In this document: positions 1-43,101 of the stretch, in pieces | Layout of the letters: the number at the start of each line of letters is the position of its first letter | Numbering within the stretch: the first letter of the stretch is position 1 | DNA from: an uncultured Candidatus Marinamargulisbacteria bacterium | Lineage (GTDB): Bacteria; Margulisbacteria; Marinamargulisbacteria; GCA-2716485; CAXFGY01 | Assembly: GCA_964002605.1 (NCBI GenBank) | Contig: CAXFGY010000001.1 | Location: 1-43,101 of the forward strand | Reading direction: 5' to 3' | DNA length: 43,101 nucleotides | Notes under the pieces: generated by a model | Told to the model about the DNA's origin: nothing | Seen by the model: only the letters and a program-made list of their open reading frames with translations | Database searches by the model: none | Translations under genes and position numbers: made by a program

Positions 1-212
1 TTAACCCCTACAAAGTCAACCCAGAACCCAAACAAAGCAATCCAGTGGTTAGGTAGAGTACTTCCAATTTTTATTATACATGGGTACATGTATTAGAAAA
101 ATCATATATATCTCCAGCCTGGCCAATTCCTCTTTTTTGTTTCTTTTTTCTTTTGGCCTTGGAGGGAAATATTTTGCTTAGACCGTTCAGCGTTTGCGGT
201 ACTATCCTATTA

Positions 213-354
213 GGCGATGTCGCGAAATGCCTAATCTTTACAATTTTCACCTTCGTTATGGTGCGCTGCAGCACTTCCTCAGGCGATAAATTGCAAATCT
301 TATGACTTTGGCGACATCGCATTCAATCAGTTTTTTCTGTTTTGCGGCAGTCCC
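213..354 (+). repeat. Copy A of the ~141-nt TIR repeat family (no clear target-site duplication)
   Basis: Aligns along its full length with copies at 31281, 31458, 31944 and, in reverse, 39743 and 5126. Shared blocks are GTCGCGAAATGCCTAATCTTTACAATTTTCACC, CAGGCGATAAATTGCAAATCTTATG and TTTGGCGACATCGC, with a ...TTTTGCGGCAGTCC 3' end. The predicted ORF 74..322(-) only reflects this nucleotide repeat. Confidence 0.8.
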
Positions 355-515
355 ATCGTAGACAGACTAAGGTTCAATTTCAGTTCTTTATGAATACAAC
401 TGTTCACAATGCGAAACGCCTTGTCAGGATAAATGCCCCACCCCTTTTTCAAAGCGCATAGCACGCCTCAGGGTGATTTGCGCCTAAATTTGGCAAATCA
501 CCCAAAAATAATCAA

Positions 516-543
516 AATAACTGTCTTTGTTAACAGAGTTATT
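516..543 (-). terminator. Possible intrinsic terminator for the 601..957 gene
   Basis: Read on the minus strand: AATAA-CT-CTGT / ACAG-TTATT hairpin with an 8-nt loop, followed by TTGATTATTTTT, about 58 nt downstream of the stop. The stem is AT-rich and weak. Confidence 0.3.
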
Positions 544-600
544 ATACCGATTAAGCATTTTGCTACAAAGCAAAATTGAAAAAAACACTCCTTTAATCGT

Positions 601-957
601 TTAATTCTCTGGTAATAAAGAAGAATGATGCTCAATAATTAATGAGTCTTGATACACATAAGTAAACCGAGCTGTGGCTTCTGATTGATCATTGAAGGCA
701 AACGTATATATCCCAGAATGAATAACAATATCTCCATATTGCCTACTATATGACACATCAATGGTACCCACTGGGCCTTTCTGGCAAAATGATTGAAAAT
801 AAGCTAATTTTTTTTCAAACGTATCACAAACTTGATTAGATAAAGTGGGTAGTAATATCGATTTCGAAGCATAGCAAGTCAACACTTGATGAGGATCTTG
901 TGTTTTTAATGCCGTATTCCATTGATCAAAAAGTTTTAAAACAATATCATCTTTCAT
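601..957 (-). CDS. Small NTF2-like / SnoaL-DUF4440-type protein (118 aa)
   Basis: Size and pattern (LFDQWNTALKTQDPHQVLTCYASKSILLPTLS...) match the NTF2-fold DUF4440/CaMKII-association-domain-like family. No search was run. Confidence 0.5.
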   Translation of the reverse strand: MKDDIVLKLFDQWNTALKTQDPHQVLTCYASKSILLPTLSNQVCDTFEKKLAYFQSFCQKGPVGTIDVSYSRQYGDIVIHSGIYTFAFNDQSEATARFTYVYQDSLIIEHHSSLLPEN

Positions 958-1054
958 TTTTAACCAATCAAAATATTATCATTATTATTTTTTTTATACC
1001 ATATAAAAACGAAAAAAATACATAAAAAATATACAAAATACAAGAAAGTATGCA

Positions 1055-2086
1055 TTAAACATAATCTTGAATTAATTTCCCTAAAGCGAACAGTGGGTCA
1101 TATTGTAATTTTTGCGCTTTAAATGGTTGTTGTAATACCATGTTAATCTGCAATAAAATATTAGATTTTTGTAATTTTTGTTCTTCAACTATAAGGCCAT
1201 TCCCTGTCTGAATAAATGCTTCTGCATTATAATACTGATGATTATCTTTAGCATAAGGATAAGGCACTAAAATTGCTTTTTTTTGAAACGCCATTAACTC
1301 TGCAATCGTTGTCGCTCCGGCTCGCGAAATTACAATAGCAGATCTATTATATAATGTTTTCATATCCTCACAGTAAGGCAATATAATACCAACCGCCCCT
1401 GTGCGCGAATCTTTAAAAGTGGGTTGCTGTCCATTAAAATGGGCTTCAAAAAAAGACTTTCCTGTTAAATGGATTATATTATACGACGCACTCAACACCA
1501 TGCCCCTATGGTTATCAAAAAAAAGATTCAGTCCTCGCGCACCCTGACTACCCCCAATAATCAAAATAGTGGGATAATCAGATAAGGTGGCTAACAACGA
1601 ATCTAATAATGGCTCCTGACGATACTTTTGACGAATAGGATTCCCAGTCAGGATAGCGCTTGGCAAGTATTTTTTAGAATCTGGAAACGAAACACAAATA
1701 TGCGTCGCCAGTTTGGCTAAATATTGATTCGTTCGACCAGGCAATGCATTTTGTTCTAATAAAATAATTGGAATCTTTAATAGCTTCGCTGCAATAATAA
1801 TAGGAGCCGTATGGTACCCCCCTGTAGCAATAAGTAGCTTAGGGTTTGCCTGCTTTAAAAAAAGCCAAGCACGTATCGCTCCTCGAAGTAATATAATGAT
1901 ATTTTTATTTGAAGATGGAATGTCAAAGCTTGAATACCCATAAGCCTGAACAATTTCTTTATCGTTACGATCTGTTGAAACAAAAAATGTAATCCCGACT
2001 GAATGTAATGTTTGTGCAATCGCAATCGCCGGATATACATGCCCCCCCGTTCCACCACAAGCAAAAATAATATCACTCATTATCAT
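1055..2086 (-). CDS. murG: UDP-N-acetylglucosamine--N-acetylmuramyl-(pentapeptide) pyrophosphoryl-undecaprenol GlcNAc transferase
   Basis: N-terminal G-loop ACGGTGGHVYPAIAIA and a position directly after ftsW. The start may be Met3 at 2080, which would overlap the ftsW stop. Confidence 0.9.
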   Translation of the reverse strand: MIMSDIIFACGGTGGHVYPAIAIAQTLHSVGITFFVSTDRNDKEIVQAYGYSSFDIPSSNKNIIILLRGAIRAWLFLKQANPKLLIATGGYHTAPIIIAAKLLKIPIILLEQNALPGRTNQYLAKLATHICVSFPDSKKYLPSAILTGNPIRQKYRQEPLLDSLLATLSDYPTILIIGGSQGARGLNLFFDNHRGMVLSASYNIIHLTGKSFFEAHFNGQQPTFKDSRTGAVGIILPYCEDMKTLYNRSAIVISRAGATTIAELMAFQKKAILVPYPYAKDNHQYYNAEAFIQTGNGLIVEEQKLQKSNILLQINMVLQQPFKAQKLQYDPLFALGKLIQDYV

Positions 2087-3188
2087 TCAAAGCATAACGC
2101 GAAATATTAAGTAAAACACCAATACAAAACATTGACATCACCAACGAAGTACCTCCAAAACTTATAAACGTTAACGGAATACCCGTTACAGGTAACATCC
2201 CAATTGTGACACCTATATTTAATAACGCCTGCAGCACCAATATTAACATCAGCCCAACCGCTAAATAAAACCCAAATAATGTTGACGCAGAACGTGCAAT
2301 TTTTAAACCTCGAACCATAATCATCCCAAATAAAATTAAGATCACTGTGGCCAAAATAAGTCCGCCTTCTTCACATATAATAGAAAAAATAAAATCAGAA
2401 TACTGCAGCGGTAAATAAGAATATTTAAGCTTTCCCTCACCAAGCCCTTGCCCCCAAATCCCCCCCGAACCAATCGCAATTAATGACTGTATCATGTGAT
2501 AGTTTCGACCTGTCGGATCTTGATCAGGGTTTAAAAAAGCTAAAATACGTTCTTGCTGATAAGGGCGACTCATAACACTAACAAAAATAATACTTATACT
2601 ACTACTGCCAACAACTAATAAATGCTTAAACGGCACGGGACTGACTAAAAGAAGTGCCGCAATGACCATCAAAACTAATCCTAAATTACCTAAATCAGGC
2701 TGTAAAAACAAAATCAATAACGGCAATAACACTAAACAAATAACCGCAAATATTCCCTGTCTCAACCCATTTAAATGCTGTCCTTTATTAGCTAAAAACC
2801 CCGCCATACTAACCACTATAAAAAACTTCATTATTTCTACAGGTTGAATACTAACCCACCCTAAGTTTAACCAGCGAGAGGCCCCGCCCACCCACTTACC
2901 CACCCCGGGAATTAATGTCAACACTAACAAAAATAATGCAATAAGATAGCCCTGAAGTGAATATTTTTTATAATAATGATATGGCACAGTCATACCCATA
3001 AAGCATACGATACTACCAATAGCAACAAATACTAATTGTTTTCTAATAAAAAAATAACTGTCATTATACATTGTACTGCCCACAATTGAGCTTGTTGAAA
3101 TAAGCATCACAATCCCAATAACCAGCAACCCAATCATGGGTAGTAATAATAAATAGTCAGGTCGTTTCACAAAACTGCGTTTCAACAT
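2073..3188 (-). CDS. ftsW: SEDS-family peptidoglycan glycosyltransferase FtsW
   Basis: Polytopic membrane protein with RPDYLLLL near the N-terminus and the GLGEGKLKYSYLPLQYSDFIFS motif. I prefer the Met at 3188 (MLKRSF...) over the track start at 3236, because it reduces the overlap with murD from 80 to 32 nt. Confidence 0.88.
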   Translation of the reverse strand: MLKRSFVKRPDYLLLLPMIGLLVIGIVMLISTSSIVGSTMYNDSYFFIRKQLVFVAIGSIVCFMGMTVPYHYYKKYSLQGYLIALFLLVLTLIPGVGKWVGGASRWLNLGWVSIQPVEIMKFFIVVSMAGFLANKGQHLNGLRQGIFAVICLVLLPLLILFLQPDLGNLGLVLMVIAALLLVSPVPFKHLLVVGSSSISIIFVSVMSRPYQQERILAFLNPDQDPTGRNYHMIQSLIAIGSGGIWGQGLGEGKLKYSYLPLQYSDFIFSIICEEGGLILATVILILFGMIMVRGLKIARSASTLFGFYLAVGLMLILVLQALLNIGVTIGMLPVTGIPLTFISFGGTSLVMSMFCIGVLLNISRYALNDNE

Positions 3189-4344
3189 AATACTTAAATT
3201 GATTCCCACGATCCTCAAATCCATTAAACTGATCATAACTTGAACTAGATGGTGAAAATAAAATCACATCATTATCTTCAGAAGCATTATATGCACACTT
3301 TATAGCGTCAGCTAATGTTTCTTTTTTCATCATCGGAATATGCACAATATCTGCTAACGGCATCAATACTTCTGATAAATTACCAAAAACCGTAATAGAC
3401 CTTACCTTAGAATTTAATTGCTTCAAAAACTGACGCCCATTATATTGTTTATCTTCTCCACATAAAATCAAATGTACCGGAGAATCAAATGCATCTACAG
3501 CCATTAAAGTTGCGTTAGGGTTAGTTGCTTTAGAATCATTAATAAATTGTCTATTTGAAAAATTTGATACACTTTCCAATCGATGAGGCAAAAAATTAAA
3601 CGCCGCTAACTTTTTAAGCATTATCTCTTCATTTTGACTAAAAAAACGAGCGACCATCGCACCCGCAACCGCATTAATTAAATAATTTCCTTTTTGCCAT
3701 TGTAATACAACATCATTAGGTAATGGTTGAGATGATTCAAACGAAATACAAGTAGCTTTTGTAGACGTAATCATTTGTTTTAAATACTCATCATTTGCAT
3801 TATAAAAAACAGTGGAATCGACTGTCATCGCTGCAATCAAACGCTGTTTTTGTGCACAGTAATTTTCCATTGTCCCATGGCGAACTAAATGATCCTCCAC
3901 AATATTTAACAATACCGCCACGTTAGGACGAAAATAAAAAGTCGTTTCAAGCTGATAGCTACTCACCTCCACACAAATAACATCCTCCGATAAAGTAGGC
4001 GAAATTAATGAAATTAATGGAATTCCAATATTTCCCACTGCAGGACAATCTAATAAATTAGCAATTAAGGAGGTCACCGTACTTTTGCCATTAGTCCCTG
4101 TTACCGCAATAATTTGTACATCTGGCGTATAGTGCTTCATTAATAAATACGCATAATCTAACTCTGAAATAATAGGGGCCTTAATTTTAGGAAATAAATT
4201 AGGCGCAATCCCTGGGCTTGCAATTACAATGTCGGCCTCTACGACTGGAACAACTCTAATGTCAAGTTCCTTAGCCTTTTGAATAACCGCTTTTCCAGTC
4301 ACGCCCTCCCCTAAAACACCAATTTTTTGAAACGGATTTAACAC
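3157..4344 (-). CDS. murD: UDP-N-acetylmuramoylalanine--D-glutamate ligase
   Basis: Mur-ligase P-loop VTGTNGKSTV, an N-terminal Rossmann-like GEGVTGKA segment, and synteny with ftsW and murG. Confidence 0.88.
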   Translation of the reverse strand: MLNPFQKIGVLGEGVTGKAVIQKAKELDIRVVPVVEADIVIASPGIAPNLFPKIKAPIISELDYAYLLMKHYTPDVQIIAVTGTNGKSTVTSLIANLLDCPAVGNIGIPLISLISPTLSEDVICVEVSSYQLETTFYFRPNVAVLLNIVEDHLVRHGTMENYCAQKQRLIAAMTVDSTVFYNANDEYLKQMITSTKATCISFESSQPLPNDVVLQWQKGNYLINAVAGAMVARFFSQNEEIMLKKLAAFNFLPHRLESVSNFSNRQFINDSKATNPNATLMAVDAFDSPVHLILCGEDKQYNGRQFLKQLNSKVRSITVFGNLSEVLMPLADIVHIPMMKKETLADAIKCAYNASEDNDVILFSPSSSSYDQFNGFEDRGNQFKYYVETQFCETT

Positions 4345-4349
4345 AAAGT

Positions 4350-4853
4350 TTAAACTTCAGTAACCGCCTTAATAATAATATCTTCTATAGGAACATCTCC
4401 ATGATGTCCTGAATAATCTGTTGTTACACCTTTAATTTCATCAACGACATCCATCCCCTCTACAACTTGACCAAACACGGCATATCCATACTTCTGAGGA
4501 TCACTGCCTTGATAATCTAAAGGCGTATTATCCGCAACATTAATAAAAAATTGTGATGACGCACTATCAACTTCCATTGTTCTTGCCATAGCAATGGTTC
4601 CTCTTTGATTACTTAACCCATTATGTGCTTCATTTTTAATTGTATTTTCTGTTTCTTTTTCTATCATTCCTGACTCAAACCCCCCACCTTGAATCATAAA
4701 ACCATCAATCACACGATGAAAAATTGTATTTTCATAGAATCCAGAATGGACATATTTTAAAAAGTTAGTCACCGTAATAGGGGCTTTATCCTCATTAAGC
4801 TCAATTATAATCTCGCCTTTATTTGTCGTCATTTTCACTTTTTTTATACTCAT
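4350..4853 (-). CDS. ppiB: Cyclophilin-type peptidyl-prolyl cis-trans isomerase
   Basis: Cyclophilin signature [15 protein letters not shown] plus SQFFIN...[17 protein letters not shown]. 167 aa with no signal peptide. Confidence 0.92.
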
Positions 4854-4975
4854 CGCATTCTCCTTATAATTATATTACTATCATTTGTAACTACTAAGTA
4901 TAACCGTTCTTTTACGTGACGTTAACTACTAACCAACCATGTAAAAAACACAGCATTTTTATTTTTATAATATTA

Positions 4976-5062
4976 TGGTGGAGGGAGCTGGATTTGAACC
5001 AACGTAGAGCAAAGCTCGGCAGATTTACAGTCTGCTGCGATTGACCACTCCGCCATCCCTCC
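4976..5062 (-). tRNA. tRNA-Tyr (anticodon GTA), long variable arm, CCA encoded
   Basis: The reverse complement reads GGAGGGATGGCGGAGTGGTCAATCGCAGCAGACTGTAAATCTGCCGAGCTTTGCTCTACGTTGGTTCAAATCCAGCTCCCTCCACCA. Anticodon stem GCAGA/TCTGC with loop CTGTAAA, and T-loop TTCAAAT. Confidence 0.93.
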
Positions 5063-5125
5063 GTCAGAGTACCCTTATTGTGCCTCAACTTGATTGAAAA
5101 TACAACAATAATTCCCCTTAGAGAT

Positions 5126-5268
5126 AGAATTGTTGCAAAATAAAAAAATCTGATTTTATTACAATGTCAGTAAAGATCTAAGCTTTCCAATTGATCAACT
5201 AATCCAGTATAACAAAGCGATATAAGCAGGACGAAAATACTGCAAATTAGACATTTCTCGACAGCGCC
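5126..5268 (-). repeat. Copy E of the ~141-nt repeat family (degenerate, reverse orientation)
   Basis: Collinear with copy D. GAATTGTTGCAAAATA matches GGATTGTCGCAAAATA, AGCGATATAAGCAGG matches AGCGATATAACGAAGG, and AGACATTTCTCGACAGCGCC matches AGGCATTTCGCGACAGAGCC. Flanks are GAGAT and TAGAT (4/5 duplication). Confidence 0.7.
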
Positions 5269-5432
5269 TAGATAATCCCCAATATCTATTACCCTGATAT
5301 AATTTAAAAAAATAAACTACAATTAATTTTCAAAATTATCGATAATATAAAATAAGATAGCTTTGTTTATCATTGATAAAACTAAAAATTAAAGTTATTA
5401 AATTTTGAATCAAAAATTAAAAAGAGCTTATT

Positions 5433-5735
5433 ATGACAGACTATTCATTATCACCCTATTCAATCGAAGCTACTTATGCGTAGTCTACTTTTTCTGCAAT
5501 AATTAAAAATTTGGATTTAAAAAGCTTAATGAACACAACTAAAGCTTGCACAGAAATCAATAAGCTAATACCTAAACTTAGTAATATTAAAAATAAAATA
5601 TTCAAAATGGATTAGGGGAAAGGAGTCGTGAAGATGTTTTAATTATACTTAGCCAAGCTGATTTAAGTGATATCGCTCCCGGACTACCTCAAATTGCTTC
5701 TAATGAGTTAAAGGCCATGGAGATAACACCGTAAT
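5433..5735 (+). pseudogene. Possible decayed ORF fragments in the tRNA-Tyr/tRNA-Ala spacer
   Basis: One frame reads MTDYSLSPYSIEATYA*STFSAIIKNLDLKSLMNTTKACTEINKLIPKLSNIKNKIFKMD*, and a shifted frame reads LIILSQADLSDIAPGLPQIASNELKAMEITP*. Stops and a frameshift interrupt an otherwise protein-like stretch. Confidence 0.3.
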
Positions 5736-5859
5736 CGTTTTTTTACCTTAGGTTCTTCGTAGAATCATGAGTCAAATTATCTAGTTTCTGAAATTACCTC
5801 TATCATATTTTAGTGAGTTGCACTTGGAAATAGCTCTGTCGCCATAACCTTTAAATAGA

Positions 5860-5935
5860 TGGTGGAGCTAAGCGGGATCGAACCGCTGACCCCTTGGCTG
5901 CCAGCCAAGTGCTCTCCCAGCTGAGCTATAGCCCC
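5860..5935 (-). tRNA. tRNA-Ala (anticodon GGC), CCA encoded
   Basis: The reverse complement reads GGGGCTATAGCTCAGCTGGGAGAGCACTTGGCTGGCAGCCAAGGGGTCAGCGGTTCGATCCCGCTTAGCTCCACCA. It has the G3:U70 Ala identity pair and anticodon loop CTGGCAG. Confidence 0.95.
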
Positions 5936-6025
5936 ACAAACTTAAGAGTCACTAATCATATACTCTGTGTTATACTTCGATCAAGCTGGAAGTCTTTGCA
6001 GTGACCCTTTTTTCATCATTTTTAT

Positions 6026-7132
6026 TTAAAATCGTACCATTTCACGTTTAGCCACCTCTCTGCCTAATGATGTTAAAAATAACCGACCATTTTGATGACG
6101 TAACCAATCTTTACTAACGCCAAGACGCACAACGTGCTGAGCCAGCTTATTACTCCAACGCATATGATTAATAATATTTGCAACTGTATTTTCAATTAAC
6201 TCAGACGCTTTCCCTTCATGAGCCAGTAACTGAACCAATAATAATCGTAATGAAAATGAAATGCGTTGTTTTTTAACAACTAATAAGCGTGTCAAAAGCC
6301 CCCTTCGTGGCGCAAAAATTAAACCAAGCATAAAAAAAATACCTGTTACTGTTGCGATAGAACCCGCAATAGATATATCCATATATAATGATACAAAAAC
6401 CCCCACCATAGCTGCCATTACACCAATAAAACAACTCATCATTACCATACCTGATAATGAATTTGTAATTAAATAAGCAGTTGCAGGAGGTGTAATCATT
6501 AAAGCAACCACTAAAATAGACCCCACTGAATCAAAAGCACCCACTGCAGTAATACTTGTTAGTGACATTAAACCATAATGCATTATCGTTGGTGAAATCC
6601 CTAAGCTAGTTGCTAACCCTGCATCAAAAGTTGATACTTTGAGTTCTTTATAAAAAAGTCCAATCATCAAACTATTAAATCCCAATATCCCTCCCATTAA
6701 CCATAACGCTTTTGGCCCAAAATCACTTCCATTTAATATAACCCGATCAAAAGGTGCAAATGCAATCTCACCAAATAAAACAGCATCCGAGTTTAAATGA
6801 ATATGACTCGCATATTTAGAAATAAGAATGACTGCAATAGCAAAAAAAAGAGGAAAAACTAACCCAATTGCAGCATCTTTTTTAACCCGCTTAGAATTAA
6901 TTAACCACTCCGTCAAAGAAACAGTTAATACGCCCATTAATGAAGCCCCAAGAATAAATAATGGGGACTCTAGTTGATGAACAAGAAAAAAAACCCCTAC
7001 AATTCCCAACAAAGTTGAATGAGCAATCGCATCACTCATTAATGCAACGCCTCTTAACACTAAAAAAACGCCCGGTAATACACATGCTAATGTGGTCACA
7101 ATAGCAATTCCAATAATTTCAATCTCAATCAT
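6026..7132 (-). CDS. Metal (Mn/Zn/Fe) ABC transporter permease, ABC-3 family, with ~93-aa C-terminal winged-helix-like tail
   Basis: Polytopic ABC-3-type core (LVLRGVALMSDAIAHSTLLG...) in an operon with an ATPase and a TroA-like SBP. The tail ...LRLLLVQLLAHEG...WSNKLAQHVVRLGVSKDWLRHQNGRLFLTSLGREVAKRE lies beyond the last TM segment. Confidence 0.85.
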   Translation of the reverse strand: MIEIEIIGIAIVTTLACVLPGVFLVLRGVALMSDAIAHSTLLGIVGVFFLVHQLESPLFILGASLMGVLTVSLTEWLINSKRVKKDAAIGLVFPLFFAIAVILISKYASHIHLNSDAVLFGEIAFAPFDRVILNGSDFGPKALWLMGGILGFNSLMIGLFYKELKVSTFDAGLATSLGISPTIMHYGLMSLTSITAVGAFDSVGSILVVALMITPPATAYLITNSLSGMVMMSCFIGVMAAMVGVFVSLYMDISIAGSIATVTGIFFMLGLIFAPRRGLLTRLLVVKKQRISFSLRLLLVQLLAHEGKASELIENTVANIINHMRWSNKLAQHVVRLGVSKDWLRHQNGRLFLTSLGREVAKREMVRF

Positions 7133-8249
7133 AATCAGGTCTTTCTTTTACTAATTCTTCCCCTCGCCAAGCAACAGCCACACGCTGAGCCTCTGTAACC
7201 CCTTGTTGTGTTAAGCCCCAATGTCCTTGCTTATTTTTATATACCAGCCCTTTTTGGACTAATTGTTGCAATGACGCGAGTGCCCAGTGAAAGCCCAATG
7301 CTTCTAATGTAGTAATTGAATGCGCATATGTTAAATCATCATGATTTTGGGCTAAAAGCCATAACTGATATAAACTTTTCTTCTGATAAATTAATTTTCG
7401 ATTACGATACTGCCGAACTTTTTCCCATACAATACCTCGTAATGGCGATAAAAATAATGAAATAATTACAATGATACTCATAACAACAACGATAACCGGT
7501 CCTGTCGGAATCTGATAAAAAAAACTGCTCAACAAGGCGCCCATAACACCTGAAATACTCCCAAAAAATCCAGCAAGTATTACCATAACACTTAAGCGAT
7601 CTGTCCATTGTCTTGCGGCAACAGCAGGCGCAATCACCAAAGCGCTCATTAACACGACACCAACTGTTTGTAAGCCAATAACAATCGCAACAACAATTAA
7701 CATCGTTAATACAGTTTCAAGCGTTTTAACACGATACCCCAATGAAGACGCATACGCTGTATCAAAAGAAATTAACTTAAATTCTTTCCAAAATAATATC
7801 ATCATGATCACCACAATACTGCCCAAAACTCCCATCACCCATAAATCCGCTTTTAATAATGTAGAGGCACTCCCAAATAAATATTGATTTAAACCACTTT
7901 TCTGTGAAGTCGCTAACCGTTGAATATACGTTAATAATACTAATCCAAAGCCAAAAAAAACAGACAATATAATACCCAGTATCGCATCTTTTTTAAGTGT
8001 CGTTTGCTGAGTCACAATCGATAAAATAATTGCCCCTAACCAGCCCACAATAATCGCACCCAAAACCAACATCGTTGAGTGCTTTGCCCCTGTAATTAAA
8101 AAAGCAATACAAATGCCCGGTAATGCGGCATGGGCAATTGCGTCACCTAATAAGCTTTGCTTTCTTAATACTGCAAAACAACCTAATGCCCCTGCGACAC
8201 TGCCTAATAATATTGTTCCTAAAATAACAATTGTTAACGTATAACTCAT
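7125..8249 (-). CDS. Metal ABC transporter permease, ABC-3 family, with ~106-aa C-terminal winged-helix-like tail
   Basis: Core motif LRKQSLLGDAIAHAALPGI. It overlaps the next permease by 8 nt. The tail is ...LYQLWLLAQNHDDL...LQQLVQKGLVYKNKQGHWGLTQQGVTEAQRV. Confidence 0.85.
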   Translation of the reverse strand: MSYTLTIVILGTILLGSVAGALGCFAVLRKQSLLGDAIAHAALPGICIAFLITGAKHSTMLVLGAIIVGWLGAIILSIVTQQTTLKKDAILGIILSVFFGFGLVLLTYIQRLATSQKSGLNQYLFGSASTLLKADLWVMGVLGSIVVIMMILFWKEFKLISFDTAYASSLGYRVKTLETVLTMLIVVAIVIGLQTVGVVLMSALVIAPAVAARQWTDRLSVMVILAGFFGSISGVMGALLSSFFYQIPTGPVIVVVMSIIVIISLFLSPLRGIVWEKVRQYRNRKLIYQKKSLYQLWLLAQNHDDLTYAHSITTLEALGFHWALASLQQLVQKGLVYKNKQGHWGLTQQGVTEAQRVAVAWRGEELVKERPDYD

Positions 8250-8251
8250 CT

Positions 8252-8986
8252 CTAAGAAATATACGCTGTTCGTCCACCATAAGCGAGCTTTAAATTATCC
8301 GTCGTTATTACTTCTTTGATCGGACCCATCGCAATTTTACGCACATTTAATAATAACCCCCAATCAAAATAGTCTGCTAATGTTTGTAAATCATGATGCA
8401 CCACCACAACCGTCTTACCCTGATCTCGTAATGACTTTAAAACAGTCACAATAGCTGTTTCTGTGACTGCATCTACCCCTACAAAAGGTTCATCCATAAA
8501 GTAAATATCAGCGGCTTGAACAAGGGCACGCGCTAAAAAAACACGCTGTTGTTGCCCCCCGGATAATTGATTAATTTGACGGCACGATAAATCAGCCATA
8601 CCGACTTGTTTTAACGCATCTATAGCTAATCGCTCATCTGTTTTGCCAGGTCGATTGAACCACCCTAACTGTCCATATCGCCCCATTAAAACCACATCTA
8701 AAACGGATGTCGGAAAGTCCCAGTCTACCGACCCCCGTTGAGGCACATACCCCACTAATTTTCGTTGCTCAGGATACGATTTTCCTTTAATCAATATATC
8801 ACCTGCTGCCGGCTTCAGCATCCCTAATATTGCTTTTAATAAGGTTGTTTTGCCAGCCCCATTCGGCCCTACAATAGCTAATAATATCCCTTCAGGTACT
8901 TCAATATCAATATCCCATAAAACAGGTATTTCCCGATAAGCTACTGTTAAATCCCGAACTTCTATCGCAGGGAATTGTGTAGTCAT
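8252..8986 (-). CDS. Metal ABC transporter ATP-binding protein
   Basis: Walker [16 protein letters not shown] signature LSGGQQQRV, Walker [13 protein letters not shown]. Uses a TAG stop. Confidence 0.92.
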
Positions 8987-8998
8987 AATAATATCCTA

Positions 8999-10111
8999 TT
9001 AAAACCGAACATTAACCAACCCCAATACACCCAATACATCTGTATTTACAACTAAATCATATCGGTAATCATCCCAAAATATTTCACTCCGAATTGTAAT
9101 TATTGGTGTAAGAAAATAGTCTAAACCTAATTCATAACGATAAATATCTTGATCCAGTCTAACCTTCCCAGAATCAGCGAATCCAGGATCAGGTAATTTG
9201 CCAGTTAGTGTATTATTAGTCGCATAAATAATCTTATTATTCCCTATTCCACACGGCTGCCAACCGGATATTCTTGCAGATAACCGAAGTTTTTGTCGTT
9301 GATAAGATGTTTCTGTCATCCAAGACCACACCTCATCAACTGATTCAGGGTTTTGATCATCGTAAAACAACCTGGCAATGTAAGCATTCATACGAAACTT
9401 CTCAATAAACTGAATACTAAAATCCATTATCCCTGCTGAAAAATCTGCGCCAAAACCTGACCGCTCACTCTCTTTAACACCTTGATAATCATCAGAGTAC
9501 ATATACGACCCCCCAATATTGATACTGTTATTAAACAAAGGAACAGATATGACTCGCGCCACAACCCCGAAATGGCCATCTGAGTTATAAGCAGACTCAT
9601 CCGTCCCATTGGTAATCGCAACAGTTAACTCCCCCAAGAAAAAACGATACATTGTCATAAACCCCAATGTGTTTAACGTTCCCATAGGCCCTGCAAATGC
9701 ACTATATAAAAGTGGATTAAGAAGTAACATATTATTAAACGTATCTGCATTATTAGATAACCGTGACACGTGTTGACCAAATGGGGTATCAAATGAACCC
9801 ATCGTAATATTCCAAGGAACGTGTTTAGGAGAATAAGATAAATTTAAATCTGTCACGACAATCGACTCCCCAGGAAAATGCAAATGACTGCCACCAGGAC
9901 TCATTTGAAACTGAATAACACCCGCAATTTCTGGTTTGATTACAAAATTAATATCTACATTCGCGGCATAATCAAATTGTGTTTGGCGAACACTATTACG
10001 CTGCTTAATGGCATTCATCCCGCCTAAATAAGTCCCAGTAATCGTAACGTCTGCTGCGTACACTGGAACAATAATGATAATAAATAAAATAATTTTTAAT
10101 ACTATATTCAT
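8999..10111 (-). CDS. Porin-like outer-membrane beta-barrel protein embedded in the metal-uptake operon
   Basis: Signal peptide MNIVLKIILFIIIIVPVYA|AD, alternating beta-strand-like pattern throughout, and a C-terminal ...GLVNVRF with terminal Phe. It sits 10-12 nt from both neighbouring genes. Confidence 0.6.
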   Translation of the reverse strand: MNIVLKIILFIIIIVPVYAADVTITGTYLGGMNAIKQRNSVRQTQFDYAANVDINFVIKPEIAGVIQFQMSPGGSHLHFPGESIVVTDLNLSYSPKHVPWNITMGSFDTPFGQHVSRLSNNADTFNNMLLLNPLLYSAFAGPMGTLNTLGFMTMYRFFLGELTVAITNGTDESAYNSDGHFGVVARVISVPLFNNSINIGGSYMYSDDYQGVKESERSGFGADFSAGIMDFSIQFIEKFRMNAYIARLFYDDQNPESVDEVWSWMTETSYQRQKLRLSARISGWQPCGIGNNKIIYATNNTLTGKLPDPGFADSGKVRLDQDIYRYELGLDYFLTPIITIRSEIFWDDYRYDLVVNTDVLGVLGLVNVRF

Positions 10112-10121
10112 TTATAAGAGA

Positions 10122-11063
10122 TTAGTAAGTTCCCCGAGTTAAACCAGATAAAATTGTCTTTACATTATGATTAATCATGCCAACATAGGTCCCGGCCACA
10201 GTCCCCTGATCTCCTAAAGCATCTGCAAATAGTTCGCCACCAATATCAACCTGCTGACCCTGAGAACGAACCGCCTCTTTCACGGCTAAAATATTACGCT
10301 TAGGTGTCGATGTCTCTACAAAAATTGCTGGAATATTATGCTTAATAATAACTTGTACTAAACGCTGAACATCTTTAATACTTGCTTCAGATTCAGTACT
10401 AACCCCTTGTAAACCAACAACACGAATACCATAAGTATCACTAAAATAATTAAATGCATCATGTGCCGTAATTAAAATCCGTTTCTCTTCCGGTATTTGC
10501 TTCATTTGTTCATGAACATTTTGATGCAATTGCGCTAACTCAGATAAGTAACGTGCCGTATTGCGATAATAATAATTCCGCGATTTTGGGTCTAGCGCAA
10601 TTAACTCATCTCTAATCACCTGAACAACCTCTTGCCAAAGTGCTACATTAAACCAAATATGAGGGTCATATAAGTCATCATAATCAGGTGACTTTAATAA
10701 TTTATCAGTAGAAATTTGATCTGCAACAGCCACCGTTTTTTGACGCTTAGCCATTTTTTTTAAAATATCTCCCATTTTAGCTTCTAGATGTAACCCATGA
10801 TAAAAAATGATATCTGCAGCCGCTAATGTTGTGACATCTCCTGCAGATGCTTGATATAAATGAGGGTCTACCCCAGGCCCCATTAAGGCATTAACCAGCA
10901 CACGGTTTTGAGCAATCACCTTCACCGCATCAGCAATCATACCCGTTGTTGCCACCACTTTAATTTTTCGTTGACTAATCGGAACTTTAGATGCCTTCTT
11001 AAAACAGCCCGTTAATACAGTCACTATCATTAACATCATTACTATATAGCGTTTTTTATTCAT
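10122..11063 (-). CDS. TroA/ZnuA/MntC-type (cluster A-I) metal-binding lipoprotein
   Basis: Lipobox VLTGC. Ligand-bearing motifs are GVDPHLY, DPHIW, AHDAFNYF and FADALG, a His-His-His-Asp pattern like TroA. There is no His-rich loop. Confidence 0.87.
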   Translation of the reverse strand: MNKKRYIVMMLMIVTVLTGCFKKASKVPISQRKIKVVATTGMIADAVKVIAQNRVLVNALMGPGVDPHLYQASAGDVTTLAAADIIFYHGLHLEAKMGDILKKMAKRQKTVAVADQISTDKLLKSPDYDDLYDPHIWFNVALWQEVVQVIRDELIALDPKSRNYYYRNTARYLSELAQLHQNVHEQMKQIPEEKRILITAHDAFNYFSDTYGIRVVGLQGVSTESEASIKDVQRLVQVIIKHNIPAIFVETSTPKRNILAVKEAVRSQGQQVDIGGELFADALGDQGTVAGTYVGMINHNVKTILSGLTRGTY

Positions 11064-11752
11064 TTATTTGCTCCTTTTTTGATCTGAAATTTTGTCGGAC
11101 TAACAACGATTTGCAAAGCCGTATACTGTGATAGCATTACTTTTCTTTTTTGAATACTAACCTCTACAGAGCGATCAAATTCATGATAGTCACGGACTTC
11201 TAATTTTTGGTTAATAAATAACTTTAATTCATTTAAATAATTTAAAAAATCCGCACCATCTGATAATACTCTGACCACCGTATAAGAACGTCCTGAAGTA
11301 GCATGCGCTAACAAGACGCCCTGATCATGATTAGGAATTGTGCCATCAATCGAAGGAATAGGATCCCCATGCGGATCAAACTTTGGATAGCCCAACTTTA
11401 TTTCCATTTGATCAATAACTGTATCTGATACCGCATGCTCTAGACGCTCGGCTTCTTGATGGACAGCATCCCATGATACGGACAAGATTTGCTGTAAAAA
11501 TAATTCCAATATACGATGACGTCTCACCATATTTTTACCTACTTTACTGCCTTTATCTGTAAGCAGGACGCCTTTGTACTTAAAATAGTTAATATAACCC
11601 GACGAAGCAAGTTTTTGTAATTGATCAGTCACAGCCGCAGGAGATACTTGTAAACGGTCTGATAATATTGTCGTTTTAATCGGGTCAGATTGCTTTTCTA
11701 ATAATAAGAACATATGTTTTAAATAATCTTCTTTGCTTTTATTTAAGTCCAT
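11060..11752 (-). CDS. DtxR/MntR-family metal-dependent transcriptional repressor with C-terminal FeoA/SH3-like domain
   Basis: N-terminal SKEDYLKHMF...LSDRLQVSPAAVTDQLQKLASSGYI wHTH and the RRHRILELFL dimerisation helix. 230 aa, three-domain length. Its stop overlaps the SBP start by 4 nt. Confidence 0.85.
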   Translation of the reverse strand: MDLNKSKEDYLKHMFLLLEKQSDPIKTTILSDRLQVSPAAVTDQLQKLASSGYINYFKYKGVLLTDKGSKVGKNMVRRHRILELFLQQILSVSWDAVHQEAERLEHAVSDTVIDQMEIKLGYPKFDPHGDPIPSIDGTIPNHDQGVLLAHATSGRSYTVVRVLSDGADFLNYLNELKLFINQKLEVRDYHEFDRSVEVSIQKRKVMLSQYTALQIVVSPTKFQIKKGANK

Positions 11753-11761
11753 CTAATTAGT

Positions 11762-11790
11762 ATTTTAAGCGCACTTAAAAAAGGAGTCAA
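11762..11790 (-). promoter_or_regulatory. Sigma70-like promoter (TTGACT-17-TAAAAT) overlapped by an 18-bp imperfect palindrome (candidate repressor operator)
   Basis: The minus strand reads TTGACT ccttttttaagtgcgct TAAAAT actaattag ATG. The palindrome TTTTAAGCGCACTTAAAA (11763..11780) spans the spacer and the -10 element. Confidence 0.5.
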
Positions 11791-12070
11791 GTTTTTTTTA
11801 TCTGAACCGCCTATAAGACCGCCAAGTAGCGTCGCTTATTTAATTGCAACAAATTTTAAAAAACAATCAATCAATATGATGAAACAGTAATTTTTAGATC
11901 AATATTTAAATTTTAATATTCTTAAACGCTTTTTGAGAAGAATACATCATTGATAAGACAGCCCTAAAGAAAAAGCAATCAAATTTTTGAGGCAAAACAG
12001 CGTGAGTATAGTGTTTACCCCCTACTCAATATGGGTATAAATTAAGTATTATAATCATATTGAGTTATTT

Positions 12071-13108
12071 ATGAATACAATAAGCCCAATTAATTTTGAG
12101 TTGCCAGACTCATTAATCGCGACATCACCGCTTAAAAACCGTGACCATAGCCGCTTAATGATGCTAAACCGTACAAGCAACACGATTAATCATCACCGAT
12201 TTTCAGATATTATCAATGTACTCACGCCTAACGATGTATTAGTACTCAATGATACTAAAGTCATTAAAGCTCGCTTATTTGCCTATCGTCAATCCGGAGG
12301 TCGTGTCGAAATTTTATTAAACCAACCCCTTAAAAAAAATACTTGGTCTGTACTCATAAAACCAGCAAAACGTATTCGAGTAGGAGAAACCTTACAATTT
12401 GATGCTAATAATACGGTAAAAATTATTGAAAAAACACCAGAGTATGCCATTGCGTCATTTTCAATCAATCAACCTTTTCTAAAATTTGTAGATCAAACAG
12501 GTCATACCCCGCTACCCCCTTATATTCAATCCAAAATTCCTCAAAACCAAGCGAATCAATTATTCTCAAATTATCAAACACATTACGCTAAAAAAGCGGG
12601 TGCTGTTGCAGCGCCAACGGCAGGACTCCATTTTACTCCCGAGTTATTACTCGCGCTTAAAAAAAAAGGAATTCAAATTGAAACCATAACGCTCCATATT
12701 GGTCTAGGCACATTTCAACCCCTTCAAAGCACTGATGTGACTAAAATCCAACTTCATGAAGAATCATTTTATATTGAACCCACTACTGCAAAACGACTCA
12801 CTCATGCCATCCAAAATCCAAGTCAACGCATTGTTGCGATAGGAACCACCACTGTTAGAACGATTGAGTCTGCCTATATTAATAATCAAATGCAAGCGGG
12901 GCACGGAAAAACACGATTATTTATTTACCCCGGCTATGTTTTTAAAGGAGTTGACGCATTAATTACCAACTTTCATTTACCAAACTCCTCATTATTACAT
13001 CTTGTAAATGCCTTTGCTAGCACAAAGTTAACAACAACCGCCTACCAAATAGCCATTAAAAAAAATTATCGTTTTTATAGTTTTGGGGACGCTATGTTAA
13101 TCCAATAA
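12071..13108 (+). CDS. queA: S-adenosylmethionine:tRNA ribosyltransferase-isomerase
   Basis: Conserved blocks SRLMML, VLNDTKVIKARL, GHTPLPPYI, APTAGLHFT, GTTTVRTIES and ITNFHLP. Confidence 0.93.
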   Translation: MNTISPINFELPDSLIATSPLKNRDHSRLMMLNRTSNTINHHRFSDIINVLTPNDVLVLNDTKVIKARLFAYRQSGGRVEILLNQPLKKNTWSVLIKPAKRIRVGETLQFDANNTVKIIEKTPEYAIASFSINQPFLKFVDQTGHTPLPPYIQSKIPQNQANQLFSNYQTHYAKKAGAVAAPTAGLHFTPELLLALKKKGIQIETITLHIGLGTFQPLQSTDVTKIQLHEESFYIEPTTAKRLTHAIQNPSQRIVAIGTTTVRTIESAYINNQMQAGHGKTRLFIYPGYVFKGVDALITNFHLPNSSLLHLVNAFASTKLTTTAYQIAIKKNYRFYSFGDAMLIQ

Positions 13109-16100
13109 TGAAAAAATATCTCACTTTTTATATACTATCGATTACAATAATGATAATCTACCCTAATGTTTCACGGGCAGACAACCAAATACAATCCAAA
13201 CAAATAATCCCCACCGAATCTATTAAAAAAGCTGCTAATGACACAAAAAAACCAAACCCACCACTTCACCCTTACTTAATGCAAGAAAACTATCGTTTTC
13301 CAATCAACAACAATAATCAAAATTTAGATTTAAATGTTGACGGATTTTATGAAGTGAAATGGAGTGGACGAGATTATACAATTCCAGATTCAACATCAGA
13401 AAATGATTATGAAGACAAGCGCTATGAAACAATAATCAATGACCCTATTTATAATAAAATCCCAAAAGATGTTTTGCCTGGTCCCATTAAAAATGATCAA
13501 CGCTACAAAATTAAAATTGATGGTCAAGTTAATGACTACACACTGCATTATGATCTTGAACAAGAACCAGATTTACCAGGAAAATATGATATTCAAATTA
13601 AACATAAAAATAAAGAACTAACTATTTTTCATTATGATGTTGACTTTAAAAATGGGGCATTCATTGATACCAAAAAAGCCATGGATGGAATAAAATACCA
13701 GCAATCATCAGATCACTGGCAAAGCAAGTTTGCAACAGGAGCTCAACGATCTGAACCCAAAAAGTTTGAAACATTTGGTAATGGAACGAACACTTACAAT
13801 TTTGCAAACTCATTCATTTTACCTGGTTCTGTTCGCGTTTTATTAGATAACAAAAAACTTCAAGAAAGTGTTGACTACGAAGTTGATGAATTAGAAGGCA
13901 AAATTACCTTTTTAAACAAAATTCCTGAAAAAAATAACTATATTAAAATAATTTACGAATTTACAAACCCAATTGCAGACTTTATCCCCGTACTTAATAA
14001 GAAAAATTTTAATGGCTTGGATTTTCATTATAAATCAAAAGATAAAGTACGAATTGAAAGGCAGTTTGAGTCCGAAATTGTTACATTATGGTCAAAAGAA
14101 ATTGCCAATAAATTACATCCAGATCCCTTAAAAGATACCCCAAAAACAATTTCAAGCAATATTTTAACTGAATTAATCGCCTTACTTACATCAAGCAATG
14201 CCCAAACATCAACTAATATAACAGACATTACTCACGCAACAGGCGCAACAATAAATATCACAACAAAAACGCTTACCCAACCAATAAACAGCTCTTCAAA
14301 TGCAAACGCCCTAAATATAGCCCCAAACGTATCAAACAACCGATTAATAACACCTCCCAAACTATTTTATGTTGACAACTTACCCATTCTAATGGGTTCA
14401 GATAAATTATATTTAAATAATAAAACACTTAAACGACATCAGGATTACTTCATTGACACCTCAACTGGAAAAATAACACTACTGATTCCATTTAATCACC
14501 ATGATACGATTGACATTCATTTTAACTACTACAAAACTACCTATATCGAAGAAGATTTACTTGGCAAAAATATTGCTGGTCCCTATCAATTAGAAAATCG
14601 TAATATCGTAAATAACTCCACCAGCATAACACTAGATCAAATGCCCTTAGAAGAACTAACAGATTACATTATTGACTATGATGAGGGCCTCTTATTTTTT
14701 AACTATGCCATTCCTTATCCTACAATTATTAATATTAAATATAATAAAATTGAAACCTTGCTCGTAACTGAAAATGTAAGAAAAAAACCCTACGAATTTG
14801 GATTTACCTACTTAAATGAATCATCAAAGTCCCCTGAAAAAGAACTCATAAAAGAAATAAAAACTGAAGTCAAAACAATATCAAATCAAATAATTAATAC
14901 TACCTTCTACCCACTAATTAATACTGAAAATATTAAAATTCGACTAAAAACATCAACAAGTGAAACTAGTGAAATATCAACACAAGATTACCGTATTATT
15001 TCTGCATATAAAGGAAAAATTGAATTAAATAATAACACTTATAATAATGAACCAATTGAAATTGACTATAACTATCAAAAAAGTTTTTATCGAGATTTCT
15101 CCTTCAAAGTAAATGAATCCCGCCTAGTATTTGATAACAATATCGATAGTGAACTTGACTTTAAACTAAACCCTGAGTCATTACCTATTCAATACAACTC
15201 CATCAAAAAAATTGAATATACAAAAGTAGAAACAAACGAAAAATATATCTTAACAGAAGGTCCCGACTTCAGTGTTGAATATAAAGATAATGGTCAGAAT
15301 ATAATTATTAAATTTAAAACAAACATTGATGAAGTAAGCGCACAATTAGATCAAAAGCCACAAAAAAATGATATTATTAAATTATACTACCACTATACCC
15401 CAGAAGTACTGGCTATACCGGATATAAACATTGATGTATATGGTGTAAACTTTACAAGATTCTTTAATAATAACTGGTCAATTAATGGAGACCTTGCATT
15501 AGCAAAAAATAATTTCGCTCGACCACAAATTCAACTTAATGAACCGATTATTATAACTGGAAGTGGCATAGAACATGATATCTATTTATTAAAAGATCAC
15601 AATACCAATAAACAGTACAAAGATATCGTTGAAAATTCAGAAGTTGTATATATTAATGATATCGTACAAGAAAAAAACACCAATTATACCTTTAACTATA
15701 CAAAAGGTACAATTAAGTTTAATAATCAAAACCCCTCACCAATGGATACTATTAAAATTTTATTTAACTATTATGACCTAAGCGGCTTAACAATAAGCGG
15801 ACAAAACTCTGCAATAAAAAAAGCATTTAAAGTAGCAGGGGGCTATAATGGAGATCAAATAAAACAAAACATATCTGTAAAAAAAATTGATCGTGAATTT
15901 CGAGCAATATCTCCAATTAAAGACAAAAAAGGCGCAACAATATTTAATTCTGATAGTCAATGGATAATCAACCCAAAAGATTCGATGAAAGTTAACTATC
16001 AATTTTCCAAACAAGACCGAGGGGAAAAAAAAGATGGCGAAGAAACAGATCGCTATTATCTTAAAGAACACAACACCGCCTTAAAATATACCGACTCATT

Positions 16101-18402
16101 CGTTAACTTCTTTGATACCGATCATGAATTGTCTTATCTATCCACAGTTGAAGACCCAAATACAATTGTAGTTCCAGTAACAGGCAATGTTCATAATATT
16201 GACAAAAGAACATGGTCACTAAGTAATACCATTTCTTTTGGGCCTGACAACTTACGCAACACCTTTTCCCGAAACTACTCTGAACAAAAAAACGACTACA
16301 TCGATAATGTAAACCCTGACACAAATAAAACAAAAACATATTCTTACAAAATAACCGCAAAAACCGAGCAATTTCCACTACTGAAAAATGTAACATTTAT
16401 TCCCAATTATAATAACTCTTTAACTCATAATACCAATAAAGACGGCTACTCCTTTCGAAAAACACATAAATATGGCTATTATTCTCAAACCACACCTTTC
16501 AAAAGTCTCAACATAACGATTGACTCCGATCAAACTAAAGTAATTGAAAAATCATCAAAAACATCAAATGAAAAATCATTTTCATTGATACAAAATAAAA
16601 CCCAATCTGCAAACTACTCTCCAGGAAATTGGCTATCATCTTCCTACAACCATAGCTTACAAGAAACTAAAAGCCCATTATTAAACCAAGCCAAAAACAT
16701 CAACGAAACAACAAAATATACTATAAATAAAATAAATCCATACAATTTTTTTATCAGTTCAGGTATTTCTCCGTTTAATTTTTGGATTCGACCTATTAAA
16801 GATAGCTATCTATCATATTCCCACACAAAAAAAAGAAGCCAACAAAATAACTTAAAAAAATTAGAAAAATCAAAAAGTAATACATTTGGTTATAATAATT
16901 GGATGCCCATCACCGGCTTCAAACTCAACTCTTTTAATTATAGCGACAACAAATCAGAGCGTATTAATTTCGAAACAACAACCTACAAAGAACACAATTC
17001 ATTTAACAATGATAACGCATATAATATTAATACAATAATAAAACCAAAATGGCCCCTATTAAAATTATTATCATATCAATTTAATTATTCACAAGAAAAT
17101 TTAAATAACGAAATCCAAAAAATTACTAAAGAAACAACTCAAGATAACAGTTTTGAATATGATAACAAACTTGAAACAGATAAAACGCACAATGTAACCC
17201 TAGCTCCCTTACAAATAAAAATTCCATTTTTAACGTTCTCTGGCGTTAAGTTTTTAAATTTAGGAGGATTTTCATCCTTAGGTAGTGTTGAGTCCTCCAA
17301 CACCAACCATTTACAACAAACATATATGATACCCACAGATCAACTGTCTTCTTTTTTTAATGAAACAACAAAACAAACGAAACCAACCGGAGAGTACACT
17401 TCAGAAGAAAAAGAGATCAAAATATCCAACAAAACAATTTTACAATCCACATTCTCACCCTTCAATTGGTTTAGCTTACAAGGGACCAAAGAAACAACTG
17501 ACTATGAAAGAAAAAGCTCCTTCACTTCACAAAAAGGAACAACATTAAAAGATACATTAAACTATTCATTAAATGGTAATAAAAGTTGGCGCTGGCTTGG
17601 TATTAAAGGGTCTCTGGCACATAACAAAATTTACCAATGGATTAGCCCAACAACAAATGTAACCAAAAAAAATCTTCAAGAAACGACTAAAAAAGAAAAT
17701 AGTCTTGACAATTATCTTAATAGCAAACTTGACAATTATATTAATAAAATTCAAAATGACTACGAAGTAACCATCACATTCACCCCCATTAAATACATCT
17801 CCCTTGATATTGGAGGGAAATTCCATAAAAACCAAGAAGTCTCAATTAAAAAAGAACTTTTAAACACTAGTGCTCAACCAACCTACAACAATACTTTAAC
17901 CGTTTTTGATGAACAAACCGCCAAAAGCGGTATCATACTTCGGCCACTGACAGCCTTAACCTTAAGTGGGCACATTAACTTCTTAAGAGCCAAAGACAAC
18001 CTATATACGACAGACTGGAAAGCCGGTCAAAAAACTGAATATACGGCCACATTTACTCCCATCAAAAAAAAATCCTTTTCTGTAAATATAAAATATAATC
18101 GCATATACACTGAAGGCTTCTCCTTCAATCAACTACAAAATCAAGCCTCCCTTCAAAAATTAAACCAAGAAGCAGAAACTAAAATTATTGAACGAAATGA
18201 TTACGTCGATATAGGATCATTGGATATTAAAATAGCAATACCAATGCAAGAGTCTGCATATATCCAAGAATTTCAAATTATTGGTGAAGGCTATTATAAA
18301 AAAATTCAAGACTATAATGATCCTCAACATAAAGAAAAAAATGAAGATCAAAATAGTTTCAGCTTCTTTGGACTAATGATTAAAGGTACCGTAATTTTTT
18401 AA
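13108..18402 (+). CDS. Very large (1764 aa) secreted / outer-membrane-associated protein, function unknown
   Basis: Signal peptide MKKYLTFYILSITIMIIYPNVSRA|DN. The N-terminal half has a recurring motif D-Y-x-(I/V)-D-x-x-x-G-x-I-x-F. The C-terminal ~800 aa are N/S/T/Y-rich and beta-strand-like, ending ...GLMIKGTVIF. The start overlaps the queA stop (TAATG). Confidence 0.6.
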   Translation: MKKYLTFYILSITIMIIYPNVSRADNQIQSKQIIPTESIKKAANDTKKPNPPLHPYLMQENYRFPINNNNQNLDLNVDGFYEVKWSGRDYTIPDSTSENDYEDKRYETIINDPIYNKIPKDVLPGPIKNDQRYKIKIDGQVNDYTLHYDLEQEPDLPGKYDIQIKHKNKELTIFHYDVDFKNGAFIDTKKAMDGIKYQQSSDHWQSKFATGAQRSEPKKFETFGNGTNTYNFANSFILPGSVRVLLDNKKLQESVDYEVDELEGKITFLNKIPEKNNYIKIIYEFTNPIADFIPVLNKKNFNGLDFHYKSKDKVRIERQFESEIVTLWSKEIANKLHPDPLKDTPKTISSNILTELIALLTSSNAQTSTNITDITHATGATINITTKTLTQPINSSSNANALNIAPNVSNNRLITPPKLFYVDNLPILMGSDKLYLNNKTLKRHQDYFIDTSTGKITLLIPFNHHDTIDIHFNYYKTTYIEEDLLGKNIAGPYQLENRNIVNNSTSITLDQMPLEELTDYIIDYDEGLLFFNYAIPYPTIINIKYNKIETLLVTENVRKKPYEFGFTYLNESSKSPEKELIKEIKTEVKTISNQIINTTFYPLINTENIKIRLKTSTSETSEISTQDYRIISAYKGKIELNNNTYNNEPIEIDYNYQKSFYRDFSFKVNESRLVFDNNIDSELDFKLNPESLPIQYNSIKKIEYTKVETNEKYILTEGPDFSVEYKDNGQNIIIKFKTNIDEVSAQLDQKPQKNDIIKLYYHYTPEVLAIPDINIDVYGVNFTRFFNNNWSINGDLALAKNNFARPQIQLNEPIIITGSGIEHDIYLLKDHNTNKQYKDIVENSEVVYINDIVQEKNTNYTFNYTKGTIKFNNQNPSPMDTIKILFNYYDLSGLTISGQNSAIKKAFKVAGGYNGDQIKQNISVKKIDREFRAISPIKDKKGATIFNSDSQWIINPKDSMKVNYQFSKQDRGEKKDGEETDRYYLKEHNTALKYTDSFVNFFDTDHELSYLSTVEDPNTIVVPVTGNVHNIDKRTWSLSNTISFGPDNLRNTFSRNYSEQKNDYIDNVNPDTNKTKTYSYKITAKTEQFPLLKNVTFIPNYNNSLTHNTNKDGYSFRKTHKYGYYSQTTPFKSLNITIDSDQTKVIEKSSKTSNEKSFSLIQNKTQSANYSPGNWLSSSYNHSLQETKSPLLNQAKNINETTKYTINKINPYNFFISSGISPFNFWIRPIKDSYLSYSHTKKRSQQNNLKKLEKSKSNTFGYNNWMPITGFKLNSFNYSDNKSERINFETTTYKEHNSFNNDNAYNINTIIKPKWPLLKLLSYQFNYSQENLNNEIQKITKETTQDNSFEYDNKLETDKTHNVTLAPLQIKIPFLTFSGVKFLNLGGFSSLGSVESSNTNHLQQTYMIPTDQLSSFFNETTKQTKPTGEYTSEEKEIKISNKTILQSTFSPFNWFSLQGTKETTDYERKSSFTSQKGTTLKDTLNYSLNGNKSWRWLGIKGSLAHNKIYQWISPTTNVTKKNLQETTKKENSLDNYLNSKLDNYINKIQNDYEVTITFTPIKYISLDIGGKFHKNQEVSIKKELLNTSAQPTYNNTLTVFDEQTAKSGIILRPLTALTLSGHINFLRAKDNLYTTDWKAGQKTEYTATFTPIKKKSFSVNIKYNRIYTEGFSFNQLQNQASLQKLNQEAETKIIERNDYVDIGSLDIKIAIPMQESAYIQEFQIIGEGYYKKIQDYNDPQHKEKNEDQNSFSFFGLMIKGTVIF

Positions 18403-18423
18403 TAACTTTGTTATACTATCTGG

Positions 18424-20520
18424 ATGGTAAAAGCACGCTTACTGCATTACATCCTTTTCATCATAATAGTACAACATACACTCCCATTAAATGCACTGAC
18501 AACCTTTAAAATTAATAAAAACACGATTGAACTTAACTCTCCAATTATTCAATACAATAATCATTACTATTTACCCATTAGAGATTCTCTCAAGACCTTC
18601 AAAAGCTCATTAACAAAAAGTCAAAAAACCAACACATTTACATTATCAATGCCCCACTACAACATTAATGCCACCATCAAACCACGTCGAAAAGACTTCA
18701 GTATAAATGGAAATCGCCACTACCTCCCCATTCCCATTTTATTTATTAATAGTCGACTTCATGTTCCAATTCCAGAGTTTTTTAATTATTTAGGTTTCAA
18801 AGTATTTATTAACCCACCTGTAATAACAGTAATACCAAAGAAATATACAGCTAAAAACGCCACAACAGCAACAAACCCTTCATTACTAACTAAATTAAAA
18901 TCACTTCCATTTATGGAAAAAGACCGGCCTTTATTTATATCATATGCTAAAACAAAAGTCCCCATAGATAAAGATTTTTTTTATAAAAATAATATTTTAT
19001 TTGCTAATATCTTACCGTTCTTTAAAGCATTAAACTACACCTTTGAAACTACAAAAACAGGTTTCTTGTTATCTAAAAAACATCATACTATTCAATTTTT
19101 TGTTAATAAAAATACTGCACTTTCACAATTTATTAACCATCAAAAAGAAATTTTTATAGCTGCAGCACCTATTAAAAAAAACAACACCTATTTTCTACCA
19201 TTAGAATCCACTATTAATGCATTTTTTTATGCATTAAACTGGAATGCAAAAACCCGCACTATTCAACTACTATCTATTATCAATGATATTGATTTTATTA
19301 GAGAAAACGATCGAGATATCTTACAAATTAACAGCACACATCCAATCTCATTTATGCCATTACAAACACATCCTTGGGCACCCGCATATACACTATCTAT
19401 TCCCAATAGTACATTAATGCTAAAAAAAACAAAAAAAACCTTAGACCATCCTATCTTAAAAAGATATAGTGCCAAGCAACTGTCTCCAACAAGCACAGAA
19501 ATTAAAATTACCGGAATTAACCAATATATCAAACCTTACATTAAACGCAATAACCTCGGCATTGAAATCAATTTTATCTCAAAACTAACACATCTCTCTC
19601 AAGTTTATTCTAACACATTTAAACTAACCGCCTTAGGACCAATCACCCCTACTATTAAATCACTTACGAAACAAAAAAAAGTTATTTTAGATGTGCCGTA
19701 TACACAAAATAACTTACCGAATAAAATAAAACTAACACACAATAATATTAGTCAAATAAGAACATCACAATTTAAAACCAAACCACAACAATCTCGAATT
19801 GTATTTGATCTTAAAAAATCAAACCTATCTGCATCAGTAAAGCAAACTAAAACAGGCGTAACCATTACCTTTAAAGAAAATAAAGTTATTAAAAAAACAA
19901 CTCACCCCAAACCAAAACCACAAGTTACTCAAAAAAAAACACAATCACTTAAAAAAAGTTACTATTCCAAATCAAGTTCCCTCAAAGGCAAAGTAATTGT
20001 AATTGATGCCGGCCATGGAGGGAAAGACCCAGGCGCTGTAAGCTTAAAACGTTATCAAGAAAAATTTTTCACTCTTGATATTGCCAATAGATTACAAAAA
20101 AAACTAGCAAGACAAGGTGCCGTTATCATTATGACACGCAAACGTGATCGTTATCGCTCATTACAATCACGCGCATATATTGCTAATAAAAATAAAGCCG
20201 ATATTTTTATTAGCATTCATGTCAATTCATTTCTAAAGTCTTCTGTTCATGGAACCGAAACATATTATTATAAATATAAAGATCGTAAACTTGCAGCGCA
20301 TTTACAAAAACAGCTCATCAAAGATTTAAAAAGTAAAAACCTTAAAACCAAACGTGCTCGCTTATATGTACTTCGTCATACAAAAATGCCAGCAGCATTA
20401 ATTGAACCGCTTTTTTTAACCAATCCCCGAGAACGTAAAAAAATAATTTATCCACAATACAGACAAAAAATTGCAAATTCTATCTATCAAGGGATTTCTA
20501 ATTATTTTAAATATAATTAA
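18424..20520 (+). CDS. N-acetylmuramoyl-L-alanine amidase (Amidase_3) with AMIN-like domains and N-terminal YLP-repeat stalk
   Basis: C-terminal catalytic block VIVIDAGHGGKDPGA...ADIFISIHVNS...GTETYYY...ALIEPLFLTN. Mid-region AMIN-like segments include SRIVFDLKK and GVTITF. The N-terminus carries repeated (H/T)Y(Y/F)LP(I/L) motifs. Confidence 0.83.
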   Translation: MVKARLLHYILFIIIVQHTLPLNALTTFKINKNTIELNSPIIQYNNHYYLPIRDSLKTFKSSLTKSQKTNTFTLSMPHYNINATIKPRRKDFSINGNRHYLPIPILFINSRLHVPIPEFFNYLGFKVFINPPVITVIPKKYTAKNATTATNPSLLTKLKSLPFMEKDRPLFISYAKTKVPIDKDFFYKNNILFANILPFFKALNYTFETTKTGFLLSKKHHTIQFFVNKNTALSQFINHQKEIFIAAAPIKKNNTYFLPLESTINAFFYALNWNAKTRTIQLLSIINDIDFIRENDRDILQINSTHPISFMPLQTHPWAPAYTLSIPNSTLMLKKTKKTLDHPILKRYSAKQLSPTSTEIKITGINQYIKPYIKRNNLGIEINFISKLTHLSQVYSNTFKLTALGPITPTIKSLTKQKKVILDVPYTQNNLPNKIKLTHNNISQIRTSQFKTKPQQSRIVFDLKKSNLSASVKQTKTGVTITFKENKVIKKTTHPKPKPQVTQKKTQSLKKSYYSKSSSLKGKVIVIDAGHGGKDPGAVSLKRYQEKFFTLDIANRLQKKLARQGAVIIMTRKRDRYRSLQSRAYIANKNKADIFISIHVNSFLKSSVHGTETYYYKYKDRKLAAHLQKQLIKDLKSKNLKTKRARLYVLRHTKMPAALIEPLFLTNPRERKKIIYPQYRQKIANSIYQGISNYFKYN

Positions 20521-21852
20521 TTATGGCGTGTTTTTAATATTTGCAATCAAAACAGTAATAATATTTTTAGTTTCAGAATCAGATTGTAATAACTGCTTAA
20601 TTTTATCACAAGCATGCATCACTGTAGTATGATCTCGATTACCAAAATGCTCTCCAATTTTAGGTAAAGAGTTATTAGTCAACTCTCTTGCAATATACAT
20701 CGCAATTTGACGTGCGAAAGCAACTTCTTTAGTTCTCATTTTAGAACATAAATCACTTGTTGAAATACTAAAATAATCACTAACATTATTTTGAATATAT
20801 GCAATCGTTAAAGGCTTTTCCTGTTTAATACCCACCATATCTTTAATAACGTTACTAGCGATAGATAAAGTAACCTCTGTATCTAATAATGATGCATAAG
20901 CAACAATTCGAGTTAAAGCACCTTCCATTTCGCGAACATTAGTTGGAATTTGTGAAGCAATAAAATGCAAAATTTCGTCTGAAATATGATACTGATTCAA
21001 TTCCATTTTTTTTCTTAAAATAGCAATTCTAGTCTCAAGTTCAGGCGCCTGAATATCAGCAATTAACCCCCACTCAAAACGTGTTCTTAACCGATCTCCT
21101 AATGTCGGAATTTCTTTAGGCGGTCGATCAGAAGTTAAAATAATTTGCTTTTCTCGATTATATAAATCATTAAATGTATGAAAAAACTCTTCTTGTGTTT
21201 GTTCTTTTTTAGCTAAAAACTGAATATCATCCACAATTAACACATCAACACTCCGATATTTTTCACGAAAAGGCTCTACTGACTTATCTTTAATCGCATT
21301 AATTAAATCATTAGTAAATTTTTCACATGATACTAAATGAGATTTAAGATGAGGAAACGTATCATGAATTTTTAACCCAATCCCATGAAGTAAATGCGTT
21401 TTTCCAAGACCAACTGAACCATAAATAAATAACGGATTATATGCTTTTGCAGGTGCCTTAGAAACGGCTTCTGATGATGCATACGCAAAACGATTATTAT
21501 GACCCACAATAAAATTATCAAATTGATATTTAGCATTAAACATCGACTCTTTTAATAAACTGGCTTTGCTTTCAACTGGAGAAAAAATGCTCAATTGTTG
21601 ATTTTCAGCTTTTTCTTCTAATTGAACAACCTCATAATTCATCGCAATAGCCTTAAAATTTGGAATATATTGATGTAATAATTGTTCACAATTATCCTTA
21701 ATCCATTCTTTGGAAAACTCATTTTGTACTTCTATAGTTAACACATTATTTTCTAACCGAACCGGAGATGCAGACGATAAAAAAGTTTGAAAACCTGGCC
21801 CAGATAATTGCTCTTTTAAACATGTTATAATTTCATCCCAAATTTTATTCAA
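20521..21852 (-). CDS. dnaA: Chromosomal replication initiator protein DnaA
   Basis: AAA+ Walker A GSVGLGKTHLLHGIG, Walker B VLIVDDIQFL, box VII/sensor region, and the domain IV HTH ...FGNRDHTTVMHACDKI. Confidence 0.96.
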   Translation of the reverse strand: MNKIWDEIITCLKEQLSGPGFQTFLSSASPVRLENNVLTIEVQNEFSKEWIKDNCEQLLHQYIPNFKAIAMNYEVVQLEEKAENQQLSIFSPVESKASLLKESMFNAKYQFDNFIVGHNNRFAYASSEAVSKAPAKAYNPLFIYGSVGLGKTHLLHGIGLKIHDTFPHLKSHLVSCEKFTNDLINAIKDKSVEPFREKYRSVDVLIVDDIQFLAKKEQTQEEFFHTFNDLYNREKQIILTSDRPPKEIPTLGDRLRTRFEWGLIADIQAPELETRIAILRKKMELNQYHISDEILHFIASQIPTNVREMEGALTRIVAYASLLDTEVTLSIASNVIKDMVGIKQEKPLTIAYIQNNVSDYFSISTSDLCSKMRTKEVAFARQIAMYIARELTNNSLPKIGEHFGNRDHTTVMHACDKIKQLLQSDSETKNIITVLIANIKNTP

Positions 21853-21905
21853 TTTAACCTCATTATTTTATATTATTTACAATTAAACCCCATTATATTC
21901 ACAAG

Positions 21906-22048
21906 TTATCCACATTTTGCTTCTTATTACATTAAAATCAATTTTTTTGATATTTAACACCTTTATTGAACTTACTTTATTTGCTTTTTATGACCATATC
22001 CTGCGTAACTACTAAGTTATTCAATATTTATCCACAAACTTATCCACA
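21906..22048. promoter_or_regulatory. Three perfect DnaA boxes (TTATCCACA) upstream of dnaA
   Basis: Exact 9-mers at 21906..21914, 22028..22036 and 22040..22048, plus a 1-mismatch reverse box TGTGCATAA near 22063. All lie in the dnaA-ruvA spacer. Confidence 0.8.
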
Positions 22049-22202
22049 ATTTTAATTTGTTTGTGCATAACTGCAACTTCAACTAATTTCAGGGTAGCAT
22101 TTTGTTAACTTGGAATCAAATGAATTTATTTAAATGTATTATAGTTATTCTCTCTCTGATGAGTTATTTAGGACAGTCCCATATTACATATTATTTTCTG
22201 TT

Positions 22203-22805
22203 TTATAACTGTTTAAGTAGTTGTTTGAGGTTTTCTTCAAGTGAGACGTCACTGGTAATTAACTCCCCTGCTTTAACGATACCCTCTTTAATTTCATTGT
22301 GAGAATACCCCAATGACTTACATGCCAACATTAAATCATTATTCAGGGCATTTGGAACCGATGCTATATTATTTTCAACACTAATACCTGTCATTCCATA
22401 TAATTGAGATAATTTATCTTTAAGTTCAATAACCATCCGCTCAGCCATTTTTTTGCCTACCCCAGAAATTTGAGTCAGTTGCGCTAAATTCCCTTGTATA
22501 ATAGCCTGAGTCAACGCATTTACTGATAATGAAGATAAAATTTTAATGCCTAACTTGGGCCCAACCCCTGATACCGTCGTTAATGTCATAAAAAACTGAC
22601 GTTCTTCTTCTGAAATAAAGCCAAATAGTAGTTGCTGATCTTCACGAATATAATGATAAGTAAACAGATGAATTGAAGCACCAATGTCTGGTAATTCTGA
22701 TAAAATCGAATCTGGGCAACAGACACTATACCCTATTCCATTAACATCAATAATAACAACGTCTTCTTTAACTAAAGCTAAATTACCTTTAATGTAATAA
22801 ATCAT
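22203..22805 (-). CDS. ruvA: Holliday junction branch migration complex subunit RuvA
   Basis: N-terminus MIYYIKG...VIIDVNGIGY, the helix-hairpin-helix region VSGVGPK/ISGVGKKMAERM, and a C-terminal domain III. Confidence 0.92.
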   Translation of the reverse strand: MIYYIKGNLALVKEDVVIIDVNGIGYSVCCPDSILSELPDIGASIHLFTYHYIREDQQLLFGFISEEERQFFMTLTTVSGVGPKLGIKILSSLSVNALTQAIIQGNLAQLTQISGVGKKMAERMVIELKDKLSQLYGMTGISVENNIASVPNALNNDLMLACKSLGYSHNEIKEGIVKAGELITSDVSLEENLKQLLKQL

Positions 22806-22926
22806 ATTTATTAAGTGTACAAGAAATTAAATGTATAAGAAACTTATATTTTAAATAAGTTACAAATATAATAAATCATTTTTTACAAAGATAACTTTGT
22901 TTATTAATATTGCTGATTATTAAAAC

Positions 22927-23589
22927 TTAAAAAACAATACCAAATTGGCAATATGCATTAAGAAGCAATCTGTCAGTAAGATCAAAACTACCTTTATAAT
23001 TTTCACCTAAAGATTTATCAGCTCCCATAATATTATTCAATTTAAACAAATATCCATACTGTAAACCCAAACGAAAACTAATTAACTCTGCAAGCAAAGC
23101 CGAATACCCCAAGGATAAAGCAAGATTTCCAAGGTTCACACTAGATTTTGTATACTCTATGTCTTTTGGAAAACCTAAGAAACCAGTTGTTTCCCAGTTT
23201 TTTTCTGTAATTTTTACCCTCATATAGTCAAAACCTGGACCAAAATAAAACCCTTTAAAGACTTTTGCAAAATACAAAAAATATGACACTCCAAATGAAT
23301 TTATATCACACTCGACACGACTAGGCTGAAGAGAAAACAAATTTGCATCAGTCAAAAAAACACCTTCTGCTTTTATTTCCAACCCCGCGCCATTAAGATT
23401 TTTTTCATATGATAAAGAAAAGCCACCTCCACCTAATTCTAAAGCATCAAGCTCATTATTGTGATCCCCAAGTTTTGATGAAAGAGCGCCAAGACCAAGA
23501 CCAAAGTCAACTAAACCGGTTTTTGCATAACTTAAACACAATAAGCAAAAAAAGATAATTACAGTGACCATAAGTTTTATTTGAATCAA
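22927..23589 (-). CDS. Small outer-membrane beta-barrel protein (220 aa)
   Basis: Signal peptide ending ...LSYA|KT, Gly/aromatic-rich alternating strands, and a C-terminal ...YCQFGIVF. Confidence 0.6.
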   Translation of the reverse strand: MIQIKLMVTVIIFFCLLCLSYAKTGLVDFGLGLGALSSKLGDHNNELDALELGGGGFSLSYEKNLNGAGLEIKAEGVFLTDANLFSLQPSRVECDINSFGVSYFLYFAKVFKGFYFGPGFDYMRVKITEKNWETTGFLGFPKDIEYTKSSVNLGNLALSLGYSALLAELISFRLGLQYGYLFKLNNIMGADKSLGENYKGSFDLTDRLLLNAYCQFGIVF

Positions 23590-23748
23590 ATTATACTCCT
23601 AAAATTATTAAAATTTTAATACACATTTTATCATATGAATTATGTATTTAATAAAAAAAGGTTATGATATGATATAGTCAAGCTTTAATATAAATAAATT
23701 ATTACTTCAAATTAATAAATACTAAAAAACTAAAATAGGAGAAAATTA

Positions 23749-25212
23749 ATGAATAAAAAACAAACTATAATACTACTATTGCTTTCACTTACAGGCTTTT
23801 TCAATGCAATTTATCTAACTATACTAAAGCACTTTTCTTTGCCTGGTTGTACAGGTGCAGGATGTGATGCAGTACTATCTAGTGACTACTCGACTTGGTT
23901 TAACATTCCTATCTCTGTTTTTGGCATTATTGCTTTTTTGACATTATCAATACGCCTATACTGCAGCTACAAATCAACTGATACAAGATCTGTATTACCT
24001 ACTACGTTTATTATTGCACTAATCGGAACAATCGTTCATCTACATTTAACTTTAGTTCAAGCATTTAAATTACAGCAATGGTGTATATTCTGTACGCTAT
24101 CTGCCCTTCTTATGACAACGATTATGATACTTTCTGTTATTTTTAATGATAGCAAAAACACACTCTTAATTTATACCTCTTATAACGATGTCTCCCTTTT
24201 TAAAATACTCCCCAGTGTAACAATTACAATATTTTGTGTTTATTTTGCTAGTATTTTCTATAGCGTTCTCCCATCTCAATCAAGTTCACCTGCAAACCCG
24301 TCCGTTATTGCAACATTTGACAATCAAAAAATCAAACTAACTGAACTAGATGAACAACTCGGCGTAAAAATCACCCGCTTAAAACGTAATGTTTATAATG
24401 AACGACTTAGAAAGTTACAAGAACTTCTTCTTGCGCATGATGCGAAAAAACAAGGGATATCAGTAACCCAATTAAAAAAACTTATAATCAAAAAAGAGAC
24501 CCTTGTATCTTCTCAAGAAGTTCAACAATTTTATACAGATCATAAAGAAAACATGGGTGGGAAATCATTTGACGAAATGAAAAACCGAATTAAACAATAT
24601 TTAACAAATGAAAAGGAAACAATTACGATAGAAAAATATATACAAGGTTTAAAAACAAAATATCAATTTTATGAATCTATGCCACGCCCTTTTCAATTTA
24701 AAATACGTAATAACCCTGATCAGATTGTGGCAATTGGACCTAAAAATGCCAAACTTAAAATTACTGCATTTAGTGATTTTACATGTCCACACTGTAAAAA
24801 AACCCATCATAAGCTAGATACACTATATCAAAAATATCCCAATGACATTCAACTTATTTTTCGCCAATATCCATTATCTAATGAATCTCGTCCAAAAGCC
24901 TTAGCTGCATTATGTGCAGATCAACAAAACCAATACCTTGCATACTCTAATAAACTTTATGCGATGTTTAAACCCCTTAATCAAACACAGTTAACCGAGT
25001 ATGCCCGTCAACTTAACCTTAACATTCCCGCATTTCAATTATGTTTAAATGCCTCTCGAACAAAACAAATACTCAATCAAGAAATTACAGAAGCGAAACG
25101 ATTATCCGTTTTATCAACCCCAACATTGTTTTTTAATGGGGAATATATTAATTATTTTCCAAATGATTATGAGCTAAACCAAATACTAAAAACTGCAAAA
25201 ATTATAAACTAA
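23749..25212 (+). CDS. VKOR-domain / DsbA-like thioredoxin fusion oxidoreductase
   Basis: N-terminal four-TM VKOR-like domain with Cys pairs (LPGCTGAGCDAV and WCIFC). A charged linker follows, then a C-terminal thioredoxin fold with FSDFTCPHCKK. Confidence 0.75.
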   Translation: MNKKQTIILLLLSLTGFFNAIYLTILKHFSLPGCTGAGCDAVLSSDYSTWFNIPISVFGIIAFLTLSIRLYCSYKSTDTRSVLPTTFIIALIGTIVHLHLTLVQAFKLQQWCIFCTLSALLMTTIMILSVIFNDSKNTLLIYTSYNDVSLFKILPSVTITIFCVYFASIFYSVLPSQSSSPANPSVIATFDNQKIKLTELDEQLGVKITRLKRNVYNERLRKLQELLLAHDAKKQGISVTQLKKLIIKKETLVSSQEVQQFYTDHKENMGGKSFDEMKNRIKQYLTNEKETITIEKYIQGLKTKYQFYESMPRPFQFKIRNNPDQIVAIGPKNAKLKITAFSDFTCPHCKKTHHKLDTLYQKYPNDIQLIFRQYPLSNESRPKALAALCADQQNQYLAYSNKLYAMFKPLNQTQLTEYARQLNLNIPAFQLCLNASRTKQILNQEITEAKRLSVLSTPTLFFNGEYINYFPNDYELNQILKTAKIIN

Positions 25213-25287
25213 TTTACTTCTAAACCAGATTGCAAAACTTAATGTAACTTGGACTCTTGCCTATCTCATGTTATAACTGTGCCTAAT

Positions 25288-27141
25288 ATGAATACTAAAA
25301 CAGATGTTATTGTAGTCGGTGCTGGGCATGCTGGCATAGAGGCGGCTCTTGCTGCAGCACGACTTGGATGTTCTGTCATTGTACTGACCAAAACACGCGA
25401 TACTATCGGCTTAATGCCCTGTAACCCATCAATTGGAGGTCCTGCAAAAGGTCAAATTGTTGGTGAAATTGATGCCTTAGGTGGTGAAATGGGTCGTTGT
25501 GCCGATGAAACACATATTCAACTTAAAGTACTTAACCGATCTAGAGGACCTGCGGTTCATTGTTTACGTTCTCAAAATGACAAAATAGACTATGCAGCAT
25601 ATATGAATAATATACTACATTCTCATCCTAATATCACGATCTTTGAAATAGAAGTATATGGACTACTCATTGAAAATAACACAATACATGGTATTGTGAC
25701 CGCAACCGGTACGGAGTATTATGCCCCTGCGGTTATTTTAACAACAGGGACCTTTTTAAACGGCTTAATGCATACAGGAATGACGCACCAATCCGGTGGG
25801 CGAGTAAATGAGTTTTCTGCCGAAAAACTTTCCCAAAGCTTACTGCGTTACTTTAAACTAGGGCGCTTAAAAACAGGAACCCCACCCCGTCTCCATCGCG
25901 AATCGATTGATTATGATCAACTTAAAGTTCAACCTGGAGATCCTGAATGCTTACGATTTTCATTTCGAACCCCTTACAACAATCGCTACTTAGATCAAGT
26001 TAACTGCCACCTTACTTATACAACGCCAGACTCACATCAAATTATTTTAAAAAATCTAGATAAATCACCACTTTACACAAATGTCATCCAAGGGTCTGGT
26101 CCACGTTATTGCCCATCTATTGAAGATAAAGTCGTTCGATTTAAAGATAAAGACCAACACCATATTTTTATCGAACCAGAAGGCCGGAATAACATTGAAG
26201 TGTATCCCCAAGGCCTCAACACGTCTTTACCCGCACATGTTCAAGATCAATTTTTAAAAACAATGCCTGGTCTCCGTGATGTAAAAATCATTCGTCCAGG
26301 TTATGCCGTTGAATATGATTTTGTCTTTCCTAACCAACTCCACCCAACACTAGAAACGCGTGCACTATCAGGGTTATTTTTAGCAGGTCAAATTAATGGA
26401 ACTTCAGGGTATGAAGAAGCCGCTGGACAAGGTCTTATCGCCGGTATTAATGCGGGTCTTGCTGTTCAAAACCGTCCATCATTTATTCTAACCCGTGAAA
26501 ACTCTTTTATAGGAACCATGATCGATGACCTAATTCATAAAAATATTTATGAACCGTACAGGATGCTAACTTCTCGTTCTGAATATCGGCTTTTACTACG
26601 ACAAGATAACGCTCCTTCTCGCTTAGGTCCTGCCGCATTTGATTTAGGTCTTATTACTGCAAAAGAATTTAAACATATCCAGGCGGAAACAACCGCCATT
26701 AAAGCGCTTCATCAACAATGGAAAAAACAATCTTGTTCAGCGGAACTACAACAATCACTCGGGTTAAATCAAAAATGCCCCCTTAGCCATGTTATTAAAC
26801 GACCTGATGTCAATATCGATACTATTATGACAGAAATGAATAGTCCTACCTCACAGTTAGACACCATCAAAAAAGCACTCGTTATCAGTAAATATGAAGG
26901 ATACATTCAAAAGCAAGAAGAGGATATACAAAAAATTAAATCATTAGAACAAAAAAAATTACCGATCAATATTAACTTTGATCTTATTCCAGGGCTTAAG
27001 CAAGAAAGTCGAGAAAAATTTAAACACTACTTACCTAAAACAATTTATGAGGCAAAACAAATTGCAGGCATTAATCCAGCAGATATTTTTGTACTCGTTA
27101 CATTTATCGAAAAATATGGTGTTACCACCTGTAATGGATAA
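25288..27141 (+). CDS. mnmG: tRNA uridine 5-carboxymethylaminomethyl modification enzyme MnmG (GidA)
   Basis: FAD-binding VIVVGAGHAGIEAALAAARLG, GPRYCPSIEDK and AGQINGTSGYEEAAGQG. I prefer the ATG at 25288 over the TTG at 25249 given in the track. Confidence 0.95.
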   Translation: MNTKTDVIVVGAGHAGIEAALAAARLGCSVIVLTKTRDTIGLMPCNPSIGGPAKGQIVGEIDALGGEMGRCADETHIQLKVLNRSRGPAVHCLRSQNDKIDYAAYMNNILHSHPNITIFEIEVYGLLIENNTIHGIVTATGTEYYAPAVILTTGTFLNGLMHTGMTHQSGGRVNEFSAEKLSQSLLRYFKLGRLKTGTPPRLHRESIDYDQLKVQPGDPECLRFSFRTPYNNRYLDQVNCHLTYTTPDSHQIILKNLDKSPLYTNVIQGSGPRYCPSIEDKVVRFKDKDQHHIFIEPEGRNNIEVYPQGLNTSLPAHVQDQFLKTMPGLRDVKIIRPGYAVEYDFVFPNQLHPTLETRALSGLFLAGQINGTSGYEEAAGQGLIAGINAGLAVQNRPSFILTRENSFIGTMIDDLIHKNIYEPYRMLTSRSEYRLLLRQDNAPSRLGPAAFDLGLITAKEFKHIQAETTAIKALHQQWKKQSCSAELQQSLGLNQKCPLSHVIKRPDVNIDTIMTEMNSPTSQLDTIKKALVISKYEGYIQKQEEDIQKIKSLEQKKLPININFDLIPGLKQESREKFKHYLPKTIYEAKQIAGINPADIFVLVTFIEKYGVTTCNG

Positions 27142-27709
27142 GCCCCCCAAAAAAATAAATACATATCAGCCCGCTATTTCTCGCTATATAGAGTCACTTA
27201 AACGCTATAATCAACATACCAATATTTACTCTTCCAAAGCCTATGATCATTTACCCTTTCATATTGAAAACTGCCAAGAATTAGCCACTATTATTGGTAA
27301 TAATAAACATACAATTATGGATATGGGGTCTGGCTCAGGTTTACCTGCTATTATTTTAGCAATTTGTTTACCTAATTCATCTGTATTTGCAATTGAATCA
27401 AAAAGTCGAAAAACCCGATTTTTAAGCCAAATAAAAGCCGATTTAAACTTAATTAACTTAACAGTTATTAATGATGATATTAATTTAATAATTCGTACAA
27501 AAACAGTAACGCCATCAATTATTACAGCAAAAGCCTTTGCACCTTATGACAAAGTCATTCAATTAAGTCAAAAAATAGCAAAACTAGATACATCTCTATA
27601 TATTCCAATAAGTAGAAATCAATACCAAAGTTTATCCCAACAAGCCAATACAAAATATTCGTTTATAAACCCAAAAACAGATCATTATTTCTTACATTAT
27701 CAATTTTAA
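27134..27709 (+). CDS. rsmG: 16S rRNA (guanine527-N7)-methyltransferase RsmG (GidB)
   Basis: SAM motif IMDMGSGSGLPAIILAI. I prefer the ATG at 27134 (ATGGATAA overlapping the mnmG stop) over the track start at 26978, which would overlap mnmG by 164 nt. Confidence 0.82.
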   Translation: MDKPPKKINTYQPAISRYIESLKRYNQHTNIYSSKAYDHLPFHIENCQELATIIGNNKHTIMDMGSGSGLPAIILAICLPNSSVFAIESKSRKTRFLSQIKADLNLINLTVINDDINLIIRTKTVTPSIITAKAFAPYDKVIQLSQKIAKLDTSLYIPISRNQYQSLSQQANTKYSFINPKTDHYFLHYQF

Positions 27710-27863
27710 AATCATCCATATCACCCATTTCAACAATCATATACCCCCTGTTAAATATAGCTTAATAATAATTGATCTTAAGCGATTGCAAGACTAACAC
27801 TTTTATTATAGCGCTTATTTATAATTATAAAACCCAACTAATCAAGTCAGTTTTTCACGGCAA

Positions 27864-28188
27864 TTACCTTAAGGTAAAGGGATAATCAAAGATATTTGTG
27901 AATAACAAGTTATCCAGATAAAAATGTGAATAAATTGTTAAATCACGTGTATAAAAAAGGATAACCTTAAAGTTATTATTTTATATCCACAGATTATTAA
28001 AACTATTTTTACACTATTTACGGAAAAAGTAGGTACTTTTGCACATATCCACACACTCTATTACTATTAACTATATTATTTAATTATTTATATAAACTTA
28101 TCTTAATAGAAATTCTTATTCTTATTTTAAACTACTATAAAAAAAATAAAGATTAGTTTATTATATATTAAGAGGGTATCAAAATATA
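27864..28188. other. Candidate oriC: DnaA-box cluster plus AT-rich unwinding region upstream of dnaN
   Basis: There are five 1-mismatch DnaA boxes: TGTGAATAA at 27897 and 27925, TTATCCAGA at 27910, and ATATCCACA at 27983 and 28045. A perfect 14-bp palindrome TTACCTTAAGGTAA lies at 27864..27877. About 130 bp of nearly pure A/T lies at 28060..28188. Confidence 0.6.
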
Positions 28189-29361
28189 ATGAAATTTAAA
28201 TGTAATAGTATAGATCTTCAAAAAGCAATTAATATTGTAGAAAAAGCCATTGCAGTCCGATCTGCATTGCCTATTTTAGAGAATATTTACATGGATTTAT
28301 CTGATAATCAACTCATATTAAGAGGCAATGATTTAGAGTTGGGAATTGAATATAGAATGCCAATAAATAGCATTGAAGAACCAGGAACTATTTTAACAAA
28401 ATCTAAAACAATGAGTAGCATTATTGCGAAGCTTCCTAATCAGTCATTAAATTTAACAGTAAAAGAAGAAAAAATAAAAATTACAGGTAATAATGCAGAT
28501 TTTACAATTCATAGTGAAAACTCAGAGGATTATCCCGTATTCCCCAGTATTGAATCTGGACAATTAGTTCATTTTACTGTTGCTGAGTTACGTCAATTAA
28601 TTCAACATACTGTTTTTTCTGTTTCATTTGATGAAACTAAAAAATTCTTAAATGGGATTTTAATTAAAAATCAAGATAAAAAGTTAGTGTTTGTAGCAAC
28701 AGATGGATATCGATTAGCATTAAAAAAGTCTAAGACCACAACGATTGACACTAATTTTGAAGTCATTGCCCCGTATAAAGCCGTCTATGAATTAAATAAA
28801 ATTTTACAAGGTGTTGCTGATGACCAGGAAATTCAAATGAGTGTTTCTGAAAAACAAGTAGCTTTTAAGATGGATCAATTGGTACTTATTTCTAGGGTAA
28901 TTCAAGGTCAATTTCCTGATTATAATCAAGTTATTCCTGATTCCTCGGAATATAGGTATAATATATCTAAAGACGAGTTATTGATTGCTGCAGAACGAGC
29001 AGCAATTATTGCTTCTTCATCTAATAATGTTGTTAAGTTATTATTTGATAATAATCAGTTAGTAATCACCGCCTCTGCCCCTGCATTAGGAGACTTTAAG
29101 GAGTCTTTACAGACAAAAGAAGGGAGTTGCTCTCACTCTGCAAAAATAGCATTAAATGTTCGCTTAATTCTTGATGTAATTAAAATTATAGATACTGATG
29201 AAGTATCTTTCTTATTTAATAATGAATTAAGCCCATGTCAATTAATTCCCCTTACTGATAATTCTTTTACTTATATTATTATGCCGATTAGAACAAGTGA
29301 TTTTCAAACAACCCCTGAAACAGTAAATGTTGAGTCTGAAGTTGAGGTCACATCTACTTAA
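28189..29361 (+). CDS. dnaN: DNA polymerase III beta sliding clamp
   Basis: N-terminus MKFKCNSIDLQKAINIVEKAIAVRSALPILENIYM, ATDGYRLA and QGQFPDY. Position is upstream of recF. Confidence 0.95.
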   Translation: MKFKCNSIDLQKAINIVEKAIAVRSALPILENIYMDLSDNQLILRGNDLELGIEYRMPINSIEEPGTILTKSKTMSSIIAKLPNQSLNLTVKEEKIKITGNNADFTIHSENSEDYPVFPSIESGQLVHFTVAELRQLIQHTVFSVSFDETKKFLNGILIKNQDKKLVFVATDGYRLALKKSKTTTIDTNFEVIAPYKAVYELNKILQGVADDQEIQMSVSEKQVAFKMDQLVLISRVIQGQFPDYNQVIPDSSEYRYNISKDELLIAAERAAIIASSSNNVVKLLFDNNQLVITASAPALGDFKESLQTKEGSCSHSAKIALNVRLILDVIKIIDTDEVSFLFNNELSPCQLIPLTDNSFTYIIMPIRTSDFQTTPETVNVESEVEVTST

Positions 29362-29368
29362 CGTATAA

Positions 29369-30469
29369 ATGTTAAAGCGGTACTTTGTTAAGTCGTACCG
29401 AAACTTACAAGAAACGGTTTTATTAATTGAAGATAACCGTTCAGTTGTCGTTTGGGGAAATAATAACCAGGGGAAAACTAATTTTTTAGAGTCGTTATTT
29501 ACAGTGATCAATGGGTTTTCACCAGTACAGTCTGATCGAAATTTATTAATTTGTAGCGATTCAGAAGAGGGGGTTATTGGTATTGAGTTTGAATCTACTA
29601 TTAATGGAGAAATAAGTACAAGTAATAATCAGCTCTATATTAAGTTAACTCGTAATGGTCAGCGATATATGACGTTTAATCGTCAGAATATGCTTTCTTT
29701 TTTACCTTTAAAAAAATGGATAGAATGTTATTTTTTAAATGCAGATATTATCCGTCTATTTCAAGATAGTGCAGAAGGTCGTCGAAAAACACTTGATGAA
29801 TGTTGTTGTATTTATGATAAACGGTATAGGCAGATTTTAAAAAAATATCGAGCAACATTAAAACAAAAAAATAAAAGCCTTAAATCAGGGGCTGACTTTT
29901 CACTGATTACAACCTTTAATCAACAGTTAGCAATATATGCACAAGAGTTACTTATTGTTAGGCATCGTGTTATTCATCAGCTAACTCCTCTTTTAACTCG
30001 ATTTTTAAAAAGTAACATCAATGAGTCCATTGAGTTGGTAGCAATTCATTATTGTGAAAAAAAGAGGTTTGATGGAGAGCTATCTCATTATTCAGAGTGG
30101 TTATATGCGGAGTTACAATCTCAATTTCAAAAAGAATCCTTGGTTGGATATTCTTTGCTGGGACCTCATCGAGATGATTTTGAAATTTATATCAATAATC
30201 AATTATTATTTACATCATTTTCACGTGGTATAAACCGTATTGTTGCACTTGGGTTTAATCTTGCAATCATTGAGTTAAAAAAACAGTTTTTAAATACAGT
30301 TTTATTATTAGATGATGTTTTTGCAGAGTTAGATGATACTCATAAACAACGATTAATTTCTGAAATGGAAACAAAGGCACAGTTAATTTATGCCACAGTC
30401 ATGGAATCAGATTGTAAGTTTTTTAAAAACCCTTTAGTTTATGAAGTTAAACAAGGGGAATTAGTATGA
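29369..30469 (+). CDS. recF: DNA replication and repair protein RecF
   Basis: RecF-type Walker A GNNNQGKTNFLESL, signature region GPHRDDF, and Walker B LLLDDVFAELD. Confidence 0.92.
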   Translation: MLKRYFVKSYRNLQETVLLIEDNRSVVVWGNNNQGKTNFLESLFTVINGFSPVQSDRNLLICSDSEEGVIGIEFESTINGEISTSNNQLYIKLTRNGQRYMTFNRQNMLSFLPLKKWIECYFLNADIIRLFQDSAEGRRKTLDECCCIYDKRYRQILKKYRATLKQKNKSLKSGADFSLITTFNQQLAIYAQELLIVRHRVIHQLTPLLTRFLKSNINESIELVAIHYCEKKRFDGELSHYSEWLYAELQSQFQKESLVGYSLLGPHRDDFEIYINNQLLFTSFSRGINRIVALGFNLAIIELKKQFLNTVLLLDDVFAELDDTHKQRLISEMETKAQLIYATVMESDCKFFKNPLVYEVKQGELV

Positions 30470-30933
30470 AATCATTAGGTTATATTGTGGATTCATTTTC
30501 AGGGCAAGCACTTAAAGAAGTAAAGATAAGCCATTATATTAAATCAATCATTATTCCATTATGGGGGACTATTTTAGGAAAATTAGCATTAGAGTTTCAG
30601 TTTGAGCATGTCAGATATCGGCAATTGTATATATCAACAGGGAATCCAATTTGGAAATCAGAAATAAAATATCATGAGAAAATGATTGTAGAGCGTTTAA
30701 ATAAACAGCTACCTAAATCACTTTATTTTAAAGGAATTCGTGTTTTTTATAAACAACAAACTACAGAGGCAATTGACCAAGAAAAGCAAGTAAAAAAAAG
30801 TCGGCATCAGCATTTTAAAGATCAGATTCAACAAGAAAATAAAAGGAAGCAACAATTGGGAGCTACTCCGTGTCTTTCCTGCTCTTCAGTGTTAACTGTA
30901 GATAAAGTTTGTGTCTTTTGTAGACTTCAGTAA
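30466..30933 (+). CDS. DUF721-like protein with C-terminal Cys4 zinc-ribbon
   Basis: Canonical position after recF with an ATGA overlap. C-terminal CLSC...x11...CVFC. Confidence 0.65.
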   Translation: MKSLGYIVDSFSGQALKEVKISHYIKSIIIPLWGTILGKLALEFQFEHVRYRQLYISTGNPIWKSEIKYHEKMIVERLNKQLPKSLYFKGIRVFYKQQTTEAIDQEKQVKKSRHQHFKDQIQQENKRKQQLGATPCLSCSSVLTVDKVCVFCRLQ

Positions 30934-31037
30934 AGTGATGATGGTAAGATAAACTCCCTATTAGCACAAAAAAGTGCACATTCTGATTTAAAGTAGTGAG
31001 TTAGAAGTTTTTAATTAAAATTTATTAAGGAGGAAAT

Positions 31038-31121
31038 ATGGGTAGTTTAATCAAAAAGCGTCGTAAAAAAATGAGAAAGCATAAATATAAAAAATACGGC
31101 AAAAAAATGAAAAAGAAATAA
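31038..31121 (+). CDS. bS22-like small basic ribosomal peptide (27 aa), absent from the ORF track
   Basis: AAGGAGG lies 6-7 nt upstream of the ATG. The product MGSLIKKRRKKMRKHKYKKYGKKMKKK matches the MGS(V/L)IKKRRKRM.K.K signature of bS22/AURKAIP1-like peptides. Confidence 0.7.
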   Translation: MGSLIKKRRKKMRKHKYKKYGKKMKKK

Positions 31122-31280
31122 TTTTAAACTTATTTTACGTCCTTAGCAAAGAATTAATGTAGCTAAATATATGAAATTTCCGATCACAATGTAGACCTAG
31201 AATACTGTAGAATTAATTTTTTTATATCGTTTTTTTGTCTTGTTTTTTTAGATAATGAAAGCATATATTTTTTAGTATAT

Positions 31281-31421
31281 GGCTCTGTTGCGAAATGTTT
31301 AATCTTCACAATTTTCACCTTGATTATGTAGCGTAGCACCACTTCCTCAGGCGATAAATTGCAAACCTTGTGCCTTTGGCGACATCGCAATCGATCGAAT
31401 TTTCTATTTTGTGACAGTCCT
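31281..31421 (+). mobile_element. Copy B of the ~141-nt TIR element, flanked by TATAT/TATAT
   Basis: Ends are GGCTCTGTTGCGAAATG...CTATTTTGTGACAGTCCT. The 5-bp direct duplication is at 31276..31280 and 31422..31426. ORF 31184..31390(-) is an artefact of the repeat. Confidence 0.85.
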
Positions 31422-31457
31422 TATATGTACATATTAAATAACTATTTTGATGAATTT

Positions 31458-31598
31458 GGTATTGTCTTAAAATGACTAATCTACACAGTTTTGGTTTTTG
31501 TTATAGTGCACGGTACCATCGAATCAAGGAATAAATTATATATCTTAGACCTTTAGAGATATCGTAATAGATCAAATTTTTTTATTTTACACCACGCC
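31458..31598 (+). repeat. Copy B' of the repeat family (degenerate, about 65-70% identical)
   Basis: GGTATTGTCTTAAAATGACTAATCTACACAGTTTT matches GGCTCTGTCGCGAAAATGCCTAAGCTTTACAATTTT. GGAATAAATTATATATCTTAGACCTTT matches GGCGATAAATTGCAAATCTGATGCGTTT. The 3' 44 nt match copy C at 31/44. Confidence 0.7.
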
Positions 31599-31943
31599 AC
31601 ATAATGTGTTTTTGTTTTATTGCTAAACATTGTTGAAACCATCAATGGCGCTAAACCGACTAAGATTGTTGAACCCGCAGTCGTACCAAACCTAAAACAC
31701 GAATTACAAGTTCTATCCAAAACGACCTCCTACTGTACTAAACTCAGCAGTATCTTGTAACCAATAATTTAATTTTGTTTTTATTTTTATTAATATCATT
31801 TTTTAACTTTTATATTATATTATCGATATTTAGAGAAAATGTTGCATGCATTTTTTCATACTTCTATTTTGTAATAAGCTCAATTTGTAAAACCTGACTA
31901 GGTGATACTGTTCAACATAACAGCAACATTAATTTTTATTATT

Positions 31944-32086
31944 GGCTCTGTCGCGAAAATGCCTAAGCTTTACAATTTTTACCTTCATTATGTCGTTCTG
32001 AGCCACTGCTTCAGGCGATAAATTGCAAATCTGATGCGTTTGGCGACATCGTAATCGATCGGTTTTTTCTATTTTGCGACAGGCCT
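31944..32086 (+). mobile_element. Copy C of the ~141-nt TIR element, flanked by TTATT/TTATT (best-preserved copy)
   Basis: The 5' GGC-T-CTGTCGC-G-AAAAT pairs with the 3' ATTTT-GCGACAG-GCC(T), giving 15 bp with two bulges. The duplication is at 31939..31943 and 32087..32091. The copy lies about 100 nt upstream of the 527-aa ORF. Confidence 0.88.
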
Positions 32087-32183
32087 TTATTTGTAATAGC
32101 CTTAAATTTATTTACCCTCTCTTTAGTGTTTAATCCACCAAAACTTTGGGTAGTTAACTTCATGTCATATCGGTTAAGAAAAC

Positions 32184-33767
32184 ATGGAGTTTACCAAAAT
32201 GAAAATAGGTAGCCTTACGAGTTCAAGTACTTATTCAAAAGTGATAAGTAATCAGTTAGATACTAGTAGAAAAGTCAAACAAAAAGAAAATAGTTATGTA
32301 AGTAATGGTGAAATTAATCAAACCATTATTTTAAAAAAAATTAATGAATTACATCTTCAATTTTCTTCTGATTTTTTAGTGATTAAGAGTAGTTCAATTG
32401 AAGAATCATTGAAATACTTTTTTAATACTATTTATAATACTCAAAAAGATCAGCAGCATACAAATCAACGGTTAAGTGATAATCAATTGATTGCCGTAAA
32501 GTCACTTTATGATTTATTGCAAGAATTACGTCAATTTAACTGTACGTGTGCGGAGGATATTTTTACAGGGTATGTCGCTGTTTTTGGTGGTTGGTCAAGA
32601 AATTTGAGATATAATTATTGTGAAAATGAGAAAGGTCAGACACTAATATCAGGGTATAAATACATTGATAACGATATAAACTGTACAGCGTTAACTTCTT
32701 ATTTAAAAGATGTATTAGCATATGAAAAATTAAAGTTAGAGACGCAACAGTCTGATTGTAATAACAGTAGAATTAATCATCACTCTGCTTCTAAGATTCA
32801 AAATTTAATTTCTATAACCCAAGAAATACACCCTAAAGTTAATCATAGAAAGTCATTTAAATGTGTTCCAAAAAATAATTCTTCCATTTCTATTTCCTTT
32901 TTTATTAGGCGGTGTAATAGTATGCCAGATTCATTTTTAGAGTCGATGATTTATAATACATATCGAAAAGATAAAGCACCTGAGGTTAGGCCGTCTACAG
33001 CAATAAGTGTCTTAAAAGGACCAAATGGAAAGCCAATTGTTAGTAATAAAGGAAATTCTATTGCAATCGGTTTACTTGGAGATGCATTTCCTTTTAAAAA
33101 ATCAGGTCACTTATGTGACTGGAGTGAACAAGGTGAGTTTGTGTTTGATAATACAGCAGAAATGGTTACGGCGCAAAAATGTGATATTTGGAGTGGCCCA
33201 ATTCCGCTTCACACTTATAATGGTGTCATTGATCGACATCAATTTCAATTTGATATGGAAAAACGTGCAGCGGTTTCACAAGAGACTCATATTGAAGGAA
33301 AGTGGTTAGACAAAGCCTTATTGTATGAAAAGATGCTTAATCAAGCAAATAAAGCGTTAGGTTTTAAGCCGATGGGATCCTATCATAAAACTGGGAAGGG
33401 GCGCTGTTGGGGGATACCTAAAAATAAATATAGTAATTATGTTAAACTATTTAACCAATTTGGCGTTATTCCTCACAATGAAGCCTTTATGATTCATGAT
33501 TTACGAGTTCCTTTTCGAATAGGAATTAATACCCATTCAAAAACAGCATTTAAAAACTCTTTAAAGCTGTATATTAATACAGTTCGTTTTCTAAAGCAAA
33601 AAAGATACTATGATCTAGCAAAAAAAATAACATTAGTCATTTACAATAATCAAACAGGGGAAGTAAAGCACGTTAATCCAGAGCATCTGTATCAACTATA
33701 CTTATTGACGCCGGATTGTTATACAATAGATCATCAATATATTCATCCAGAAGATCGGTTCACTTAA
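32184..33767 (+). CDS. Orphan 527-aa protein, no recognisable domain
   Basis: Long uninterrupted ORF with a Ser/Thr-rich N-terminus (MKIGSLTSSSTYSKVISNQLDTS), about 13 Cys, and no TM segment or signal peptide. An alternative start at 32199 has GGAG 9 nt upstream. Confidence 0.6.
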   Translation: MEFTKMKIGSLTSSSTYSKVISNQLDTSRKVKQKENSYVSNGEINQTIILKKINELHLQFSSDFLVIKSSSIEESLKYFFNTIYNTQKDQQHTNQRLSDNQLIAVKSLYDLLQELRQFNCTCAEDIFTGYVAVFGGWSRNLRYNYCENEKGQTLISGYKYIDNDINCTALTSYLKDVLAYEKLKLETQQSDCNNSRINHHSASKIQNLISITQEIHPKVNHRKSFKCVPKNNSSISISFFIRRCNSMPDSFLESMIYNTYRKDKAPEVRPSTAISVLKGPNGKPIVSNKGNSIAIGLLGDAFPFKKSGHLCDWSEQGEFVFDNTAEMVTAQKCDIWSGPIPLHTYNGVIDRHQFQFDMEKRAAVSQETHIEGKWLDKALLYEKMLNQANKALGFKPMGSYHKTGKGRCWGIPKNKYSNYVKLFNQFGVIPHNEAFMIHDLRVPFRIGINTHSKTAFKNSLKLYINTVRFLKQKRYYDLAKKITLVIYNNQTGEVKHVNPEHLYQLYLLTPDCYTIDHQYIHPEDRFT

Positions 33768-33835
33768 AAGAGATATCATTTTTTATTTTTTATCAGTCTT
33801 GTATGGATAGTTATGGTAAAATAGAGTAAAGAGAA

Positions 33836-35050
33836 ATGACTAAAAATAATAATGCCAAACGATCTAAAAAACGTAAAGTAATACGGATTAAAAACTTATT
33901 GCAACAAGAGGTTAAACCACAGCCTATTTCTCCTAAACTGACAGAAAAGGATAAAGATGTCTCTATTATAGATGAGCAACTATCTTATGATCAAATCTTA
34001 ACAAAGCATCACACTCAAGCAAAAGGAGAAATTGAACTTTTAAGACAAAATACTTTAGCTGAGTTAGAGCAAGTTCGTAAAAACCGGTTAAATGATATAG
34101 AGAATGAAGTTCAAGTTAAGTTACAACAAGGCTATGAAGATGGATACAGTAAAGGATATCAAGAGGGACAAACGAAGTTAGAGGGGGTGGCTAATGAGTT
34201 TTTAGGAATGCTTAATCAAGCGGTGGAAGAAAAAAACAACATTTTAAATTCAGCAGGTCAAGACTTACTCAATTTAAGTTTTAAGGTAGCCGAAAAAATT
34301 ATTCAAACTCAGTTAAATCAAAATTCAACTATATTTAAAAATATATTAGAAGAGGCGATTAGTCAGGTGACAGAAAAAGATAAAGTCTTAATTAGAGTAA
34401 GTCAGGCAGATTTTGAAGCGATTCAAAGTTATCGTTCTGAACTTGAAATAAAGTTTAAAGATATCAAGCAGTTGGATATCACTGCAGATTCAGATATTGC
34501 TGTTGGGGGATGCATTATAGAAACAAAGCTAGGATATATTGACTCTAGCATAGCAACAAAAAAAGAATTAATTCAACGGGCTTTTACAACGCTCTATCAT
34601 GAAATTGATCATCCAGATACAGCCGCTAACCACCAAAAAACAGATACAGATACGCTTTCTGACCCCTCCCTTGCCAATACGCCAGCTACTGAGTTGGATG
34701 ACAACACGGTGTTTGAAGAATCAGAGCGAACTGAAACAGAAGATACGATTAGTGATAGTGCAATGGATGAGGTGATTTCTGAAGAAGGGACGTTAGTTGA
34801 ACCGGACGACATGATAGTGGATAGTGCAATGGATGAGGTTATTTCTGAAGAAGAGACGTTAATTGAATCGGATGACATGATAGCGGATAGTGCAATGGAT
34901 GAGGTGATTTCTGAAGAAGAGACGTTAATTGAACCGGATGACATGATAGCGGATAGTGCAATAGATGAGGTGGTTTCCGAAGAAGGTGCGCTCACTGAAG
35001 AGGATGATGTTAAAATAGAGGAACTGGATGATTTGTCGTTTGAGGATTAA
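33836..35050 (+). CDS. fliH: FliH/SctL-like export-ATPase regulator with acidic repeat C-terminal extension
   Basis: FliH core QQGYEDGYSKGYQEGQTK...LNLSFKVAEKIIQ...VLIRVSQADFEAI...DIAVGGCIIETKLGYIDSSIATK, directly upstream of the ATPase gene. Confidence 0.75.
   Translation: MTKNNNAKRSKKRKVIRIKNLLQQEVKPQPISPKLTEKDKDVSIIDEQLSYDQILTKHHTQAKGEIELLRQNTLAELEQVRKNRLNDIENEVQVKLQQGYEDGYSKGYQEGQTKLEGVANEFLGMLNQAVEEKNNILNSAGQDLLNLSFKVAEKIIQTQLNQNSTIFKNILEEAISQVTEKDKVLIRVSQADFEAIQSYRSELEIKFKDIKQLDITADSDIAVGGCIIETKLGYIDSSIATKKELIQRAFTTLYHEIDHPDTAANHQKTDTDTLSDPSLANTPATELDDNTVFEESERTETEDTISDSAMDEVISEEGTLVEPDDMIVDSAMDEVISEEETLIESDDMIADSAMDEVISEEETLIEPDDMIADSAIDEVVSEEGALTEEDDVKIEELDDLSFED
34754..35010 (+). 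repeat. About 3.9 tandem copies of a 66-nt (22-aa) in-frame acidic repeat inside fliH
   Basis: The unit GATAGTGCAATGGATGAGGTGATTTCTGAAGAAG... starts at 34754, 34820, 34886 and 34952. The encoded unit is DSAMDEVISEE(G/E)TL(V/I)E(P/S)DDMI(V/A). Confidence 0.9.
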
Positions 35051-35074
35051 TTTAATACAACATAGGTGTTTTAA

Positions 35075-36385
35075 GTGACATTATTGCAGTATAGCCATTA
35101 TATTAAACAGCTTGAAAAACTAAATTTATTACAAATTGTAGGTAAAGTAGTTCAAGTAGTCGGTTTAGTTGTTGAAGCCCAAGTTCAAGGGGTTTCTATT
35201 GGAGAGCTATGTAAAATTCAAATCAGTGCTAAACGATATATTTTATCTGAAGTCGTTGGATTTAAAGAAGCGTGTGTATTGTTGATGCCTTTGGGGAGTT
35301 TGGCCGGAATAAAACCAGGAAGTCGTATTTATGCAACTGGACATCCTATTCGAGTAAAAGTAGGGCCTCAGCTTTTGGGGCGTGTACTTGATGGACTAGG
35401 GAATCCTATGGATAATCATGGTGAATTAGAGTTTGATATGTACTATAACATTGATCAAGATCCCCCTGATCCAGTGAAGCGACCACGTATTTCACAGGTA
35501 CTAAAAACAGGTGTCAAAGCAATTGACGGTGTTCTTACTGTAGGCAAAGGACAACGAATTGGAATATTTGCTGGATCTGGGGTTGGAAAAAGTACGCTAA
35601 TGGGAATGTTAGCACGCAACTGTGAGGCAGATATTAACGTCATTAGTTTAGTAGGCGAGCGGGGGCGTGAAGTAAAAGATTTTATTGAAGAATCATTGGG
35701 AGAAGAAGGCTTAAAAAAATCTGTTGTTATTTGTGCAACATCGGACCAGCCACCAGTGATTCGGTTAAAAGCGGCAATGGTTGGTACGGCGATTGCTGAA
35801 TACTTTAGGGATCAAGGTAAAAATGTATTGTTTATGATGGATTCGGTCACTCGATTTGCAATGGCACAACGCGAAATTGGATTAGCGACAGGGGAGCCCC
35901 CTACAACAAAAGGATATACGCCGTCAGTATTTGCAATGTTGCCAAGGTTAATGGAGAGAGCTGGAACATCTGATAAAGGAAGTATAACAGCGATATATAC
36001 AGTTTTAGTTGAAGGAGATGATACAGATGAACCCATTGCGGATGCAACTCGCGGTATTTTAGATGGCCATATTATGTTATCTCGAGGGTTAGCGGCTAAA
36101 AATCATTATCCATGTATTGAAATTGGACATAGTGTAAGCCGGTTATTTCCTGTAATCACAACAAAATCACATCAGCAATCAGTGGGTAAGTTACGTGAAG
36201 TTTTAGCTCGGTATTACGAAGCAGAAGATTTAATTAATATTGGCGCTTATGTTAAGGGGAGTAATCCTAAAATTGATGAATCTATTGAAAAAATTGATGA
36301 TGTTAATCAGTTTCTGAAGCAAGGGACTTTCGATGTTGAGCCCTTTAATAATACAGTTCAGACATTAGAGGCTTTGTTTTATTAA
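35075..36385 (+). CDS. fliI: FliI/SctN-family type III export ATPase
   Basis: Walker A GSGVGKSTLMGM, Walker B VLFMMDSVTRFA, and LLGRVLDGLGNPMD. GTG start with AGGTG upstream. Confidence 0.92.
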   Translation: MTLLQYSHYIKQLEKLNLLQIVGKVVQVVGLVVEAQVQGVSIGELCKIQISAKRYILSEVVGFKEACVLLMPLGSLAGIKPGSRIYATGHPIRVKVGPQLLGRVLDGLGNPMDNHGELEFDMYYNIDQDPPDPVKRPRISQVLKTGVKAIDGVLTVGKGQRIGIFAGSGVGKSTLMGMLARNCEADINVISLVGERGREVKDFIEESLGEEGLKKSVVICATSDQPPVIRLKAAMVGTAIAEYFRDQGKNVLFMMDSVTRFAMAQREIGLATGEPPTTKGYTPSVFAMLPRLMERAGTSDKGSITAIYTVLVEGDDTDEPIADATRGILDGHIMLSRGLAAKNHYPCIEIGHSVSRLFPVITTKSHQQSVGKLREVLARYYEAEDLINIGAYVKGSNPKIDESIEKIDDVNQFLKQGTFDVEPFNNTVQTLEALFY

Positions 36386-36399
36386 AAAGTGTTTAGATT

Positions 36400-36879
36400 A
36401 TGAGTAAAGCAAGAAAATCTAAAAAGTTTAAGTATCAGTTATATAATGTATTAAAAGTTAGAAAAATTAGAGAGCGTCAAGAGCAAGACCGATTTAATAC
36501 AGCAAAGAAAAAGGTAATCAAAGAAAAACAAAAAGAAGATGAACTTAAATTAGATCAAACACTACATTATGAGGAATTATTATCCATGATGGGAGATGAG
36601 TTGCCCGACATGAATGTGATTCAAATGAGAAAGCTACATCTTGAACGGTTAAAACAAAAAGTGGATGAACAAGTGGAAGTTCGTAAAACCGCAGAAAGTG
36701 AACGTGATTTACAGCGAGATGTTTTAACAGAAGCGGTTAAAAAGAAAAAAGTAATCGAAAAAGATGAGGAAAAAACAAAAAAAAGCTGGAAAAAACTAAT
36801 GGATAAAGAAAATGGGAAGTTTTTAGATGAAATCGCAGTCATTGGGTTTGATAAGAAAAAAAAAGAGGGGAGTCAATGA
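36400..36879 (+). CDS. fliJ: FliJ/SctO-like coiled-coil stalk protein
   Basis: 159 aa, highly charged, predicted all-helical coiled coil, in the canonical position after fliI. There is no diagnostic motif, so the call is by context. Confidence 0.5.
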   Translation: MSKARKSKKFKYQLYNVLKVRKIRERQEQDRFNTAKKKVIKEKQKEDELKLDQTLHYEELLSMMGDELPDMNVIQMRKLHLERLKQKVDEQVEVRKTAESERDLQRDVLTEAVKKKKVIEKDEEKTKKSWKKLMDKENGKFLDEIAVIGFDKKKKEGSQ

Positions 36880-36987
36880 TTTGTTAATGTTTTTTGAGTT
36901 GTAAATAGCGGTCTTTATTATTATAATAATAGTATTAATTTGTAGTATTTTTTTATAGTTAGTTTTTTTTTACAAGGAGTTTATTTT

Positions 36988-38175
36988 ATGAAAAAAATAT
37001 ATTTATTTATTTTTGTACTGTTAGTTAACACCATATCGCATGGTGCTGAAAAGTATCAATTAGAAAGTTTTGAAAACAATACTAAAGTGAATGCATCAAC
37101 TGGGTTAACAGTGGTTAATGACCAGTATTATTTGCAGACGGCTATAAATCCAAATCTACGATTTATGGGTGCTGAGTTAGGATTGGGTTTAAATTTACAT
37201 ATTCCATTAGAAGGCGGTTATGAAAAGCCAGACGATTTGGAGTTTGTGACGATACGATATATTGGCTATCGCTATAAAGATACGTTTGGTATTAAATGGG
37301 GTCGTTTATCTAATATCACGTTTGGATATGGATTATTAATGGATAATTACGATTCTGGTAATACAGGGTCTTTAGCGTTTAGTAATAAAAAAGCAGGTGT
37401 TTTAGGGTTTGTTGCAGTTAATAATTTACGTAGTGATGTGATGTTGACATATAGTAAAGTTCAGGCAGGACGATTATCATACCGGTTGCCCGTTGTTCCT
37501 TTAATTGGGACACCTATTGTTTTTGGTATTAATGCAATTCGTGACGAAGATGGCGTTGAGGGAGGTCTGCGGCAAGCTCAAATGGGTTATAGTGTTGATG
37601 CCGGAGTGCCAATCGCAGGTCCGTTATTAACACTTTACAGTGAAATAGCAGAGTTAAAATCTGTGGGTAAGGTAGATGTTCTGCCTTTGGATGACTCTGA
37701 TCACAAGCGTGGATTCGCTTTTGGGGGAAAAGGAAACATTTTTAATATGATTAGTTATTTAGCGGAATATCGTTATGTTCAGAAAGACTTTATTCCAGGT
37801 TATTTTAATAGTACGTATGAAAGCACAGAAACACCAGATCCTTTGGGTAAAGATCAACATGGATTTGTTGCCGGCATCTATACTCATTTAATGGATGATT
37901 ATGTAAAAGCAGGCGCTACTTATGAGTCTATTACTGAAACAACAATCGCATCAATTGGATGGAAAGAGATTTCGAAGACTGTGGGTGTTATTAATTACAC
38001 TATTCCCCCTCAAGGACGTGATGCGGCAATATTAGATGCAAGTGTATTGTATCTCACAGGCGGTATTTTTGATTATGTTATTCACTTTAAACGTCAATAT
38101 TATAAGGATCAGCCAGAAGAAGATTCTTATGCGTTTAGTGTAAGAGTAAACTTAGATTCTTTTTTACCATTTTAA
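36988..38175 (+). CDS. Outer-membrane beta-barrel protein (395 aa), unknown function
   Basis: Signal peptide MKKIYLFIFVLLVNTISHGA|EK, Gly/Tyr-rich alternating strands, and a C-terminal ...NLDSFLPF. Confidence 0.6.
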   Translation: MKKIYLFIFVLLVNTISHGAEKYQLESFENNTKVNASTGLTVVNDQYYLQTAINPNLRFMGAELGLGLNLHIPLEGGYEKPDDLEFVTIRYIGYRYKDTFGIKWGRLSNITFGYGLLMDNYDSGNTGSLAFSNKKAGVLGFVAVNNLRSDVMLTYSKVQAGRLSYRLPVVPLIGTPIVFGINAIRDEDGVEGGLRQAQMGYSVDAGVPIAGPLLTLYSEIAELKSVGKVDVLPLDDSDHKRGFAFGGKGNIFNMISYLAEYRYVQKDFIPGYFNSTYESTETPDPLGKDQHGFVAGIYTHLMDDYVKAGATYESITETTIASIGWKEISKTVGVINYTIPPQGRDAAILDASVLYLTGGIFDYVIHFKRQYYKDQPEEDSYAFSVRVNLDSFLPF

Positions 38176-38223
38176 GTTAAGTATATAGTTTTTTTATTGC
38201 ATTAACAGAACAGTAATGAATCA

Positions 38224-39684
38224 TTGGTAAGTATTAAACAAATTATATTTGGAATAATATATTTTTTTCCAGTTTTTCTTTTCTCTGAGCCGTTGGACTA
38301 TGAACCAGGCACATTATTGATTAAATTAAAGCAAACGTCTACAACAGAAGTTGCAAATTCTAGTTTAAAAAATAATGAGATTAAAAAAGCAATTTCCGCA
38401 TTAAATCGAAAATGGGAGGCAAAAGAGAAAGACTTAGTATTGAAAAATATTATTACGACAATTTATTCGCGCTTGGTCAACTTTAATTTACAAGATAATC
38501 AAGAGGTTGTTAAAGTTTTATCGTTTCCTAGAATGTTTGATTTAGACGAAATTAAACAGGATTATCAAGCTTCAGGTTTGGTCACTGAAGTAGAATATAA
38601 TTATTATGTTTATAAGCAACAACAATCTTTTCCAATTTCTTCTTTTCAATATCATCTGATGCATTACTCTTTAAAAAGCACTCCAGTTTTGCAAAGTGAT
38701 GTTCAAATTCCAGTTGCTATTATTGATACTGGGGTTGATATTACCCATCCTAACTTGAGAGATGCAATTTATATCAACAGTCAAGAAGTTCCATTTAATA
38801 ATATTGACGATGATAATAATGGGTATATTGATGATTACCGGGGAATTTCATTTTTAGGGTATTCAGCTCAAGAAGCCTATTCCGTTGACGTTACTGATAC
38901 CCATGGGCATGGAACACATATTGCAGGCATTATAGCGGCGCAATCAGTAAATAGTGATGGCGTTTGGGGTCTTAATCCACAGGCAAAAATTATGCCAGTG
39001 AAATTTATGGATAGTACGGGTAAAGGAACACAGTTAGATGCAGCAATGGCAATTCGATATGCAGTAGATATGGGAGCAAAAGTGATTAATTGTAGTTGGG
39101 GGTATTTTAAAAAAACATCCGTTTTAGAAGATGCAATTAATTATGCAGTTAAAAAAGGCGTTATTATTGTTAGTGCAATGGGCAATAGTAATACCTATAT
39201 TCCAGAGTATCCAAGCGCTTTTGAATCGGTTTTATCTGTAGGTGCTGTTTCTCCAGTACTGCAACGATCGGAATATTCTAATTATGGGAGTCATTTAGAT
39301 TTCGTTACTTTTGGGAACGATATTTATAGTACATTACCAGGAAAAAGCTATGGGGCATTATCGGGAACGTCTCAAGCTACTGCAATTGTTTCAGGGGTGG
39401 TATCTCGTTTACTATCCTTGTATCCAGCAATGACCTATTTAGGTGTATATGAAATGCTTAAAAACAATGCGTTAGATTTAGGAGCAGAAGAATATGATCA
39501 GTACAATGGATATGGCTTGGTGCAAGTCGATGGAATGCTATTAGAGCTAAATGAGACGGTACCAAGTTATAATATTAGTGTTATTTCAGAGACATCAACT
39601 AATACAACGCCCGTGCCATATTTAAAGTATATAGGTATTGTTTTGGGCGTAGTAACTGCTATTTTAGTTGGAATAGCACTATAA
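38224..39684 (+). CDS. Subtilisin-like serine protease (peptidase S8) with N-terminal propeptide and C-terminal TM anchor
   Basis: Catalytic triad motifs AIIDTGVD, HGHGTHIAGI and LSGTSQATAIVSG. C-terminal hydrophobic helix IGIVLGVVTAILVGIAL. TTG start. Confidence 0.9.
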   Translation: MVSIKQIIFGIIYFFPVFLFSEPLDYEPGTLLIKLKQTSTTEVANSSLKNNEIKKAISALNRKWEAKEKDLVLKNIITTIYSRLVNFNLQDNQEVVKVLSFPRMFDLDEIKQDYQASGLVTEVEYNYYVYKQQQSFPISSFQYHLMHYSLKSTPVLQSDVQIPVAIIDTGVDITHPNLRDAIYINSQEVPFNNIDDDNNGYIDDYRGISFLGYSAQEAYSVDVTDTHGHGTHIAGIIAAQSVNSDGVWGLNPQAKIMPVKFMDSTGKGTQLDAAMAIRYAVDMGAKVINCSWGYFKKTSVLEDAINYAVKKGVIIVSAMGNSNTYIPEYPSAFESVLSVGAVSPVLQRSEYSNYGSHLDFVTFGNDIYSTLPGKSYGALSGTSQATAIVSGVVSRLLSLYPAMTYLGVYEMLKNNALDLGAEEYDQYNGYGLVQVDGMLLELNETVPSYNISVISETSTNTTPVPYLKYIGIVLGVVTAILVGIAL

Positions 39685-39742
39685 TAGTCAGCGAAGATTT
39701 AATGTGAGGGATATTTTTTAATTACAACAGGGTATGTTTAAT

Positions 39743-39884
39743 AGGATTGTCGCAAAATAGACAAATTCAATCGATTTTGATGTCCCAAAAGGCATAAGAT
39801 TTGCAATTTATCGCATAAAGCAGAGGGACAGAGCGATATAACGAAGGTAAAAATTGTGAAGATTAGGCATTTCGCGACAGAGCC
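39743..39884 (-). mobile_element. Copy D of the ~141-nt TIR element (inverted), flanked by TTAAT/TTAAT, inserted in the 3' end of rdgB
   Basis: The reverse complement aligns end to end with copy C. The duplication is at 39738..39742 and 39885..39889. The element supplies the last six codons (ALSRNA) and the stop of rdgB. Confidence 0.88.
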
Positions 39885-40468
39885 TTAATGATAGCAGTTG
39901 CTTTTTTTAATGCTTTAGTACGGTGGCTAATTTTATTTTTAACTTTATACCCTAACTCTGCTAATGTTTGGCTATAATGGGTTGGTATGAAAATAGGGTC
40001 ATAACCAAATCCAGAATTACCTGAAAGTGTTTGTGTAATGTGACCAGAAATCTTACCGGATACGGTGATGATGGGTTGGTTTGGACGTTTTAACGCAATA
40101 ACACAAATAAGTTGTGCCTTACGACTCGCTTTATCTTTAAGCTCATTTAACAATAGTTGACATCGTTGCATATCGCTTAAGTTTTCACCACCATAACGTG
40201 CGGAGTGTATTCCTGGACGGTTATTCAATGACTCCACTTCAAGACCAGAGTCGTCGGATAGAATAATTGCATTTTGGGTTTGAGAGATCTGAGGAAGGGC
40301 CATGATTTTTTTCACTGCATTTGATTTAAAACTATCCCCATCTTCTACAATAGTTAAGGGTTGTTTTATTATGTCTTGATAAGAAAAAATTTGGTTTGAA
40401 TATGATGATAAAATGGTTTTAATTTCTTTAATTTTGTAAGTATTATTAGTAACGAGAATAATTTTCAT
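39863..40468 (-). CDS. rdgB: dITP/XTP pyrophosphatase (RdgB/HAM1 family)
   Basis: MKIILVTNN..K..E, DDSGLEV, SARY and FGYDPIF motifs. The C-terminal tail is encoded by repeat copy D. Confidence 0.9.
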   Translation of the reverse strand: MKIILVTNNTYKIKEIKTILSSYSNQIFSYQDIIKQPLTIVEDGDSFKSNAVKKIMALPQISQTQNAIILSDDSGLEVESLNNRPGIHSARYGGENLSDMQRCQLLLNELKDKASRKAQLICVIALKRPNQPIITVSGKISGHITQTLSGNSGFGYDPIFIPTHYSQTLAELGYKVKNKISHRTKALKKATAIIKALSRNA

Positions 40469-40484
40469 TTTTTCTAAATATAAT

Positions 40485-42650
40485 TTAGCCTCTACCTACA
40501 TAAATAACATCAGGGTGAGCTAATAAATTTTTCTTCAGATCAGTTACTTGGTTAGCATGATTAACTTGTAGTATTATTTTAGATTTCATTTTATTTTTAT
40601 CTTTTGTGATGATCGTTTTTAAATCTACCATATTTATATTTTTTTCAGAAATAATTCCTAAAATATCTTGTAATAAACCAACCCGATCAAATGCTTCAAT
40701 AGTTAATGCAATAGTATATTTACTTTTCGTAGTTCCTAAGTCCCACATTACAGACACCAGGCGATCTTTTTTTGTTTTTTCTAACTCTACACTAATGGCA
40801 CAAGTCTCGCGATGAATAGAAACCCCTTTATTAGGCACAATAACACCAATAATTTCATCTCCAGGCAGAGGTGAGCAACATTTTGCTAATGTTGTTTGAA
40901 TATTTTGCTCTCCTAGTACAATAATATTATTTTGAGTTGTGGGACTTTTTGGGGAAGGGGATTTTCCTTGAGTTAAATTTTGATATATGGATAATTTTAA
41001 TATATCTTTACTTATAAATGAAACTAATTTTTTAACAGAGCATTCACCCTGTGCAATCATTAGGATAAGCTCTTCTTTATCTTTAATCTTAAATTTGTCT
41101 AATACACGGCTATGGTTAAGATGTTCTTCTATTGTTGAATAGGAAATATCATGATCGGTACAAAGCTGTGATAGCTTTGCTTTTCCTTGTTCTAATAAGG
41201 TGCTTCTTTGTTGTAATTTAATCCATTGTTTAATTTTGTTTTTTGCATGTCTAGTTTTTACCCATTGTAACCAATCTAGTTTAGGAAATGATTTTTTAGA
41301 TGTTAAAATTTCAATTTGATCTCCACTTTTGAGCCTATAATTTATAGGAACAATATGACCATTGACCTTTGCACCATGATAAAGATTACCTACTTCTGAA
41401 TGAATACGATATGCAAAGTCAATAGGAATAGCGCCTTTGGCTAAAAACATGACATCTCCATTAGGTGTAAAGACAAAAATTTCATCTGTAAATAATTCTG
41501 ATTTTAAATTTTTCAAAAACTCCTTAGGTTTTATTGTTTGTGTATCTTCATCTAAAAATTGCCTTAACCAAGAAAAGTCTTTGTCTAATTTAGCTTTTTC
41601 TTCTCCATCTTTATAATGCCAATGTGCAGCAACCCCATATTCAGCAATTTGGTGCATTTTTGTCGTTCTTATTTGTATCTCAATGGCTTTTCCCTTTGGA
41701 CCAATGAGTGTCGTATGCAGAGATTGGTACATGTTAGATTTAGGTAATGCAATATAATCTTTAAATCTGCCATTGATAGGAACAAACTTAGCATGCATTG
41801 CACCGAGTAATGTATAGCAGTCTTGAATGCTATTCACAATAATACGAACCCCTAAAGTGTCATATAGTTCTTCAAAGTTAAGACCACTTTTTTTCATTTT
41901 ACGATAAATACTATAAAAATGTTTCGGGCGTCCCTCTATTGCCCCTTTTATTTTATACGTAACCATAATTTTTTTCATAACGTCAATAAACTCATTAATA
42001 CAGTCTTCTCTGTGTGATCGTTTCATATCAACTAATTTTTTAATCTTTTGAAAGTCTTTGTAATTTGTATAAAAAAAAGAGAGATCTTCAAGTTCCCATT
42101 TAAGATGCGCCATTCCTAGTCGATGTGCAAGTGGGGCATAGATTTCGAGTGTTTCTTTTGCGATACGATTTTGTTTTTTTTGCGCTAAATACTTTAATGT
42201 TTTCATATTATGTAAGCGATCTGCCAGTTTAATAATAATAACGCGGATATCATTAGCCATAGCTAATAACATTCGACGATAGTTTTCAGCTTGCAATTCT
42301 TCAGTAGAGTTAAACTGTAGTTTGCCTAATTTTGTTACTCCGGCAACTAATTGCTCAACTTGGCTTCCAAATAGTACTTTAATGTCATCTAAAGAAGTAT
42401 CAGTATCTTCAATTGTATCGTGTAAAATACCACCGATTACTGTATAACAGTCTTGTTCTAAGTTTGCTAAAATTAAACTGACCTCTAATGGATGACAGAT
42501 ATAAGGGTTACCAGACGCCCTAAATTGATTTTGATGGGAATGCTCTGCTATTTTAATTGCTGTTTGAACTTGAGTTACCTCGCTTTTTGTTAAATACGAG
42601 TTCACTTTTTGCAGTAATTTCTTTTTAAGACTTGTAATCTTTTCTGTCAT
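40485..42650 (-). CDS. rel: Bifunctional (p)ppGpp synthetase/hydrolase (RSH long form)
   Basis: HD hydrolase motif HPLEV...LHDTIEDT, synthetase block YQSLHTT and RTTKMHQIAEYGVAAHW, a TGS region, and a C-terminal ACT-like domain. Confidence 0.94.
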   Translation of the reverse strand: MTEKITSLKKKLLQKVNSYLTKSEVTQVQTAIKIAEHSHQNQFRASGNPYICHPLEVSLILANLEQDCYTVIGGILHDTIEDTDTSLDDIKVLFGSQVEQLVAGVTKLGKLQFNSTEELQAENYRRMLLAMANDIRVIIIKLADRLHNMKTLKYLAQKKQNRIAKETLEIYAPLAHRLGMAHLKWELEDLSFFYTNYKDFQKIKKLVDMKRSHREDCINEFIDVMKKIMVTYKIKGAIEGRPKHFYSIYRKMKKSGLNFEELYDTLGVRIIVNSIQDCYTLLGAMHAKFVPINGRFKDYIALPKSNMYQSLHTTLIGPKGKAIEIQIRTTKMHQIAEYGVAAHWHYKDGEEKAKLDKDFSWLRQFLDEDTQTIKPKEFLKNLKSELFTDEIFVFTPNGDVMFLAKGAIPIDFAYRIHSEVGNLYHGAKVNGHIVPINYRLKSGDQIEILTSKKSFPKLDWLQWVKTRHAKNKIKQWIKLQQRSTLLEQGKAKLSQLCTDHDISYSTIEEHLNHSRVLDKFKIKDKEELILMIAQGECSVKKLVSFISKDILKLSIYQNLTQGKSPSPKSPTTQNNIIVLGEQNIQTTLAKCCSPLPGDEIIGVIVPNKGVSIHRETCAISVELEKTKKDRLVSVMWDLGTTKSKYTIALTIEAFDRVGLLQDILGIISEKNINMVDLKTIITKDKNKMKSKIILQVNHANQVTDLKKNLLAHPDVIYVGRG

Positions 42651-42734
42651 ATCTATATGGTACCCAAATCATTATTTTTTTACACTATACAGTAGTGTTA
42701 ATAATAGGTAAATTTTTGTATACTGATGTAAGTT

Positions 42735-43101
42735 ATGAAAAATAATTTTCGTCGTAAATCAAATTTATCTAAAAAAAATGAAGTAAAATCAGGACCAAGA
42801 AGACCGTCTTTTAAAAATAAAAGTTTTCAGCGCATTTCCTATTATTTTTCAAAAAAAGATTTTAAATGTCAATCAGGACTAACAGAAAAGTTAAAAATTT
42901 CAGCAGGTTTAGTGGGCTGTCTGGAATATTTACAAGCGAAAATTAAAGGTAAAGTTAAAGTCGTCAAAGGATATGAATGTGTAGAGTCTGCAGAAAAAAA
43001 TAAGCGATTAAAGCGTAATTATCATAGCCAGGGCTTAGCAGTCAATATTGCAGTAGAGGGAATGACTTTAACAGCACTGTTTGAAGTCGTGGAACAAATT
43101 C
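42735..43101 (+). CDS. Peptidase M15A / DUF882 (YcbK-like) family protein, 5' partial (runs off the window)
   Basis: Open frame from the ATG at 42735 to the window end. FSKKDFKCQSG...LEYLQAKIKGKVKVVKGYE...YHSQGLAVNI resembles the F..EF.C / SGYR / H..G.A.D layout of the family. Confidence 0.55.
   Translation, partial: MKNNFRRKSNLSKKNEVKSGPRRPSFKNKSFQRISYYFSKKDFKCQSGLTEKLKISAGLVGCLEYLQAKIKGKVKVVKGYECVESAEKNKRLKRNYHSQGLAVNIAVEGMTLTALFEVVEQI

Follow-up and report, generated by a model that had tools for sequence, protein, structure and literature searches.

The window, by which we mean the whole stretch of 43,101 nucleotides analysed here, is a chromosomal region around a replication origin, with a GC content of about 33%. 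Besides dnaA and dnaN (Table 1), it carries ruvA, a gene for a VKOR-DsbA fusion, mnmG/gidA and gidB. Downstream of dnaN lie recF and dciA, and these are followed by an open reading frame (ORF) of 527 aa without a family match and then by fliH, fliI and fliJ. The minimum of the cumulative GC skew was near 28 kb, and clusters of DnaA boxes were found in two places, the gidB-dnaN spacer and the DNA upstream of dnaA. Scaffolds from Tara Oceans overlapped positions 25075 to 43101 of the window at 99.9 to 100% identity. MnmG/GidA was 58 to 62% identical to proteins of "Candidatus Margulisiibacteriota", and equally to proteins of MAGs labelled Actinobacteria or Rickettsiales; Ham1 was 43% identical to a protein of "Ca. 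Marinamargulisbacteria." The phylum cannot be assigned from such distant homologues, although these are the closest named ones; they hint weakly towards Margulisiibacteriota.

A family of repeats is scattered over this region. Copies were called with nhmmer, using a profile HMM built from aligned copies. The results showed six full-length matches in the window, and none more, with E-values of about 1e-33 to 1e-42 (Table 1). All six copies listed in the preliminary description of this DNA were present, and the coordinates agreed within 1 to 2 nt. An independent repeat search of the window recovered five of the six and missed copy E. The copies were 61 to 84% identical to each other. The perfect 5-bp direct duplications that had been noticed around copies B, C and D could be read directly from the flanks. 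Copy E is diverged (about 65% identity), and its duplication matches at four of five positions (ATCTA and ATCTC in the orientation of the element). Copy B' is old and decayed, with degraded termini and 61 to 65% identity to the other copies of the window. The insertion of copy A was also found on a metagenome contig (L045). The ATG of the 527-aa ORF lies 97 nt downstream of copy C. Copy D is located between the convergent subtilase and Ham1/RdgB genes, and the Ham1 gene takes its last seven codons and its stop codon from the 5' end of this copy. An internally deleted copy had also been proposed at positions 31822 to 31879, but it was not recovered: this stretch gave no plus-strand nhmmer match at an E-value of 10 or below, and only gappy alignments that were no better than those of the opposite strand. 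The sole nhmmer match nearby was a minus-strand fragment at 31891 to 31923, with an E-value of 0.31.

Table 1. Coordinates of the repeat copies and related features in the window
Feature	Position	Strand	Remarks
copy A	213..354	+	142 nt; nhmmer E 1.3e-42; no duplication (TATTA / ATCGT)
copy E	5126..5268	-	143 nt; nhmmer E 3.5e-33; between tRNA-Tyr and tRNA-Ala
dnaA	20521-21852	-	window gene
unoccupied target site	27907..27911		gidB-dnaN spacer; a single AAGTT; orthologous position filled in L035
dnaN	starts 28189	+	window gene
expanded intergenic spacer	31122..32183		1062 nt; contains B, B' and C
copy B	31281..31421	+	141 nt; nhmmer E 8.5e-41; perfect TATAT at 31276-31280 and 31422-31426
copy B'	31458..31599	+	142 nt; nhmmer E 7.3e-33; no duplication (AATTT / CATAA)
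copy C	31944..32086	+	143 nt; nhmmer E 4.8e-42; perfect TTATT at 31939-31943 and 32087-32091
copy D	39743..39884	-	142 nt; nhmmer E 2.9e-41; perfect TTAAT (plus strand) at 39738-39742 and 39885-39889

Anatomy and coding content of the repeat

The unit of the family is about 142 nt long, and full copies spanned 137 to 145 nt. The element starts with GGCTCTGTCGCGAAAT and ends with TTTTGCGACAG(T/G)CC(C/T), and its two ends form imperfect terminal inverted repeats of 16 bp. When the left end, GGCTCTGTCGCGAAAT, was compared with the reverse complement of the right end, GGGACTGTCGCAAAAY, 13 of the 16 bases matched, so the imperfect inverted repeats of about 15 bp described previously are real. Both termini were highly conserved in an alignment of 39 copies, within which subfamilies could be seen. 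The first 40 nt or so of the element recur in inverted orientation at element positions of about 70 to 108, and positions 2 to 108 form a long palindrome that matches its own reverse complement. The palindrome is followed by a T-rich tail of about 35 nt. This tail carries the outer right terminus, which is a second copy of the right terminus.

Some variants had the same termini with a shorter or different core. These were L014 (86 nt), which is a genuine deletion derivative, L025 (108 nt), which has the palindromic form, and L043 (161 nt). A solitary terminus was present in L027. Since the same termini are found around such differing interiors, or alone, the functional unit must be the termini. 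Shared termini in L014, L025 and L043 are also expected if a single transposase recognizes the ends.

The real copies had stop codons in nearly all six frames, and no reading frame was conserved. The possibility of a coding element was considered for one open reverse frame of the consensus, and it was dismissed because the real copies do not preserve this frame. Long ORFs spanning a copy were found for none of the 40 full copies, all of which were intergenic or clipped the 3' ends of genes. A few copies overlapped the final 16 to 19 nt of a gene and provided its stop codon. Many copies lay within a few nucleotides of gene 3' ends, and the orientation of the copies relative to the neighbouring genes was mixed.

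Target-site duplication, occupancy and dispersal

Four independent assemblies supplied the 37 non-redundant full copies in which duplications of the target site were scored, with the boundaries set by the profile coordinates. A perfect 5-bp direct duplication was present at the fixed boundary in 27 of the 37 copies (73%), compared with a chance expectation of 0.47, which was obtained by re-pairing the flanks between different copies. The remaining 10 copies had no perfect duplication; five of them matched at four of five positions. Alternative duplication lengths of 3, 4, 6 and 7 bp gave 5, 2, 1 and 0 perfect cases, respectively, and shifting either boundary by 1 to 3 nt gave at most one. The duplicated 5-mers were 91% A/T and had no fixed sequence; the flanks were about 70 to 75% A/T. 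A strict 5-bp duplication of this kind is what a cut with a 5-bp stagger leaves behind at A/T-rich targets.

Occupancy was then compared at orthologous sites in relatives. The locus L035 (10.7 kb) is syntenic with positions 23245 to 34623 of the window. Its gidB-dnaN spacer holds a copy flanked by TAGTT on both sides, and the corresponding target is unoccupied in the window (Table 1). Once the element and one 5-mer were removed from L035, the rest aligned through the junction with the uninterrupted sequence of the window. The left flank aligned imperfectly, as expected for relatives with only 72 to 82% nucleotide identity. A DnaA-like box at 27910 directly abuts the AAGTT of the window. This difference most probably reflects a gain in L035 or, less likely, a precise loss in the lineage of the window, and either event would imply mobility.

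Differences in the opposite direction were also found. In L046 (about 74% nucleotide identity), there was no copy at the 3' end of the Ham1 gene and none between xerC and the HD-domain gene, two sites that are filled in the window genome. The more distant relatives L050 to L052 (38 kb; 73 to 77% amino acid identity in MnmG) had no copies at all. Empty sites in relatives were therefore observed both ways, the window being empty where L035 is filled, and L035, L046 and L050 to L052 being empty where the window genome is filled. A comparison of L042 with L014 as a second empty site was not used, because the left flank could not be aligned. Other insertions were common to two loci at the same site, namely in the pair L008/L027, where the L027 copy is reduced to its first 53 nt, and in the pair L009/L040, whose copies were 96.5% identical. 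Some insertions thus predate the splits between relatives and decayed later.

The comparison with L035 also bears on the cluster of copies B, B' and C. A conserved basic ORF of 27 codons was found at 31038 to 31121, just downstream of dciA. The true intergenic spacer therefore extends from 31122 to 32183. The cluster had been placed in non-coding DNA, which holds for this spacer; however, the DNA just after dciA is partly coding. In L035, the orthologous spacer, from the small ORF after dciA to the 527-aa ORF, is about 170 nt long and free of copies. Copies B and C were 81% identical, and B' was about 62% identical to both. The intact duplications of B and C differ from each other, and B' is a much older copy, so the three are independent insertions of different ages into a permissive spacer, and not the product of local tandem duplication. 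Between B' and C lie 344 nt that had no match elsewhere in the sequence data compared. The same place had been proposed to be a hot spot or a boundary of acquired DNA. This proposal is supported in part. Three independent insertions have accumulated in a spacer that is short and copy-free in L035, and the 527-aa ORF is absent from the distant locus L050. However, L035 has the same ORF with no MITE beside it, and its acquisition is therefore not marked by the MITEs.

The distribution of the family beyond the window was examined with one exact-pattern scan each of species-representative genomes and metagenome contigs. Among the species-representative genomes, two copies were found in the MAG "bacterium SP317." Among the metagenome contigs, a 30-nt pattern from the 5' end matched 39 contigs of the assemblies MDSW01 and MDTG01, and the profile identified 55 full or partial copies on them. 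The source contig, extended to the right of the window, contained one further full copy and one partial copy, so that about 54 kb of the source genome contains eight copies, seven of them full. The density was 139 copies per Mb in the window, and about 75 extra copies per Mb on the other contigs when the copy that had led to the selection of each contig was excluded. The high genomic load suggested earlier was thus supported. Among viral contigs, one match (L006) was due to chance, covering 21 nt of a GC-rich phage gene, and the core pattern gave no matches. BLAST of the consensus against plasmids gave merely two chance matches of 20 nt.

MITEs are elements of about 30 to 300 bp that have terminal inverted repeats and contain no transposase or other conserved ORF. 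We conclude with high confidence that the repeats constitute a previously undescribed MITE family, about 142 bp long, non-coding and non-autonomous. The reading as a non-autonomous element of this type, already put forward in the preliminary description, was borne out in its essentials. Three observations could have spoken against it, namely inconsistent flanking duplications, a lack of empty sites in relatives, or confinement of the repeat to the window; none of them was made.

Hairpins, palindromes and comparison with other repeats

A repeat with a long palindrome could also function as RNA. According to such a reading, the copies are genes for structured noncoding RNAs or cis-regulatory hairpins (terminators, attenuators or small RNAs) that are kept by selection and have spread by duplication. 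Most copies could form a long hairpin, with 81% of the cells paired in a model of 36 pairs, and the folding z-scores of single copies were as low as -3 to -5. The location of many copies a few nucleotides from gene 3' ends, together with the high identity of the orthologous pair L009/L040, would also suit an RNA function. However, covariation did not exceed that of shuffled alignments, since 35 of 500 shuffles reached the observed score and 66 of 500 reached the observed number of double-change pairs. The substitutions in the 36-pair hairpin mostly break or wobble pairs, and the RNAalifold consensus of 39 copies kept just 15 weak pairs. The high identity between L009 and L040 runs about 300 nt into the neighbouring gene, which fits recent recombination better than selection on the element. 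No copy matched Rfam even at an E-value of 1 or below: a gathering-threshold scan of the window and a sensitive scan of positions 30900 to 32200 gave only two tRNAs, and L009 and L040 gave nothing. In the cluster of the window, terminator-like sites were absent and promoter-like sites were not in excess. In addition, the mixed orientation relative to neighbouring genes does not suit such a role, and neither the 5-bp duplications at fixed boundaries nor the orthologous site that is empty would be explained. We therefore regard a family of RNA genes or regulatory hairpins as very unlikely.

The palindrome at positions 2 to 108 and the abundance of the copies in intergenic DNA of a low-GC genome also recall REP/BIME-like repeats or Rickettsia palindromic elements (RPEs), which would have spread without duplicating their target, through a RAYT (IS200/IS605-type) or in some other way. 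REPs are palindromic units of 20 to 40 nt that make no target duplication and are associated with a Y1 transposase, and RPEs are typically found in frame inside genes. The unit described here is far from this pattern, with 142 nt and a fixed 5-bp duplication in 73% of the copies, and Pfam and NCBIfam scans of long ORFs of the window revealed no Y1 transposase domain. The position of all 40 full copies outside long ORFs likewise argues against an RPE. An origin of this kind is, in our estimation, even less probable than an RNA function, and hardly credible.

The family compares more readily with known bacterial MITEs, such as Correia in Neisseria, ERIC/IRU in enterobacteria, RUP in Streptococcus pneumoniae and Nezha in cyanobacteria. 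Like the family described here, bacterial MITEs are non-coding elements of about 100 to 160 bp with terminal inverted repeats and a duplication of fixed length. They are also largely palindromic, occur in tens to hundreds of intergenic copies, lie beside gene ends, and include subfamilies and derivatives with internal deletions. A difference is found in the duplication, which is typically a TA dinucleotide for Correia, ERIC and RUP, as opposed to 5 bp of A/T-rich sequence here. Sequence similarity to these known MITEs was not seen, as judged from Rfam, in which no family was matched, and from a literature search for the terminal strings, which returned unrelated primers only and no relevant paper.

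The putative mobilizing enzyme and proposed history of the family

A non-autonomous element would depend on a transposase encoded elsewhere. As stated in the preliminary description, no transposase was found in the window: Pfam or NCBIfam scans, which covered all of its long ORFs but one, detected no transposase domain, and for the one exception, the 721-aa RelA/SpoT gene, precomputed Pfam hits were available. The genes called on the extended contigs had no transposase domain either. ORFs near partial or solitary termini on the metagenome contigs did not look transposase-like by eye, and those beside partial copies resembled genes of the HolB, acetyl-CoA synthetase and AddB types. A fuzzy search for solitary termini in about 330 kb of loci revealed no longer element bounded by the termini of the family. 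Similarly, no parent element emerged from an all-against-all BLAST of the loci after masking of the MITE, or from the source contig extended on both sides. The exact-pattern scans, one per collection, found no autonomous partner; these included metagenome assemblies, in which IS copies assemble poorly.

Could the family be a Tn3-family-derived miniature element (TIME), mobilized by a TnpA of the Tn3 type? Such an origin would narrow the MITE reading down to a named enzyme. The outer 12 nt, GG(C/G)(T/A)CTGTCGC, resembled at 9 of 12 positions the sequence GGGGTCTGACGC, which we take to be the Tn3 end and whose occurrence on Escherichia coli plasmids was checked. This likeness is weak, as 136 to 316 of 5000 shuffles (3 to 6%) equalled it over 16 nt, before any correction for the many comparable IS families. 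Moreover, the inverted repeat measures about 16 bp instead of 38 bp, and it has neither a GGGG start nor an inner TAAG. The duplications are in better agreement, since Tn3-family transposons and TIMEs use A/T-rich insertion sites and make 5-bp (sometimes 6-bp) duplications (PMC4133298), a habit matched by the 5-bp, 91% A/T duplications of the present family. TIMEs are likewise non-autonomous. However, they are 262 bp long and usually occur in one to a few copies per genome, which has been attributed to target immunity (PMC4133298), whereas the family here reaches about 75 to 140 copies per Mb and has three in a stretch of 800 bp. TIMEs also differ in having 38-bp repeats clearly homologous to the ends of the Tn3 family, and in being found in Pseudomonas and relatives. 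No Tn3-type transposase or resolvase was present in any locus examined. On balance, a derivation from the Tn3 family seems unlikely to us.

The length of the duplication led to a comparison with three further IS families. ISH3, IS1634 and IS701 make duplications of 4 to 6 bp, A/T-rich in the case of IS1634, and duplications of about 5 bp have been taken to mean that the target is attacked on a single face of the helix (PMC2266710). Their terminal signatures are "CRGT" for ISH3, "C-----YT" for IS1634 and "---YACT-Y--YR" for IS701; at that time, ISH3 had been described from archaea alone, and the duplication of IS701 is always 4 bp long (PMC2266710). A derivative of any of the three was rejected, because the termini GGCTCTGTCGCG lie outside the published signatures and the length of the duplication alone fits (PMC2266710). 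None of the IS-family signatures checked agrees with these termini in combination with a duplication that is A/T-rich and strictly 5 bp long, so the enzyme could, with low probability, belong to an undescribed transposase group.

For the MITE family, the following history can be proposed. A transposase supplied in trans, presumably of the DDE type, would bind the termini, cut an A/T-rich target with its two nicks 5 bp apart and join the element to it, and repair of the gaps would give the 5-bp direct duplication. Insertions have built up in the intergenic DNA of one uncultured marine lineage, often a few nucleotides from gene 3' ends. As the copies are only 61 to 84% identical and no transposase is found nearby, the family in the window genome looks old and is probably no longer mobile. 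More speculatively, and with little likelihood in our view, it could be the trace left by a transposase group not yet described, in a marine lineage that has hardly been sampled (possibly Margulisiibacteriota), or else a Tn3-type miniature that got past target immunity and reached about 100 copies per Mb. A related speculation is that some copies have been co-opted, such as the L035 copy that adjoins a DnaA box of the origin spacer, or the copies supplying stop codons or C-terminal tails.

These results add one well-documented family to the known MITEs, while views of how MITEs work are unchanged. They also provide a precise search image for the transposase, that is, inverted termini of the form GGCTCTGTCGCG...CGCGACAG(K)CC(Y) together with a 5-bp duplication. 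Because occupancy differs between close relatives, the MITE can be used as a lineage-specific insertion marker when populations of this uncultured marine bacterium are studied by genomics. The family makes up about 2% of the region of the window genome. Its copies account for contig breaks inside copies and for spurious calls of small ORFs, such as a 50-aa ORF at copy C and an 82-aa ORF at copy A.

Replication origin and surrounding gene order

DnaA boxes were found in two clusters in the window, one on each side of the block comprising ruvA, a 220-aa ORF, VKOR-DsbA, gidA and gidB (window 22203-27709). The GC skew of the window reached its minimum near 28 kb. Therefore, judging from the sequence, the origin is probably bipartite. 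In L035, a relative syntenic with this part of the window, the MITE (the ~142-bp repeat) immediately adjoins the counterpart of the DnaA box at window 27910.

The same five-gene block was inverted relative to L050:7697-12423, from a more distant relative that has no MITE copy. At the L050 junctions, gidB abuts dnaA and ruvA abuts dnaN. These adjacencies indicate an inversion around the origin.

Table. Coordinates of origin elements, reading frames, repeats and elements with MITE termini
Feature	Location	Strand	Remarks
DnaA-box cluster 1	window 21906-22070		upstream of dnaA; three perfect TTATCCACA boxes
DnaA-box cluster 2	window 27897-28053		gidB-dnaN spacer; five one-mismatch boxes
1764-aa ORF	window 13108-18402	+	sole match weak: phage distal tail protein family, TIGR02217
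27-codon ORF	window 31038-31121	+	extremely basic, MGSLIKKRRKKMRKHKYKKYGKKMKKK; Shine-Dalgarno sequence present
527-aa ORF	window 32184-33767	+	upstream of fliH
Tandem 66-nt (22-codon) repeats	window 34714-34977	+	at least 3 units, within the FliH gene
Tandem array, period ~69 nt	L040:4904-5620		unrelated to the MITE
Unit related to the L040 array	L027:6140-6254
86-nt internal-deletion form	L014:594-679		MITE termini
108-nt fully palindromic form	L025:3615-3718		MITE termini
161-nt element, unrelated core	L043:5859-6019		MITE termini
Solitary MITE terminus	L027:1772-1787

Reading frames and tandem repeats

The supposedly non-coding stretch downstream of dciA is in part coding because it contains the 27-codon ORF, located immediately 3' of dciA and absent from ORF lists because it is too short. 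Its nucleotide sequence was 92% conserved in L035, and it gave a weak, subthreshold match to ribosomal protein bS22 in NCBIfam (21 bits; cut-off, 34). The 527-aa ORF had no match in Pfam or NCBIfam; an orthologue was present in L035, and in L050 the ORF is missing from the interval between dciA and fliH. The L050 orthologue of the 1764-aa ORF gave a weak match to DUF2460, and the location of this ORF beside an amidase gene was conserved in relatives.

The repeat units within fliH were 81 to 88% identical to one another, and FliH was 404 aa long in the window versus 331 aa in L050. The ~69-nt array of L040, with its related unit in L027, is a second type of repeat in the same organism group.

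Atypical MITE copies and shared flanks

Besides the elements with MITE termini listed in the table, L043 carried a complete MITE with an AATTT duplication, beyond which the element's initial 13 nt recurred (L043:6776-6793), so that AATTTGGCTCTGTTGCGA was present on both sides. This terminal repeat could be the remnant of a tandem copy or the product of an aberrant event. The adjoining ORF is not that of a transposase; it represents the C terminus of a protein that resembles nucleases and contains a cysteine cluster.

A block of ~480 nt at L009:2053-2532 was 90 to 98% identical to its orthologue in L040, versus 50 to 88% for the remainder of both contigs, which suggests recent recombination. 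The block consists of a MITE common to both contigs and the 3'-terminal part of a gene for a pyridine-nucleotide disulfide oxidoreductase, the reading frame of which extends 17 codons into the MITE.

Finally, ~100 nt adjoining copy A (window 355-460; copy A itself at 213-354) were 71% identical to a stretch at L001:19295-19394, which adjoins the partial copy F (itself at L001:19153-19261), the two stretches lying on opposite sides of the element. Neither copy had a target-site duplication. Copies of the element may have recombined, or the similar flanks may represent a further small repeat.

Follow-up and report, generated by a model that had tools for sequence, protein, structure and literature searches.

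Probable insertion of a miniature transposable element into the last codons of rdgB in an uncultured Marinamargulisbacteria bacterium

The present end of the rdgB gene in this bacterium appears to derive from a small transposable element. With a probability of about 0.85, a MITE has inserted into the last codons of rdgB with duplication of TTAAT, and the gene now ends on a TAA codon of the element. The evidence comes from the window, i.e., the whole stretch of 43,101 nucleotides that was analysed, and from marine metagenome contigs carrying the same family of elements. The features around the 3' end of rdgB are the following:

38224 to 39684, plus strand: gene of an S8 subtilase with a C-terminal transmembrane anchor (PF00082, E = 3e-52), convergent with rdgB
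39722 to 39737, minus strand: putative relic of the old rdgB 3' end, consisting of the third base of the K codon and CAT ACC CTG TTG TAA
39738 to 39742: distal copy of the target-site duplication, TTAAT on the plus strand and ATTAA on the rdgB strand
39743 to 39884, minus strand: element copy D, 142 bp (nhmmer E = 2.3e-39 against the 15-copy family HMM)
39743 to 39760, minus strand: 3' terminal inverted repeat of copy D, element positions about 125-142
39867 to 39884, minus strand: 5' terminal inverted repeat of copy D, element positions 1-18
39863 to 39865, minus strand: present rdgB stop codon TAA, element positions 20-22
39885 to 39889: copy of the target-site duplication inside rdgB, TTAAT on the plus strand, encoding part of I195 and K196
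39863 to 40468, minus strand: rdgB, 201 aa, dITP/XTP pyrophosphatase of the Ham1 family

Copy D begins with GGCTCTGTCGCGAAATGCCTAATC at 39884 and finishes with GCGACAATCCT at 39743, its closing letters being TTTTGCGACAATCCT; the stop codon of the S8 subtilase sits 58 nt ahead of it. The last 22 nt of rdgB (39863-39884) are element sequence and provide the final base of K196, the residues ALSRNA and the stop. In the ORF translation, the product ends today in KKATAIIKALSRNA, also written ISHRTKALKKATAIIKALSRNA, i.e., in IIKALSRNA followed by the stop. Deletion of copy D together with one TTAAT, joining 39890 to 39742, gives ATC ATT AAA CAT ACC CTG TTG TAA and thereby a protein of 199 aa that ends in IIKHTLL, with its stop at 39722-39724. 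The first-pass annotation had described this pair of pentamers and this excision product, and both are exact to the base. The relic downstream of the ATTAA pentamer reads ACATACCCTGTTGTAA, and the empty site expected from the reconstruction would read ATCATTAAACATACCCTGTTGTAA. The same annotation had located the stop codon inside the 5' inverted repeat; the TAA is indeed carried by the element, in the conserved terminal block GCCTAATC of the 22-copy alignment, but it lies 2 nt beyond the pairing of roughly 17-18 nt.

The element belongs to a dispersed family. A family HMM was built from 15 full copies and run with nhmmer on the window and on metagenome contigs, and a scan of metagenome contigs with the conserved core pattern led to 21 marine contigs. 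About 32 distinct sites were found with the HMM in the window and these 21 contigs. The copies measure 138-145 bp, are devoid of a transposase gene, and contain no ORF with a start codon; nothing points to independent translation of a frame that is open across the consensus. The window holds four good copies (A-D) and two degenerate ones, which, besides copy D, are:

213 to 354, plus strand: copy A, no target duplication (0/5)
5128 to 5268, minus strand: degenerate copy between two tRNA genes (4979-5062 and 5863-5935), nhmmer E = 1e-14
31281 to 31421, plus strand: copy B, target duplication TATAT
31462 to 31593, plus strand: degenerate copy, nhmmer E = 1.2e-13
31944 to 32086, plus strand: copy C, target duplication TTATT

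Pairwise identity among copies ranges from 71 to 90%, and copy D, with 85% identity to the consensus, ranks among the more diverged ones. The terminal inverted repeat is imperfect and about 17 nt long, GGCTCTGTCGCGAAATG pairing with the terminal TTTTGCGACAGTCCC; the pairing joins columns 6-18 to columns 138-149 of the 22-copy alignment. Small size (below about 300 bp), inverted repeats, a duplication of fixed length, and many dispersed copies are the traits by which the family is classed as a bacterial MITE, i.e., a non-autonomous DNA transposon. In the probable source run, word depth is about 7 in the flanks and 40-1300 inside the element, where contigs break; the summed word depth fits many copies but does not represent a copy number. 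The family consensus contains 46% G+C, compared with 33% for the host window. At L094:8327-8397 and L114:646-719, mini-derivatives of about 75 nt lack the interior of the element, their 5' inverted repeat being joined directly to the last ~55 nt. Tandem or nested arrays with up to four HMM matches back to back are found at L104:107-494 and L103:1230-1419, which suggests copies inserted into copies.

The footprint of the family was analysed in 20 full-length copies. At the boundaries defined by copy D, a perfect 5-bp duplication is present in nine of the 20, and four of the five positions match in six more. When flanks were paired with mismatched partners, perfect matches fell to 0.8% and 4-of-5 matches to 7.6%; windows shifted by 5, 10, and 15 nt gave no perfect match, and 0, 3, and 0 matches of four in five, respectively. 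The nine perfect duplications are ATTAA (twice), TATAT, TTATT, GTAAT, AATTT, TTGTT, ACTTT, and CTTAT. Given this rule and its controls, the TTAAT pair around copy D is the normal footprint of the family and no chance repeat. The insertion into the last codons of rdgB, already proposed in the first-pass annotation, is backed by a family-wide 5-bp duplication, about 32 dispersed sites, and exact frames.

The point of insertion, at I195/K196, is located past the last conserved helix of the RdgB fold. The Ham1 domain (PF01725) covers residues 3-191 with E = 2.1e-55 and profile positions 1-184 of 186 in Pfam, and alignments with solved RdgB structures stop at residue 194, the best match being 4bnq (E = 3.4e-36). 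The protein is a full-length Ham1 enzyme including the C-terminal SHR motif, whose S181, H182, and R183 do not vary among the aligned orthologues. RdgB homologues normally measure 193-206 aa, a range that includes the reconstructed 199 aa. In the alignment of eight orthologues, the tails after the conserved I-I/L comprise 3-25 residues and share no common motif. The exchange of about four residues for six in the tail was probably neutral, since the insertion lies past the conserved fold and orthologue tails are hypervariable.

The following course of events can be proposed. A transposase supplied in trans and making 5-bp staggered cuts at AT-rich pentamers would have moved copy D into the pentamer ATTAA that spans codons I195/K196, about four codons before the original rdgB stop. 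Translation would then run from the duplicated pentamer into the 5' end of the element and terminate at the conserved TAA after six codons, and a tail of roughly HTLL would have been replaced by ALSRNA. This probably neutral change would have survived and become fixed, while the old last codons and stop would persist as an untranslated relic in the spacer between the element and the convergent S8 gene. A partner transposase gene would be flanked by the inverted-repeat sequence GGCTCTGTCGCGAAAT and its complement; Tn3-family or other DDE enzymes generating 5-bp duplications would be candidates. The search for an autonomous partner, i.e., an isolated repeat pair flanking an ORF, found none in the window and the metagenome loci searched; in those loci its sole yield was a pair of mini-copies of about 75 nt with internal deletions.

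The allele with the insertion also occurs outside the window. The segment 39600-40000 of the window is 100% identical over 400 bp, non-coding DNA included, in three metagenome assemblies (L090, L091, and L092), obtained singly from TARA, ENA, and JGI, which come from different samples. The allele is therefore present in four independent assemblies when the window is counted. The insertion appears to be fixed in every population sampled here (the window and the three metagenome assemblies), and the source marine population appears to be very clonal. Its presence in every assembly and sample reached indicates that the insertion is old. The skip joint 39742/39890 was not found in eight public DNA runs, in which junction coverage was about zero outside the source run. 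An exact look-up among about 15 billion proteins did not retrieve the reconstructed 199-aa protein, and the 90% identity cluster of the 201-aa RdgB has a single member. In the metatranscriptome, one strandless contig of 167 nt, at depth 2, covers 39570-39732 and stops short of the element.

Among 5.8 billion proteins, the closest RdgB orthologues are 65% and 49% identical. The former has the tail AAVIIQQYNSKIT and is followed by secG, and the ORF of the latter runs into tRNA-Tyr; both have unrelated tails, are too distant for the HTLL tail to be judged by them, and lie before a different downstream gene. Two resemblances to the rdgB ends, KKLSHNT in P0003 to KALSRNA and LKHL before the stop in P0006 to IKHTLL, are due to chance and cancel out. 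In the 49% relative, rdgB has no stop before tRNA-Tyr(GTA) and reads 38 nt into the tRNA gene (L086:3749-3835), a further case of a free-running RdgB tail, and its KKLSHNT tail is encoded by unrelated DNA entering that gene. At the other end of the same gene, a 5' 118-nt family copy (L086:2987-3118) begins 1 nt past the relA stop, and the called rdgB (P0003, 261 aa; L086:3001-3786) has about 42 extra N-terminal residues, starting with MPNLINFRLSYLAPL, in the frame of the element. The true start of P0003 is probably MNIVVMSNN at about 3124. This relA-rdgB junction is filled in L086 and consists of a spacer of only 14-16 nt in the window and in L081, although the genomes are very distant; the window and L081 would be natural empty sites for the L086 copy. 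Representative genomes of GTDB gave 0 matches for the core pattern of the family and 0 for the 24-nt inverted-repeat pattern; RelA relatives in these genomes reach 37-38% identity at most. For ribosomal protein S2, the closest MAGs/SAGs are labelled Rickettsiales (67%) and Candidatus Marinamargulisbacteria (62-66%).

If the insertion model holds, HTLL before the stop would be the ancestral tail, its exact letters being deduced from the reconstruction. The open continuation gives it no independent support, because a short one is expected by chance at 33% G+C. An unlikely variant of the model accepts the insertion and denies that HTLL was ancestral: the relic may have drifted, a small deletion or rearrangement may have occurred, or the old stop may have been elsewhere. 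Drift is conceivable since copy D is old, as its 85% identity to the consensus and its place among the more diverged copies indicate, and the 15-nt relic is unselected; the occurrence of the allele in every assembly and sample reached also fits an old event, and no HTLL-like end exists among the eight orthologues aligned, where tails are hypervariable. However, a 5-bp duplication that has stayed perfect speaks against heavy decay at the junction, and the reconstructed length falls within the range of homologues.

A second question concerns the association of the family with gene ends. The consensus was translated from both ends in three frames each, with the following results:

5' entry, frame offset 0: open across all 47 codons
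5' entry, frame offset 1: stop after 6 codons (ALSRNA and stop)
5' entry, frame offset 2: stop after 24 codons
3' entry, frame offset 0: stop after 32 codons
3' entry, frame offset 1: stop after 17 codons
3' entry, frame offset 2: open across all 46 codons

An early stop occurs in only one of the six entry frames, so that termination of incoming translation is not a built-in property of the element; copy D represents a lucky, or surviving, frame. The first-pass annotation had stated that the in-frame stop lets the element land in gene termini without destroying them. This was over-stated with respect to the frames, yet several other genes do end at or inside copies. At least seven such real genes, Pfam-verified, were found:

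L112:1837-2760, minus strand: SAM methyltransferase (PF10672, E = 4.8e-31), ending in W-LLNT on the same TAA
L103:1369-1914, minus strand: metallophosphoesterase (Metallophos_2, E = 2.6e-24), with a 16-aa element-encoded tail, GSVVKCLIFTIFTFVM
L098: CCA-adding/poly(A) polymerase, its stop TA-G completed by the first base of the element
L102: MazG, TAA within a TTAAT duplication
L108: cupin, stop abutting the element
L097: RuvC, stop abutting a truncated copy
L086 (the 49% relative): relA, copy beginning 1 nt past the stop

In the copy on L112, the 5' inverted repeat is about 5 nt shorter, and the methyltransferase stops at CC-TAA-TC as rdgB does. The tail of the metallophosphoesterase is hydrophobic and comes from the open frame of an element fragment, and its stop is a TAG formed where a second copy nests in the first.

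These cases raise the possibility, considered improbable here, that the association is targeted, through stop-containing AT-rich pentamers, or functional, the element being kept as a 3'-UTR module (terminator, RNA stabiliser, or insulator) with its invariant TAA as a selected safety stop. In a crude automated count restricted to ORFs of 100 aa or more, 8 of 32 sites fall between -15 and +5 nt relative to a stop, where 12.5% would be expected (binomial P = 0.04); hand curation adds copy D, L112, and L098, and seven of the ORFs are Pfam-verified. All 22 aligned copies carry the TAA at element positions 20-22 unchanged, and two of the perfect duplications are ATTAA, which itself contains TAA. The enrichment at gene stops is suggestive only, being weak and partly post hoc, and purifying selection alone would leave the same pattern; in a compact genome with 33% G+C, such selection and the preference for AT-rich pentamers suffice to account for it. 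The invariance of the TAA is shared by 39 further columns, and the early stop in a single frame also speaks against this reading. A scan of the region for promoters and terminators gave nothing above the shuffled background, and no terminator-like site was seen. For the 22 copies, RNAalifold returned -5.68 kcal/mol with a covariation term of -0.26 and a double change in one of 28 pairs, and Rfam has no match for the element. A structured RNA element, also considered, is not supported, given the weak consensus fold (-5.7 kcal/mol), essentially no covariation, and the missing Rfam match; the element behaves as DNA. If targeting or retention were nevertheless true, housekeeping genes of a streamlined marine bacterium would routinely receive stops and short C-terminal tails from the family, the genes with such donated ends here being those of RdgB, the SAM methyltransferase, and the metallophosphoesterase.

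That no insertion took place, the TTAAT pair being a chance repeat and ALSRNA the native end of rdgB, is hardly credible, and the family alignment in effect refutes it. In its favour, DNA with 33% G+C abounds in short AT-rich repeats, and the 49% relative ends in the superficially similar KKLSHNT. However, the tail codons of rdgB form the conserved end of a repeat family with dispersed copies, the tail of the relative comes from unrelated DNA running into tRNA-Tyr, and at these boundaries chance would produce a perfect 5-mer in about 0.8% of cases.

The insertion of a MITE at a gene terminus, as favoured here for rdgB, is an ordinary kind of event. The Correia elements of Neisseria, the RUP of pneumococcus, and the RPE of Rickettsia are classical bacterial MITEs, which resemble the rdgB element in size, terminal inverted repeats, high copy number, and frequent location beside or inside genes. 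To our knowledge, none of them shares sequence with the present family. In Correia and RUP elements the duplication is TA instead of 5 bp, which excludes them. RPEs are known for their in-frame survival inside coding sequences; they are inserted in frame within genes, whereas the rdgB element replaces the gene terminus.

A direct precedent for such an event has been published. The amidase gene ECA3499 carries at its 3' end, past the conserved domain, a fused enterobacterial RU-1/ERIC (IRU) repeat of about 127 bp; the gene has lost its normal stop and terminates at one within the repeat (Delihas 2007, PMC2759123). As in rdgB, a small non-coding repeat supplies the protein end and the stop, but the two cases are unrelated in sequence and host, the RU tails, at about 35 aa, are longer, and neither a 5-bp duplication nor a reconstructable empty site is reported for those cases (PMC2759123). 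The TIMEs, non-autonomous miniature elements derived from Tn3, enter A+T-rich DNA and generate 5-bp AT-rich direct repeats, e.g., AAATT and AATAT, as Tn3-family transposons do (Szuplewska et al. 2014, PMC4133298). Their duplication has the same length and composition as that of the rdgB element, whereas their inverted repeats comprise about 38-40 bp matching Tn3-family transposons, against only about 17 in the rdgB element (PMC4133298). A blastn search of a plasmid collection detected no DNA similarity to the element. Membership in the TIMEs is not supported, because the inverted repeats are short, the search brought up no Tn3-like partner, and none of the plasmid records resembles the element. 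The stretch GGCTCTGTCGC of the element may resemble the start of a Tn3 repeat.

The case of rdgB offers a base-resolved example in which the final codons and stop of an essential-type housekeeping gene would have been harmlessly rewritten by a miniature transposon. It is one more case of a known phenomenon and opens no new question; the only thread that could lead beyond the ordinary is how often copies are placed precisely at stop codons. Tails encoded by the element are taken over by gene callers, as for RdgB here, and likewise the N-terminal extension of RdgB in a relative, and the family HMM would flag artefactual or chimeric termini in the annotation of uncultured marine genomes. Elsewhere in the window, a repeat scan (family D2) revealed three or four tandem 66-nt repeats, 81-82% identical, at 34714-34977 in a FliH-like gene.
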